A DNA stretch of 64,000 bases from Carpediemonas membranifera BICM (Eukaryota > Protista > Fornicata), in the NCBI GenBank assembly GCA_019828565.1, contig JAHDYR010000069.1:310001-374000 (forward strand), given 5' to 3'. A program made the position numbers and the translations under genes. Shown here piece by piece: positions 1-64,000 of this stretch; the stretch's first letter is position 1; each line of letters opens with the position of its first letter. Below the pieces are notes generated by a model, which saw nothing but the letters and a program-made list of their open reading frames with translations, did not search any database and had not been told where the DNA came from.

Positions 1-595
1 GGAAGGGGAGGTGGCACTCGACAGCGGCGACCTGGCTGAGGATGGCGAAGTCGTAGGCCGACTGGACGGACGTGCTTGACACCATGGGGATCCCGGTTGA
101 CCGCACGCTCATGACATCACTGTGGTCAGGAAACATTGAGGATTCCTGGCGAGTAATGGCGCGGGAGGGGATGTTGAAGACTACGGGGAGGCCGTCACCG
201 ACTATACGGTGGAGGACAGGGGCTTGGAGGACGAGGGCGTCGCCGCAGGTGATTGAGGAGACGAGAGAACCGGTGGTAGCGGCACCGTGAATGCAACCTG
301 CGGCCCCTAGTTCGCTTGGGAGTTCGTGAACGTCGATTCGATTGCCATAGCAGTTGACGCGAGGATTTCTCGTGAACGAACGGGCGATGTGATGTGCAGG
401 CGTAACTCGCGAGTGGATGATCATCTCACTGAACGCACTGGCAGCATGGGATATCGCCTCAATCCCTGTCACCAAAGATGGCAGGGAGGCGTTGTCTTTC
501 ATGATTTGTGAGGCCGTTTTGGTAATGACTTTAAAGTGCTCCTTCTTGGCATGGTACCCAACTCGAGAAATTATGACGACGCACGTGTCTGACAT
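1..595 (-). CDS. Divergent pyruvate:ferredoxin oxidoreductase-like protein, N-terminal domain (partial, runs off window start)
   Basis: Absent from the ORF track because it has no stop in the window. Manual translation from ATG 595 (alt. 502) is open to base 2: ...HSRVTPAHHIA...HELPSELGAAGCIHGAATTG...LPVVFNIPSRAI...MFPDHSDVMSVRSTG...SSTSVQSAYDFA...HLPF. This is colinear with PFOR YPITP / MQSEAGAAGAVHG / ARA / FGDH / SSSVQEAHD. Confidence 0.85.
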   Translation of the reverse strand, partial: MSDTCVVIISRVGYHAKKEHFKVITKTASQIMKDNASLPSLVTGIEAISHAASAFSEMIIHSRVTPAHHIARSFTRNPRVNCYGNRIDVHELPSELGAAGCIHGAATTGSLVSSITCGDALVLQAPVLHRIVGDGLPVVFNIPSRAITRQESSMFPDHSDVMSVRSTGIPMVSSTSVQSAYDFAILSQVAAVECHLPF

Positions 596-670
596 GCGTC
601 AGAAAACCTGTGGCGGGTTGCTGACTGGCCATCTGGGATGTCGAGTCGTCGACTCGCAACGAGACCAACG

Positions 671-1343
671 ATGCCCAATACGTTCAGGACAGCCTTGGTA
701 TGCGCCAGTAATGTGAATAGGAGTGTAGAAGCACACAAATACTTCCTTGACCATGGCTTTGATTCCGCGTTGGTGAGCTCATACGGCGCTGCCGACATCA
801 TCCGCCTCCCATCGTCCACGGGCAAGCCTCTCTCTGCTCCGTTCAGCACAAACGAGAGAAGTGCAAGAAAGACGACCTATCAGATGCTCATTGATCGTTG
901 CAAGGACGCAGCGGCTGATTTGTTCGTCCCCCTCCCATCATTGACACAGCTACGCCCGAGAGGGGATCATCGCCATGCTTGAGCGCGACATCACTGTCAA
1001 GGAGGCACCCGAAAGCTTCCAGCTGACCTTCCGTGCCTCTAGGAGGGCTGCCTTCCCCCAACTCGTCATCTGTTTCGAGGAGGCGGTTTATGTCGACCTT
1101 TGCCGGTTCATGCAGGTCGAGATGCAGACTGTAGACCTCATACCGGTACTCGTAGTCAACATCGAGACCCCTGATTCAATCAAATCAGCTGGAATCGGTG
1201 CAGAGGAGGCGTTTAGAGTTGCGTCTGCCCTAGGCAAGATCGAGCCTGCCGAGTGGATTGACAAGGCCGATGGCGTGTTCCGAGAGCTTAATGAGGAGAA
1301 GGAGTCCACTAAGGGTATGCTTCACACGTTCTTCTTCGTATGA
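671..1343 (+). CDS. SSU72: Ssu72 RNA polymerase II CTD phosphatase (exons 671-921, 950-1343)
   Basis: CX5R motif VCASNVNRSVEAH. Removing the 28-nt intron 922-949 (GTTCGT...ACAG) joins ORFs 638 and 975 in frame (DFYAREGIIAMLERD), followed by PESFQ and VICFEE motifs. Confidence 0.9.
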
Positions 1344-1495
1344 GGGGGATCTGCGGATGAATGGATGATATAAACACAGCATCAAGGCACTGTTGGCGGT
1401 ATGTGCGGCGCGGTGTACGATTGTATTGGCGTTGACAAGTTGGCGCGACTGACCCAAAAGTGCGTTTGCGGAAAATTCTGAGGGCGCCATACACG

Positions 1496-3074
1496 ATGCC
1501 AGAATACTGGCACGCCTTTGAACAGAACGAGCATAGATACATAGCATATATAGATGTGGAGGAGAAGAAACTGCAGCTTATCCTCGAGTCCCTGGTCGTA
1601 GAGGACTCCTACTGGGCCTGTAGCTACACAGCGAGCGGTACGTCCGGTCTATCATTCCATTTATGCAGGTATAGAAGAAATCACACATGGAACCAAGCAC
1701 AAGGCTTCCTTTGACGACTTTTGCGTGATGCTTCACAACGCTCTCCGCAGCGACCGCGACTCACACGTTTTCGTCCGACTCCTCACGGCCGACGACATCC
1801 AGAACCTAGCTGCAAGTCACCCCGACGCCAGCACGTCCATCACGCCGAAGTCTGGCATCATGTACTTCTGCGTTCGCCTCGACGATCAAATCGGTGGGGC
1901 CAAGATTGAAGCAACATACTCGCTGCGGCTAGAGAGACTGGAGGCGCCGACCAATGCTGCTCTGAGCAAGACAATCCGCCGGCTCAGACAGGAGAATATG
2001 AACTTGCAGGATAGGGTCACGTCCCAGCAGGCCAACGTCGTCGCCTCGCGCCAGAGATCAGAGCAGGAGCTCTCCGCAGCCCGCAGAGAGGCAGAGCTAC
2101 TCAAGCAGAGCCAGCAGTCCGAGGTGACCAGCCTCCGCACCAAGCTCTACACCATTGAGTCCGAGCTTCGAGGCCGCGAGGAGGAGCTGGAGGCCAAGGA
2201 CCAGTACATCGCCTCGCTCATACGGGAGAAGGAGAAGCTCAGCAAACGGGTGGCGGCGAGTCGGGTCAAGTCATCGCCCAGGCCGTCTGGGGCCGAGAGG
2301 GAGAGAGCGTCCAGCAGGGTGTCAGCGTCAAGACACAGATCACCCTCTCCAGTGCCCCGACACTCAGCGGAAAGGGCCAGGTCTCGGCGGGAGTCGCCCC
2401 GTCTCTCCCGCCGTGGGTCGAACTCGTCAATCGGGTCGGGCTGGTCCTCTGCCAGCAGAGCATCAAGCACGGGCCGACGTGAGGCATCGCCCAGACGCAG
2501 GCCGACCCCTACCAGAGTCACCCCCACGTCCAGGGCATCCCACACCTCCTCCAGGGGCCGGGCACCGTCGCCCACCGAGCACAGACGACCGACCTCCAGA
2601 CCGACTTCGGCGAGGTCATCCCGGTCGACCTCGCCGAGGTTTGACCCTTCAGCATACGTGAAAGAGCGCCAAGCCAAGCTGGAGAACCAGCGCCGTAGGG
2701 CTGCCACTAAGCGTCGATCCGAGCTTGCAGGGGGGCAGTCAGCCGCCCGACCCGCCCACCTGCCCCCCAGAGAACGCCGTAACTCAGCCCGAGCCCAGCC
2801 ACTGGCAAGGAAGGCTAGTGCTGAGCGTCTTCCCTCGTCTCGACCCAAGGTATCCAGCCGCCGCAGTTCAAGAGACTCGGCATCCAGGCGTGGTGGGCAA
2901 GTCCGGTCCAGCCGCCCTGAGAGCCGGGTGACGGGCGGGTCCAAGGCCAGGCCTGACAAGTCTCGTGTGAGTCTGTCCGAGCTCGATTTATCACACATAG
3001 ACGATGTAGAAGAGCTTGATGCACAGATTGAGCAGCTTCAGCGGCTGCTGAGTGATGCCAGGGACATGAAGTGA
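1496..3074 (+). CDS. CCDC61: CCDC61/VFL3-like centriolar coiled-coil protein (exons 1496-1637, 1669-3074)
   Basis: A 31-nt intron (1638-1668, GTACGT...GCAG) gives YWACSYTASGIEEITHGTKHKASFDDFCVMLHNAL...VRLLT (CCDC61 head domain). Coiled coil, SR-rich region, RFDPSAYVKERQ motif and C-terminal LDAQIEQLQ follow. Confidence 0.8.
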
Positions 3075-3316
3075 GGGGGTGTAGCGGGCCCAGTCTTTGT
3101 TTGATACAGCCGTTGTAAACGAAACGAGTCTTTGATTTTCTCTGCTCAGCCGACGTGGATGGGAATAGGACTTGGGAATGGAGGCGTAAGACTCAATAGC
3201 GCTGTCCATACTCCGCATACTTGGCTCATATTCGTGGTTGCCCGTCGCGGGGCAGCCGCGACTGTACGACGAGTCGAAACCACCACGCACACCACAGCGG
3301 CAGGACAGAGAGCCGT

Positions 3317-6300
3317 ATGTTGGAAAGCGTTGTTGCAAGTACGCTAGCAAAGCGATTAGGCAACTACATCGAAGGTCTCAACAAGGAGAACCTCAAGGTG
3401 GGCCTGAAGAAAGGCTCTCTTCACCTGACAAATCTCCATGTGAACCCGGAGGCCGTCGAGGACCTGCATCCATCCCTCGTGGTCCTACATGGCTTCATCA
3501 GCAACCTCGAGCTCCACATTCCGTGGGCTCATCTCAATTCCGACAAGGTGACCCTCAAGCTCGACGGCGTGAACATCCTCGTCGCAGCGAAGAACCACGC
3601 ATCGTATTCCGTTGAGAAGAAGGACAGAGATGCTGAGCGGAAGCTTGCGAAGAAGCAGGCCAAGCTCAAGAAGATCGAGACGACCCGCCTGCTCGAGGTC
3701 ATCGGCTCAGAGACCACCGACGGCGAGGACAAGAGCGTCAAGCGCGGCTTCTTCTCTCGACTCACCAGCAAGATTGTCAACAATCTCCAGATCGACATTA
3801 CGAACGTCCACATCCGCTACGAGCACACCACCCACGTGTTCTCGCCCTTCGCCCTTGGCGTGTGCCTCGAGAGCGTCTCACTCTGGTCCACCGACGGCCA
3901 GTGGAAGACCAAGTTCGTCTCCGACAAGGAGGACGTCCTTTACAAACTGGGGCGAGTCTGCAACCTCACAGCTTACATGGACACTGAGTTCATGGCGACG
4001 AGCACCCCGTTCCTCCAGCCTGACGCCCACGCAAGGCTCCCAGAGCTCCGTAAGGGTGTTGCCAGCGTGCTGAAGACAGAGCTGTTCACTGACGCGAACC
4101 CTTACCTCAACCACTCATGGCTGCTAGAACCACTCACCGCAGAGCTCAGAGTGACCCAGGACAATCGCCCAAGCCTCCCGAAGGACACGCCAGCTATCCG
4201 GGCAGACCTCAAGGTCGAGCGACTCAATCTTGGAGTCGATAACACGCAGACTGCACTCATACTCGACCAGGCGTCGTACTGGACGAACTTCGGCCGCGTC
4301 CAGGGTCTAGTGCACATGAGGCCGCACGCCAGGCCGACTGCAGACCCAAAGGCATGGTGGCGGTATGCTCTGGAGAGTGTTCTGTCGGACGTGAGGAAGA
4401 AGAGGGCTCGACACGACTGGTTCACATATGTTACATTGGCAAAGGATAGGAAGGCATATATCCCGCTCTACGCACGACATGTGGGCCTCGGCACCCCTCT
4501 GACAGACGCCGAGCGCATGAAGATGATCCAGATCGAGGACAGGACGTCCATTGAGGCGCTTGCTGTTTTCAGGACCTCTATATACGAAGAAGTCAGGCGT
4601 AAGAAGGCCAGCGAGACCGTGAATGCCCGTATCCGCGAGCTCGCCGGCCTAGAAGAGGAGAAGAAACCAGCAAAGAAACGCTGGTTCAAGCGGGAGGAAG
4701 CCAGCGATCTGATCGACAAGATCGACCCTGACGAGCTCGCCCAGCGCCTGGGGTTCGACGAGCTCATGACTAGAGCCCGGGCGGACGCGGCAGACGACTC
4801 TTCATTCAACATGGCGCTCGGACTCGAGGTAGACTCAGCCTCGATGTCGCTGTTCATGAGAAAGCCGCTGAGCTCGACCGGAACAATCAGAAAGAGCAAG
4901 CTGATGCGTCGACACGAGTCTGACTTACCCTTCACCATCTGCGGCGTCCCGCGCAACCGTTCCCCCCTCCTGGTCGGCGAGATCGATGGCACGCGATGCG
5001 CGTTCAAGAAGATGGACGGCCAAATGGGCGTGACCCTTGCCGTCCAGTCAAGCAGCGTCCGGGACCAGTACACGAAGAACACCCCCTTCCCCAAGCTATT
5101 CACCCCAATCCAGTCGCCCGAGCCAGGGGCCCGAGACCTGCTCGAGGTCGAGTGGACAAGCAAGCCCCGGCCCGGCGTGGACCACGGGTTCACAGCGAAG
5201 CTCCAGCCGACTGAGATCGTGTGCAATGTCGGATTCTTCATGGTCGTCAAGGATTTCTTCAGCAGCCGGCCGACAGACATGGATTTCAGCCGTGTGGGCA
5301 CCGTGGCCATGCAGAAGCTCAGTGCACTGGGTACGTTCACCACGCATTCGCTCTCGGAGTCACTGCGGAGTCACACGACAATCGATGCAAATATCTCGAT
5401 CAGCGCCCCGACGATCATCATCCCGGTCGGCACTGACAGTGAAGACATATTCGCAGTCCACATAGGTGATGTTTCCACTACGTCGATCATCAATGAAACT
5501 ACCGCCGCACTCCTAAAGGCAAACGATAAGGACACTCTCGCCGGGATCACCGACGACGACATGTACGACACGTTCGCCGTCAACCTTGTGCGAACCTCGC
5601 TCGTCCTCCACCCATCCCTTGCGGCGTTCAGAGCAAAGGAGCAGGGCTGCCCCATCATCCAGCCGCTCGACCTCAGGGGGCAGCTTAAGAACTGCGTCGT
5701 GCCGGAGAACATCGATCTGCCCAGGTATAAGGTGAGCGCTGAGCTGGACACCGTCAAGATCGACGTGTCCTCCGATACTCTCAAGCGCAGTTTAAGGTTG
5801 GTCAACGCGATTCAAGCCCAACTTCAGAGAGAGAACGAAGATGTCCGGGTCGACCTGAGCGACGTCGTTCGGTCCCCCAAGGACTCCAAGGACAAGGACG
5901 GCAAGGAGACGAAGGAAGGCGGACTCAGCCTTGGCGTGCTGAACGAGACAACCCTCCAATTTGCCCAGAGTGTTTACCGGAACAGCGGTCTCTCTCTCGA
6001 GCGTCTGGCGCTGTACAACGAGGTCGTGGTTGAGTTCTCAGTGGCCGGGTTCACCGCCTCCCTGGGCTGGGACGAGGCCGGCAGCGACGAGGCCGACGCC
6101 TATACCCAGCCTCTCATCGCTGTCAACAGTGGCAGACTGGCCGGGTCGTTCATCAAACGGCCGTGGGACGTGAGCACCGATGTGTGGCTCAACTCGTTCG
6201 AGGTGATTGACACGATGAGGGGAGGCACTCTTTGTACGGGAACCGCGGCCAAGGGCCACGAGGGTCTGCTCCACTTCACACTCAGCGCGGTGCAGGCCGT

Positions 6301-9300
6301 GAGTCCGCTGTACGCCGGGGTCAACATCGACATCGGCACTGAGATTGGCGTGTTCGACATTCAGATTAACCGCGAGACCATCTTCAGCACGATTGAGCTG
6401 TTCAACGACGTATGGACATCCACACGTCCTGAGCCGACACTCAAGCTCCCTGAGGCCCCTCTCTCCAGATCTGATTCTGAATCTGACGGGGATTCTGAGC
6501 CAATCATTGCCACCGCCGTCGACACAGTCAACCTCGCCGAGCAATTCGCCTCTGGTGCCCGCAAGGCTGGTCCTGAGGGCCACACTCTCGTCCGGGTCCA
6601 AGCAGCCATGGACAAACTGAGCCTGGAGCTTGCCACGGAGGGGCGGCCAATGGTGCATATGGTCATGGCCGATGCTGTTGGGTCATTCCGGCAGACCAAC
6701 GGGCGCAGGGCAGTCGAGGCTACACTGGCCCACTGCGGCGTCCGGGACTTGTCAATTGATGGCCCCAACCGCGAGGTGCTCGTGCCACATGCATCCGACA
6801 AGCTCGTCCACATCCGTTTCATACAGACGACAGAAGCCTCCCCAGCCTTCGCGGGCCTCCACACGGAGCTGGAGCTCGACATGGCCCCCGCTGCCCTGGT
6901 GTACTCGCCCCACTTCTTCCAGATGGTCAAACACTATGCACTCGAGTCCAGGAGAATACAGGCGGTGGTCCAGGAGCAGACTAGCTCGATCAAGCAGCGG
7001 GCGTCTGAGGCTGTGGCTAAGCTAGAGCACGGGCACGCGGTGTCGCACACGCTTATGCGGCTCAGCGTCCACTGGTCTGGCTTAAAGTGCGCGATACCGA
7101 TCACCCCGGAGAGCTCGAACGCCCTGGTCGCCAGCATGGCCGGCCTAGAGGTCTCCAGTGCCTTCAGCGTCCTCACTAAAGACCGCTCCAACCGCACGGT
7201 GGCCTATGCCGTGAAGGACACCGCCGTACGCATGACGGGCCTATGTGTCCGGTCCCCCGCCCCCTCCTCGCCCCTGGTCGACGTCGGTGTGCCTGTTACC
7301 GACATACTTCACCAGGATGAGGCGAGCGTCCTTGTGCGTCAGCCTATAGTCGACGCGAAGACTCTGGCCGACCTCGACCTGCCCGCACTGCTGCTCCGGG
7401 TGTCCTGCTCCGAGTTCACTGCCCGTCTGACCACACTACAGTACCGCTTCCTCCTGCAGTGGGCCAAGATCTTCACCTCACAGGAGGAGGACGAGAGTGA
7501 GAGGTCAAGCCACACACGGACCTACACGGACGCTGACCATTCGGCCGCTTCAAATGTAGAGGACACGGACGAAGGCTCCGCAGACCCCGTCGCCTTTGCC
7601 CTCGAAGTAACCACGCCCGGCGCCAAGTGCGAGATCTGCGACGACCTCGTCGACCCCAGCTCGCCCAAAGCCCTCTTCGAGTTCGATCTCGACACGGTTG
7701 ACGGGTATCTCAGAACTACTCGAGGCCGCACATTAAGGATGATTTGGCAGTTTAGGGGCTTTGAACTGGTCGACTGTCGCGGGCCAGACTTCATCCACCC
7801 CTCCTTCAGCAGGATCCTTCAGAAGAACACCGCCCTCACCCGCGAGTGGGCGATCGACCGCGACGCCAACCGCGGCATGCACTTGTTTGAGTTCAAGGGT
7901 GACCCTGACGCCTTCCTCACTGTAGACTACACCAAGCTCGCCAACAGGGACGACTGCACGGTCACCCTGAACACCCCAGACGTGCTCGTCGTCCCCTCAT
8001 CCATCAACGCCGTCAGGGACTTCTTCACGCCGCCCAAGTCCCCCGCTCCTAAGGCAAAGACCCCCTCGGCCAGCCCGCAGAGGCGGACCTCGTCGATGAG
8101 TCGGGCGGACAGACATCAGGTCCTCAACCCCGTAAGCATGGGTGAGATGGTGATTTACGTAGTGTTCCATAAGTCTCGTGTACGCACTCTCCACAAGCCG
8201 CAGGACCCTGATACTCGCACACTTAATATGTGGCTTGATTTACGTTACTCCATGTATATCAATAAGTGGGCTACCGACCCCCGCGACCCAGGCTTCGCCC
8301 TCGTCGGCCCTACCTACCTCACGTGGACCGCGGGTGTCCGTATTCTTGAACTGTGCATCCTCACAGGCAAGCTCGGCCTGCCTGAGCAGAGCCTGTTCGC
8401 GCCGGTGACCTCTACGGTCACCATTGAGCAGGTGGCACCCGAGGCGCAGCTTGCTTCTGGCAAGGTCATGACGCTGCGGAAGCTTGATGTGATCATCGCC
8501 ACCGAGCTCACCGCTCGTCTCTCCATACGCGATATCTTCCTCATTGTCGAGATCGCCCAGTCATTCCGCGAGCTCTCAGCCAGCGAGACGTCCGAAGCCG
8601 CGTCTGCCGCTGCCAGCACCGCCCTGAGCCTGACGACGGTCGTCCAGCCGCTCCAGACGTCCAAGATGGAGCTCTCATTCATCCCCCGCCAGCCGGTGTC
8701 CATGACCATCATCGACAACACGCGGCACGACTCACCCGTCATCGACGTGTCCGTCCGCGATTTCATGCTCGCCCCATTGGTTGTCGCCCCTGACATGATC
8801 TCAGCGTCCATCCAGGGTTGTCTAGCGGTCGACTGCTACAACAACGAGATCTCACAGTGGGAGCCGATGGTGGAGCCCGTTGCCCTCGGCATACAGGTGA
8901 GCAAGATCCTACTCCCCCCGCCGACCGAGGCTGAGAAGATCGCCGCCGTCGGGGCACTCAGAGCCGTGTCGGAGGATGACGAGGAGGAGGAAGACATACT
9001 CGACATCGGCCTGGGCGTTGATGGCCAGCTTGAGGCCGACGACGCCGCTGATGCTGGTCTAATGGTCAACGTAATCGCCGGCCAGCCAGTACAGATCAAC
9101 CTGTCGCGCCACATGTCACAAACTATCGTTGCTGGTCTCAAGACCGCGGCGATTTGGGCTGACGACATCGAGGCCCGCCCAGAGGCTTCGTTCAAGTCAT
9201 ATCGTCTCGAGAACTTCACCGGCCTTCCCGCCACGATCGCCGTGCTTAATAGCTCGACCGCCACGGACGTATTCACCACCATGACCACAGAATCTGAGCC

Positions 9301-12300
9301 GATATGGTTCGATCCACCAGATACGGCTGTCGGACTCCCCAGTCGCCGCACGCAGGACGAGGCTCAGCATGTAGTGATCACGATCGACGGCAAGTCGACC
9401 CCTGTGCTCCGTGTCGACCAGGTGACCAAGCGCCACGTGATGCTGACCCCTCGGGTAGGTAAGGAGCGCCAGATCATGCCGCTGGTCGTGGATATCCAGG
9501 TGAAGGAGCGTGCCAAGTGGATTTCTATCTCCGGACCGTACACGATCCAGTCTCTATGCGGACCCGTCGAGATGGTGCTCACGGGCGACGGCGTGGCGCC
9601 CGATCTTGAGCCAGTCATCGTCGACTCGGAGCCAGTATTCCTGCCGAGCGCGGCCTCGGAGCCGGACCTCCTCCTAACTGTCGACAACGCCACATCCGGC
9701 CCTATACACATCAAGAAGGCAGCCCCCACACGGGCCAGTGTCCGTGGTGACCTCCTCCCGTCCTGCGTAGAGTTCGTCGGGTCCCACGGCAACAACCGGT
9801 ACCTCAGCATGACCCCGCTCGGCCTCAGGCGCGGGGTCGAGCTCGTGCTGAGGGCGCCCATCACTCTCACTAACGGGCTCCCAACGGCCATCAGCGTCTC
9901 GGTTTACTCGGCCAACTCGACTGAATGCCTCACCACAATAGAGGCCGCGGCAGGGGTTTCCTCATTCATCACGCAGGTGCCGCACACAGTCAAGGCCCTG
10001 CTCGCCATCAGCATACCAGCGGCTGGACTCACAACAGCAGAGCCGCTCGTCATTGGAGCTGGGGCGTCGTCTGTGTCCATGGTCTCATTCATTGACAACA
10101 GCGCGAGGAGGATCCGCCTTGGTGTAGACATCGAACAGGACGGTTTGGATGCGGTCAAGGTGCATCTATTCGCACCGTATATCGTCTGTGACCGCACCGT
10201 ATCTGCAGATTTAGTGGCCCAGATGGCCCACAAGTCTCCGTACAGCAACGGCGTGCCGATCACTCTCTCCCCCGCCGAGGGCTCGCTCTGCCTTGGCGAG
10301 AGCCACCACGAGGGCGAGGAGGTGAAGGCGATGATCCTAGGCTTCGCCAAGCGCCGCGGGGAGACGAGCGGCGGGCTGATGCAAGTTTCAGTGCTGGGAT
10401 ACGACTGGTCTGACCGATTCAACGCGGATGCAGTCGGTACGAACGGCCAGATCATTGTCCGACGCACCACTGGAGGCGACACCCTCCGCGAGAACTTTGT
10501 GATGTTCCTCGTCGCTAAGATCAGCTTCTACAACTTCACTACAGCTAATGGGGCGGTCCTCCGCACGGGCAAGGTCATCGACCTCACCCCGCAAGTCACC
10601 ATTGAGAACAGCACGACCGAGACGCTCATTGCGAGAACAGGGCCGACCCACGCGCTTTGTAAGAACACCACTAAGGCGGCGCTGTTCATGCTACAGCCAG
10701 GGGAGACCCAGGCGGTCGACTGGATGAGAGTGGCAGCCAAGACCAAGGAGCTTGTGCCTCATATCTCTCTCACGTTCGACATTAAGAGCGCCATGCCGAG
10801 CAGCACGTTCGCACAGGGGTCGATCAACAGTCTGTTGTGGACGAGCCCTCTCGCACTCGGCAGTGCTGGCACCTTTGGCATGCGTGTAGTCGACGAGGTC
10901 GGCGGCGAGAGGTTCATCGACGTCGAGGTCCTTGCGAGGTCTGGCGCCCTCCACGCCATGCTCCGGGAGAGTGATGAGCCGCCGCTGCGGGTGACCAACG
11001 CCACTGATCTGACACTATTCATGAGACAACGAGGCCACGAGCGCGCCATTCCCCTCTCGAGCGGCGTATGCAAGCCGTTCATTTGGGAAGATCTCAACGG
11101 GACGAAGCAGCAAGAGGTCTCCCTCTCTGCAGATATGTCCAACGCCAAGCTGTTCACCCCAGACAGGCTCCTGCGTCAGCACTCGCTAGCCCACCCCTCG
11201 GGCACGGTGTTCTCGGCCGCTGTGGCTGTAGGGCCGACCAAGCACCTCGTGTTCTGGCAGGATGCGTCAGTCGAGCTCATTGACGCCAACACCCGCGCTG
11301 CAATGGCCGACCAGCGCTTTATTAGCCACTCTGGTGTCGTCCTCCCCGACGCGATGGCGGGCTCGGTCATCTGGGTCACCGTTGCCATCGAGTTCATCGG
11401 CGTTTCCCTCATCCACGAGACCACTCCCGAGCAGGGCATCCCCGTCCCGTATGAGCTCGCCCTTGTCAGCGTCCGTGACCTTAATTTCAAATTTAGGGAT
11501 ATGGCGCGGACCCGTGAGTTCGCGCTCAGTCTCAACAGCCTGCAGGTGGACGACATGCGCTGTGACGCCCTCAACCCCGTGCTCCTCAGCGCTGTTTCAA
11601 AGGCTGACGTCACGCGGACCGTAACGCAGTGGATCCACAACAAGCCTAGCCGCAGCTCGAACGGCTCTGAGTTCTCTGTGCTCGACGAGCCCGTTGTTAG
11701 GGCTAAAGTGCGTCTGTCGAAGGAGGTCAAGCGCTATACCCACTTCCGCGAGCTTTCATTCGCGGTACAGGCGCTCCAGCTGCACCTCGATGATGTCGCG
11801 CCGTTCTTGCTGACTGAGTGCATCCAGCAGATCAACTTTGGGGCTATTGGGCAGGCTGTGAGCGAGCTCAACCTGGCAGGACCGAAGAAGAATGACGAAG
11901 TCAAATCTCAGAAGATATACTTTGAAGATTTCGTTCTTCAGCCGATCAGCATCCGTCTTTCGTTCGCACTCAGCGGCGCATCCTCCGGGAACCACTCGAA
12001 CTACATCATCGACGCTGCTAGAGCCACGCTCGGTGTCGGTCTAACCCTCTCTTCCATCGATGACGCCCCGATACACTTCTTCGCGCTCATTATCCGCAAC
12101 ATGTTCGTCTCCAGTGATCAGCTCGTCCAGCGGCTGATCACCACCTACCGGGGCCAGGCCATCCAACAGGCGTACAACCTCCTAGGAAGCACAGAACTTC
12201 TAGGGAATCCCGTGAGCCTGTTCAACACCATTGGCACGGGTCTGCTCGACTTCTTCTACGAGCCCTGTCTCGCACTGGCACACCCCACCCCGCGGCAGCT

Positions 12301-13138
12301 GCTGACGAACGTCCGGGCGGGCACAGACAGCCTGGTCCGCTCAGGCATCTATTCAGTCTCCTATAGCTCCAACAAGATCGCTAGCACACTGTGGAGGGGC
12401 CTTGCGACTGCGACCCACGACGACGACTACCAGCGGCGGGCAATGAAGGGGCAGACGCGCACTCTGGGCGATGGGCTGATGCGAGGTACTGAGTCCATCA
12501 GCAAGGGCATCATGGACGGACTCTCTGACGCTTTCGCCCGGCCTACCGCAGGTATTCGGAGCGGCAGTCTCAAACGTACGTTCAGGGAAGGACGCAGCGG
12601 ACTCGCAGCTCTCGTTACCAAGCCTGTCGCCGGCGTAGTAGAGGCAGTTGCCAAGACCAGCGAGGGTGTCCGCAACCAGGTGGCCTTCCGGGATGTCCTC
12701 AGTCGCACCCGGGAGCCCAGAGTCATCGGTTCGCACGGCCTCGTGCCCTTTGAACGGGTCAGCGCCCACTGCAAGCTCGCGCTCTATTTCCTGGGCGAGG
12801 ACCCGCTTGTGACGTTCATCACCCACTGCCGCGAGGTGAAAAAGGTAGCTCCCGGCGCCCCGACCACCCCTGTTCTTCACTCTTACTTCGTACTCGCCTC
12901 GAGCGGCCTGTTTATGATCAAGGCTAACGGCGACCTCGCGTCTGCCAGGCTGGTTTGGAAGCTGGAGATTGGGTCGATTGTTCTTGGTGAGATTAACGTC
13001 TCGACCCATTTCTCGGGGCTTGAGATCCAGTGTACGACGGAGCGTGGCTACACGGTGGTGGAGGTGTGTGTGTCCACACCGGACGCGGAGAAGCTCAAGC
13101 TCGAGCTCGAGAATCTGATTGTGCAGAATAAGCAGTGA
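3317..13138 (+). CDS. VPS13: VPS13-family bridge-like lipid transfer protein
   Basis: ~3270 aa. Chorein_N start MLESVVASTLAKRLGNYIE...HIPW...KIVNNLQIDITNVHIRYE, WWRYA, WEPMVEP; C-terminal LGSTELLGNPVSLF...DFFYEP...VTKPVAG. Confidence 0.95.
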   Translation: MLESVVASTLAKRLGNYIEGLNKENLKVGLKKGSLHLTNLHVNPEAVEDLHPSLVVLHGFISNLELHIPWAHLNSDKVTLKLDGVNILVAAKNHASYSVEKKDRDAERKLAKKQAKLKKIETTRLLEVIGSETTDGEDKSVKRGFFSRLTSKIVNNLQIDITNVHIRYEHTTHVFSPFALGVCLESVSLWSTDGQWKTKFVSDKEDVLYKLGRVCNLTAYMDTEFMATSTPFLQPDAHARLPELRKGVASVLKTELFTDANPYLNHSWLLEPLTAELRVTQDNRPSLPKDTPAIRADLKVERLNLGVDNTQTALILDQASYWTNFGRVQGLVHMRPHARPTADPKAWWRYALESVLSDVRKKRARHDWFTYVTLAKDRKAYIPLYARHVGLGTPLTDAERMKMIQIEDRTSIEALAVFRTSIYEEVRRKKASETVNARIRELAGLEEEKKPAKKRWFKREEASDLIDKIDPDELAQRLGFDELMTRARADAADDSSFNMALGLEVDSASMSLFMRKPLSSTGTIRKSKLMRRHESDLPFTICGVPRNRSPLLVGEIDGTRCAFKKMDGQMGVTLAVQSSSVRDQYTKNTPFPKLFTPIQSPEPGARDLLEVEWTSKPRPGVDHGFTAKLQPTEIVCNVGFFMVVKDFFSSRPTDMDFSRVGTVAMQKLSALGTFTTHSLSESLRSHTTIDANISISAPTIIIPVGTDSEDIFAVHIGDVSTTSIINETTAALLKANDKDTLAGITDDDMYDTFAVNLVRTSLVLHPSLAAFRAKEQGCPIIQPLDLRGQLKNCVVPENIDLPRYKVSAELDTVKIDVSSDTLKRSLRLVNAIQAQLQRENEDVRVDLSDVVRSPKDSKDKDGKETKEGGLSLGVLNETTLQFAQSVYRNSGLSLERLALYNEVVVEFSVAGFTASLGWDEAGSDEADAYTQPLIAVNSGRLAGSFIKRPWDVSTDVWLNSFEVIDTMRGGTLCTGTAAKGHEGLLHFTLSAVQAVSPLYAGVNIDIGTEIGVFDIQINRETIFSTIELFNDVWTSTRPEPTLKLPEAPLSRSDSESDGDSEPIIATAVDTVNLAEQFASGARKAGPEGHTLVRVQAAMDKLSLELATEGRPMVHMVMADAVGSFRQTNGRRAVEATLAHCGVRDLSIDGPNREVLVPHASDKLVHIRFIQTTEASPAFAGLHTELELDMAPAALVYSPHFFQMVKHYALESRRIQAVVQEQTSSIKQRASEAVAKLEHGHAVSHTLMRLSVHWSGLKCAIPITPESSNALVASMAGLEVSSAFSVLTKDRSNRTVAYAVKDTAVRMTGLCVRSPAPSSPLVDVGVPVTDILHQDEASVLVRQPIVDAKTLADLDLPALLLRVSCSEFTARLTTLQYRFLLQWAKIFTSQEEDESERSSHTRTYTDADHSAASNVEDTDEGSADPVAFALEVTTPGAKCEICDDLVDPSSPKALFEFDLDTVDGYLRTTRGRTLRMIWQFRGFELVDCRGPDFIHPSFSRILQKNTALTREWAIDRDANRGMHLFEFKGDPDAFLTVDYTKLANRDDCTVTLNTPDVLVVPSSINAVRDFFTPPKSPAPKAKTPSASPQRRTSSMSRADRHQVLNPVSMGEMVIYVVFHKSRVRTLHKPQDPDTRTLNMWLDLRYSMYINKWATDPRDPGFALVGPTYLTWTAGVRILELCILTGKLGLPEQSLFAPVTSTVTIEQVAPEAQLASGKVMTLRKLDVIIATELTARLSIRDIFLIVEIAQSFRELSASETSEAASAAASTALSLTTVVQPLQTSKMELSFIPRQPVSMTIIDNTRHDSPVIDVSVRDFMLAPLVVAPDMISASIQGCLAVDCYNNEISQWEPMVEPVALGIQVSKILLPPPTEAEKIAAVGALRAVSEDDEEEEDILDIGLGVDGQLEADDAADAGLMVNVIAGQPVQINLSRHMSQTIVAGLKTAAIWADDIEARPEASFKSYRLENFTGLPATIAVLNSSTATDVFTTMTTESEPIWFDPPDTAVGLPSRRTQDEAQHVVITIDGKSTPVLRVDQVTKRHVMLTPRVGKERQIMPLVVDIQVKERAKWISISGPYTIQSLCGPVEMVLTGDGVAPDLEPVIVDSEPVFLPSAASEPDLLLTVDNATSGPIHIKKAAPTRASVRGDLLPSCVEFVGSHGNNRYLSMTPLGLRRGVELVLRAPITLTNGLPTAISVSVYSANSTECLTTIEAAAGVSSFITQVPHTVKALLAISIPAAGLTTAEPLVIGAGASSVSMVSFIDNSARRIRLGVDIEQDGLDAVKVHLFAPYIVCDRTVSADLVAQMAHKSPYSNGVPITLSPAEGSLCLGESHHEGEEVKAMILGFAKRRGETSGGLMQVSVLGYDWSDRFNADAVGTNGQIIVRRTTGGDTLRENFVMFLVAKISFYNFTTANGAVLRTGKVIDLTPQVTIENSTTETLIARTGPTHALCKNTTKAALFMLQPGETQAVDWMRVAAKTKELVPHISLTFDIKSAMPSSTFAQGSINSLLWTSPLALGSAGTFGMRVVDEVGGERFIDVEVLARSGALHAMLRESDEPPLRVTNATDLTLFMRQRGHERAIPLSSGVCKPFIWEDLNGTKQQEVSLSADMSNAKLFTPDRLLRQHSLAHPSGTVFSAAVAVGPTKHLVFWQDASVELIDANTRAAMADQRFISHSGVVLPDAMAGSVIWVTVAIEFIGVSLIHETTPEQGIPVPYELALVSVRDLNFKFRDMARTREFALSLNSLQVDDMRCDALNPVLLSAVSKADVTRTVTQWIHNKPSRSSNGSEFSVLDEPVVRAKVRLSKEVKRYTHFRELSFAVQALQLHLDDVAPFLLTECIQQINFGAIGQAVSELNLAGPKKNDEVKSQKIYFEDFVLQPISIRLSFALSGASSGNHSNYIIDAARATLGVGLTLSSIDDAPIHFFALIIRNMFVSSDQLVQRLITTYRGQAIQQAYNLLGSTELLGNPVSLFNTIGTGLLDFFYEPCLALAHPTPRQLLTNVRAGTDSLVRSGIYSVSYSSNKIASTLWRGLATATHDDDYQRRAMKGQTRTLGDGLMRGTESISKGIMDGLSDAFARPTAGIRSGSLKRTFREGRSGLAALVTKPVAGVVEAVAKTSEGVRNQVAFRDVLSRTREPRVIGSHGLVPFERVSAHCKLALYFLGEDPLVTFITHCREVKKVAPGAPTTPVLHSYFVLASSGLFMIKANGDLASARLVWKLEIGSIVLGEINVSTHFSGLEIQCTTERGYTVVEVCVSTPDAEKLKLELENLIVQNKQ

Positions 13139-14746
13139 GATTGACACATATAAATATGTTGTATATGAAAAGGAATGGGGCTGTTGCCTTATGGCAAAAG
13201 GGATTGGGCAAGACCCACTGCAGGGCGTCTGGTAAGGCCGGCATGTGGTCATTTCTTGACGTGTCGGAAGTGCCACGCTCTAAATGACCCGATCAAACAC
13301 ATCATGATCGGGCTAGTGCGGTAGTTATCTTGGTCGCGGCTAAGCCCCGACATATGTGGGCCATTGACTCAATAAGCAAGCACGAGATCATCAAACAAAC
13401 CGAAATCGGGTCAATCTCGAGTCATAAATGTTGGTCGATGATGGAACGGGGCTGACCTGATCCCTTCAACGACATGATTGCCGGTGCCTAAAGTCCTAAT
13501 TCTCTGCTGTTTACGTGTATCCGCCGGATAACTTCATACACGTGTTCCCCGAGGCAATCCAAGTCATGGCGACCTAAGATTGATGACCGGCTGGGACCAT
13601 TTTAGTTGGTTTCCCTCGCCTCATGTACAAGGGTCGGCCCCGTTCCAAACCTCGTCAACTATGCTTGTTAACGGCCCTCACATCTCACACCGACTATTCG
13701 ATAAGCCGTGAGATCGAAGTTCCGGACTTATAAGTCGCACACACCGACAATACCCGGACCAATGGCCGGTACGCTGCTCGTTTCTTGTAGCTTACATTCA
13801 TCTGCTGACACTAACGCCGGCACCAGCAACTTGCCCTCCTCTGCTCCAATGATGGCTCAGCGACATCATCATTTGCACGCCTTCACAATTTGACCCACGC
13901 TCCAAACGCTAAGGCGGGGCTACATTGAAGCTACCAGCCATGCGCGCCCATTGAAGAGATGCCGGGCGATCCAATTTAAAATTATCCTGCTGATCGTCTT
14001 AAATCTTCCGCTCAACACAATCAAGGTTCCAAGAAACAGAGCAATGGGCAACAATACGCAGTCAATCTCAGGTGATACCGGTATATATGTATACAATACC
14101 AACAGTGATTGCTGCGAGCGTGATGATGAGGGGCAGAATGGCCGTGGAAGGGGCAAAGGATCCAAGGGCCCGAGCTCTCTTCCCTCTGGCAACCTCTAAG
14201 ACGTAGTGGTAAAGCTTCATAGATTGTTTCTGTCTGCTCGGCATGTTTTGGCGCCCCAGACTTCACTTTGTATTGTATCCAACCATAAAACGCCATGCCC
14301 AGGCTCCAATTCAAGAGCCTAGCGCCGACCTAGGCTGGAGAGTCGCGCCAGCCGGCTGAAAATACAGTTACTGCCCTGCCCTGCTCATTTCTAGCAGACA
14401 TGAGCATCACGAATCTCCCTTGGTGTGGGTGTCGTGATGTTCTCATTCTGAACCCCGCAAGAAAGAGCGCTCTCACTACTGTAAGTGAGTTTTAATATGG
14501 CTACAACAGGAGAAATTGCTTTTTGAGTTGCCCGCTGACTCATTTCCTCACAATTTTGTGATATTTGGCGCAATCGGATCAAATCGGGCGGACCAAATCT
14601 CTCAAACTTGCATAGCTTGTTCCAGCACGTCTCCGGATGCAAGCAGCACAGGATGTCTCCAATTTCTTACAGCTAGTAGATCGCGTCGAGATCGGACTGA
14701 GTCGAGAGTTGAGGTCACACAAATATCACCGCCAATTTCTCCGCAT

Positions 14747-15456
14747 ATGGACGCTGTCATCGTCGCCTTTGGTGCGTTATCAGCTGGGAATACTCTAACA
14801 TAGACTGGGATGAGACCCTTTTCCCTTCCTCTTGGGCGGCGGCGCTGGGCACAAATGATGCCACCTCTAAGCAAGTTGAGGAAGCCGTTAAGAAACTGGA
14901 AATCACGATTCACAATGCATTTTCCGTCCTCTTCACCACAATCCCTAACGCCATTATCAGCATTGTTACTACAGCCCGGGCAAGGTGGATCGCCGCTTCG
15001 ATCCAACGTTTTTGCCCATCTCTCTCCCAATTCATGGATCGTGTCCAGATCATCTCGGCCCGCGACCTGTTCGAGAACCGCTACTCTGCTGAGAGGCACG
15101 GCGAGTCTGCCTATGTCGTCTGGAAGCTCATGAGCTTCATCCACCTCGTCAAGTCGGCAAAGAGCGAATCAGTCACTTTTATCTCTGTTGGAGATTCTAA
15201 CTGTGAGCGTTTGGCTGCACGAGAACTTGCACGAGCTGTCGAGGAGAACCGGTTGTCCCCCAACCCCCTTCCAAACTTTCCCAAGAAGTTGCATGTTAAG
15301 ACCATCAAAACACCAGATTCCCCTGATATTTACCAGATTGCTCAGAACCTCGAGCTGTTCACCAGTGCCACGAGCTGGGTCATTGATCAGGCTGGGTCGT
15401 TTGAGACAACCCTCAGTGGCCTCGCGAAACACGTGCTCCCAGTCACCCGCACCTAG
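14747..15456 (+). CDS. HAD-superfamily hydrolase-like protein (exons 14747-14771, 14804-15456)
   Basis: A 32-nt intron (14772-14803, GTGCGT...ATAG) creates motif I AFDWDETLFP. Also IVTTA, IISARD, WK, ISVGDS.CER and VKTIK, typical of a protist HAD-like family. Confidence 0.75.
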
Positions 15457-15732
15457 TATACTAATAGCTTCATCGCCTTTTACGCCATTAAAAAACCATT
15501 TTCGCCCGAGTCTGGATCTTTGCGTTCATGCGTCATTCCAGTTTCGCCAGCCAATTTTCTTCAGGAAAATTTGCTTGACCCTGGGAGTTTGCCACCTGAA
15601 TCAGCATGCCAGTAGCTGAGTTACACCGTTCCAGTACCTCCCATTTTTCAAAGACAAGTTTATACCATTTTTGCCGACCGAAGGGTTTTTCTTCAAAGCC
15701 CTTTCAGAGCCCGAGCTAGAGCTATCGAACGC

Positions 15733-16500
15733 ATGGTTTCGTCGCAGGTTCCTAAGTGCATGGCCCTCCAGAAGGAGGATGTTGAGCTTCTCGTTGCCGC
15801 TCAGGCCCACATTGGCGCCAAGACCCTTGAGAAGTCTATGGAGGAGTATGTTACTGGCCGCCGCCCTGATGGCCTCCACATTTTCGACCTTCAGGCCACT
15901 TGGGACAAGATTGTTCTTGCTGCCCGCGCTATCGCTGCCATCGAGAACTCCAAGGATGTCGCTCTCATCTCCACCCGCGATTACGGCCAGCGCGCTGTCC
16001 TCAAGTTCGCTCGCTACACTGGCTGCCACGCCATCGCTGGCCGCTTCACCCCCGGCACCTTCACCAACCGCGTGACCAAGGCCTTCATCGAGCCCTCCAT
16101 CCTCATTGTCAACGACCCCCGTCTTGACCACCAGGCTGTTAACGAGTCCGCCTACGCTAACATCCCGATCATCGCTCTTTGCGATACCGATGCTCCCATG
16201 GCCCACGTTGACATCGCCATCCCCTGCAACAACAAGTCCAAGAACGCTATCGGCCTCATCTACTGGCTTCTTGCCCGTGAGGTTCTCCGCATCCGTGGCA
16301 CTATCTCTCGCGATGAGGCCTGGGAGGTTATGCCCGATATGTTCATCTACCGCTCCCCTGAGGAGATCGAGCAGCAGGACGAGGAGGGTGCTGAGAAGGA
16401 GCAGACCACCTGGGACGAGGCTGAGATCAACGAGGCTGAGCCCGCCGCTGCTGATGACTGGAACACCGAGGGCGCTGCTGAGGGTCAGAGCTGGGCTTAA
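15733..16500 (+). CDS. RPSA: 40S ribosomal protein SA (uS2)
   Basis: [49 protein letters not shown]; strong C/T third-position bias. Confidence 0.97.
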
Positions 16501-16953
16501 ACCATAAATGCTGCGGCTGAAGGTTGGCCACCAGACGTAAAGACACAAAATTACTGATGACGTTTAGAGAAACGCTAAGCAGGGGTCAAGAGAGAAGCTT
16601 GCTCATGTTGTGACATAGGCGGTATCCATGCTTGTGGGCTTTGCGATCTGGTGAGTTTGACCATAATTGACCCAGCTGTGCAGCCTTCAACAACATCTGG
16701 ACGGGCCACCGCACAACACACGTTACACATACATCCTTACCAGCCACGCCCCACAAAATCGTGTCTGATCTCGATAGATCCTGTTGGCCTTACCCACGAC
16801 TCACATTTAGAGAAGCATCGAACAGCACCAACACGCTATTCTACCCCATGTGGACACAACTCTTTACGCTCTTCTTCAGATTGATTTGGCCAAGGCAGAC
16901 TTGTCATCGACTGCCGGGGGTCCGCGAGTCAGAAATTGCAAGCAAGCAAAACC

Positions 16954-17691
16954 ATGCCTTTTGAGAACAAGGAGGGTCAGAACGTCCCCGATGTCACTTT
17001 CATGATCCGTAGAAACAACCAGCTCCTTCCCGTCACCACCGACGAGATCTTTAAGGGCAAGACTGTTGTCGCCTTCTCTCTTCCCGGCGCCTACACTCCC
17101 ACTTGCTCCTCCTCTCACGTGCCCCACTACGAGCAGCTCACTGAAACCTTCAAGCAGAACGGCGTCGACGATGTCGTCTGTTTCTCTGTCAACGACGGCT
17201 TTGTCATGGAGGCCTGGCAGAAGGAGCTCGATGCCCCCAGCGTCACCTTCATCGCTGACGGCAACGGCGATTTCACCAAGGGCATGGGCCTTCTCGTCGA
17301 CAAGAGCGACATCGGCTTCGGCCCCCGCTCCTGGCGCTATTCCATGCTTGTTCGCGACAAGAAGATCGTGAAGATGTTCATCGAGCCCGAGAAGCCCGGC
17401 GACCCCTTCGAGGTCTCTGATGCCCGCACAATGCTCAACTACATCAACCCCAAGGCCGAGCTCCCACACTTCGTCACTGTCTTCGCCCGCGAGGGTTGCC
17501 CCCACTGCATTGCCGCCAAGGCTCTCCTCAAGGAGCGCGGCATCAAGTTCGAGGTGATCAACACCGGCGCTGGCTCTGGTCTGACTGCCCGCACCCTCGA
17601 GGCTGTCTGTGGCAGGTCCACAGTCCCCCAGATCTTCATTGGCAGCAAGCACATTGGCGGCCGCGAGGACCTCGAGAAGTACTTCGCCTAA
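16954..17691 (+). CDS. Hybrid peroxiredoxin 5-glutaredoxin (PGdx type)
   Basis: Prx5 PGAYTPTCS and GFGPRSWRYSM fused through EPEKPGDPFEVSDA to a Grx domain (GCPHC, TVPQIFIG..HIGG). Confidence 0.93.
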   Translation: MPFENKEGQNVPDVTFMIRRNNQLLPVTTDEIFKGKTVVAFSLPGAYTPTCSSSHVPHYEQLTETFKQNGVDDVVCFSVNDGFVMEAWQKELDAPSVTFIADGNGDFTKGMGLLVDKSDIGFGPRSWRYSMLVRDKKIVKMFIEPEKPGDPFEVSDARTMLNYINPKAELPHFVTVFAREGCPHCIAAKALLKERGIKFEVINTGAGSGLTARTLEAVCGRSTVPQIFIGSKHIGGREDLEKYFA

Positions 17692-17817
17692 GTCTTGTAA
17701 ACATTCACCCACCTCTGTGACCTGGCCCCGGCTGCTCTGCTGCTCCATTATCAGCCGCATCACTGCCACGTGTCAGGCTAGCCTGCTCATCAATCACACC
17801 ATCATCCACGCAACCAA

Positions 17818-19506
17818 ATGAACGAAAGACTGTCTGTTACTCTTTACATATACGATCTGAGCATGGGATTGGCCTCACAGCTCTCCATGTCCTTCGTCGG
17901 GCGCCATTTCGAAGGGATCTTTCATACAGGCATAGTGCTCGCTGAATCGAACCAGGCGAACCCCGTTGAATACTTCTACGGCGGTGCAGGCATCAGCAGG
18001 GCACTTGCGGGCACCACACCATACGGCACGCCCGTTGAGCGAATCACGCTGGGTGAAACGAACAAGCGTCGCTCAGAGTTCGAGACCTGGATCCAATCCA
18101 ACGCCGCACGCTTCTCATTCTCCCGCTACCATGTCCTACAACACAACTGCAACACCTTTACCCACGAGGCGACGCAGTTCTTGCTGGGCGACACCACCCG
18201 CTATCCGACCAAGGTGTCCCAGCTTCCCAGCCAGTTTCTGGAGACGCAGATGGGCAGGATGATGGAGCCGATGATCAACTCCATGTTCCAGGGCTACAAC
18301 GACCAGCAGAGGTCCGCCACTAATCTGCACACCTTCGAAGGAACCAACGCAGCGCCTGTTCAGCATGCCTCGCCCAGTCCGAAGCCCACGCCCAAGCCCG
18401 CAGTCCCTGTATCTGAGATGAACTTGTTCACGGGTCACTCGATGGCCAAAGCGGTCGAGAAACTGAGGCCGCTCGGTCCGCCCGGCGAAGATCTCGCCAA
18501 GTTCATCACCGACGACCTTGTACTCGCCTTAGAAGCTAAGACAGACATAACAACACCACCACAGACGATCGCATCACTCATCGAGGCCGTCTCTCCGCTC
18601 CTGGACGGGCCAAACCGATTCATGCTCGTCGACGTCTGCCGCCTGCTGGTTCTCACCCCCTCTGGGAACAGACACCTCGGATCAATGCCCAAAGAAGTCC
18701 ACATAAGCTCCATCCTCAAGGAGGCCGAGACTGCGCCTGGTCCATTCTCTGTCATGGCTCTTAGATACGCATCGAATCTATTTGCATACGCCACCGGCCA
18801 GCAAGGTGCAGCTCATCCGGCAGTCCGGAGAATGCTCACTGACACCATGGCGGCGGTGGTTGCCAGACTCAAGCAGGGCGCCTACCAGGCGGCCAGCGGG
18901 CGGGTCAGCGACGCTGCCACCTGCCTCCTCTGCAACCTCCTGACCACCACCGATTGCCCCGAGGCGTCTGCTGTGGCGGCAGGGCTCATGTCATGCCCTG
19001 GGCAGTATTCTGGACCGGCCGTCGTCGAGATGCTTGTCCCATGTTTGGTCAAGGCGATGGACGCCAAGCGGGCTGGTCTCGACCTCGGTGTGCTAAGTAC
19101 TGCTTTCGAGGTGCTTCAGACAAGACTCACATCCGAAGATTCGGCCAAAATCTCGAGATTTGCTTCCAGATTCAAAGATCCTTCAATCGGCGCCGTAGTC
19201 GACATCAACTCGAGTGCAGACTTCAACGCGTTCCTCAAGGCCCACCCCGACGCCATCATCGACTTCCACGCCACCTGGTGCGGCCCCTGCCGATCGATCC
19301 ATCCCCATGTCACCCGCCTGGCCGCACTCAACCCGGGAGTCGGCGTGGGTCGTGTGGATGTCGACAAGGTGCGGGATGTGGTTGCCACTTTGGGTGTGAG
19401 GAGCATGCCGACGTTTATCAGATACCGGGGCGGGTTGGAGGTTGAGAGATGGACTGGCGCCGACCCGAGCCGGCTCGCGACAGAGTTCGGGAAGTGTGGT
19501 AAGTAA
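17818..19506 (+). CDS. PPPDE/DeSI peptidase with PUL-like region and C-terminal thioredoxin
   Basis: LYIYDLS.G, HTGIV, EYFYG, YHVLQHNCNTF (His/Cys dyad); helical PUL-like region (RFMLVDVCRL, MALRYASNLF); DFHATWCGPC. Confidence 0.85.
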   Translation: MNERLSVTLYIYDLSMGLASQLSMSFVGRHFEGIFHTGIVLAESNQANPVEYFYGGAGISRALAGTTPYGTPVERITLGETNKRRSEFETWIQSNAARFSFSRYHVLQHNCNTFTHEATQFLLGDTTRYPTKVSQLPSQFLETQMGRMMEPMINSMFQGYNDQQRSATNLHTFEGTNAAPVQHASPSPKPTPKPAVPVSEMNLFTGHSMAKAVEKLRPLGPPGEDLAKFITDDLVLALEAKTDITTPPQTIASLIEAVSPLLDGPNRFMLVDVCRLLVLTPSGNRHLGSMPKEVHISSILKEAETAPGPFSVMALRYASNLFAYATGQQGAAHPAVRRMLTDTMAAVVARLKQGAYQAASGRVSDAATCLLCNLLTTTDCPEASAVAAGLMSCPGQYSGPAVVEMLVPCLVKAMDAKRAGLDLGVLSTAFEVLQTRLTSEDSAKISRFASRFKDPSIGAVVDINSSADFNAFLKAHPDAIIDFHATWCGPCRSIHPHVTRLAALNPGVGVGRVDVDKVRDVVATLGVRSMPTFIRYRGGLEVERWTGADPSRLATEFGKCGK

Positions 19507-20055
19507 GAGCAGTTTAAAGCCAGTTTTGGACGGATTGCGTGGTTATTTTGGACTGTAAGCTTGATTGAGTCGATAGATTGCGCGGGAATGCCCGAGAATC
19601 TACCAAAGAAATCAAGCCTGGCAAAAATGGAGCAGGAACTCAGACTCTGTAAGCGTTGAGACAGTCGCTCATATGAACTGTTATGGTACGTCAAGGATGT
19701 GTTCAATCGATTCGTCGTTGTTTAAAAGCTAGAGAAGTGATAGGCGCCTGACCTCACACCAAAACCATCAGCGCCGATATCACTGACAGGAGGGAAGTCT
19801 TTCTCTTGTTGCATTTGTCTCGTTGTCTCGTTTTTTAGTCAGTGTTGTCAAGTCAGCCGAGTCGACTCAAAATTACCTCGACATAAGTGGGAGTGGGCAA
19901 GAACCCGCTGGGCCCAGCGCATAAGCACGGGCATCCACTCTTGAATGTCACGTTCATATCTTTCCAGGTTACACTGCGTCACTGCTTGCATAAGGCTGCC
20001 GGATATCAGCCTCGCCAGACCCGATCATATGCTGCATATTAGCCCTCCCGATCGG

Positions 20056-20847
20056 ATGTTCAGCAATGTACCAGCGGTTTCGTATCGTATCTGAACCGCA
20101 AAGACTTTTCTATTTTTAGCTGTGTCTCAAGACCCCGAGTTTGTCTGCAACTACGTAGGCATGCCGGAGGCGAAGGTGATCGAAGCGAGTAAGCGCTTAT
20201 ACAGGGAAGGTTTTGGGATTGTGGAGATCGCCGCGATCCTGAACGTCCCTGTTTCAGCGTTTCGGGCCCAAATGCTCTCAGACGGTGACAAGAGAAGCAA
20301 AAAGTGTTCGAACAAACGAGTTCGAACTAGAAGCTTATCTCTTATCGTTCACGAGGGTAGCCAGGCTTTCATCGACGAAAACTCAGTTGAGATTTCCTCC
20401 ATCACCCCCGCCTACGAGCTTACAGAGACGCTATACGACAGCCTCGGGTCTATCAGCGACGGGGAGGGATTCTCGCCTCTTTCCCAGTCCTCCTACTCGT
20501 ACTCTTGCGGCGACAACACGACAGTCTCTATTGAATACTCCCCCAAGACGACATCTCTCGCACTTGTTACCGCAAACGACTACCAGGACTCGCTCACGAC
20601 TGCTACATTCACTGATGATGAACAGCCCGATTCAGCCTCGGATTTGGTTACTGAATGCCCGTCTGAAGTCGCATACCTCTCCGAGGGCGATGAGGAGCTC
20701 GGCTCACATCAAATTATTGAACCGGTTGGGTCGGTTAAGTCGGTTGGGTCAGGTGAAGACCATGGGAGGATCAGCTGCGATCTCTTTCGGGCGATTCGTC
20801 GGGGCATCAGAGTGGTTGTTGCGGTCGTGTCTGTTCTTACAATTTAA
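20056..20847 (+). CDS. Hypothetical protein (HTH-like N-terminus, acidic middle, hydrophobic C-tail); probable intron 20087-20119
   Basis: ORF 20122-20847 joins ATG 20056 in frame through a 33-nt GTATCT...TTTAG intron. RLYREGFGIVEIAAILNVP resembles a helix-turn-helix. Confidence 0.5.
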
Positions 20848-21067
20848 GGTCTGTATTTAAGCAGGCCGACTCGGTTTCATTTCTTATTCACTTTTTATCC
20901 CATTTGCATTAAACATTTTATCTCCTGGGATGTGGCTTTCACAGACTAAATACGCTCGAACTCCTTGCACGGCAAACACAAGCAGAAACATCCGTGTTGC
21001 TGGGCTTGGAACTTCATGGAGCGGAGTTTAATCAATTGATGAACCAAGGCTTCACCCGCTCGCTTGC

Positions 21068-21733
21068 TCACCCCGCGACCATGTTCGGGTCGGCCACTTC
21101 CATCACCGTCAGCTGGCACGGTTCACCACCTCTTGCTGTCACAGTGAACTCAGCATACGGTTGGATCTGGCAGCTGTCGGTTGGATGGTCCAGGTCGAAC
21201 ACGGCTCTCTCTCTCTTAGGCCCATGAGTCGAGTGCGTTTCGACTGTGGCTCGGCCATGGTTGAGGGTGAGGTTGATGAACCTCGGCTCAGTGTTGTCTG
21301 CCCCGCCTACTGCGCTGTCTTCGTATACTACGTCGGCGTCTTCCGTGGAGGGCTGGACAACAAGGATGAAAGTCTTGAACAGTTCGAGTTCGTGCGGTAT
21401 TTCAGTGTAGCTGACACCGTGGGAGTCGCTAATGGACTCAAAGAGGAGCTGCTGGCTGTCGGCGGGCATGCCGTCTCTGCATTGACTGTGGCGGGGCATG
21501 TGCGGAGAACCCGATGACTTTCCGAGGCTATTTGACGACTGGATTTCTTCAGATGATACTCTCTTTGTCTTTCGTTGCCTAATTTGTGGCGTATTTGGCT
21601 TTGGGACCACGCCAACTACAACGCCGTCCGTGCCGTAAACAAAGCGACGCCTGCCTGCTACAGTCTCTCCAGCCAGTCTGTCTATCTTTTTGATGCGCTT
21701 GGATCGTCGTGTAGATGCAGTATTATTTGCCAT
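21068..21733 (-). CDS. Hypothetical protein, possible CENP-C/Mif2-like (basic motif plus C-terminal cupin-like fold)
   Basis: ATG 21733. N-terminal RRSKRIKKIDRLAGETV..RFVYG and C-terminal beta-rich LNHGRATV...DSCQIQPYAEFTVTARGGEPCQLTV. Confidence 0.5.
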   Translation of the reverse strand: MANNTASTRRSKRIKKIDRLAGETVAGRRRFVYGTDGVVVGVVPKPNTPQIRQRKTKRVSSEEIQSSNSLGKSSGSPHMPRHSQCRDGMPADSQQLLFESISDSHGVSYTEIPHELELFKTFILVVQPSTEDADVVYEDSAVGGADNTEPRFINLTLNHGRATVETHSTHGPKRERAVFDLDHPTDSCQIQPYAEFTVTARGGEPCQLTVMEVADPNMVAG

Positions 21734-21784
21734 TAGGCGAAAAACACGCCAACAAGTTCTGTCATAAACTGCGAATAAGGCGAC

Positions 21785-21846
21785 TGAGGTTTCGATACAA
21801 CAAGAGTCTGTTTTACTGCTTGCACTGTGCACTCTATGATACTTCA
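21785..21846. mobile_element. 62-bp TG...CA mini-element (family A, copy 1) with 5-bp TSD GCGAC
   Basis: Near-identical to 49521-49583. Flanked by GCGAC at 21780-21784 and 21847-21851; imperfect terminal inverted repeat TGAGGTTTC / TGAAGTATC. Confidence 0.85.
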
Positions 21847-21927
21847 GCGACGAAAATTGTGCCGACACGGGCACAACCATGCTCTCTTTCCAGGCCATGC
21901 CGTCATAAACCTTGTTTATTATCATCA

Positions 21928-23241
21928 TCAGGGCATGAGGTTGCGCTTGCGGGCCTCAGCGGTGAGGTTGGCGCGATCGTCGGGGTGGGCGATAGCAATC
22001 AGGGCCTTAGCGCGTTCCTCGAGGGACTTGCCCCAGAGCTTGGCGATGCCGTACTCGGTTACGACGTAGTCGATGTCGTAGCGGCCGGTGACGACGCCAG
22101 CGCCCTGCTTGATCCAGGGGACGATGCGGGCCGCGCCCTTCTTGGTGCGGGAGGGCAGGGCGATGATGGGCTTGCCGCCCTCGGACATGGCGGCGCCGCG
22201 CATGAAGTCGAGCTGGCCTCCAACGCCAGAGTGGATACGGGTGCCGATCGAGTCGGCGACAGATTGTCCAGTGAGGTCAACCTCGATGGCTCCGTTGACG
22301 GCGATGACCTTGGGGTTCTGGGCGATGACTCTCGGGTCGTTGGTCCAGTCGACGTTCATCATCATGAGGCCGGGGTGGTCGTTGATCGTCTCGAACAGGC
22401 GGGCCGAGCCGAGGGCGAAGGAGGCGACCATGCGGTTGGGCATGACGGCCTTCTTGGCGTTGTTGATGACGCCCTTCTGCATGAGGTCGACGACGCCCTC
22501 GCTGAGCATCTCAGTGTGGACGCCGAGGTCCTTGTGGCTGGTCAGGAAGCCCATGACAGCGTCAGGGACACCACCGAAGCCGATCTGGAGGGTAGAGCCG
22601 TCCTCGATAAGAGAGGCTACGTTCTTGCCGATAGTCTGCTCAATCTCGCCGCCGGCGCGGGAGGCGTTGCAGTGGAGGGGCATCGCCTCCTCGCAGAGGA
22701 CGTCAACCTCGTCCATGTGGACCGTGGCGTCGCCGAAGGTGCGGGGGAAGTTGGGGTTGATCATGCCGATGACGTGGCGGGAGTGATCCATGGCGACCTT
22801 CGTGGCGATGACGTTCGAGCCGAGGGACATGAAGCCGTGGCGATCGGGCGGGGAGCACTGGATGATGGTCGTGTCGACGGGGAAGTCCTTGCTGCGGATG
22901 AGCTTGGGGATCTGGTGGAGCATGATGGGCGTCATGGTCGCGTGGGGCTGGTTCACCTCGTTGCGGACGTTGTGGGCGACGAACTCGGCGTTCATCTTGA
23001 AGCTCTTGGAGAACTCCTTCTTGGCGTAGTCCGCAGAGCCCTCAGTGTGAACGTGGCACACCTCAACGTTGGAGAGGCTCTCGTGGCGACGAACCATGGC
23101 CTCAACGAGAGGAGTGGGTGTCGCAGAGGTGCCGTGAAGCCAAACACGGGTGTTGGAACGGATTCCCTTGACGGCGGAATCGACAGAGACAAGTTTGGGA
23201 GCCATTGCGATGGAGAAGAACTTCCGTGACTGCGCACGCAT
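21928..23241 (-). CDS. Acetyl-CoA hydrolase/transferase (acetate:succinate CoA-transferase, 4-hydroxybutyrate CoA-transferase-like)
   Basis: SPPDRHGFMSLG, STLQIGFGGVPDAV, DLGVHTEM (catalytic Glu), IEVDLTGQ, SGVGGQLDF, YVVTEYG. Start at 23205 or 23241, or 23317 with an intron. Confidence 0.93.
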   Translation of the reverse strand: MRAQSRKFFSIAMAPKLVSVDSAVKGIRSNTRVWLHGTSATPTPLVEAMVRRHESLSNVEVCHVHTEGSADYAKKEFSKSFKMNAEFVAHNVRNEVNQPHATMTPIMLHQIPKLIRSKDFPVDTTIIQCSPPDRHGFMSLGSNVIATKVAMDHSRHVIGMINPNFPRTFGDATVHMDEVDVLCEEAMPLHCNASRAGGEIEQTIGKNVASLIEDGSTLQIGFGGVPDAVMGFLTSHKDLGVHTEMLSEGVVDLMQKGVINNAKKAVMPNRMVASFALGSARLFETINDHPGLMMMNVDWTNDPRVIAQNPKVIAVNGAIEVDLTGQSVADSIGTRIHSGVGGQLDFMRGAAMSEGGKPIIALPSRTKKGAARIVPWIKQGAGVVTGRYDIDYVVTEYGIAKLWGKSLEERAKALIAIAHPDDRANLTAEARKRNLMP

Positions 23242-23381
23242 CCCAGGATCCAGATACGCATGAAGATCCAGAGCAGATCTTGACTCCCGCGGACCAAGAA
23301 GCAGCCACAACCACCATGTATTTTCTTACCCAGCTCTCGACTCACTCATATCTCAATCAAATTCATTCAAATCTTTACTAC

Positions 23382-26300
23382 TCACTCGCGCACCGAGTAA
23401 TCGCTCCAAAAGGCATCGCCCGTGAGCATAGAGCCCACAGTCTCGTTGGTCTCGGCCACCGTGTGGAGCACGCCCAGTCCAGCAAAGGCAGGCGGGTTAG
23501 CATCCTTGGAAGCAGCCTTCTTCGGAGCAGGAGCAGAGACACTCACGCTGTCAGCGCTCATCTGGCTGGAGCTCAGAGAGAGCGAGCCGGAGCCGTCGAA
23601 GCTGGCGTCATCTGTGGCGGCGAGACTGGCGTCACTGATCACAGAGAAGTGGACAGAAGCGAGTGCCGGGTCCATGTCCGGATCGGGCATGCTTCCAGGG
23701 TCCATGGCGATAGTCTCGAGCCGTTTGACGATCTCAGCAAATGTGGGGCGAGTCGTCGGGTGGTGTGCCCAGCACTTGGTCATGAGCTCAGCCATCCAGC
23801 CAGGGATAGCCTCGGGTACTGCGGGCCTCTTCCTACCCTTGACATGGCGAGCGATCTCGTACATGCCCATGCCGGTGTACGGGAAGGTACGGGTGGCGAG
23901 CTCCCAGAGCAGGATGCCGAAGGAGTAGACGTCGGCCATCTCAGTAAACGGCTCGAGGAGGAAGACCTCGGGGGCCGTCCAGGGCGGTGAGCAGTGGAGA
24001 CGACCGTCAGTTGTCTGGTGACCGTTTCCGAAGCCCGTGACCTTACTCAGGCCAAAGTCTGCGATCTTGGCGCGCCCGTTGACCATGAGTACGTTCAGAC
24101 TCTTCAGATCCCTGTGCTGCACCCCATTAGCGTATATGAACGCCATGCCCTCGGCCACGTCCTTGGCGATGGCCAGCCTGGTCTCCCACCGCAGGGGCTG
24201 GTGGTTCCTGAGAATGTTGGTCAGGCTCTGCTCGGCAAACTGCATGGCGATGAGTATGGTGTCTGCTGTCTGGGCGACTCCGTAGAGTTGGATCACAGAG
24301 TCGTGGCGGAGCTTGGAGTGCACTTTAAGCTCACGGAGAATCATCTGACGGTGCTTGTCGTCGACTCCGCCGACAGGAATAGTCTTGATCGCGGCCTTGG
24401 CGTTGTAGTACGTCCCTTCAAAGATCTCACCGAAGCCCCCCTTCGCTATGGACTTTCCCACGGCGATCGACTGGACGGGAACGAAGAAAGGGTCAGTGGG
24501 GTCAATGAGAAGCTCCCCCTCATGGGCGTCGAGCAGCTTGTTGTTGTTCGCTGGACCTAGGGCCCTGGTATTGTCTTCGTAGTCCTCCTTGGACGCCGTG
24601 TCGAGACGGAGGCGGACACTGGAGACGTCCACGTTGCGGAGGAGACGGCGACCCAGAAGTGACTGCGAGGCAGAGGTCGAGGAGGACATGGACGAGAAGT
24701 TCGAGTCGAAGGTCGACCCGTCGGTCTCATCAGTTGATGAGACACGTCGGGCGCGCTTCTTCCCGGCCTTGGCGGGGACAGGCTGCATTGGCGTGAGACC
24801 GAGAAGGGACTCGGCAAGCTGTGTGATCTGGAGCGATGACTGGGAGACCATCTCGGACCCGCCATCGGTCGTGGCGCGGGACTGGGCGATCGTGGCGTCT
24901 CTGCGGGCCTGGTCAACCCACTGGTCGCTGGCGTACTCCCTGAGCAGCTCTCTGGCGTTGAATAGCGTGTGGGCGATCGCCTTGAGGTTCTCCTCATCCC
25001 AGCAGTCATCATTTGATGAGGCCGGAGCTTCCGGGCTTCCGGCAGCGGTCTTATCCAGCAACATGTACTTGACGATGAACCTCGCCGCGTGGGACAGGAT
25101 TTCGGCCTGGCGCTTGTTCGTGCGGACATGCGGTGCGAGGACCACTACAGAAGCCGCAGCGGCGAGGATACCGCTCACGAGCTGCTCTTGACTGGACTCC
25201 CGGAAGTCAACCTGGGCGGGATCCATAGCAGCCGAAGGAATGGCGTCACTTACAGCGGGGGAGAGCTTGGCCTGTGTCCTCGGTGTGATTCCAAGGACAG
25301 AGAAGACGGCCTCAGACGAGATCTGGTCGATCGGTATGAACGGTACCTCGACGGACTCGGGCAGGCAGTCGGGCTCGCTGAACGGGGTGAATGAACGCTC
25401 TGACGACTCAAGACCTGCCGAGCTCTCGAGGTCGGCGGGGGCAGTAAGGGAGAGGCGGGTCTTGGCGCTGCGGAGGCGGGGGATGAGGAAGAGGACAGAG
25501 ACGACAGTCATGGTGATGGTCGAGGCCGCGAGGAGGCCGATGACAACCACGAGGAGGACGGAGACGGAGGTGCCGATAGAACCGACCAGGACGGTCAAGA
25601 GCCACTCGTCGGCGGGTGTGTCGCGTGTGGTTGGGACCGTACCGGAGAAAATTTCATTTCCGGCAATTTTCACGACGAGGTTGCCGGAGGATGAGGTGGC
25701 GTCGATTGTGGCGATGGCGTCGACGGTGGCAGTATCGATCTGGACTGGAACCCGAGCGCACACGGTGCCGTTGACAACGCGAGGCGTGATGCTGGTCCCG
25801 TCGAGCACGAACAAGACGCCCGTGACGCCGATAAACTCTGCGGCCGTGAGTTCAATGCAGACATCGCTGCCCTCCTCGAGCACCGAGTCCTCTGTGAGGC
25901 GAGGTGTGAACGCGCCGACCATGGCAGCGGCAGTGACGGTGGTCTCGGAGCTGAGGCATTGGATGGCAGAGTCGAGCCGGGCCGAGTCGAAGGGTAGGGT
26001 CGACCCGAGGCCGTGGACGGTCTGGGCAGTCGCGCAGACGGGTGATGTCATCCGGCTAGACATGGAGAGGCCGTCAAAGAGCGCGGTTGCCGCGGGGAAC
26101 TCGAAGTTAGAGTTGAGGGAGAGTGTCAGTGACCCGGCAGTGGAGTCGGCAAGAGTGTAGCCGATAGTCACATTAGTAGCGGCGCCCTCGACAGACAAGG
26201 GCAGCACGGGGACAAGGAAAGTCGCCGAGGACGTGGGCGAGTCGAGGACTTTGCAGGCAAAGATGTCGGTGCCGACCTTGGCGGAAGCAGAGGCCACGCC

Positions 26301-28493
26301 AACGCTGAGAACGGCCGTGTCGAAGGCAATGGCCTGGCTCAAAGTGCTGCCGACCCCGATCACGAGAGTATCCGTGACAAAAGGAGTGCACCCGACGTGA
26401 CCAAAGCCGTCGGCAGGAGTGCTGGTGCGTATGGGGCAGGCAGCGCACGTGACCTGGCCGGCAGACTCGGCATACGTGCCGTTGTCGCAGGGAGTGCATT
26501 CAGTCGCCCCATAAACGCCCGAGGCAGACCCGGCCGGGCAGGGGACCATGTTCGACGCCCCCGCGGCCGTGTAGAAGCCGGGCTCGGCGTCAAGACACAT
26601 AGAGCCAGCCACAGCAGAGTATGTACCAGCTAGGCACTCGGTGCAGGCTGAGTCACCTGCAGTGCCGGGGGAACAGGCCGTGTTGTTGATACACGTCGTC
26701 TTGTCCGAAGAGACAGAGAACCCGGCAGGACAGGCGACCTCAGTGAGTCTGGTGGGAGGGACGTAGTGGTCTGGTGATGGAGCTTGGCACATGGCGCCGG
26801 GTTGGTCAGAGAAAGTGCCAGGTTCACACGCGACACACGAGCTGCTGCCGTCACTGCCGGCGGGGCATGCTGTGTCATAGATACACGTGTAGTGGTCAGG
26901 GTCGGCGGCGTAGTCGGCGGGGCACGCCACAGCCGCGGTCCGGTCGGCCAGGGGGACGTAAAGCTCTGAGCCAGCCGTGACGCACAGTGTGCCCTCAGCG
27001 GGGGAGTACGTGCCGAGCGGGCATAGCGTGCACCGCGTGCCGTCAGTCGTCTGGTAGCCCGCGGGGCAGGAGTCGCCCACGGTCTGGGTGCAAGTGGATG
27101 CCTTGGCAGCAGAGGTGTATGGGTAAGGGCAGGCGACCTGGGCGATGTGGGATGAGTGCTCCGCGACGTAGAAGCCCGCGTTGGCAGTGATGCACTCAAC
27201 CGCCCCTAGGTCATTGGAGTAAGTCCCAGCAGGACAGACAAGGCATGTGTCAGCGTAAAAGTCGGAGTATTCGCCTCTGGCACACGGGAAGGCACAGTTG
27301 ACGCCGTCAGTGGATTTCATAGACGGCGGGCATGTGGCATTGAACGTATGGACACTGCCTGACTCAGCGATGACGTACCGCTCGAATGCCTCGAGTGAGG
27401 CAGCCATGCCCATCCCAGTCCCGCCAAAGGGCGACGGGATGGTCCAGGAGAGGTGGTATTCCCCGCCAGTGAGCGAGCTATAGACGTACGCGATACCGTC
27501 CGACTCGACGGTCGAGTTGGGGGCTCCGACTACCATAGTGTTGAAGCCATTGCTGCCATGAGCAGCGCCGAGGGTCGACCCGAAGTGGGCATAGGCTGAA
27601 GGGTTAGGGTTAGCCGCGAACAGGTGGTCTGCGCTCGCGTAGGGGCCGCTGGCGGTGTTGTCGATGATGAAGCCATGAACACAGCCGGCCTCGGGGTACC
27701 CTGCGACCGTGCAGTCGGGATCAGTGACGTAGAGATGATCGTAGTACATCGAGAGAGCAGCACCGAAGCGCTTGGCTCCCTGAGAGGCCTCGGGGATGAT
27801 CTCACGGCCGTCTGAAGGGTCAACCTGCTCTACGAAGGTCGGGCTGTAGATAAAGACCTTGGCAGCACCGGGGTTGCTGATGTAGTAGAAGCTCTGGTAA
27901 ACTACCACGCCAGTGCCGAAGCTGTCGCCCGTGTTGGCCGAGTCGGGGGCAAAGGCACTACCCACCGACCAAGCGGTAGACAGGGAGCAGACGTACACCG
28001 CGCCCGTGTCGCTGTTGCGGCCAGGAGCGCCCACAAGGATGGTGTTCCCCTCAATGGAGATAGACCAGCCAAAATGGTCGCCGGGCTGAGCGTCGGGGGC
28101 AGTGAGGAGCGTAGGATCAGTGTCAATGGCATATCCACTGCGTGTGAAGACAAAAACTGCACCGGCCTCCGAGTTATACCCGTAAGCGCCGACTGCGAGG
28201 TGCTCCGTCGTCATGTTCATGGCCTGAGGGTTAACGCCAAGATACATGCCCGTCGCGAAGCTGTCCGGCTGAAGTTTGACGACAGAAACCCACTCTTCGT
28301 TTTCCATACGGTACACATACAGAGCTCCAACGACGTCGGAGTCATCATTCGGTGCATACGGGTCGGAAACTACCAGCGAGAGCTCGTCTGAACACAGGGT
28401 CTTGCCAAACGTCGCAGAAGTGCTGTTGATAGACTTTCTACACCACACAAGTGAGAATAGTAGGCTCAGAATGAGCCAATGCAGAACTTGCAT
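23382..28493 (-). CDS. Single-pass receptor TKL kinase: signal peptide, FG-GAP repeats, Cys-rich repeats, TM, MLKL-like helical domain, kinase
   Basis: Signal MQVLHWLILSLLFSLVWC; repeated FG.S...VGAP...GAVY; C.AG.YS repeats; hydrophobic TM ~25485-25600; kinase IAKGGFG, AIK, HRDLKSLN, DFG, WTAPE, DVYSFG. Confidence 0.9.
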   Translation of the reverse strand: MQVLHWLILSLLFSLVWCRKSINSTSATFGKTLCSDELSLVVSDPYAPNDDSDVVGALYVYRMENEEWVSVVKLQPDSFATGMYLGVNPQAMNMTTEHLAVGAYGYNSEAGAVFVFTRSGYAIDTDPTLLTAPDAQPGDHFGWSISIEGNTILVGAPGRNSDTGAVYVCSLSTAWSVGSAFAPDSANTGDSFGTGVVVYQSFYYISNPGAAKVFIYSPTFVEQVDPSDGREIIPEASQGAKRFGAALSMYYDHLYVTDPDCTVAGYPEAGCVHGFIIDNTASGPYASADHLFAANPNPSAYAHFGSTLGAAHGSNGFNTMVVGAPNSTVESDGIAYVYSSLTGGEYHLSWTIPSPFGGTGMGMAASLEAFERYVIAESGSVHTFNATCPPSMKSTDGVNCAFPCARGEYSDFYADTCLVCPAGTYSNDLGAVECITANAGFYVAEHSSHIAQVACPYPYTSAAKASTCTQTVGDSCPAGYQTTDGTRCTLCPLGTYSPAEGTLCVTAGSELYVPLADRTAAVACPADYAADPDHYTCIYDTACPAGSDGSSSCVACEPGTFSDQPGAMCQAPSPDHYVPPTRLTEVACPAGFSVSSDKTTCINNTACSPGTAGDSACTECLAGTYSAVAGSMCLDAEPGFYTAAGASNMVPCPAGSASGVYGATECTPCDNGTYAESAGQVTCAACPIRTSTPADGFGHVGCTPFVTDTLVIGVGSTLSQAIAFDTAVLSVGVASASAKVGTDIFACKVLDSPTSSATFLVPVLPLSVEGAATNVTIGYTLADSTAGSLTLSLNSNFEFPAATALFDGLSMSSRMTSPVCATAQTVHGLGSTLPFDSARLDSAIQCLSSETTVTAAAMVGAFTPRLTEDSVLEEGSDVCIELTAAEFIGVTGVLFVLDGTSITPRVVNGTVCARVPVQIDTATVDAIATIDATSSSGNLVVKIAGNEIFSGTVPTTRDTPADEWLLTVLVGSIGTSVSVLLVVVIGLLAASTITMTVVSVLFLIPRLRSAKTRLSLTAPADLESSAGLESSERSFTPFSEPDCLPESVEVPFIPIDQISSEAVFSVLGITPRTQAKLSPAVSDAIPSAAMDPAQVDFRESSQEQLVSGILAAAASVVVLAPHVRTNKRQAEILSHAARFIVKYMLLDKTAAGSPEAPASSNDDCWDEENLKAIAHTLFNARELLREYASDQWVDQARRDATIAQSRATTDGGSEMVSQSSLQITQLAESLLGLTPMQPVPAKAGKKRARRVSSTDETDGSTFDSNFSSMSSSTSASQSLLGRRLLRNVDVSSVRLRLDTASKEDYEDNTRALGPANNNKLLDAHEGELLIDPTDPFFVPVQSIAVGKSIAKGGFGEIFEGTYYNAKAAIKTIPVGGVDDKHRQMILRELKVHSKLRHDSVIQLYGVAQTADTILIAMQFAEQSLTNILRNHQPLRWETRLAIAKDVAEGMAFIYANGVQHRDLKSLNVLMVNGRAKIADFGLSKVTGFGNGHQTTDGRLHCSPPWTAPEVFLLEPFTEMADVYSFGILLWELATRTFPYTGMGMYEIARHVKGRKRPAVPEAIPGWMAELMTKCWAHHPTTRPTFAEIVKRLETIAMDPGSMPDPDMDPALASVHFSVISDASLAATDDASFDGSGSLSLSSSQMSADSVSVSAPAPKKAASKDANPPAFAGLGVLHTVAETNETVGSMLTGDAFWSDYSVRE

Positions 28494-28802
28494 AGGTTGT
28501 CGAAATCTGTGGTTGGCGGAAGAAAAAGGAGAAAAAATATCCGGACGTCTGGAGGGACTGGGCGATGTGTCAGGGATGAAGTGAGGACGAGCAGTCATAG
28601 TGTAGCTAGTACAGGCCATTTCCCGCTTCTTGGGAGCCTACCTGCCAACTGTAGAAGCATTTGTCAACGTAGATTTCGTTGACATCAAGCCAACCACGAC
28701 GGTCCAAAAATTTATGATAAAGAGCGTGTAAACAGCACTAATAGACGGTGGGAAAGACATGTCCGTCAGTCCCAATGTTCAACAAAGCCGGCATGGCAAC
28801 AA

Positions 28803-29348
28803 CTAGCGCCGCTGCCTGTGTCGCCTCCGCTCGCTGCCGCGGGAATATGAATCATCGTACCTGCCCTCCTGCCTGGGTACCGTCTGGGAGTTTTGAAGCA
28901 CCGTCGCCATCATCATGGCCATGTCGTCCATCGTAAACATGGCCTGCCCCGACACAGAGGCGCGACCGGGTGTGGGGACAAGGGAGGGGGTGGCGTGGGG
29001 TATAGCCTGCTGTGACTGGGCCTGTTTTTGAAGCTCAGCGAGCTCGGTCTGCGCTTTGGCTATGTCTGCAGCGAGCGTCTCTTCTTCAGAATCGCTTTCG
29101 GGAAGCGGGCGTTCAAGTCTTTGCAGCTCAGCGGTCTTTTCTTCCAATATATTGATCAGACTGTCTATCTCTGACGAGTTTTCGGTGAGGATGGGCTGCT
29201 GAGACATCTGTAAGTATGGCGCAAGGGCTTCGTATACCTCTCCGACTTCAATAAGTTCCTCAAGCTGTTTCTTCCATTCATCTAGGTCGATGGCTCTTTT
29301 TGAATGAAGCCCTCCTTTCTTCTTTCGAATGCTTTTCGGACCACCCAT
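28803..29348 (-). CDS. Hypothetical coiled-coil protein divergent from the Fanzor locus
   Basis: 181-aa ATG ORF with basic N-terminus and heptad E/L/Q-rich middle; family not recognised. Confidence 0.55.
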   Translation of the reverse strand: MGGPKSIRKKKGGLHSKRAIDLDEWKKQLEELIEVGEVYEALAPYLQMSQQPILTENSSEIDSLINILEEKTAELQRLERPLPESDSEEETLAADIAKAQTELAELQKQAQSQQAIPHATPSLVPTPGRASVSGQAMFTMDDMAMMMATVLQNSQTVPRQEGRYDDSYSRGSERRRHRQRR

Positions 29349-30588
29349 TGGCGTCGATCAAAATTTTCGTTTGATTACTATGTGTCAACTCGGGCTGCGT
29401 TGGCATCATGTGACCTACGTATCAGAGCTTCGTTTGCACAGTTTATAATTTTCGCACTTTATGTCGCACCGCAGGCACTGGTCAGGCCTGGGTTCATGAC
29501 CATCGAGCGCGGAGTAACAGCGCTCACCCCAGCGATGAAGCGGTGCCTGCGTGTGCACGTGAATTGGTCAGCAACCAAGAATTTGACCGACGAGCAGGTG
29601 GCTGAATACGAGCGTGATCACGGCGACATCACCAAGCTCCGCAGAGTGCTCTCTGTGAAGACTGACGGGGTCTCTGTTGCTGTGACGGTTTGGGTGGGTC
29701 GCGAGAAATACCGTGGCGGTCGGGTGGCTGACCGGCCCACGTACAAAAAGGGTAGCAATAACAAGCGGGCTCGGCTCGGTCAGGATGACGCCGAGGCTAC
29801 TCCTGCCCCGGACATTCAAGCTCTCATGGGCTTCGACCCTGGTGCTCGGTCGCTGGGCGGCTACACGATCCGCCGCCCAGACGGGCAGAGTGTATCTGGC
29901 GTACTCGCTAAGTGTGGCTACACTGCCACCCCCACTTTACGCGTGAATATGAGCGCAGCATCGTTCAAAACGACAAGTCTAGAGGCTCTCAAACAGTCGA
30001 TTAGGTTTGTCCATGAGAACATCGTTCAGATCATCAACGAGGGGACGAGAAAGTGTTTCCGCCGTGCGACTTTTGCCAATCACTGTCTGCGCCTGAAGCA
30101 CTTCGCCCGGGCTGGACGTCAACTCCTGGATGATCTCGGCGGGCGCCCCCCGGAGCCCATTCACCTCGAAGTCGCGTATGGGGCTGCACTGTTCGGTTCC
30201 GCCGACACTCCCTCCTGTGCTCCGTACCGCCACTTTGCTCGAGCACTTCCTGGCATAATGCTCCGGCACAACGTCGTCGTGACTGTCACGATGGTCTCCG
30301 AATTCCGCACTTCCATCGTGTGCCCATACTGCAAAGCACACTTCAGACGTGTGGTGCACACACCGCACCATGCTCTGCCAGAATCCCGCGTGCGAGGGAG
30401 CTCCATGGCGCGTTGAACGGCTACGTCGGCATCCCGAGCAGAGAGACATACTTCTCAATCTCTCTCACCGAGATAAGAGCGCCAGCGAGAACATCCTTTG
30501 GTGCACCTTCGATGCAACTTCAGATCAGATAGAGCAATCTCCTTTCCACTACGACTCCCAGAGAGGTGCTCTTCCTCGCTATCATTAA
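29304..30588 (+). pseudogene. Fanzor (TnpB-like RuvC nuclease), frameshifted near 30350
   Basis: VKTDGVSV, RuvC-I MGFDPGAR, VAYGAA, RuvC-II VSEFRTSIVCPYC; a second frame continues MLCQNPAC...HRDKSASENI (zinc finger and RuvC-III). Start may be ATG 29496. Confidence 0.85.
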
Positions 30589-30740
30589 CTTGCTAAGTTG
30601 AGCAAGCACGCGCTGCAGCGCACGTGATATGCAGCGCACGATTGATAGAGTATGATGAACCACACTGCGATCCTGATGCTGCTTGGATCACTGTGTGTTT
30701 TGGACTCAATTATTCTTATCCTGCGGGGCACACCGCAGCA

Positions 30741-32209
30741 ATGCGTGAGGTTTGTACTGCGCGACTCATCTCACCTAGGTAATAACTATCTGTGTAGGAC
30801 AATGTGGTCTACAAGTTGGCCTTGATTTTTGGACTGCTCTTGCCAAGGAAAGCTCTGTTTCCGTTGATAACGGCACCAAGCTTGACAATTCCGCCCCTGA
30901 ACCACCTATGCCATTCTTCCGCTTTGATGGAGAGAGAACATACGTTCCCAGAGCGATTTTGTTTGATCTTGAGCCCGGCGTTCTCTCTGGGAACAAAGTG
31001 GCGAGCTCCTTCTTCAATCCCGAGAACGTTGTCGACGGCCACTTCTTCGATGAGACTCTAGAAGGCGAGACCAAGGCCGCTGGTGCCGGCAACAACTGGG
31101 CGCAGGGCTACACCAAGGCTCCCCACGTCCGAAACAAGCGGGAGGAGAGCGTCATGGATATTGTCCAGAGAGAGAAAGATCTGGCTGAAGATCTTGATGG
31201 ATTCATAGTGATGCACTCAGTAGCCGGCGGGACCGGCTCAGGCATGGGCTCATGGCTTATCGAGCAGCTTCGGGCCTCCTATCCGAAGCACACGATCCAA
31301 ACAGTGTCCGTGCTTCCCAATGAAAGCGACGTGGTCACGCAGCCATACAACACAACCCTGGCGCTCCGGCGACTGATCGAGCACGCAGACGCCACACTAG
31401 TTATCGACAATCAGCGCATCCAGCAGCTCGCGGCCAGGAGACACGACGAGGGGCCCAGAGACCCCAAGGAAGTCCATAAGATCGCCAATGAGATCATCAC
31501 ACGGGTTATGCTGGGCTGGACCTCCCCCGTCCGCTTCCCGTCGACCCAGTGCGCCTCACTCACGGAGCTCGTGTCAACCCTTGTTGTCTCTCCCCGGCTT
31601 AACCTGCTCGCACCAGCTTATGCCCCACTGAACGCGGGGAGGAAGGACAACGTGGTCACTCTTATGAAGGAGTTCTGGGGCCCACATGGTCATCTGATGC
31701 CGAACTCCCAACTTGCTCTACCAGGGGGGGAGTCGAGCAGCAGCGACAGGGCAGTATCGGCAGTCACAGTGCTCCAGAACTGCAGGCAGACGTATGATGA
31801 GATCAGGATGGCGGTACGGGCGTCTGGTCCATCGTTTGCTCCATGGACGGTCCCAATGTGGTCAGTAATCACGCCCACCCTGCCCGCCATGGCGAAGAGG
31901 GACGGGAAGATGACCGCAGTCACACTAACATGCAGCACTGGCATGGCTGGCGTGCTGGACTCGGTCCGCAAAGCTTTTGACCAGATGTGGCGTCGGCCCA
32001 AGGGAGGTGCCCGCGGAGAAGAGCTGATCACAACTATGGACGCCGAGGAGCTCAAGGACATCCCGTTCATGGGCACGTACAAGGAGGCGCTGGGCGATGC
32101 TGAGTGTCTGGAGCAGTTTAGGGATGCCTACCTCGCTGTTCAGGCGGCGGCGGAAGAGTATCGGCAGGCGGCGTTTAACTCGTACATGGAGGACCTCGGG
32201 GCTATGTAA
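30741..32209 (+). CDS. TUBG: Divergent gamma-tubulin (exons 30741-30749, 30779-32209)
   Basis: A 29-nt intron (30750-30778) yields MREVITICVGQCGLQVG. Also VPRAILFDLEP, GAGNNWAQGY, HSVAGGTGSGMGS and the gamma-type SDVVTQPYN..LRRL. Confidence 0.85.
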
Positions 32210-32326
32210 CTATGTAATTGGTGTATGCTTGCGCTCGCCCGGTCGAGGGGCGGTAAATCTCGAGATTTGGGTTGATGTGATCATTTTGGCTGTTCCAACG
32301 ATCTCGAAAACCTTAAAACTGGCGAT

Positions 32327-34531
32327 ATGTCTCGATCTGGCACGAAATCGATCATTGAATCGGCTTCTGGTGACATTTTGCTCTCCTCGGACGACGATGA
32401 GTCCGATATGTCCGATGCTAGCATCATTGACGATTTAGATGACGGGGAGACGTTTATTTCGATCCATTTGAAGCAGCTAGAGCTTGTACGCAAGCTCGGT
32501 GTAGAATCCCGTGGTCTACTTCAGAATATGATCACTCAACACCAAAGGAAGGATGCCGTGGAAGTGAAAGAACTCGACGCCCTCAACACCGGCCTCTACC
32601 GCCAAGCCGAGCACTCCAAGCTATCCCTAGACATCATTGCATCCGTAGTGAACGCTACCGAGCGCGAGCGTCTCAAGAAGATGCTGCAGACAGACATGGC
32701 TCGCACCGAGCGGGATATTAACCAAAACCTCAACGCCATGCGGCTCAAGTTGGCATCAGAGTTGTTTAATAGACAGAAGGAGAGGAACAAGGACATGTAT
32801 AGCACTCTGGCAAGGGGATATAACGTCATCTCGGACTTTGGCGCGTATGTCTCCCGCTCGGGCAGGTCAGCTTTGCTCTACAACAGAGGAGCCCTGATGT
32901 CTCGGCTGGAGGGCAGTGTCACGCCTAAACGCAGGCCTGTGGTCGAAAATCTGGGTATTTATCTCAACCGCAACGACAGATCGCCCAATATTCGAGTAAC
33001 TCTGGACCATCTAGGCGGCTCGTATCGCCCAGTCGAGGGCTTGGACTGGGGCTTCGTCCGTGCCACAGACGGGCCATGGATCCTCAACGATCCATCCAAA
33101 AACGTGGCCCGCGAGCTAGTGGCAGGCCTACTCCCAGACGTGGAGCGCAGGACGGCTGATAATTGTCTAAGGGCGCTGGCGAGAGTGCTTGATGTCACAC
33201 ACCCTGGCCATCGGCTGTACAGTGACGTCGTAGCGAACCCGACCGCTGCCCTTTCCCTCTTGTCAGCGCACATTGAATCTTTATTATATCGACTAGATCC
33301 AGAGATCGGATCTTCTCTCGCCTCAATCTCCAGCTCATCCATTCCCGCAGCTGTCAAGTGTATTCTCGAACAGATTTCAGCTCGAGTCGGTCGGAGTCGC
33401 GGCTTTTACATGGAGGTGACCCTCCCGCCCCCCTTCACGGCCGACTGGGTCGTCGGTCTCGTGGGCGACGGCTCCGTCATCACCGACCACGCCGGGCTGA
33501 CGGGCCAAGGCATGGCGGTGTTGTCGGACGGTACGCTCATGAGTGACATGGGGACGGTCGAGTTGCCCGGGGGGAGTAGTTTGAGGACAACTAAGATTCT
33601 GGGACTATTCATCGACCAGCTCGACTTCAGTGTGCGGCTTTATGCGGACGGCAGGGACATGGGCGTTGTCTTCGGCACTGGCGCCGGGGTATGGCCCGAG
33701 GACGTGGCCGCCAAGCAGCTCCACTCGCTACGACGTCTGCACTACGTCCCTGCTGTGTCTATCAAGCCCCTTACCGTCCAACATCCATCGACCCCAAGCA
33801 CGGGACCGACCAAAGCAGACAAGGCAACAACACCGGGAAGCACACCGGGCAGGCCCACAACTGCTTCAGTTCCCCGGTTCCAGGTCAACTTCGGGTCCAA
33901 GCCGTTCGCCTTCCCGCCGCCAGAGTTCATGCCGTTTGACGTCACACAGGACGCCGAGGTAATGACGCTGTACACCACCACGGCATGTCTAGTGCCTCCA
34001 GAACAGACCGACCTTGCCGCGGGTGGGTTGACTAAGGCCGCGTTTGTCCAGAACCTGCAGTATGAGAGACCGAAGGGATGGTCCAAGTTCCCCCCTAAAG
34101 TGCACGAGGGAGCATCGGCCGCTATGACAATACAGCGGGCGTATAGGCGCCATATGTTGAAGAAGCGACTGTCAAGGCACAAGGAGGAGAAGGCGAGGGC
34201 TGCAGCTGTGATCGTTACGGCATGGAGGCGCTATTGGGCGAAGAAGGTCGAGGCGGCAGTGAGAATCCAGACGGCGTGGCGGGTGGTGTTGGCTAGGCAT
34301 GCTGTTAGGGAGCGGAGGGCGGTTGTCACAGAGTTTGGATCGATATCGCGTGTATATAGAGCAGCTGTAGTCATATCTAAGTCGTATCAGAGATACAGGA
34401 CCATGCTAGTCAGGAAACCGTTGGTTATCTCGTACCAGCACCCCCAACATGTGCTCTGGTACAATGCTATGCGGATCCAGCGGGCGTGGCGCTCTTATGT
34501 GTGGGTCCAGAAGCTATTAGTTCTAAAGTGA
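32327..34531 (+). CDS. SPRY-like domain and IQ-motif protein
   Basis: SPRY-like ILGLFIDQ...YVPAVSI...VNFGSKPFAFPPP; IQ motifs IQRAYRRH, IQTAWR, IQRAWRSY. Confidence 0.75.
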   Translation: MSRSGTKSIIESASGDILLSSDDDESDMSDASIIDDLDDGETFISIHLKQLELVRKLGVESRGLLQNMITQHQRKDAVEVKELDALNTGLYRQAEHSKLSLDIIASVVNATERERLKKMLQTDMARTERDINQNLNAMRLKLASELFNRQKERNKDMYSTLARGYNVISDFGAYVSRSGRSALLYNRGALMSRLEGSVTPKRRPVVENLGIYLNRNDRSPNIRVTLDHLGGSYRPVEGLDWGFVRATDGPWILNDPSKNVARELVAGLLPDVERRTADNCLRALARVLDVTHPGHRLYSDVVANPTAALSLLSAHIESLLYRLDPEIGSSLASISSSSIPAAVKCILEQISARVGRSRGFYMEVTLPPPFTADWVVGLVGDGSVITDHAGLTGQGMAVLSDGTLMSDMGTVELPGGSSLRTTKILGLFIDQLDFSVRLYADGRDMGVVFGTGAGVWPEDVAAKQLHSLRRLHYVPAVSIKPLTVQHPSTPSTGPTKADKATTPGSTPGRPTTASVPRFQVNFGSKPFAFPPPEFMPFDVTQDAEVMTLYTTTACLVPPEQTDLAAGGLTKAAFVQNLQYERPKGWSKFPPKVHEGASAAMTIQRAYRRHMLKKRLSRHKEEKARAAAVIVTAWRRYWAKKVEAAVRIQTAWRVVLARHAVRERRAVVTEFGSISRVYRAAVVISKSYQRYRTMLVRKPLVISYQHPQHVLWYNAMRIQRAWRSYVWVQKLLVLK

Positions 34532-35327
34532 GTCGCGTCACAGTCATGATTACTGTTACGATGAGATGGATGGCTCGTCCTCTGCTGTGCTCCTGTGTCA
34601 TGAACCCTTGTTGGACTCGACCATGCAGGGGACTGCCCGCTTCCTTGGCACCGTTGCTTATGCCTCAGTACTCACAAAACTTGCTTGGCGTGGGTATCGT
34701 TCATGTGTCAGCCACACCGATCATTGTCATCACTGAAGAATGATCAGGCTGACGAAAGCCGAAGTCGGCCCCGCAATGTCCGGAGAGGTCTTCCCGCTGT
34801 AGCTGTGGTTGATGCCATTAACGACCCCAAGCGCCTCAGTACCACGCCAAATCTCCGTGCACTTTAAGAATTGAGCCAGAATCGACCCAATAGGCCATTA
34901 GCTCTCTATAATGGGAAATTCCGGATCACATCACGATGCAAAGTTGATGACCTCGAAGGGCCTTGAAGATCGGCCCGAGGCCTGCAGCAATGCCTTTTTA
35001 ATCAGCCCCATGTCAGCTTCCATGATGACCGGCGAGTTTTAACGAGAAGAAAGCAGGCAGCATAAATACTCTCTTCCATTAGCGCCGATGATCTTGCTTC
35101 GTTTCGTCTCAGCATGATTTGGGAATGATTGCTTGTGTGGCCTCGTCTTGGCAAACCACAATGGCATGAGGGCAAGCTTGCCTTCAACCTACCATAGCGG
35201 CACAGTCAACTCCACCCGCCGAGTTTACAGCTGTGCTGCCGTCCACGAAGAAGACGCTTTTGTGGAAGCTCTGGAGAAGACGGTCTCCCTACCGACTTAA
35301 GACGTGAGTAGGAGGGAGACAGGGCAG

Positions 35328-35449
35328 TGTTGCGCAGTATAAACACAAAAGCCTTATTATCCGCCGGACTGTTGCGCAGTATAAACACATTGTTCGAACC
35401 TCCCAGACAGGGCCTGAAAGGAACGATCAAAGTGCCAAACTGTGCAACA
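35328..35449. repeat. Cluster of family-B mini-element ends directly 3' of Fanzor copy 2
   Basis: TGTTGCGCAGTATAAACACA exact at 35328-35347 and 35370-35389; inverted ACTGTGCAACA at 35439-35449; 35370-35397 matches the reverse complement of 45983-46011 with one indel. Confidence 0.8.
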
Positions 35450-36020
35450 TCATCCGTCCGTAGACGAATGTTGGCGGTTAGCCAATTGATGATACTGGAA
35501 TGATGTTTGAAGACGTGGGATCGATGTGCGACTGAACGGAGAGCCACTGAGCTCATCTTCCGTGGCAAGAGAACGCCACAGGATGTTCTCTGCAGCACTC
35601 TTGTCCCGATGATCAACATTCAGAGCATCAGGAACTGTTGCGCGCCACTGAGCACCACGGCACTGTGGATTTTCGCAGAGCATCACACGATGTGGGTGAA
35701 CGTGCTGGTCATCACGCGGACGAACTCGCTTGTAGGGGGCGTGGCAGTGAGGGCAGACGGCGGTGGTGCGATCCTCGTTAACTATGTTAAGATCGACGAC
35801 AATGTTATACCTCTTGAGAAGGCGTACTATCTCTCTCGCGAACTTTCGATATGGCGCACAAGGAATGAACATACCAGCAGGCGTGGTGAATCCCGAGCTC
35901 CCGTAGAAGACTTTCAGGCGAATGGGGGTGGCGATGGGATGGTGGCGACCGAACTCCCGAGCCAAGTGTTGGCCGCAGCGGGCGAAGTGCTTCTGGCGAA
36001 CTATACAAGTGTAGAAGTGA
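35450..36020 (-). pseudogene. 5'-truncated Fanzor/TnpB-like RuvC remnant
   Basis: RQKHFARCG...VFYGSS...CAPYRKFAR...VNEDRTTAVCPHC...MLCENPQC...HRDKSAAENILW, a clear paralog of 29304-30588. An upstream in-frame stop removes RuvC-I. Confidence 0.85.
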
Positions 36021-36108
36021 ATTTAATGTGGAATAGAAGACAATGAGACGACGTGTGAGTTCTTGAGTTCTTCATAGCACAAGCTTTCATGCACTATCCT
36101 GCGTAAAC

Positions 36109-37986
36109 ATGTCGTGCCCTCTTTGCGGAGCCACGGGGCATCTGTTTTCCTTCTCCAACCACATCACCAGCGGAGAATGCCAGGCTACATCTAAAGCCAA
36201 GACTATCACGCTTCGTACCGAGCACGTTTTCTCACTTGAGGACTTTACGCGCATTGTCGACGTACCACTGCTACCCCTGATCAGTGTTCTTCAGAAGTTG
36301 CCTCATCTCCGGGAATTGAACCTCTTCTATCTCACTCTCTGGGACAAACCGCTCGACAATGTCTCTTTCAGCGAGCGTGTCGGCAGCGCGCTCTCCAGTC
36401 TCCGCGGCCTTCTCTCCCATATACACCTGGGCCGAGCGTCCGAGCCCGATTTCACGTCGGATCTCGACTTTGAGCAAGTCCTCCTCAACAACATGATGGC
36501 CGATCCGCTTGGCTCGAGCGACTTTGAGAGCAGCGACGAAGATGAGGAGAGCGGCTTAGCAGAGGACGGGAGCTCGTCCAGTGACGACTACGATATGTTT
36601 GCCCCTGAGGGATCGGACGACGAGGCTGGGGAGGAGTTCTCGACCTTTCATGGCCATGGCACCATCGGTCATTTGCTGAGACGCCAGCTGTTCGGCCCTC
36701 CGCCTTCTAGGCGCCCCAGGTCTGGCGAGATGGTCATCGCCTGCCTGCCAAACCTGAAGAAACTCAACGGTGTCGTCATCACTCGAAAGCTCCGCGCCCA
36801 CTGCATGGCTCGAGCCGCACAGTTCTATAACATCGTCTCCACGCCCACAGAGCCGCCTTTCGTCCGCTCCCAACTCACCATCGCTCCACTAAGTCAGGTG
36901 ATCGCGTACCAAAGGGCCCTGGCCGAGTCGAAGCTCACGATGAGACCGGTGGTACAGTCTCTGACCGACAACAACATCACCGTGCCTATGCGCATGTGGC
37001 TGGGCAACCCCCGCATGCTCGAATACTCCCCCTTTAGTCCGGACGAGATGGCCGTTGGCACTGAGGGCGGGAACCTCGTATTGTTCAACACTCACGTCCC
37101 CAAGGCCACACTGGTGGTGGAGAACGGGAGGGAAAGGCCCAGGGCATGGTGTCCCGCCGCCCCGCTAGAGTTGGACAGGCGAGATTCGCCCATTTTCGGG
37201 ATAAGCTACTTTAGATTAGAGAGAAACGCGAATATGATCGTTGCGACGTGCGGTAATAGATTCTCTCTCTTCGACCGCCGCAAGATGTCATCCAATCCGG
37301 GAGAATACCTCCCTCTCGATTTTGTGTCTAATCCTGCACTGCCGGAGAATCATCAATTGATGTCCGCCCACACGAGCATGACAGACGAGTACATCCTAAC
37401 CGCCAGCAACAGCGGGGTGGAGGTCCACCCACTTGGCATGGCTGGGCTGGGGCCTGGTGTGACGTATGCTGCCGACGATGCCAACGTCGGCAAATGGTTC
37501 AACACGGACCCTAATTTATTCGTGGTGGCACGCACGCAGGCTAAGAAAGTGGATTTGTTTGACCGGAGAGCAGATTCGGCGATTTCCTCGATTGACCAGA
37601 TCTATCCGATTATTGCTATTCCCCGCGCAGATGACGCAGACCTTCTCATTTCCAACATGAACAATGTTGTTGAGATTTACGACATTCGTGCCGGTAAGGC
37701 CCGTTCAAGCCTGCTCGGCATCCCAACCCGCCGATCGACCAAGTCGTACTCATTTATGAGAGCCTACTACTCACAATCATCGGACATTCTTGCCGGTTGT
37801 GTTGATGATCCCACCGTGCGCTGGTTCGACCCCGACGGCAGACTCAGCGCTGAGTGGACTCTGCCAGAGACGCAGGGGGTGCAAACCATCCGTCCGGCGC
37901 CGTTTGGACAGTATGAGATGGGAGCGATCGTCAAGGGCGCGGGGGGTTATAACCTCATGGTCGCCCAGCCGGCCACGCGCGAGTAA
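36109..37986 (+). CDS. LRR plus WD40 protein (resembles plant DHU1-like DWD proteins)
   Basis: LRR (LPHLRELNL) and LRRcap (CLPNLKKLNG); propeller motifs PRMLEYSP..MAVGT, LFDRR, IYDIR, FMRAYYS. Confidence 0.65.
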   Translation: MSCPLCGATGHLFSFSNHITSGECQATSKAKTITLRTEHVFSLEDFTRIVDVPLLPLISVLQKLPHLRELNLFYLTLWDKPLDNVSFSERVGSALSSLRGLLSHIHLGRASEPDFTSDLDFEQVLLNNMMADPLGSSDFESSDEDEESGLAEDGSSSSDDYDMFAPEGSDDEAGEEFSTFHGHGTIGHLLRRQLFGPPPSRRPRSGEMVIACLPNLKKLNGVVITRKLRAHCMARAAQFYNIVSTPTEPPFVRSQLTIAPLSQVIAYQRALAESKLTMRPVVQSLTDNNITVPMRMWLGNPRMLEYSPFSPDEMAVGTEGGNLVLFNTHVPKATLVVENGRERPRAWCPAAPLELDRRDSPIFGISYFRLERNANMIVATCGNRFSLFDRRKMSSNPGEYLPLDFVSNPALPENHQLMSAHTSMTDEYILTASNSGVEVHPLGMAGLGPGVTYAADDANVGKWFNTDPNLFVVARTQAKKVDLFDRRADSAISSIDQIYPIIAIPRADDADLLISNMNNVVEIYDIRAGKARSSLLGIPTRRSTKSYSFMRAYYSQSSDILAGCVDDPTVRWFDPDGRLSAEWTLPETQGVQTIRPAPFGQYEMGAIVKGAGGYNLMVAQPATRE

Positions 37987-38051
37987 ATGGCCCAGACAGT
38001 TTATTAACGCTGAACCTCACTGCTATTGAATGGGAAGGCGGCGGCCATCAA

Positions 38052-38765
38052 CTACAGCACAGCTCTGACGACGACGACGGCGATAAAGACCCCAGTCGCG
38101 CCGAGCAGCATTCGCTTCGGGTCCGCCAGGAGTGTCTGCGTCCAGCTCGATCGAGCTTGGGTGTGTGGGCCATCAGCGGCGTTGTCTGACACGGCATTGG
38201 TTGAAAGAATAGTCTGGACCTGCTTGACGGCGCCATGCCGGGTCTTGGGCACCTGGAGATTCGGCAAAAGCATCTCATACTCGTCCAGCAGCTTGCTATA
38301 CCGCTTAGAGACCTCTGCCGTGAGTTTCCCAGCGATTCCAAGCGCGTTGGACGAGATCTCGACTGACCCCGAGAGGACGGACTTCTTAGGATCTTTCGGA
38401 TGCGGCCGCAGTGTACCCCGGTCGTGTAGGTCCGCGAATGAGCCCGTCTCCTTGCTGTGTGTGTGGAAGGAGAGCTCGTTTGCCATCACTGTGACCTCTT
38501 CCACGCCGCGTGCAACGACGCCTTCGGGAAGCTGCTTGATAGATTTTGGGATAATGGGGAGGTTCTTTGGTAGTTTGGAGTTGATGATATCGAATGAAAC
38601 GCGGTATTGAACGCTGTCTCGGCTCGTATTCACCGCTTTTCGACGAACGCCGCCGATCTTCATGCCCTTGATGCTAACATGATCCCATTTGCAATAGAAG
38701 GCCTGAACTAACTGTGTATACGGCTTGTGGAGGACGAGCTCGTATTCTCGTCTCTTGCTTTTCAT
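38052..38765 (-). CDS. PRELI/MSF1-like lipid-transfer domain with C-terminal hydrophobic anchor
   Basis: LHKPYTQLVQAFYCKW, RGVEEVTV, LRPHPKDPKKSVL; C-tail LLGATGVFIAVVVVRAVL. Confidence 0.55.
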   Translation of the reverse strand: MKSKRREYELVLHKPYTQLVQAFYCKWDHVSIKGMKIGGVRRKAVNTSRDSVQYRVSFDIINSKLPKNLPIIPKSIKQLPEGVVARGVEEVTVMANELSFHTHSKETGSFADLHDRGTLRPHPKDPKKSVLSGSVEISSNALGIAGKLTAEVSKRYSKLLDEYEMLLPNLQVPKTRHGAVKQVQTILSTNAVSDNAADGPHTQARSSWTQTLLADPKRMLLGATGVFIAVVVVRAVL

Positions 38766-38996
38766 CGTCGTGATGCCGCCAACTCGACTCAACTCGCTGC
38801 CAGCTGCCCCAGCGACCCAGGCCGGTCCAGCCCCAGTTGAGCCTGAGAGAAGGATGCTGATGACGAGATAACTAGGCCCAGAGGCCTGTGAAGCGCGCCT
38901 TGCCCAGCTTGAGCGTTCCTGCCGACTTTCTGTTGTTGAACAGTCGCCTTGGTTCCCCCAACCCCATAGCGTACCTTTACATATATCATCATAACA

Positions 38997-40754
38997 TCAT
39001 AAATCCCTGACCTCCCTCTCCAACTCTTCGATCCCATACCGCTGCTCAACAATGTCGTCCAGATCGTCGAGATCAAGCACCTCGAAATCATCATCGGTCA
39101 CATACTGATACGACGTCAAGACCTTTCCATAAGTCTCAAATGCATCACGGACATCATCGACCAGAGCGCCTTTGTTGAGAGGCGTGGAGTTAATGTGACG
39201 CTGAAGACTGGCGGTGACGTGTGAAATCAGGTCGGCCGGGTCTGAATCGCGGTCAAAGATCATGGTGATTAGGCGATCGGCAGATTCATCGGTGAATTTG
39301 TTTTTCCGACCCATGATAACCGGCAACTCTTCGGATATTCTTGAGATAATCGTGCTTATCGCCTCATCGACTGTACGCTCAAGCTCAGTGTCGTGGGAAA
39401 CAGCAGAATCCGAGTCAAATCCCGTTTCGACCGTTTGATTTGACATGGAATCTGCCGGTTCACTGTAATCATACGAGCGGTCCAAGACTAAATCTCCAGA
39501 TTTGGTCGAATCTATAACAACATCATCATCTTTCTTTCCGCTCCTCGCACTTGCAATAGCAGCCTCGATCGATCTCTCAGCAGACGAAGCGTCCGACCCT
39601 TCTGGCGAGTCAAACTCAGTGGGGACGTACGAAGGCGAGTCACTCACCAACTCCGAGGAGGAGTCATCAGCCGTCTCCGTGTCAGCCGTGTCAAACTCCA
39701 AGTCGGAGTCCTCCTGCTGTGGGGCCGGGGAGACGGGGTGGGGTTTCTGGGGTATCCGGGGTGACGTGGCGACCGCCCCGCCGCGTCTCTGGGGTGACTG
39801 GGCGATCATGGGCGTGGGTGGCTCCGAGCGGGTTTCATCGCCTCTGGGCCTCTGCTGGACTGTGCCCATGCCGTCCTTGGTGGGGGAGACGAACATGTTG
39901 TGGGTAAAGCAAGCGGCGCCAGACTCGGTGGCGATTGACAGCATGGGGTCAACCTCACCCGCGGATTTCTCCACAAAGGCGAGAATCTGGTTCCTGTCGG
40001 CCTCGGACTCGACGCCACGGAGTAGAGAGAGCAAGCTAAGGACGAAATCCATGCTGCTTTCGTCCTGGTAGGCGAGGAGTGAGAGTAAGTCGCTGGGGAT
40101 CGTGGAGATGCGGTCGCGATGGCCCAAGTCAATACGAGAGTCGTCCGCGCGAGTGTCTTCGGAGTGGGTGGAGCTCTGGTCGTCATAGGAGCGGTCTGTC
40201 GACTGTCGCCCCGTCTCGTCGTCAGTCAACTCGACTTCTCCGGTCAAATTGTGGGGTTCGGGCCAACGGCCGACGACACTCCACTCATTGGGCTTCTCAG
40301 AGAGCGAGGCTGACCTGGAGACACCTGACTGCGGGCGTCTGGCCCTGGGCTGAGTTCTTTGAGTTCTTTCGGGGGGGCCGGGGGCATGGTGCGTGTCACT
40401 CGGCGCGAAGGGAGTCCAGGCGGAGAAGAAGCGACGGCTTGCAAAGAGGCGGAAATCGCGGGGTTTTCTGGTGATAAATTCGCGGAACTCACGGATTTCC
40501 CGAGCTTCGGTGGCAGCGGCAAGGAGAGAGTGATCGAGCTCCGTCTCGGAAGGTTCATACGCGGGCTCAGGCTCACGCTCGCGTAAATCTACGCGGATGT
40601 TTGAAGAAGTGTGGAGGTTGCGCTGAAGACGCTTGGTGCCCTCAGACGCGGATGAGTCCGAATCGCCCGGGAATTGCTGCAGCTGGCCAAGATGACGCTG
40701 AAGATACTCGTCTTCAAGAGATAGAGACGGGTAGGATGGTTCAATAGCCGGCAT
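38997..40754 (-). CDS. Hypothetical acidic, low-complexity protein
   Basis: 585-aa ATG ORF rich in D/E/S; fills the gap between neighbouring genes. Confidence 0.7.
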   Translation of the reverse strand: MPAIEPSYPSLSLEDEYLQRHLGQLQQFPGDSDSSASEGTKRLQRNLHTSSNIRVDLREREPEPAYEPSETELDHSLLAAATEAREIREFREFITRKPRDFRLFASRRFFSAWTPFAPSDTHHAPGPPERTQRTQPRARRPQSGVSRSASLSEKPNEWSVVGRWPEPHNLTGEVELTDDETGRQSTDRSYDDQSSTHSEDTRADDSRIDLGHRDRISTIPSDLLSLLAYQDESSMDFVLSLLSLLRGVESEADRNQILAFVEKSAGEVDPMLSIATESGAACFTHNMFVSPTKDGMGTVQQRPRGDETRSEPPTPMIAQSPQRRGGAVATSPRIPQKPHPVSPAPQQEDSDLEFDTADTETADDSSSELVSDSPSYVPTEFDSPEGSDASSAERSIEAAIASARSGKKDDDVVIDSTKSGDLVLDRSYDYSEPADSMSNQTVETGFDSDSAVSHDTELERTVDEAISTIISRISEELPVIMGRKNKFTDESADRLITMIFDRDSDPADLISHVTASLQRHINSTPLNKGALVDDVRDAFETYGKVLTSYQYVTDDDFEVLDLDDLDDIVEQRYGIEELEREVRDL

Positions 40755-40874
40755 GTGCGTTCTTACAGCCAGTAGCGCTGGCTCCTGAAGATGTTGGGCT
40801 AATCCTGCGCGCCCGCGACAGCGCCACCCCGCCGCAGAAAAGCAGCCACAACACGAAACAGCGGCAACACCACT

Positions 40875-41855
40875 TTACACAACCACTGCGTGGACACGGA
40901 TGTAGCCCGCCCCGTCGGCTACGATAATCCGCTCGCTGGACTCAGTGAAGGTCAAACCCCAGACACCCTTCGTCCCGTCCTCAATGGAGGCCAGCATGTC
41001 GCCGTTAGAAGCATCCCAGATGATCACCTGGCCTGTGGCGTCGCCCGTGGCGATGTACTGGCCGTTGGGGGACCAAGCACAGGAGTAGATGGACGACCGG
41101 TGGCCGTTGAGTGTGGCAACTACCGCTCCGTCATGTGAGTCGAATATTACACCCACCCCGTTGTCCGCGGCGGTCAGGAGGCGCGTGTTATCAGCCGAGA
41201 AACAGAGCGCCCGGACAGTAACGTTGTGGGCGGCGGTGGAGAACTTCCGCACCCACGAGGAGTCGCCCTGCTCGAACACAACTACTTGCCCATCAGCGCC
41301 ACCAAGGGCGAGGAGGCCGGTCTGGGCGAGGGCGGCGCAGCGGACAGAGGCGAGGGGCGTCTGGAGGGACTGGAGCTCGGTGGCAGTGTCGCCCGCCTTC
41401 TTGGGAAGCTCTACCACTCTCACCCCGCCCTTCTTGGTGCCGATGATGGCCTTACCTGTTACGTCGACACAAAGGGTCCAGCCACAGTCGCGGGTCGTCT
41501 CAGAGCAGGAGTTGTACGCGGGCAGGTTTTCCATGAGGGACTCTTGGGACGCACAGAGGGCGTCGGGGGCGTCGGGGTTGAGCGAGAAAGAACGGACATA
41601 GCCGTCAAGGCCAAGAGTCATCGCCCGGGCTCCGGAGGTGTCCTTTGCCAGGCACAGCTGGCATGCATTGATGCCAAGCATATGTACAGAGGCCTTGGTT
41701 CCCATTATTGGGGCCATAAGGCTGTGTTCTTCGTCCCAATTCCAAACTTTGACGTTGTTCCCGGCATCGGCGGTGAGCAGATGGCCCTTACGGTAGTCAA
41801 GGCACCAAATAGCAGCTGGATGAGCATTCTCCACCTTGCAAACTGCCGTAGACAT
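40875..41855 (-). CDS. WDR61: WD40 protein, Ski8/WDR61-like
   Basis: N-terminal KVENAHPAAIWCLDY; WD repeats HNVTVRALCFS, GHRSSIYSCAWSPNG..IWD. Confidence 0.75.
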   Translation of the reverse strand: MSTAVCKVENAHPAAIWCLDYRKGHLLTADAGNNVKVWNWDEEHSLMAPIMGTKASVHMLGINACQLCLAKDTSGARAMTLGLDGYVRSFSLNPDAPDALCASQESLMENLPAYNSCSETTRDCGWTLCVDVTGKAIIGTKKGGVRVVELPKKAGDTATELQSLQTPLASVRCAALAQTGLLALGGADGQVVVFEQGDSSWVRKFSTAAHNVTVRALCFSADNTRLLTAADNGVGVIFDSHDGAVVATLNGHRSSIYSCAWSPNGQYIATGDATGQVIIWDASNGDMLASIEDGTKGVWGLTFTESSERIIVADGAGYIRVHAVVV

Positions 41856-42007
41856 CCTGGATATCGAATAGCAGTGCTCAGAGAATTGTGCGCAAATCTG
41901 CCAAAACTAATTCTATGGTGCAAAGCCTCAAAGAGGCCACAGCACACCTTCTGCCATGGCCATCGCAGACACGCATGAATCCTAATTGCCTATTTTTAAT
42001 CCCCGCT

Positions 42008-45000
42008 TTAAGCGAGCTTCTCCTTTCCGCTGAGGTCAATGACTCTAGCCGGGTCGAATTCCATCAATATCTCCTCGTCCATCGCCGTAGACTCGCCCTG
42101 CAGGAGTCTGGCCGTCACCTCGCCCAGCCCGGGGGCCATCATGAAACCGTGGCCCGAGAGCCCGACGATGTGGGCGAGCCCGTTGATGTGGCTGTCCCAA
42201 CCGACGTACGGGTTGCCGTCAGCCGACTGCGGGTAGAGCCCGCGCCACACCCGTCGGACGTGGATGGGGCCGAGGCGGGGCAGCAGTGTGAGCATGCGCT
42301 GGGCGACAGCAGGAAGGAAGGACGACGTCTCCTGGGTCGCCCAGCCCTTCACGGGCGGGTCGGGCGTGGCGCAGAAGACAATTTGACCCAGAGAGTTCTG
42401 GTAGAAGTAGTAAGAAGACGTGCCAGTCTCGGGCGAGGGCGTGTTGTCGATGACCATGGGCGAGAACAGGCCCCCGTGGACGGGTTCAGTGATGCCGGCC
42501 TCGTGGGAGTCGGGGACCATCGCCAGCTGACACTCGTCGGGCAGAATGAGGTTGGCGTTGGCGCCCAGGCAGTTGACGACGACGGGGGCGAGGTAGCGCT
42601 CGTTGTTGGCGGTGAGAACACCGACGACGTGCTTCTCGTCGTCCACGAGGATCTTGGCGACTGGCGTGTTGAAGATGAACTCGACGCCCTCAGCTTCATT
42701 GGCCACGCGGTGGGCGCTGGCTGCGAAGAGCAGGGGAGAGCAGCTGCCGTCCGCGGGAGAGTAGAGCCCGCCGAGCAGCTTAGCCACCTTGATGCCGGGG
42801 ACGAGGGCCTGCACCTCCTTGGGCGCGATGAACGCCGTGTCGTAGCCGTAGCTGGCGTGCACGGCGCTCAGATCGCGCAGGGTCTGTTCCTGCTCGGGTG
42901 TGTACGCCACGAAGAGGTAGCCGCCCTGCTTCCACTCGATGTCGTCCTGGGTCTCGAAGCGCCAGCTGCGGAACATCTCGAGGGATCGTTGCATCACGTG
43001 CATCTTGGCCAGTGAGGACATGCAGCCGCGGACACCACCGATGGCGTGCTTGACGTCGCCCTGGCCTGGGCCGGGGTTAATGTCGAGGACGGTAACCCTC
43101 TTCTTGCCCGTCCGCACGTCGTCAGACTTGGAGAGGGCGAGGGCCAGACCCAGACCGACTGCACCAGCCCCGAGGATGACGATGTCCGAGGCGTTCGTCG
43201 TGACGGGCCGCATCCGGTCGACATGGAGCCGCAGGGGGGAGAAGAGGTGGCTGTTGGCGGCCGGGGCGACGGGGTGGGCCTGGGCGGTGGCGAGGGTTGA
43301 GAAGGGGACCTCGACGAATAGGGGCCGCATGGTGGCGGGGGTCACGCGGTCAAAGGGCATGCCCTCAGATGCGAAGATGCGGGGGAGCAGCACGCGGCAG
43401 GTCTTCGAGCCACAGGCTCCCATCCCCGCGCGGGTGATGGCCTTGACGAAGTTCTGGTCCCAAATACCGGCCTCCTTGGCCGTCCGGATCGCGTCCCGCA
43501 GCTCGTGCACGGTGACCCGCTCGCACCGGCAGACGATGGCAGTGTCCTCGAGCGGGACGACGCACGAGGCGCTGCTGACAAGGTGTGGTTTCGGGACAGA
43601 CACCCTGAGCGAGGCGACGGACGGAGCGAGCGTCTTGGGTACCTTAACCCGCACCAGCCTCGTGCCAGGAGCCCCGGGGGCGGGCTGGACGCGCTGGACC
43701 TCCCAGAGACCCTCAGCGTCGTCCGGGTTGTGTACAACATCGCCCAGATCGGACATAAGCTGCACTTTCATGCCTGCAGCCACCTCGGTGCCGGTGGAGT
43801 ACTCAGCGAACAGCTCGTGTGCCATGATGACAGTTGGGTAGTCAGCGTCCTTGCGGGAGTCCACCAGGGTGATTGCCAGGCCGGGACAGAGAGAGACGCA
43901 CTTGAGGCAGCCGCGGCAGGCGTTCTTGAAGCCTTGGTCGACTGCGTACATCGGGATGCCAGTCAGAGAATGGTTCATAAGGCCGATACAGCCGTCAGGG
44001 CAGGAGCTCTCGCACGAGTTGCACGCGATCTCCTGGTTGCAGTGGAAGTACGGCCGGATCGTCCCAGCTTTCACTGGCGGGTGGACCCTGGTGTGCGTCT
44101 TGCCCGGCCGGGACTTAAGCACGGCGATCTTGGCCTCCCACCCGCTGCTGTCGACTGAGGATGTGTCGACCCCGAGGTGCTTGGCGATGTCGAGGGCTGA
44201 GCTTCGGCCGGTAAGCATCGCGGCGGAGGCCTCGGCGATCTCCTTGGCGTCACCAGCGCTGAAGACCGTAAGACCGTACTCCTTGGCCTTGCCGAAGAAC
44301 TCGTCGACGGGGGAGAGTCCGATGGCGACGAGCACGGCGTCCACGTCCACCGTCCGCTTCGTGTCCATCTTCACCTTCCAGTTGTCGTCGAGCTCTGCGA
44401 TGGTGGCCGACCGGACCCGAGACTCGGAGTCCTGGTCGTCAAGGGGGATGACTCCGTGGGAGTCGTGCTCGTTAGCCGCGACGATGGTGTGTCGCGTGAG
44501 GATGGGGACGCCCAGCCGCTTGATGCGGTCAGCGTGGACCTTGAACCCGCCGATCTCCGGCGCCCCTTCGAGCACGGCGACGACTTCGATTCCCGCTTGT
44601 ATAGCCTGGTAGGCGGTGATCACGCCGACGTTTCCTCCCCCAACGACGAGCACTCTTCGGGCAATGCGGGTGAGGTCGCGGTTCATGATTGTCTGGACGG
44701 CCCCGGCGCCGTATACCCCGGGTAGCGCGTTGCCTGCGAACAGGAGCTGTTTCTCGCGGGCTCCTGCGGCAACTAGGAGAGTTTTGGGGCGAACGAGATG
44801 ATACTGGTGCTTCCGGACCACTCCGACGATTCCATCGGAAAACACACCGATAGCGGTCGCCTCAAGCCAGACGTTGATATGTTCGCACTTCTCGAGCTCG
44901 CTCTCAAGTATCTCGGCGATGGTGTAGCCCCTGGTACCTGCGTACGTCTCCTGCTTGGTGCCGAAGAACTTGTGGGTCTGGAGCGAGAGCTTGCCGCCCA

Positions 45001-45580
45001 GCCGGTCCTTGTCGTCGATGAGAACGCACTCGACGCCGAGCTCGTTGAGTTGGATGGCCGCGCTGATGCCAGCCGGCCCCCCGCCGATGATGAGGCAAGT
45101 CGTCTCAACCACGTCAGTCTTTGGCTCAGGCACGTCTACCTCGCTCGAGAGGAGGTTCTTCCCAGAGACAACACGCATGCCCTCTTCTAAGGGGGTGACG
45201 CAGCTCTTTCTCATCCGTCCGTCGATACGAACCAGGCATTGAGAGCACTGGCCATTAACACAGAACGGAGAGAGCGCGCTGTGGTCCTTATGATGGTGGT
45301 CGAGGACGTCAATGCCATTGGCGAGCAGGGCGGTGCTGACAGCCTCCCCCTCGAAGCCCTGAAGCCGCTGAGAGTTAAAGGTGAATGAGACTTGCTTCTT
45401 CTTGGTGCCCTGAACGATTGGGTGGTGTATTATCCGCGATGAACTCCTTGGCGCTGTCCCGAGTGTGTCTTCGATGTCGGGAATACCCGCAGAGCGCCCT
45501 GCACTAGAGCGCTTCCCATGATGAGCATCAAGAGAGTCAATAAGGTTGCTATTGTTCAGCAATTGTTCTTCGGTGGGCAT
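42008..45580 (-). CDS. Fused sarcosine oxidase / dye-linked proline dehydrogenase-like protein (2Fe-2S, FAD/NAD, 2x4Fe-4S, BFD-like 2Fe-2S, DAO)
   Basis: FCVNGQCSQC..KSC; IIGGGPAG; VVGGGNVG; CNQEIACNSCESSCP and CRGCLKCVSLCPG; VCRCE..GMGACGSKTC; ILGAGAVG..WRGLY..GLSGHGFM. Confidence 0.9.
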   Translation of the reverse strand: MPTEEQLLNNSNLIDSLDAHHGKRSSAGRSAGIPDIEDTLGTAPRSSSRIIHHPIVQGTKKKQVSFTFNSQRLQGFEGEAVSTALLANGIDVLDHHHKDHSALSPFCVNGQCSQCLVRIDGRMRKSCVTPLEEGMRVVSGKNLLSSEVDVPEPKTDVVETTCLIIGGGPAGISAAIQLNELGVECVLIDDKDRLGGKLSLQTHKFFGTKQETYAGTRGYTIAEILESELEKCEHINVWLEATAIGVFSDGIVGVVRKHQYHLVRPKTLLVAAGAREKQLLFAGNALPGVYGAGAVQTIMNRDLTRIARRVLVVGGGNVGVITAYQAIQAGIEVVAVLEGAPEIGGFKVHADRIKRLGVPILTRHTIVAANEHDSHGVIPLDDQDSESRVRSATIAELDDNWKVKMDTKRTVDVDAVLVAIGLSPVDEFFGKAKEYGLTVFSAGDAKEIAEASAAMLTGRSSALDIAKHLGVDTSSVDSSGWEAKIAVLKSRPGKTHTRVHPPVKAGTIRPYFHCNQEIACNSCESSCPDGCIGLMNHSLTGIPMYAVDQGFKNACRGCLKCVSLCPGLAITLVDSRKDADYPTVIMAHELFAEYSTGTEVAAGMKVQLMSDLGDVVHNPDDAEGLWEVQRVQPAPGAPGTRLVRVKVPKTLAPSVASLRVSVPKPHLVSSASCVVPLEDTAIVCRCERVTVHELRDAIRTAKEAGIWDQNFVKAITRAGMGACGSKTCRVLLPRIFASEGMPFDRVTPATMRPLFVEVPFSTLATAQAHPVAPAANSHLFSPLRLHVDRMRPVTTNASDIVILGAGAVGLGLALALSKSDDVRTGKKRVTVLDINPGPGQGDVKHAIGGVRGCMSSLAKMHVMQRSLEMFRSWRFETQDDIEWKQGGYLFVAYTPEQEQTLRDLSAVHASYGYDTAFIAPKEVQALVPGIKVAKLLGGLYSPADGSCSPLLFAASAHRVANEAEGVEFIFNTPVAKILVDDEKHVVGVLTANNERYLAPVVVNCLGANANLILPDECQLAMVPDSHEAGITEPVHGGLFSPMVIDNTPSPETGTSSYYFYQNSLGQIVFCATPDPPVKGWATQETSSFLPAVAQRMLTLLPRLGPIHVRRVWRGLYPQSADGNPYVGWDSHINGLAHIVGLSGHGFMMAPGLGEVTARLLQGESTAMDEEILMEFDPARVIDLSGKEKLA

Positions 45581-45967
45581 GCTTCCTGAACCTGCTGGTT
45601 GTTGGCTGACACGTGTTGTGACGTGGATCGCGATTCGCTCCAATTCGCAGGTTAATGCAAATCGCGCTGAGGGCAACTGCCGGGTCTACAACGCCTCAGC
45701 AGGCGCCGGTGACCGCTCCTACTAATATCCCCCCTCCCGCTGACACCGCGGTCGCCCAGACCGTGAACCCGAGTCAGAGTTTGATGTTTGATGTGTCGTC
45801 TCCTCCTCCCGGTGACACAGTGGTGTCGCTCTGGCTGTGGACTTGAGTCAGTCGGACGTGCCGGCCTACATACTTCCTTGCGTTGTATGTAGATGTGGTC
45901 AGTTAGCCTGTTGCTCGGGTGGTTAACAAGGGATAGGGATTATAAAATGACTTTCTGCAAATCGCGT

Positions 45968-46011
45968 TGTGCTATTGAAGGGTCGAACAATGTGTTTTAT
46001 ACTGCGCAACA
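45968..46011. mobile_element. 44-bp TGT...ACA mini-element (family B) with 5-bp TSD CGCGT
   Basis: CGCGT at 45963-45967 and 46012-46016 flank TGTGCTATTG...CTGCGCAACA; homologous to the 35328 and 35370 repeats. Confidence 0.75.
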
Positions 46012-46143
46012 CGCGTATTCAACACCTCGAAGTGGCTGATGCCAGTTGTCAATGGCCGACTGTCTGTGGCTCCGCTGGGACAGCACCACAGCCATCACCT
46101 AACCCGCCAATCACCATGCAATGCAGTTTATCCACCCCACGCC

Positions 46144-47160
46144 TTACTTCCCCGCTTGCCTGGTCCTGCTCTGCCCCGTGATGTCCGCGGCGATCTTGTC
46201 GAGCCGGGCCTCTCCTTCAGCCAGCATAAGCCCCATCCTCGCCTCAAACTCGGCGATGGTCGTCCCTGCTTCCGCTGGGAGGTCGTCACCAATACTTTCT
46301 TCTTCTTCGTCTTCCTCGACCGCGTTGTCACCACTTGACGCAACATCCCTTGGGTCTCTCCCATTGTACAGAATCAACCCGGGCAGAGTCTTCAAGACCT
46401 GGGCAATGAAGTCTGGGCTATCAGCGTTCTTATTCCCGCTGAGATTGAGGAAAAGAAGAGTGTCAGAGAGCTGAGTGAGGTCCACAGAGGCTGGATCGAG
46501 GCAATCTAGGCGATTATCCGTAGCAAGGAGGGTCTGCAGGTGCTCCATTCCCCCAAGCTTACCTGTTATCGACGTGAGTTTGTTCTGGGAAACATCCAGA
46601 TGCCTGATGCTATTCAGGGACTCGATGCTGTCCAGCGTAGTGAGTTCGTTGAACTGGAGGTTGACTGTCCGCGCCTCACTGCATACCTCTATGCCTGACA
46701 GAGTGATCAGACCGCATCTGTCGAGATTCAACCGTTCGAGCTTGAATAGCTTCGTGACAAGCAGTTCTTGTTCCTCCTCGGTTGGTGAGCCTGGAGAGGC
46801 TGACTTGGGTGCTGGCTTGGCACCGCGAGAGGCCGCTGAGCCTGTGGCCGAGCCTGCAGGGCGTTTGGTGGGCGCTGGAGTCGGTTTGGCCGGGGCTCTG
46901 GAGGAGATGGGCTGGCGTGTCGCTGATGGCCGTGTGCCGGCTACCGGCTTCCTCGCTGTAGTTGATCTGGCAGTAGTTGCTGCCCCAACTGCTTTTTTAG
47001 CGCCAGGAGCTGGCCTGGCAGCGGGTTTCGTACCAGGTCCAGATGCTGCCTTTGGCGCCTGTTTACGGACAGGTGCAGGTTCAGCAGGCATGCATTTCTC
47101 TTTCAAAAGTTGAATGGTTACTCTAGTTTCGCTCTTATCCTCTCTGATTTCAGGATTCAT
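46144..47160 (-). CDS. SDS22-like leucine-rich repeat protein (LRRC46-like)
   Basis: LERLNLDRCGL, VNLQFNEL, LDVSQNKL, LNLSGN..VLKTLPGLILYNG cap; ATG 47160. Confidence 0.75.
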   Translation of the reverse strand: MNPEIREDKSETRVTIQLLKEKCMPAEPAPVRKQAPKAASGPGTKPAARPAPGAKKAVGAATTARSTTARKPVAGTRPSATRQPISSRAPAKPTPAPTKRPAGSATGSAASRGAKPAPKSASPGSPTEEEQELLVTKLFKLERLNLDRCGLITLSGIEVCSEARTVNLQFNELTTLDSIESLNSIRHLDVSQNKLTSITGKLGGMEHLQTLLATDNRLDCLDPASVDLTQLSDTLLFLNLSGNKNADSPDFIAQVLKTLPGLILYNGRDPRDVASSGDNAVEEDEEEESIGDDLPAEAGTTIAEFEARMGLMLAEGEARLDKIAADITGQSRTRQAGK

Positions 47161-47302
47161 CGCATATAGGAAACAGTGCAGTTTATTTCTGAAACTCGTA
47201 ACTCGAGTCAGAAGAATGCTAGCTGTCCCAGGAGACGCCTGATGCGATACTAGGTTGCATAGGAAATGATTGAGGTGAGACGGGTTAAAGTGCACAACGA
47301 CG

Positions 47303-48937
47303 ATGGAGCTTATTGGCGAGATCCAAACGGGACAGAGCGAAGTACTCTTCCCGGTATGCGCTCCACATATGGATCTATTGGCATTTATCACCAAGCACGG
47401 TGAGAGCTATTTTCTTTCGATCTATCGATCCACTGACCAAGAGCGCATTATTGACAGGCGCATCTCGAAAGATGCTGAGCCATCTGCACTTATATGGGCT
47501 TCTTCTGGCCAGTCGGTAGTTATTGGCTTCGAGGACGGCACCATTTGCCAAGTGGACATCCAATCTGTCGACACGACCATCGAGCCGCTCAAGGCTGTTG
47601 ACGGGCCTGTAAGCCAGCTCGCATGGATCGAAATGAAGCCTCCTACTGTCATTGTTCTCTCCGAGTTCGGCTCAGTCGCCATTGTGCTGGGATGCAGTCG
47701 AATTTTCAGCCAAACCGACCTGCCAACGCTCATTGGATCAGAGTTCCTGGCCGCCACGGAGAGCTCGATCATTGCCAGGTGCGGCCCGGCTATCCTGGAG
47801 GTAGACTTGTCCGCCGTGCCCAAGACCGGCTCGGCGGGCCCGATTATTCACCGAAGAGCAACCGCGGCGAGGAGCATTGGAAAGAGGATGGCCGAGACTC
47901 TGGAGCACAGCATGAAGTTGGTCCAGGGGGTCAATGAATCTATAATGTCAGTGTTCACAGCACTCGATAAAGATTCGGCACCTCTGCCGGATCAGATCCT
48001 CGATCTAGCCACCACCGGCCCCCGAAACCCAACCACGGAGCAATTCATCGCCAAGGACCTCATCCCAAGCCGGTGCGAGCGGCTGGCGGAGACTGTCGAT
48101 CCGATCCTCCGCGCCCTGGCCGACAGCATCGCCCACACGATCCCCCAGGCGACGGCCATCAGCGGCATGGTCGGTGAGGCGGCTGCTGCTGCTTCAGCCG
48201 AGTCTGGGGCGAGTCAACAGGCCCTGAGCGGGGCAGACGGGCTCGTGCGGTCGACTATGGTCGTCTCCCAGTTGACTGCTTCATTCGCCCGGTCAGTGTG
48301 CGAAGTTTGCCGATTTATCGCGGATCTTCCGTTCATGTATATCGAGTCCACGGTAGCGGCCAAGGAGTCCCGGGACTGGACCCCCTCTGTTGTCTACCAG
48401 TTCTTCCTCCACGACGGTTACGAATCTGTTTTCAAGAGCTTACTCGAGTCTGGAGATTTCGTCCAGGGCAAATATTCCGGATTGTTCGGGGATGCACTTG
48501 CTTACATCGCGACGAGTCCGGTTCCTCTGTATCGCGCCATCGAGGGTCTGGCCGACACTTTCAACTCATATTTCGACTCAATCCCGAAATCCGGACTTGG
48601 GCTGAGAGTATCTAAGATCTCCAGTGTATCTGAAGATTCGCACGTGATAGTTTCCGACAACTCCATGACAACTGTTTCCGGCACTTCAGTTCATATGCCG
48701 GAATGCCAGGCCACTCTGCCGAGTCCCGCCACTCTTGTCGGTCCAATCGGATCAGATTCTATCGTAGCCATCCTTGACAGCGGCCGCATTGTCACCGTCA
48801 ATGAGGACGGCGACGTGTCTCCCGTCGACCTCGAGGGCATCGAGGTCACTGCCGTGGCAGGGCTGGTCACCTCAGCGGGCAGGGGACTTGCTGCTGTGGT
48901 CGCCAAGGGCCGTGTGGTGATGCTGGAGGCCGAGTGA
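47303..48937 (+). CDS. APC4: Anaphase-promoting complex subunit 4-like
   Basis: ANAPC4-type N-terminus CAPHMDLLAF...SALIWASSGQSVVIGFEDG..VDIQS, helical middle, C-terminal propeller strands (SAGRGLAAV). Confidence 0.65.
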   Translation: MELIGEIQTGQSEVLFPVCAPHMDLLAFITKHGESYFLSIYRSTDQERIIDRRISKDAEPSALIWASSGQSVVIGFEDGTICQVDIQSVDTTIEPLKAVDGPVSQLAWIEMKPPTVIVLSEFGSVAIVLGCSRIFSQTDLPTLIGSEFLAATESSIIARCGPAILEVDLSAVPKTGSAGPIIHRRATAARSIGKRMAETLEHSMKLVQGVNESIMSVFTALDKDSAPLPDQILDLATTGPRNPTTEQFIAKDLIPSRCERLAETVDPILRALADSIAHTIPQATAISGMVGEAAAAASAESGASQQALSGADGLVRSTMVVSQLTASFARSVCEVCRFIADLPFMYIESTVAAKESRDWTPSVVYQFFLHDGYESVFKSLLESGDFVQGKYSGLFGDALAYIATSPVPLYRAIEGLADTFNSYFDSIPKSGLGLRVSKISSVSEDSHVIVSDNSMTTVSGTSVHMPECQATLPSPATLVGPIGSDSIVAILDSGRIVTVNEDGDVSPVDLEGIEVTAVAGLVTSAGRGLAAVVAKGRVVMLEAE

Positions 48938-49035
48938 GCCGCTCGTATTTGAGACCATAGACTTGACATAAATTTTTACCGATTCCTCGCCCAGTTGTCC
49001 TGCAGCTCCATGTTTACGATAATATGCCTCCGCGC

Positions 49036-49473
49036 TCACTGCTCCTCATACCACTCCGCCTCGTCATCAATGACCCTCGTACGTCGCCCCACTCTACTCA
49101 GCAACTCCTCTCGGAACTCGATCGCGGCGCCTCGGCTCTTGGTGCTCGTACGGTAGGACTGGTCCTTCACTAGGGCTGGAGGCTCACCGGGGCCTGGCAT
49201 GGGGGCACTGCAAAACAGGCAGGGGCCGCTGACCCAGCCGTTGTTCGTCTGGCCAGTGCAGCAGACAAGGCCGCAGTTGCAGCACATGGCGATCTCCTCC
49301 GTATTCCCTATGTGAACAAGATCGTGCTTCGTCCCGTTGCAGTTGCAGTAGTGCTTGCCATGAGTCTCAACGCTCATAGCTTGGACCTCAGCAATCGACA
49401 TCTTGGTTGTGTGATCATAATCAAATGTACCCTCTATTTGTGTCTTCTTGAACTTCTTCCGCTTCGATCCCAT
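49036..49473 (-). CDS. TRIP4: TRIP4/ASC-1/Rqt4-like C2HC5 zinc-finger protein
   Basis: CNCNGTKH...CCNCGLVCC...GPCLFC and C-terminal RTRVIDDEAEWY. Confidence 0.8.
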   Translation of the reverse strand: MGSKRKKFKKTQIEGTFDYDHTTKMSIAEVQAMSVETHGKHYCNCNGTKHDLVHIGNTEEIAMCCNCGLVCCTGQTNNGWVSGPCLFCSAPMPGPGEPPALVKDQSYRTSTKSRGAAIEFREELLSRVGRRTRVIDDEAEWYEEQ

Positions 49474-49520
49474 CGTTTTCTCCACTCTCGTTTGGTGATA
49501 TAAACTGCACTTTGCGAGAT

Positions 49521-49583
49521 TGAGGTCTCGATACAACAAGAGTCCTACTTTACTGCTTGCACTGTGCACTCTATGATACTTCA
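49521..49583. mobile_element. 63-bp TG...CA mini-element (family A, copy 2) with 5-bp TSD GAGAT
   Basis: GAGAT at 49516-49520 and 49584-49588; differs from copy 1 by 3 substitutions and 1 indel. Confidence 0.85.
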
Positions 49584-49677
49584 GAGATGCTATCCCCACA
49601 CTTGCCGCACTCTCCAAGCTCCCAGCGCCCCGAACAGTATTTATACACATCCATACATACAATAAACTCCCCGGCCC

Positions 49678-51069
49678 TCATTCGGCGGGGATGCTCTGAG
49701 CCGGCTCCTGCGGCACGGCGGGGTACACGAGCTCGTTACGGCCGCCCTCCCGTCCTGGCTGGCCGAAGGGGTTGGTCTCCGGACTGGGGTTGGCTGTCCA
49801 GTCGACGTGGAACTCGGTATCCGCGGATGTGGCGAACCCCTCGGCGTCCTGGGCTGTGGGGCTCTTGACCGGTGTGCTGTAGTAGTCGATGTCGCCCGCC
49901 TTGTCGGAGGCGTGACCAGAGTCGCTGTCCGAGTCGCTGATGTGTTCCTCGGAGACTGATGAGGCAGAGCTTCCGGCCTCGAGGTCCTCACGGCTCTCGA
50001 GCTGCTTCTTCTTCTTTTCTTCCTTGAGGACACGGTCGATTTGGAACTTGACGACAAGACTCGCCCCAATCGCCATGACGATGGAGAAGACCACGCCTAT
50101 GACCATGATGGCTGTTTGGATAACACCGCCGTCCGTGAGATTGCCGGAGATGACCTTGGCGAGAGAAGAGGCCGTGCTGCCGAAGTAGACGTAGAACGAC
50201 TCCTCGGGGAGCAGGACAGTGGCCGTGGCGAGGAGGAAGTGCCAGTACTTGACGCCAGAGACCGAGAGCATGTACGTGACGAGGACGATGGGCAGGAGCG
50301 GGCACAGGCGCAGCATGATCGCAATCTTGAAGCTGGAGCGCTTCACAGCAGTCTCGAGTGCGTGGAAGAACTTGTTGTCCTTGAACTTCTTGCGCATGGA
50401 ACGTGCAAGAACGTAACGGGCAAGGAAGAAAGAGCCGGACGAGCCGATGATGTGGGAGATGTGACCGGCGATGATACCCTTCCAGAAGCCGAGCAGGAAG
50501 CCAGCGAAGGTGAGGGTGAACGTGGGCGGGATGGAGACAAAACAGGTAGCGATCTGGAAGAAAAAGAAGAAAAATGGTGCCCACCAGCCAAGGCTCTGGA
50601 TGAATCCGAACACAGCCTCCCACACACTCGAAGGGATGAGATAAAAGCCGAGCAAAACGGCGCCCACAACAAGGAGGATGAGGATACCCTTGCATATGGT
50701 CTTGGGGTTGGTAAGTACGCGGATCCAGTGCTTCTTCTTGGTGATGTGCTCCACTGTGTCCAGGTCGTACTCTTCAATGAGGTTTGCTGCGCCCGCAAGC
50801 CTGAGCGCGACGTCCCCAGTGGTGTCGACAACAAGCTGGCTCGCTTCAGCGGTTGGATCGGTGCCGTCATCGCCATGTACAATGCCTCTAGAGATTCGCA
50901 TCAGGGTTTCAAGCCGCTGGAGATGAGGCAGGGAAGGCAAAGAACGGTGACTGTTCAAATTCAGCCTCGTTTCCGCCTGATCCGCGTCGTCTTCGAGCGG
51001 TGAGTCCAATGACCTATGTATTTCCATCGGATCAGGCTTATTAGCAACCACGGAGTCGTTATCTGACAT
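49678..51069 (-). CDS. TVP38: TVP38/TMEM64 (VTT/DedA, SNARE-associated) membrane protein
   Basis: Multiple TM helices; AGFLLGFWKG, GSSGSFFLARY, MLRLCPLLP, YVYFGS. Confidence 0.85.
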   Translation of the reverse strand: MSDNDSVVANKPDPMEIHRSLDSPLEDDADQAETRLNLNSHRSLPSLPHLQRLETLMRISRGIVHGDDGTDPTAEASQLVVDTTGDVALRLAGAANLIEEYDLDTVEHITKKKHWIRVLTNPKTICKGILILLVVGAVLLGFYLIPSSVWEAVFGFIQSLGWWAPFFFFFFQIATCFVSIPPTFTLTFAGFLLGFWKGIIAGHISHIIGSSGSFFLARYVLARSMRKKFKDNKFFHALETAVKRSSFKIAIMLRLCPLLPIVLVTYMLSVSGVKYWHFLLATATVLLPEESFYVYFGSTASSLAKVISGNLTDGGVIQTAIMVIGVVFSIVMAIGASLVVKFQIDRVLKEEKKKKQLESREDLEAGSSASSVSEEHISDSDSDSGHASDKAGDIDYYSTPVKSPTAQDAEGFATSADTEFHVDWTANPSPETNPFGQPGREGGRNELVYPAVPQEPAQSIPAE

Positions 51070-51477
51070 TCTTCGCGGACCTCTTTCGCAGCCGGCTCAA
51101 AAAGCGGCACAGAAATATCTCGCGAGATATAGACCACAAGATGATCTTGACATGACTGTGGTCGCTAGTGCCTCCGGAAACTGAAGTTGGGTGTGCAGTT
51201 TCTCCGTCTCTTTGGAAGAATAGGGGATGTCCGGAGCCGATGTGATAACAGTCGAATGAAGTGCCATTCAGTTGGCCCGGTGAGGGGCAGACCAATGCAT
51301 TCGGAGTCCACCATTGAGTGTTCGAAACGCTCAAACTCGGAGAAGTCTGGGCATGGTGGCCGTACAGCCCGAATATACGGCTGACCGGCATGTAGCGTCA
51401 TGCACAGCAGGACTGGTTTGCCGTAGGGGGGGCAGGTCTTCAGCGTAACTCCGCTGACAGTCACATGGAAAGAACGA

Positions 51478-53103
51478 ATGACAAATCTCCCAACAGATGA
51501 TGCGTTGTGCAGCGCTTATTCCGCACCATTGGGCACTGAGCAAGCGCTTATGGCTGCATTCCATCTTTCGGTCCTCGCAGCCGCCTCTGTTCCCGGGGAC
51601 ATCCCTTCTCTCATCCGCCACGCCTATTCCAGGCACTTCAACAAGGTACTGCCGGTAGAGCGCGATTCAGAGATCAACGGTGCTTCGGGAAGCACCACTG
51701 AACTCGAATCCCTGCAAGTGATGCTCTCGAGAATTCCCCCTCTGAAACCAGCCGCACAAGTCCTCCTTGATCGCGCCCTCTCCATCCTCACAGACGGCCC
51801 TCATCTGTCCATGAACGTCGAGCTCGCAGATGGCGAGGATTTCCCGGTCGCCCTGCACACGCTGAACCAGGGCGCGGTGTGAGCGTGTCTGATGGGTGGC
51901 GAGGCCAACCCCGACCTCGAGGACAGGGTGCTGAAGGAGGCTCGAGAGAAACGGCCATATGATATTGAGATGCATAACAAGATTCGCAACGCGCTCACCC
52001 CCGAGGCCAAGTGCCTCTGGTTCCTCTGCCGACAGTTTTCTTCTCCTGGAACGTCGCCGATAAGGACGGCGAGAGCTATCAGTACAACAGATACTATACA
52101 TGCCACCACCACCGCATGTACATGGGCCGACTCTTCATGCTCGACACTGACAACCACACCGCCCTCACCAGGGCCAGGATGCCCAGGGCCCTCGAGGTCT
52201 ACAGCAACTGGACCACCCACGTCGCCAGGACGCCCAAGGGTCTGTGGGGCTGGGGTGATAGCGGATATGGTCAGCTGGGGTTCATCGTCAAATAGGTTCG
52301 TCGACCCGACCCGCCTCACCTTCCCCGCCTGTCCCAGGGTCGCCGAGCTCGAGGCCAGTCTGCCCGCCTGGGAGAAGCACAGGATGGTGACTGATGTGAC
52401 GATTGCTGGCAGAGAGACGCTCATACTCACCCCAGTCGGCACTGTCATCAGTGGCTACAAGGCTGTTTTGTTTGCAGGCCGTGTCGAGGAGAAAAGCACA
52501 GCTTTCACCCAGTCGCTGTGCCGCCTGGCTTTGTCCCAGATCACATTATGTATGATGGCGACACTGTCATCTCACCATGGGCGATCGGCAGATTATCAGC
52601 GGAAGCAACCAGTATGGCCAGCTGGGGCTCGGGCACAAGGATATGATGGAAGGGTTCGAGGAGCTGCCCTTCAGGGTCGACCGGATAATTTTATCTCTCC
52701 CTGATTTTTTAACATCTTCCTCCGCGGCCGCCAGCTGCTCTTCACAGGCCAAGTTTCCAATTATATCGTCAAGTCCAGCCTGCTGCCAGGATATTTCGTG
52801 TTCGATCGCTGCCTCACACCCACCCCGCTCCAGTTCCCAGCGAGGGTCAAGGGGCTGTTATGGGGGGATTCTAGGCTGCTCTGGGTGAGCGAGGGCGTCA
52901 CCCACTCCTGCCACGAAGATGGCAACGCCGAAGTCCCTATTGAGGCGACTGCATACAATGATCGCCACTACTGCCTCCGCGACTCTGCCGGCCAGTGGTT
53001 CGAGGTTGATGACTCCGATGTGGGAACTAGCATCGTCCAGTGCGAGACGCTTAGTTGGTCGGAGGTGATCACTAGAGTCGACGTCGACCCGTGGGGCCAG
53101 TAA
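51478..53103 (+). pseudogene. Disrupted RCC1-like repeat family gene (paralog of 61695-63449)
   Basis: Shares LSMN...DGED.P..LHTL.QG, AKCLWFLC, GRLF, F.ACP.V...E..LP.W.K and G.N..GQLGLGH with the paralog. In-frame TGA at 51880 where the paralog has Trp; frameshifts near 52040, 52290, 52510, 52700. Confidence 0.8.
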
Positions 53104-53479
53104 AGCTGATAAATTTCCTCTGGCAGTGAGTGCCTCAACCAGCCGGTTAGGCGATAGTTTCGGTTGGTATCGCGGATATCGATGTGACCGATGCAGCTAG
53201 CGGTCGGGATTTCGTCCTTTTGACTCAACCCAAATGCGAGGAAGGCGGACATATTAAGGCACAGCACCAATGAGGCTTGCCTTACCACCAGCCATCGGCC
53301 CAATCCACCAGGGCAATCACCCAGTCATGGCAGTGATCATACTCTGCTGGGTCCCGATGTGTCGGTGCTGGATCGGTGAAGCGCTAAACGTCGACGCCTG
53401 GCTGAGCACGTATTGTTCATCATGATAGAAGAACTCATTTATCTGGTGGAAACTGCCAGGTCATCCGGCATATCCAGCA

Positions 53480-53917
53480 CTACAACCCAATGCTCTCAGC
53501 TGAGGCGCGCTCAGTGCTCCCTGACAGCAAGTCCCGCGTCCACTCGGACACCGTCTTTGCCGACCGATGGCCAGAGAACTTATCAATCCTGCCATCGTGG
53601 AAGAGAAGTACAGAGGGCACCCCGGTAAGTCGGAATTGATTGATTGCAGGCTTGTTCGCGGGCTTCTTGACGTTCACTGAGAGTACGATGACCTTCTCCG
53701 TCTGCTCGGAGTTCAAGAGCATCGCTTCGAGATCTGGGATCTCGGGCATCCACTGGATACAGAACCGGCAGCTTGTTGAATGGAAAGTGACCAGTGTGGC
53801 CGCTGAGCTCGGCTGATTCGTGATGAAGGACGTAAGCTCTTCAAACGTGACATCATCGGCAGCAATAACAACATGAATGAGCAAAACTACTACTAAAAGG
53901 CTCACTGGAAGCTTCAT
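53480..53917 (-). CDS. Secretory single-domain thioredoxin/PDI-like protein
   Basis: Signal peptide MKLPVSLLVVVLLIHVVIA; TFHSTSCRFC (CxxC); cis-Pro GVPSV; FSGHRS. Confidence 0.8.
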   Translation of the reverse strand: MKLPVSLLVVVLLIHVVIAADDVTFEELTSFITNQPSSAATLVTFHSTSCRFCIQWMPEIPDLEAMLLNSEQTEKVIVLSVNVKKPANKPAINQFRLTGVPSVLLFHDGRIDKFSGHRSAKTVSEWTRDLLSGSTERASAESIGL

Positions 53918-54408
53918 TGCACTATTCAATCTGTCAACGTCGAATTCGCCATGTCAAAGAGCAGTGTGTCGAGCAGCTTATGACACACAGTTGCTCCGAC
54001 GGAACTGAGCTCGAATCAGCCAGGCAGATGCCCAATACGTCATGGTAGGCGCAATTCTGAGCAGTGCGAGCTTGGTCACGGGTGATGTCTGAGCACCAAA
54101 ATAGGGACGGTTTGAGGATTGCCCTGGCCTGACAAGCATGATGGTATTTGATTGGTCGACTCGTGGGCTGGCCCTGAGCTGCTATAAGTTTTTAAAGCAC
54201 AATTACTCTGGATGGTTCAAGTGGCGTTGAAAAGGAGAATCGACTCAAGCCAGAGACCGAGCCGATCGCAGGGAAGCGGTGCTGGGTAGTTTTGACGTTT
54301 CCCTGTGTTTGGCTGGCTTCACGAAATGGCGCAATCTTGAGATTTGATTGGTCATTTGATGAGCGCGCGTTTTGCAATTGTCGGCGCGCCAGAACGAAAA
54401 CCACCAAT

Positions 54409-55482
54409 ATGCAAGGAAACGTAGAATCAGCGAAAGGACGCATGCAACTGATCGAGAATATCATCCGCCACAAGGCTGGAAACTGGGAGGCCATCTGCAG
54501 CGGCCTTACCACCAAAGCACAAAGGTATCTCACCAGCCAGGAGGCCAAGATCATCTACAAGAGCACTGCGCGCACTCTAGCTTCTCAGATAAGGCCACAC
54601 TGCGGCCAATTTGTCCCCGACCACCACAACCGCGCGCATTGCTTCATCATCCTCCGCGAGTTCCGCCACACGCTTGTCGAGTTCAAGCGGTCGGGCCTGA
54701 AGAAGTACACCGTCAACCTCGCGTTCTCCACTGCGCCTGAGGGCCAGGAGATGCTTCAGCGCATCGCCGACCGCGTCTCGGATGTGCTCAAACAGCTCAA
54801 CATCGCCAACAGGGACAAGGCCGCCATGGAGTCCCGCACCATGCGCCCCATCGAGCCGGCGACACCCATCCGCGCCATCGACACTGGTGCGGTCATGGGC
54901 CGGGGCCTGATGACGCCCCTCACCCCGGGCACCGCGACGCCCAGCACGCGTCCCTCCAGCCCTGCCGAATGCGATTTCAGAGTGCGGCTGGAGCCTAGAC
55001 GCGGCGCCGAGTCGAAGGCAGCCCAGTTTGTCCGGAATTGCAGAGCTACAGTCGAGCCCCGCTTCGCGATCCCCGCGAGCATGCTGTCGACAAACGTGTG
55101 CCAGCTTGTCTCCCACCTGCGGTCCAGGTGGACCCGCGAGTGCAAGGCGGGCGACGCAGCCGCCAACTCCTCCGTGCTCGCCACGCTGCCGCTTCAAATC
55201 TTCCCAACTGTCGGCTCCGCTAGCCTTGCCGAGGAGGATGGCTTGACCATCGCCGACGCGCTCGAGTCTGACCGCATCAGCGTGGCGTACAACTCGACGA
55301 ACACGCGCGCCGTCATCACGCTCTTCTACGAGCTGCCGCACGTGCCTGCCCTCGAGCCCAGTGCCGTCCCCGCCCCTGTGGATCTGGCCAGCATACTCCT
55401 GGACGACAGCGTGGCCGACTTCAACTCCTCCCAGGAGGCCGAGCTCCCTTTCGAGCCCCTTTCCCTCTCTTTCGATTTTTAA
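54409..55482 (+). CDS. Possible Cramped/CRAMP1/TKI1-like chromatin protein
   Basis: SANT-like GNWEAI...EAKIIYKS; VRLEPR...EPRF...VCQLVSHLRSRW resembles the CRAMP1/TKI1 second domain. Confidence 0.5.
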   Translation: MQGNVESAKGRMQLIENIIRHKAGNWEAICSGLTTKAQRYLTSQEAKIIYKSTARTLASQIRPHCGQFVPDHHNRAHCFIILREFRHTLVEFKRSGLKKYTVNLAFSTAPEGQEMLQRIADRVSDVLKQLNIANRDKAAMESRTMRPIEPATPIRAIDTGAVMGRGLMTPLTPGTATPSTRPSSPAECDFRVRLEPRRGAESKAAQFVRNCRATVEPRFAIPASMLSTNVCQLVSHLRSRWTRECKAGDAAANSSVLATLPLQIFPTVGSASLAEEDGLTIADALESDRISVAYNSTNTRAVITLFYELPHVPALEPSAVPAPVDLASILLDDSVADFNSSQEAELPFEPLSLSFDF

Positions 55483-55622
55483 ACACATTTACTCAAGTAT
55501 CGTACCGCAGGGCTCGCGTGGCTGACCCGACGGGTGCTTTTTCTCAAGTCAGTCTGGCATTTCGTGCAAATTTAGCAAAGAATGACAAGAGATTTCGTCG
55601 TATGACACCCGATTGAGCATTC

Positions 55623-57818
55623 ATGGATGATCCCGATGCCAAACGGCACTATGTTGCCTATAACTCCTCAAAGCGGCACAAACCTACAGACAAGGATGAC
55701 ATACAGGACCCTTTCAAAGCAACACCGTCTCTTCGCTTCAACTCAGTAGATGAGGTTGAATTCGAAGACCTATTCGACATAGACACGCTGAATGAGCTTC
55801 TTGACGACACGTCAAACGCTCTTGCGATTGGCACCCTCGTTTCATCACCGGCCGGCCTTCCCATCTCCCGCGTTCACCAAGGCTCCGAAATATGTGCCGC
55901 CGTACGCGATACAGAGCTGGGTCAAGAGGTGTGCGAAGAGTCTGCCCTCCAGGGTGTCGTGTCGTATGACCGCCCAGTCTCCTCGTACACTTGTTCCTCG
56001 GTGAGCCATCTCCACGAAGGCACCGCTGGCGTTTTCTTGCGGGATAAGCTCATAGCGCTCTGGGTGATCGGTCAGGTTCGCACTGAGGACGAACCTGCGT
56101 TGCCGGAGGAGAGCTTCGACCTTGGCGCCGAGCTCGGACTCGACAGGTCCTGGATCGTAAGCCACTGGGGAGATACTGCCGCCATGACGCGCGAGGAGTT
56201 TGATAAGAAGTTGCAGTTTTTGTCAATCTTCGCAAGTCAACTGAGCGAGGCTGCCTTCGTCACCTACGAGTCCGGCCAGCTTGCCGCACAGCTGCAAGAG
56301 ATGAACGAAAGGCTCACTGCTGCCAAGGCCGAGCTTGAAGACGAGGTCCTGGCCCAAACAAGACACCTGGCCGAGGCGAACGAGGTGCTTGCCGCATCAT
56401 TGCACGCCCGCCGTCTGTTTCTCGGTCGGGTTTCACACGACATGCGGACACCACTACTCGGGATCAACGGCACGGCGATACTAATGGAGGAGGAGGAGCG
56501 GGTCCAGACTGGGGTGGGTCTTGGGGACGACGTGGAGATGGGTTCGAACCTCTCGATCATGCAGACTTCGTGCGAGCTGCTCCTGACCTACATCGACCAG
56601 CTGTTGGACTTCTCTCGCCTGGAGGCGCTGGAGGATAGTGGCCAGCCATATGTGCTGGAAGAACAGCCGATGTCGATGGTCGAGTTTTTGACTTCGACGG
56701 CTCAACTATTCGAAGCTTTGGCTGCACAAAAGAGCATAGCGCTGACAGTTGATGGCACTGCTATTGAAGCTGCTCTGGTCCATCGATGTGACCCACTCCG
56801 GCTGGCCCAGCTCCTCTCCAACGTCATCGGCAACGCCATGAAATTCACCCCCGAGGGCGGCCGCGTCACGTGCACAGTTGAGCTACTAGGCCCAGGCCTG
56901 CCCCCACCCCGCATGGTCGACCCCGAGTGCGATGTTGCCATCGTAGACACGGCCACCACTCTCGACGAAGGGCTGCAACCCGACCCATTCAGCTGCGCCG
57001 ACGTCCCCGCGCACTACCCTGCCGTCCCAGAGGGCGCTGACCTCGTCGCCTTCTCCGTCTCTGACACCGGCCCGGGTATCGAGGAGGACCGCATCTACAG
57101 CATATTCAGCGCGTTCTCCCAGGAGGATGTGAGCACGCCGCGGGTTTACGGCGGATCTGGGCTGGGGCTATCGATGTGTAGGTCCATATGCGTCGACATG
57201 TACCACGGCTCTTTAGTCGTTCAGAACAAGCGGACGGGCGGCGCTCTTTTCATTGCCATCCTGCCTCTGCGTCAGACCGACGAGGACCCGTCAGGTTTCT
57301 TCGACACGATCAAAAGCTCGGCAACGTTCCAGCGACACGGGATCGACTTTGACCGAGCTCGTGAGTCTCTAGCCGACGTCGAAGAAAGCATGGTGGTCGA
57401 CCCCCCCGATCTTGACGGGTCAGCAGCCGCCATCCTCGTCGTAGACGACGTAGACGTCAACCGCATCGTCATTGGCCGACTCCTCCGATCCGTCTTACGA
57501 GAAAGGGGTCGGGCCTGCCGAATCCACTTTGCGGCTGAGGGCGGCGAGTGTCTTGAAATGATCCAGCAGTATCGGTACGACCTCATCCTCATCGACCTGT
57601 TCATGCCCAATGGGATAGGGGGCCATGACACCGTGAAGACCATCCGGGCGCTTGAGGAGGACGGTGTGGTTGAGCGGCATGCCGTGGTGGCCGTGACGGC
57701 GTCGGCGTCGCCCGAGGTCGAGGACCTGTGTGAGAAGAACGGGTTTGATGGGATCCTGGGGAAACCGTTCAAGATGGAGGACCTCAGCGCCGTCCTGGAC
57801 GAGTTTGTTCTCGGTTGA
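55623..57818 (+). CDS. Hybrid histidine kinase with PocR sensor and receiver domain
   Basis: PocR-like FEDLFDIDTL...EIC..VRDTELG.EVC..S..YTC..WVIGQV; H-box VSHDMRTPL; N-box NVIGNAMKFT; G1 DTGPGI; G2 GGSGLGL; REC VVDD, IDLFMP, GKP. Confidence 0.93.
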   Translation: MDDPDAKRHYVAYNSSKRHKPTDKDDIQDPFKATPSLRFNSVDEVEFEDLFDIDTLNELLDDTSNALAIGTLVSSPAGLPISRVHQGSEICAAVRDTELGQEVCEESALQGVVSYDRPVSSYTCSSVSHLHEGTAGVFLRDKLIALWVIGQVRTEDEPALPEESFDLGAELGLDRSWIVSHWGDTAAMTREEFDKKLQFLSIFASQLSEAAFVTYESGQLAAQLQEMNERLTAAKAELEDEVLAQTRHLAEANEVLAASLHARRLFLGRVSHDMRTPLLGINGTAILMEEEERVQTGVGLGDDVEMGSNLSIMQTSCELLLTYIDQLLDFSRLEALEDSGQPYVLEEQPMSMVEFLTSTAQLFEALAAQKSIALTVDGTAIEAALVHRCDPLRLAQLLSNVIGNAMKFTPEGGRVTCTVELLGPGLPPPRMVDPECDVAIVDTATTLDEGLQPDPFSCADVPAHYPAVPEGADLVAFSVSDTGPGIEEDRIYSIFSAFSQEDVSTPRVYGGSGLGLSMCRSICVDMYHGSLVVQNKRTGGALFIAILPLRQTDEDPSGFFDTIKSSATFQRHGIDFDRARESLADVEESMVVDPPDLDGSAAAILVVDDVDVNRIVIGRLLRSVLRERGRACRIHFAAEGGECLEMIQQYRYDLILIDLFMPNGIGGHDTVKTIRALEEDGVVERHAVVAVTASASPEVEDLCEKNGFDGILGKPFKMEDLSAVLDEFVLG

Positions 57819-58663
57819 CGGGTTGTCAGAAGTATGATGGTTTCATTTCATCAAAACTGACAACAACAGTCACATGGAAGCATTTCTAGGCGAATTCCAG
57901 GATGTTCACGGCACCATCGACAACGAATCTGCCAGTACTGAATGTCAGGTCAGTATTTGCTGCCCGTCACACGCCAGAGCCGGTGATTACTTCAACAGCT
58001 CCCGTTACTGCCAGCCGTCCTGAGTAAATGTACAACGACACAATGTATATCACTTGTTGCTGATTTTTTCACGGGCTTTACGGCAAGTCGGTGTTAGTTT
58101 TTGGTCAACAGAGGCAGAGTTGATGACATTGACGGTCGACCTGGATCTCTCCAGCTTCCCTAATCGAGTAGTAATAGGGGGGTATTCACCAGATGTGTCG
58201 TTTTCGCGGACAAAACTTGGCCCTAACGTCATTTGTCATCATCAGAATTGTGTGGCTCAAAATGTGGCCCTGGCACATCATCTAGTTTCGGCCAATCGCC
58301 CAATCACTCTGCCCGATACAACTCTATTCAGAGATAATCACTCAGCATGCTATGTTGGCGCGGCTGACCGATATTCATGGTCTACAGGTTCAATCGTGTG
58401 TCATTTATCATGGACCAGCATCGAGTGACTGTCTCATACATCTAGAATGATCTCGTTGACCGGGGCAGAACAACCAAGAACCATGAACATGTTCAGACCA
58501 TTCAAGGGCCATTGGGGCGTAAATAGCGAGCTTGGCGACGACTGTTGCACTGAGCAGCAGCCGGCTGATGCCGATCTCTTTCATCGTGGCATGGGCCTCC
58601 GCACCAGCTCCAAAGACAAGTGCTGAACGTCTGTAAACCAGATATTGACCTCATAGCCTTTAC

Positions 58664-59836
58664 TTACCGCTTCAATGCCGGATCAACAACTCTCTGAGGG
58701 ACAAACTCAGCTTCACAGTACTTCTGAAGCATATCCCGGTATAGTTCGCCCCGCATGGTCACGTTGAACATCCAGGCATCCCTCGTCTGGCGTTGCAGGT
58801 TCAGGTCCACCTCAGTAACCAGCACACCATCCTCTGCCCTTGACAGACCAGGTGTACGCTGGCCGTTGGGCGCAGTGACATAACTGGACCCGTAAAAGTG
58901 CCCAAAGTCCTTGTGTGCCGGCTTCATGTCACCAGAGGTGAACTCCCGGGGGAACGTTTCAGTGCCCACCCTGTTGATCGCCACTGTGTACACGCTGTTC
59001 GCTATGGCTGCGTTCCTCGCCTCGATGGACCAGAGCGGCTCAGAGAGGCCGTCGGTGGTAGCGCTGGGGTTGAAGATCACTTCCGCCCCGTTAAGAGAGT
59101 ATGATAGCCAGTTCAGCGGGTGGTGCCGGCCGAAGCAAATGTTGACGCCGATACGGGCTACGACACCGTTCGAGCAGAGCACCTCGAACACGGGATGCCC
59201 GTCAGTCGCCTCAGTGTAGTAGTTGGCCTCATTGAAGTCGCCGACCCGCGGGATGTGGTTCTTCCTTGTCTTCCCGACGAACTGGCCTGCCGCATTAAAA
59301 ATCGCAGTCGCGTTGTGAATCGTGTCGGCGTGGGCCTCATCGCGCTCGAGGATTGGCGAAAGGATGACCATACGGTGCTCCTTCGCCTTGGCGCTGATGA
59401 AGTCGGCGGCGGGCCCGTAAGCCGCGGGTACGGCCATCGCGTTCCAGATCTTCTCCCTCGTCGCCATCACAAAGGCCGTCGTCCAGCACTCCTGGAGGCA
59501 GACGATATGCGCACCGGCTGCTGCAGCGGTGTCGATGAGTTCAGCCATGCGTTGGGACATGATCTGCCACTGCTCGGCGAAAGGGGCAGATGGGCTCGAT
59601 GCAAACTTGTTCTGGATGGCAGCGATGCGAACAACCCGGGGATCGCGGAGTTCTTCCAGTTTGCACTGCATCTTGTAAGCCTTGAGCTCGATCTCCTTCT
59701 CCTCGAGCCGGGAGATCAGCTCAGTGTCCAGTTCAATGCTCTCAACCTCTGGGCCGTACAGCTCGCGATAGAGGACCTTCCGCTGCTCATCGGGGAGTGA
59801 ATCAACGACATCGAGGACATTTCTATGCTGGTTCAT
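58664..59836 (-). CDS. UPB1: Beta-ureidopropionase (beta-alanine synthase)
   Basis: CLQECW, RKNHIPRVGDFNE, VNICFGRHHPLNW, FNPSAT, EFTSGD.KPAH.DFGHFYGSSY; ATG 59836. Confidence 0.95.
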   Translation of the reverse strand: MNQHRNVLDVVDSLPDEQRKVLYRELYGPEVESIELDTELISRLEEKEIELKAYKMQCKLEELRDPRVVRIAAIQNKFASSPSAPFAEQWQIMSQRMAELIDTAAAAGAHIVCLQECWTTAFVMATREKIWNAMAVPAAYGPAADFISAKAKEHRMVILSPILERDEAHADTIHNATAIFNAAGQFVGKTRKNHIPRVGDFNEANYYTEATDGHPVFEVLCSNGVVARIGVNICFGRHHPLNWLSYSLNGAEVIFNPSATTDGLSEPLWSIEARNAAIANSVYTVAINRVGTETFPREFTSGDMKPAHKDFGHFYGSSYVTAPNGQRTPGLSRAEDGVLVTEVDLNLQRQTRDAWMFNVTMRGELYRDMLQKYCEAEFVPQRVVDPALKR

Positions 59837-60438
59837 CGTTGTGTTCGTCGCATAAGAACATCGAGGACTGAGCAAGAGTCCTTCAAATCGTATCTTGGGA
59901 ATGATTCAGTGTGAAGGCGGGTGCGAGCGGTGCGAGGGTTGGGTACACAGCAGCTGGCTGGGTGTCTATTAACTGGGCGTGGCATACTCAGTGCTGAGTT
60001 TGGCTCTGTCGTGTGGCTCGGCGCCCATGTTACGTGCTTATCAGCCTCAATCGCGCACAATTAAATATCGCCGCATCCAGCCATACCTGGCTATTTCCGG
60101 CCCGGACTTCCTCAGTGGGCTATTTCGGACGAAAATTCATCGCAAGTGTTTCGCCCCTTATACCATGCCAACAGGATCCATGGAGCCATACAACGTCCAT
60201 AACCTTGCCGGGCCTTGGGGCAGAACCGCGCAGATTATGCCACACTTCATGTAGCGTTTAGAGGTGTTTACTGGGGGTTCATGTGAAGAAGGCTTAGGCT
60301 GTCAACCCCCCCGGGATGAACTCCAGGGGACTAAACAGGTTCAGCCTGACTGCCCACCTGACTTTAGACTCAACAATTCTAATCCTGCGTGGCACTTCAC
60401 TCGCCTAACAATCGGCCGCCAGAAACTCAGCTTCAAGA

Positions 60439-61650
60439 ATGGACGGCTACACCACACATACTTTTAACGGAACCAGGTTCACTGTGCCGTCTAGGTACAC
60501 TGTCCAAAAGCCCCTCGGCTCAGGAGCCTATGGCGTCGTCTGTCTTGCCACAGACACGCTTACGGGCGAAAACGTCGCGATCAAGAAGATTGCACGCCTC
60601 TTTGTTTGTCCATCATCGCTCCATCTTTCCTCACATAGGACCACGTTATCGACACAAAGCGGGCTCTCCGCGAGCTCATCATCCTGTCCCATTTCAGCCA
60701 CCAGAACATCATTCAGCTCAAGGTATGCTATGCTGCACTATACTCACACAGGATATCATCATTGTGGGCGGGGAAGATGACTTTGAAGACCTGTACGTAA
60801 TCACGGACCTCATGGACACCGACATGCACCGCATTATCAGCTCGAAGCAAGGCTTGTCCGAGGAGCACATCTGTACGTACACACAGTGCAGGATTACCCA
60901 GCATACTTCCTCTACCAGCTCGTGAGTGCCCTCAGGTACACCCACAGCGCACACATCATCCACCGCGACCTGAAGCCCTCCAACATCCTCCTCAACGCGA
61001 ACTGCGACCTTAAACTGTGCGACTTCGGTCTTGCCCGCCACCGAGATGAGGCCAATGACGAGGCCGGCAAGTACATCCTCACGGAGTACGTCGCCACCAG
61101 ATGGTACCGCGCCCCCGAGATCATTTGCGGCTGGAAGCACTACCACGGCTGTGTCGACGTCTGGAGCGTCGGCTGCATCTTCGCCGAGCTCCTCCAACGC
61201 CGCCCACTCTTTGCGGGCAAGGACTACCTCAAACAGCTCCACCTCATCATGGAGGTCACCGGGACGCCCACGGACGACGAGGTGAAGGACATCGCCTCCA
61301 GCAGGGCCCGCGCTTACCTCAAGAGCCTCCCCCCGAAGCGGGGCACGCCAATCCGCGCCCTGTTCCCCAAAGCATCGCCTGAGGCTGTCGACTTGCTCGA
61401 TAAGATGCTGAAGTTCAACCCCATGGAGAGGATCACGCTCGATCAGGCCCTAGAGCACCCTTTCCTCAAGGCGGTGCACATTAAGAGCGCAAACAAGACA
61501 TATGTTGGCCCGGACATCGAGTTTGCTTTCGAGGATGGCGTAACACCGCTCACTAAGCCCCTCCTACGCCACTATATCTACCAGGAGTACCTCAAGTTCC
61601 AGCGGGGAAAGAAGGAGGCCAACCCCGCCGTCTTCAGCCAGACCATCTGA
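60439..61650 (+). CDS. ERK-type MAP kinase (exons 60439-60603, 60639-60722, 60752-60872, 60902-61650)
   Basis: GSGAYGVVC, VAIKKI, HRDLKPSN, DFGLAR, TEYVATRWYRAPE; three introns of 35, 29 and 29 nt restore the frame. Confidence 0.95.
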
Positions 61651-61694
61651 ATTTAAGGGAATATTTAAGGGGTGTATATAAATAAATACATCGT

Positions 61695-63449
61695 TCAAAG
61701 CTCGACCAGCATTGGCAGCGTGGGTCTGCCCGACACGGCGGAGCTGGGGACAGGTACAGGAGCGTGGACCCAGTCTGACGGGGCAGACGACAACGCGTGG
61801 TTCCTGTTGTCGCCCACACCATACCAGTCGGCACCCCGCTTGAAGAAGAAGGTGTGGGCCCCGAACACGTTGAAATACGAGAGCATCTGGTCTGGGGCGA
61901 AGTCCCAGTGGACTAGGTTGCCCGACTCGTCAGAGGCAAAGGTGCCCTTACCGTCGGCTCGGATAAAGGCGAGCATCTTGTACGAGGCCAGCACGGCCTT
62001 GACCTTGAACGGCAGGACCAGTGGTCGTGCCGTGCTGAGGAGCTGACGCACTTTAGGACCGCCTAGGAACTGCTCGGCGAGTTTGAAGACAGTGCCGGCG
62101 TATCTGAGAGTCTTGTCGCCGTAGAAGATGTTGTAGCTCTGGCCGCCAAAGGCTACGACTTCGACCGGGTACGGAAGAGGTGCGAAACTGCCCAGACGTC
62201 GCGAGTGCCCCAGGCCGAGCTGGCCTTTGTCATTCCTTCCCCCAATCATTTGATTACCCTCGTCATCCGTGACAACAGCGACGTACTCCTCAGCGATGAC
62301 CCGGGCGGCCCTGAAGTCCTGGGGCATCGGGCAAGGGTGGAACAAGTCGGTGTCGGTGTCTGGTCCGGCAGAGTTCAAGTGTCTGCTGACCAGGCCACAG
62401 GCTACCGTGCCTGCGCGGGTGACTATGACAGTGCAGTAGTAGGTCATGGCGACAGACAGCACGAGTTTGCCCTTGTGCCAGGGTGGCAGGGTGCGTTCGT
62501 AGGCGTCGACCTTGGGACAGGCCGTGAATTTGACACGGCGGGGTTCGATGATCGGCTCGGGTTCGATCCCGTCATCGTCGAGCTCGGCCTCGTAGTCGAA
62601 GACGTTATGGTGCACGATTGCTGCGGCGTGGCCGAGCGTGCCGTTGTACCCAGTGCCCCAGGTGAACACCCCCTTGGGCGACAGCGCGAGCACCCCGTCT
62701 CGGGCAACGTGGATGTCTACCACGGGCGGCATTCGGACATGTGCGTACACAGTGGCGGCCTTTTGGTTAGTGCGGACGCCGAGGGTGTGCCAGATGTTGC
62801 TGCCCCGAGTGAAGAGGCGGCCTGCGTACAGGCGGGTGAACATGGGCGTGTCGTCGGCATGGTGGGTCTGCGCGGTGCCGTCCTTGATGGCCACGTGGCA
62901 CGTGTAAAAGAACTTCTTACACAGGAACCAGAGGCACTTGGCGGTGCTGGTGTATGTCTTGTTGGCTGGTCTGGGGTGGTATCTCTCGTCCTCGCTGTCA
63001 TCCAGGTCTGGGTCGGCGCCCCCCGCCATCATGATCGCCCAAATCGTGCCCTGGAGCAGAGTGTGGAGACGGATGGGGAGGTCCTCGCCGTCTTCGAGAA
63101 GGATGTTCATGCTCAGTTCAGCGGGGGTTGTGAGCAGCTTCTTGGCCTGTTGGACGAAGCCGACGGCCTTTGGGTCGGTGAGAACCAGAGTGACCATGAG
63201 CTCGAGATGGGGCGATTCTAGAGATACTGGGAGCAGAGAATCGAGGAGTGTGGACAAACTCTCGATCGTGTACTTGGCTAGATTGACCTTTGACGTTTGT
63301 TTGGGAAGCTTTTCGCCAAACTGTACCTCGAACGCTATGCTGAGAAGCAGCGGAATCTTTGCGCCTGGAACATCGGCGTACAGATGCTCAGCAATGCGAT
63401 GAGCTGAAATCATCGCTTCACGAACGTTCCGGAACTTAAGTTGGTGCAT
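61695..63449 (-). CDS. RCC1-like repeat protein of a lineage-specific family
   Basis: VFTWGTGYNGTLG, GRNDKGQLGLGH, YGVGDN; intact 584-aa paralog of the 51478 pseudogene. Confidence 0.8.
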   Translation of the reverse strand: MHQLKFRNVREAMISAHRIAEHLYADVPGAKIPLLLSIAFEVQFGEKLPKQTSKVNLAKYTIESLSTLLDSLLPVSLESPHLELMVTLVLTDPKAVGFVQQAKKLLTTPAELSMNILLEDGEDLPIRLHTLLQGTIWAIMMAGGADPDLDDSEDERYHPRPANKTYTSTAKCLWFLCKKFFYTCHVAIKDGTAQTHHADDTPMFTRLYAGRLFTRGSNIWHTLGVRTNQKAATVYAHVRMPPVVDIHVARDGVLALSPKGVFTWGTGYNGTLGHAAAIVHHNVFDYEAELDDDGIEPEPIIEPRRVKFTACPKVDAYERTLPPWHKGKLVLSVAMTYYCTVIVTRAGTVACGLVSRHLNSAGPDTDTDLFHPCPMPQDFRAARVIAEEYVAVVTDDEGNQMIGGRNDKGQLGLGHSRRLGSFAPLPYPVEVVAFGGQSYNIFYGDKTLRYAGTVFKLAEQFLGGPKVRQLLSTARPLVLPFKVKAVLASYKMLAFIRADGKGTFASDESGNLVHWDFAPDQMLSYFNVFGAHTFFFKRGADWYGVGDNRNHALSSAPSDWVHAPVPVPSSAVSGRPTLPMLVEL

Positions 63450-63635
63450 GGCGCGCGGGTTTGCGTATTAAACTGCACTGTGCATTCCTCCGCTGGGGCC
63501 GCGCCCAATCCAGGAAGAGCACTCTTGTCTTGGATGACTGACGGTTTTCTCTCCGTGCTAGACCCCCTCTGCTCAAGTCCAAGGTCCATCACATCACTGC
63601 CCAAACCCGCTATCTCATACTGTTTAACTAGGCCC

Positions 63636-64000
63636 CTAAGGCTTGACGTAGATCGCACGGGAGTGCTTCGCGTCCTGGTCGATCACGATAAGCCGTCTAT
63701 CGGCGGTGACTCCGGCCAGAGTCGGATGGGTGACTGCCACAGTAGTTTTGAGATAGTCACTGACTGCCCAGTCGCCGTGGGCCCTAGAGAGAACGACGTG
63801 GGCCATGTGCTCCTCGGTAGGCTTGTTGTGCTTGCCGTTGTTCATGAAAAACACCTCAATGTGGTCAGTGTCGACAATCCTAGCAGCAAGAGTGCATGCC
63901 GACAGGTCCACGCCGGGCACCTCGGCCGCTGTGAACGTGTGGCGGTGTGTGACGAGCTTGTTGTCGTGCTGGAATATGACGACCGAGGGGTGGGTGTGAG
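63636..64000 (-). CDS. 3' end of a hypothetical protein entering from beyond the window
   Basis: The frame of ORF 63636-63920 stays open to the window end (HTHPSVVIFQHDNKLV...). Confidence 0.55.
   Translation of the reverse strand, partial: HTHPSVVIFQHDNKLVTHRHTFTAAEVPGVDLSACTLAARIVDTDHIEVFFMNNGKHNKPTEEHMAHVVLSRAHGDWAVSDYLKTTVAVTHPTLAGVTADRRLIVIDQDAKHSRAIYVKP

Follow-up and report, generated by a model that had tools for sequence, protein, structure and literature searches.

Results

Two near-identical copies of a 62–63-bp unit lie in the window, by which we mean the whole 64,000-nt stretch of Carpediemonas membranifera DNA analysed here. Both sit between tandem minus-strand genes, in gaps that measure 194 and 204 bp with the insertion included. 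Re-alignment reproduced the coordinates of the initial annotation and its count of three substitutions and one indel: the copies are identical at 59 of 63 positions (3 substitutions, 1 gap) and share one orientation. BLAST returned no third copy within the window, where the remaining matches are at most 13 nt long, and the earlier remark that only two copies are visible holds for this stretch. The two sites comprise the following features.

21068–21733, minus strand: host gene neighbouring copy 1, 221 aa, without a Pfam family
21760, minus strand: mRNA 5′ end of this gene, where contigs stop with a non-templated tag (runs X3 and X4, one sample)
21765–21772, plus strand: host motif TAAACTGC, site 1, ending 12 nt before the element
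21780–21784, plus strand: left 5-bp target duplication of copy 1, GCGAC
21785–21846, minus strand (from the inferred LTR sense): element copy 1, 62 bp, TG..CA, 7 of 9 terminal bases inverted
21817–21846, minus strand: 30-nt end common to a longer element, with the palindrome TGCAC-T-GTGCA; it adjoins a purine tract in other copies
21847–21851, plus strand: right 5-bp target duplication of copy 1, GCGAC
49036–49473, minus strand: host gene neighbouring copy 2, 145 aa, zf-C2HC5; its 5′ end is probably near 49499
49501–49508, plus strand: host motif TAAACTGC, site 2, occupied by copy 2
49516–49520, plus strand: left 5-bp target duplication of copy 2, GAGAT
49521–49583, minus strand: element copy 2, 63 bp, of the same type as a third copy in run X1
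49584–49588, plus strand: right 5-bp target duplication of copy 2, GAGAT

The unit is mobile DNA whose insertion created a 5-bp target duplication, and the two copies are independent insertions. Both have TG..CA ends (TGA..TCA in full, with the termini TGAGG/TGAAG) and an imperfect inverted repeat of 9 nt in which 7 of 9 bases agree. Their duplications have a length known both from LTR elements (4–6 bp) and from Ginger2/Tdd (4–5 bp). By itself, a TG..CA stretch with a 5-bp flanking repeat is common, with 35 such stretches of 40–120 bp in the window. The duplications here are nonetheless not a chance pattern, because in both copies they coincide exactly with the borders of homology, for which simple arithmetic gives a probability of about 1e-6. 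The independence claimed at the outset is likewise upheld, since each copy has its own, different duplication at exactly these borders.

The element lies outside coding sequence. Proteins beginning at the ATGs at 21733 and 49473 have exact, full-letter matches in the protein database, which places both insertions upstream of the genes; the duplications start 47 nt (copy 1) and 43 nt (copy 2) from these ATGs. The initial annotation's figure of about 50 bp upstream of the ATG is therefore right for both copies, but the motif beside them is not confined to that position and also occurs just behind stop codons. Two minus-strand open reading frames (21068–21928 and 49036–49650) span the element; a coding reading was rejected on the frameshift between the copies and on the downstream starts of the database proteins. 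An intron reading was also rejected: GT..AG is present on the minus strand of copy 1, but the AG is absent from copy 2. Among the surrounding genes, the acetyl-CoA hydrolase neighbour matches a Carpediemonas membranifera protein at 100% identity.

Both insertions stand at the same distance from a short sequence in the flanking DNA. As first described, ATAAACTGC begins at 21764 and 49500 and is followed at both sites, in one orientation, by 7 nt, the 5-bp repeat and the element. Two random non-coding flanks of 25 nt share an in-register run of 9 nt with a probability of 6e-5 (2,000,000 draws). Its 8-nt core TAAACTGC also occurs elsewhere in the window, and four of the sites that carry no element are given here.

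19509–19516, minus strand: unoccupied motif that follows a stop codon within a few nt
46123–46130, minus strand: unoccupied motif that follows a stop codon at 14 nt
47178–47185, minus strand: unoccupied motif between divergent genes
63469–63484, plus strand: motif and palindrome TGCACTGTGCA, unoccupied; the ATG of an RCC1-like gene is 20 nt away

TAAACTGC is a genuine motif of the host that lies close to gene starts and stops. The window contains nine occurrences against an expected 0.72 ± 0.79, a count reached by none of 100 shuffles. With the two defining sites set aside, four of seven occurrences are non-coding (p = 0.03), as are six of ten for the shorter form TAAACTG (p = 0.005). Four of 12 TAAACTG sites fall in coding sequence, and all eight intergenic ones lie 4–91 nt from a start codon (5) or a stop codon (3), in either orientation. 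This placement at gene borders is weak evidence when taken alone, because intergenic gaps here are short. The look-alike TGCACTGTGCA that the initial annotation placed at 63474–63484 is indeed present there.

Contigs from five public sequencing runs (X1–X5, at most two samples) extend the picture beyond the window. X1–X4 were compared with 21640–21990, and X1, X3, X4 and X5 with 44200–64000; rows from X1 and X2 are near-identical. X1 was treated as RNA-like because of its spliced GT..AG joints, and depth was not used as copy number. Counts of flanks, junctions and loose ends based on contigs are lower bounds. Among the contigs listed, none spans the junctions of the two window copies and none shows an empty site, a result that says nothing for or against insertion.

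The motif, rather than the transcription start, looks like the anchor of insertion. Contigs place the mRNA 5′ end of the copy-1 neighbour gene at 21760, and that of the copy-2 neighbour probably near 49499, to judge from 23 unmatched letters of a contig. Relative to these ends the duplication occupies −20 to −24 in copy 1 and about −17 to −21 in copy 2, roughly 3 nt apart, while the offset from the motif is constant. Among the junctions listed, mRNA 5′ ends recognisable by a non-templated tag are at 21760, 53967 and 58476; a one-mismatch motif lies just upstream of the start at 53967, and the start at 58476 has none. A trans-spliced leader was rejected as the source of the tag, since all three junctions follow C and not AG. 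The tag, which may resemble a library adaptor, is more likely a library tag at the cap site. The short transcript whose tagged 5′ end is at 58476 (58476–58750, plus strand) overlaps with its end the 3′ end of a minus-strand CN-hydrolase gene.

A third short copy, which had no part in defining the motif, repeats the spacing to within one base. It is carried by a 1391-nt contig (X1/X2) and has copy 2's three substitutions and one gap relative to copy 1. Its loose end reads TAAACTGC, 12 letters, then C in place of the first T of the window copies, so that on the minus strand the copy ends in CG instead of CA; this first base is either mutated (offset 12) or lost (offset 13), and the duplication is outside view. 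We estimate the chance of such an agreement, with one base of slack, at about 5e-4, from four motif sites in 24,836 non-coding positions, with the two defining sites excluded and coding sequences listed by hand. This contig also aligns with the RCC1-like gene of the window for 54 letters or more (joint 49522/63002). The flank is accordingly host DNA, and we infer that the copy sits at the 3′ end of a gene, an RCC1-like paralogue oriented toward the element. Its end, C-G-TGG on the minus strand, could instead represent an LTR followed by a primer site, with TGG after the end both here and in a second, 44-bp family; the RCC1 match argues for host DNA.

Taken over the three copies, the motif-to-element offset is 12 nt exactly in the two window copies and within one base in the third (n = 3), the motif having been defined from two of the three motif-side junctions. 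All three copies also share the same orientation, which is not significant (p = 0.25).

The contigs support a dispersed element family. At least four flanks absent from the window follow the element's last base, which together with the two window copies makes at least six different junctions. Before 21817 and 49554, a different continuation appears in all five runs and extends for 190–391 letters in X3–X5, so the last 30 nt of the short element also belong to a longer one. X5 contains a further form with 38 shared nt, possibly a still shorter version or else one more long type.

One flank of the shared end has the layout of a 3′ LTR. Behind the element, a loose end seen in X1, X2 and X5 (at least 255 letters in X5) consists of 28 pyrimidines in 30 bases on the plus strand; on the minus strand the same flank has 26 purines in 27 bases, in a run that ends 3 nt before TG. 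None of 127,947 27-mers in the window contains 25 or more purines. A purine tract directly before TG is how a 3′ LTR is arranged, which suggests an LTR origin for the unit and a minus-strand reading direction. The purine-tract contig has a depth of 750 out of about 2,780 summed over the X1 junction contigs (about a quarter, as depth and not as copy number) and could be one expressed host flank. The tract is linked only to the shared 30 nt and not to the short form, and the contigs listed include no short LTR accompanied by a purine tract as well as a primer site.

A second tiny family occupies the same window. At 45968–46011 a 44-bp TG..CA element lies between two CGCGT repeats and contains TATACTGC. 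Many contigs carry it with loose ends; at least nine in X1 share a 1-base deletion, and one has a loose end whose minus strand, CA-G-TGG, is laid out like a primer-binding site. TAAACTGC is absent at 12 nt from this element on either side. Two tandem starts of the 44-bp family's end occur within 35328–35449 (at 35328 and 35370), the first of them behind a purine-rich run. The stretch 35370–35449 has inverted ends matching at 11 of 13 bases, has no 5-bp duplication and lies right behind the stop codon of a Fanzor-like open reading frame. That frame (35450–36022, minus strand) is a C-terminal TnpB/Fanzor-like remnant (Pfam Cas12f1-like_TNB, E 0.0025, under the cut-off); seven clusters of longer C. 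membranifera proteins (35 members, 83–94% identity) mark it as part of an expanded family. A unit of about 35 bp at 45665–45701 has perfect 7-bp inverted ends around TGAGG..CCTCA and is repeated elsewhere (loose ends in X4). Its left flank has CAAATCGCG in common with the left flank of the 44-bp element, and no duplication was found around it.

Other parts of the window hold further repeated and unusual sequences. A multi-copy non-coding stretch with a GC-rich hairpin (60278–60360) lies upstream of a kinase gene; copies in X1, X3, X4 and X5 differ at 5–11 positions, and the stretch has no convincing Rfam match (best E 0.74). The kinase gene itself has very short introns of 35, 29 and 29 nt (60604–60638, 60721 and 60873). 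A broken RCC1-like region at 51478–52885 has many related contigs and belongs to an expanded family. Bacterial-type proteins in this eukaryote include a PocR-sensor histidine kinase with a receiver (55623–57818) and a peroxiredoxin–glutaredoxin fusion (16954–17691). An open reading frame of 228 aa at 20161–20847 has a weak match to Pfam RavZ_cat (E 0.0095, under the cut-off).

Discussion

The explanation that we favour, at slightly less than even odds (about 0.48), is that the 62–63-bp unit is a very short solo LTR of an LTR retrotransposon, placed 12 bases from TAAACTGC by an integrase tethered to a motif-bound host protein. An autonomous partner would supply the reverse transcriptase and integrase that copy a short-LTR (TRIM/SMART-like) subfamily. 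The integrase, held by the host factor on the motif, would cut 7 and 12 nt from it, and such a cut at fixed distance would disrupt neither the motif nor the transcription start. The two short LTRs would then recombine and leave a single LTR between the duplications.

Parts of this scheme were proposed in the initial annotation and have fared unevenly. A host factor that positions the integrase at the motif gains from the fixed offset, to which the third copy adds an out-of-sample case, and from the motif being the host's own; neither the factor nor the integrase was found. The annotation named a solo LTR or a MITE without choosing, and the purine tract next to the shared end now leans the evidence toward an LTR, with a MITE as the less probable reading. 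None of 136 partly overlapping Pfam scans of window open reading frames matched a reverse transcriptase, an integrase or a DDE transposase, and no two-LTR element lies within the window. An atlas search with a candidate element protein at 54409–55479 gave no lead, its best score (0.84) being under the threshold. Exact-pattern scans of metagenome, genome and viral contigs gave no loci, a result that is uninformative either way for a eukaryotic element. Against a solo LTR count the ratios reported for grasses, where short LTRs rarely give solo LTRs (complete to solo 3.4:1 to 50:1; PMC3281118, as far as that source was available), since both window copies are single.

A MITE would be an internal-deletion derivative of a Tdd/Ginger2-like DNA transposon, with the long form as its parent's end and the targeting by the motif unchanged. 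We consider this unlikely, while giving it real weight. Single units with duplications would then arise without recombination, the termini are inverted repeats at 7 of 9 bases, and many different flanks follow the shared end. According to the available parts of the sources, TDD-4/5 produce 5-bp duplications (PMC2836005) and TG..CA DNA transposons of the IS481EU group are present in metamonads (PMC10045372). Ginger2/Tdd elements have TG..CA ends and an integrase-type transposase, but their termini read TGTNR and their terminal inverted repeats measure tens of bases, 45–297 bp in Ginger2 (PMC2836005, in part), whereas the ends here are TGA and the inverted repeat falls far below that range; the duplication length does agree. 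IS481EU elements have TNT..AYA ends and duplications of about 4, 15 or 25 bp (PMC10045372, in part), unlike the TGA..TCA ends and 5-bp duplication found here. The purine tract at the shared end, unmatched in the window, also speaks against a DNA transposon.

A host tether would be unneeded if an element-encoded protein read the motif itself, as TnsD of Tn7 reads its target site, or if the integrase bound a host look-alike of its own end sites. The offset is exact in both window copies, within the element lie TTTACTGC and TGCACTGTGCA, which resemble the host motif and its flank at 63469–63484, and the 44-bp family carries its TATACTGC. Yet the motif is over-represented, and is located at gene borders, independently of insertions, as a host factor's site would be. 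Tf1/2 LTRs also carry the site of the host factor that targets them (PMC5371812, in part), so an internal look-alike does not favour self-recognition, which we regard as rather improbable. That insertions merely survive in short open intergenic DNA, with the fixed offset a coincidence of small numbers, has in its favour that n = 3, that the motif was chosen post hoc and that the third junction is one base off or mutated; set against the in-register 9-nt match (6e-5) and the out-of-sample third copy (about 5e-4), it is very improbable. Hardly credible, and largely refuted, is a duplicated small RNA gene or spliced-leader cassette. In RNA-like runs the 30-nt end is plentiful and adjoins many sequences, but it has no fixed leader end, because it runs on into 190–391 further shared letters and the next letter varies. 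The Rfam search suggested in the initial annotation as a check for such a gene returned no match, nor is there a tRNA, and leaves the insertion reading unrefuted. All six folds are no better than shuffles (z −0.12 to 0.74), and the 5-bp duplications differ between copies.

The tethered-integrase reading has close counterparts in known systems, the sources cited here having been available in part. In S. pombe, Tf1 insertions are concentrated at −9 and +19 relative to the Sap1 motif at promoters of Pol II genes (PMC5741268), and a Sap1 site that acts as a fork barrier lies in the Tf1/2 LTR (PMC5371812). The Carpediemonas insertions resemble these in keeping a constant distance to a host motif at the borders of protein genes (n = 3). 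They differ in using a single 12-nt offset in three of three copies (the third within one base), in a motif of 8 nt instead of 21 bp, in a 62-bp unit instead of a full element, and in belonging to an unrelated lineage. Single-base targeting beside a host-factor motif at Pol II gene borders is thus already described for Tf1/Sap1, and this is no new kind of system. Position-specific integration into safe sites of gene-dense genomes is also known for Ty3 of yeast (about 15 bp) and DGLT-A of Dictyostelium (13–18 bp) (PMC6101501). These target tRNA genes through TFIIIB/TFIIIC, whereas the motif here marks protein-gene borders, the neighbours are protein genes, and no tRNA gene or Rfam RNA lies within the window as a Pol III target.

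In size the units fall below the published examples. SMARTs are the shortest elements according to PMC10886601, and the smallest solo LTRs given in the available part of PMC3281118, those of the SMART/TRIM element FRetro129, are rare and measure 79–87 bp; that part knows of no means by which solo LTRs are amplified. Like FRetro129, the Carpediemonas element is a very short single unit with TG..CA ends and a 5-bp duplication; unlike it, the unit is only 62–63 bp long (44 bp in the second family) and would be targeted base-precisely to a motif, a feature unreported in that part of the source. Further context comes from TRIM solo LTRs (PMC4558846, in part) and from LTR elements in the fornicate Hexamita inflata (PMC11787283, in part). 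Word searches for this element in the available text of PMC8516963 (with supplements and preprint), PMC11316075, PMC5874029, 10.64898/2026.05.21.726589 and PMC4558846 returned nothing. The literature searched held no published description in Carpediemonas; it did not include a second paper, to which the repeat data went according to the review file of the genome paper.

A bolder version of the preferred reading seems to us improbable. Single-LTR micro-elements of 44–63 bp would move alone as one-repeat units, cut and placed base-exactly from the gene-border motif by a retrotransposon integrase; the motif would mark a Sap1-like fork-barrier or boundary factor, and the insertions would map fork stalls. 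Carpediemonas is reportedly a eukaryote without an origin recognition complex. Its replication machinery is described as unusual (10.1101/2021.03.14.435266, in part).

If the arrangement holds genome-wide, base-precise integration beside a protein-gene-border motif, a phenomenon worked out mainly in fission yeast, would have arisen independently in a metamonad, and the units involved would be smaller than the 79–87-bp solo LTRs in the available part of PMC3281118. If the integrase is steered by a host DNA-binding protein, genes would be spared in a crowded genome. TAAACTGC is, in addition, a candidate cis-regulatory motif in an organism whose regulatory sequences are hardly annotated.
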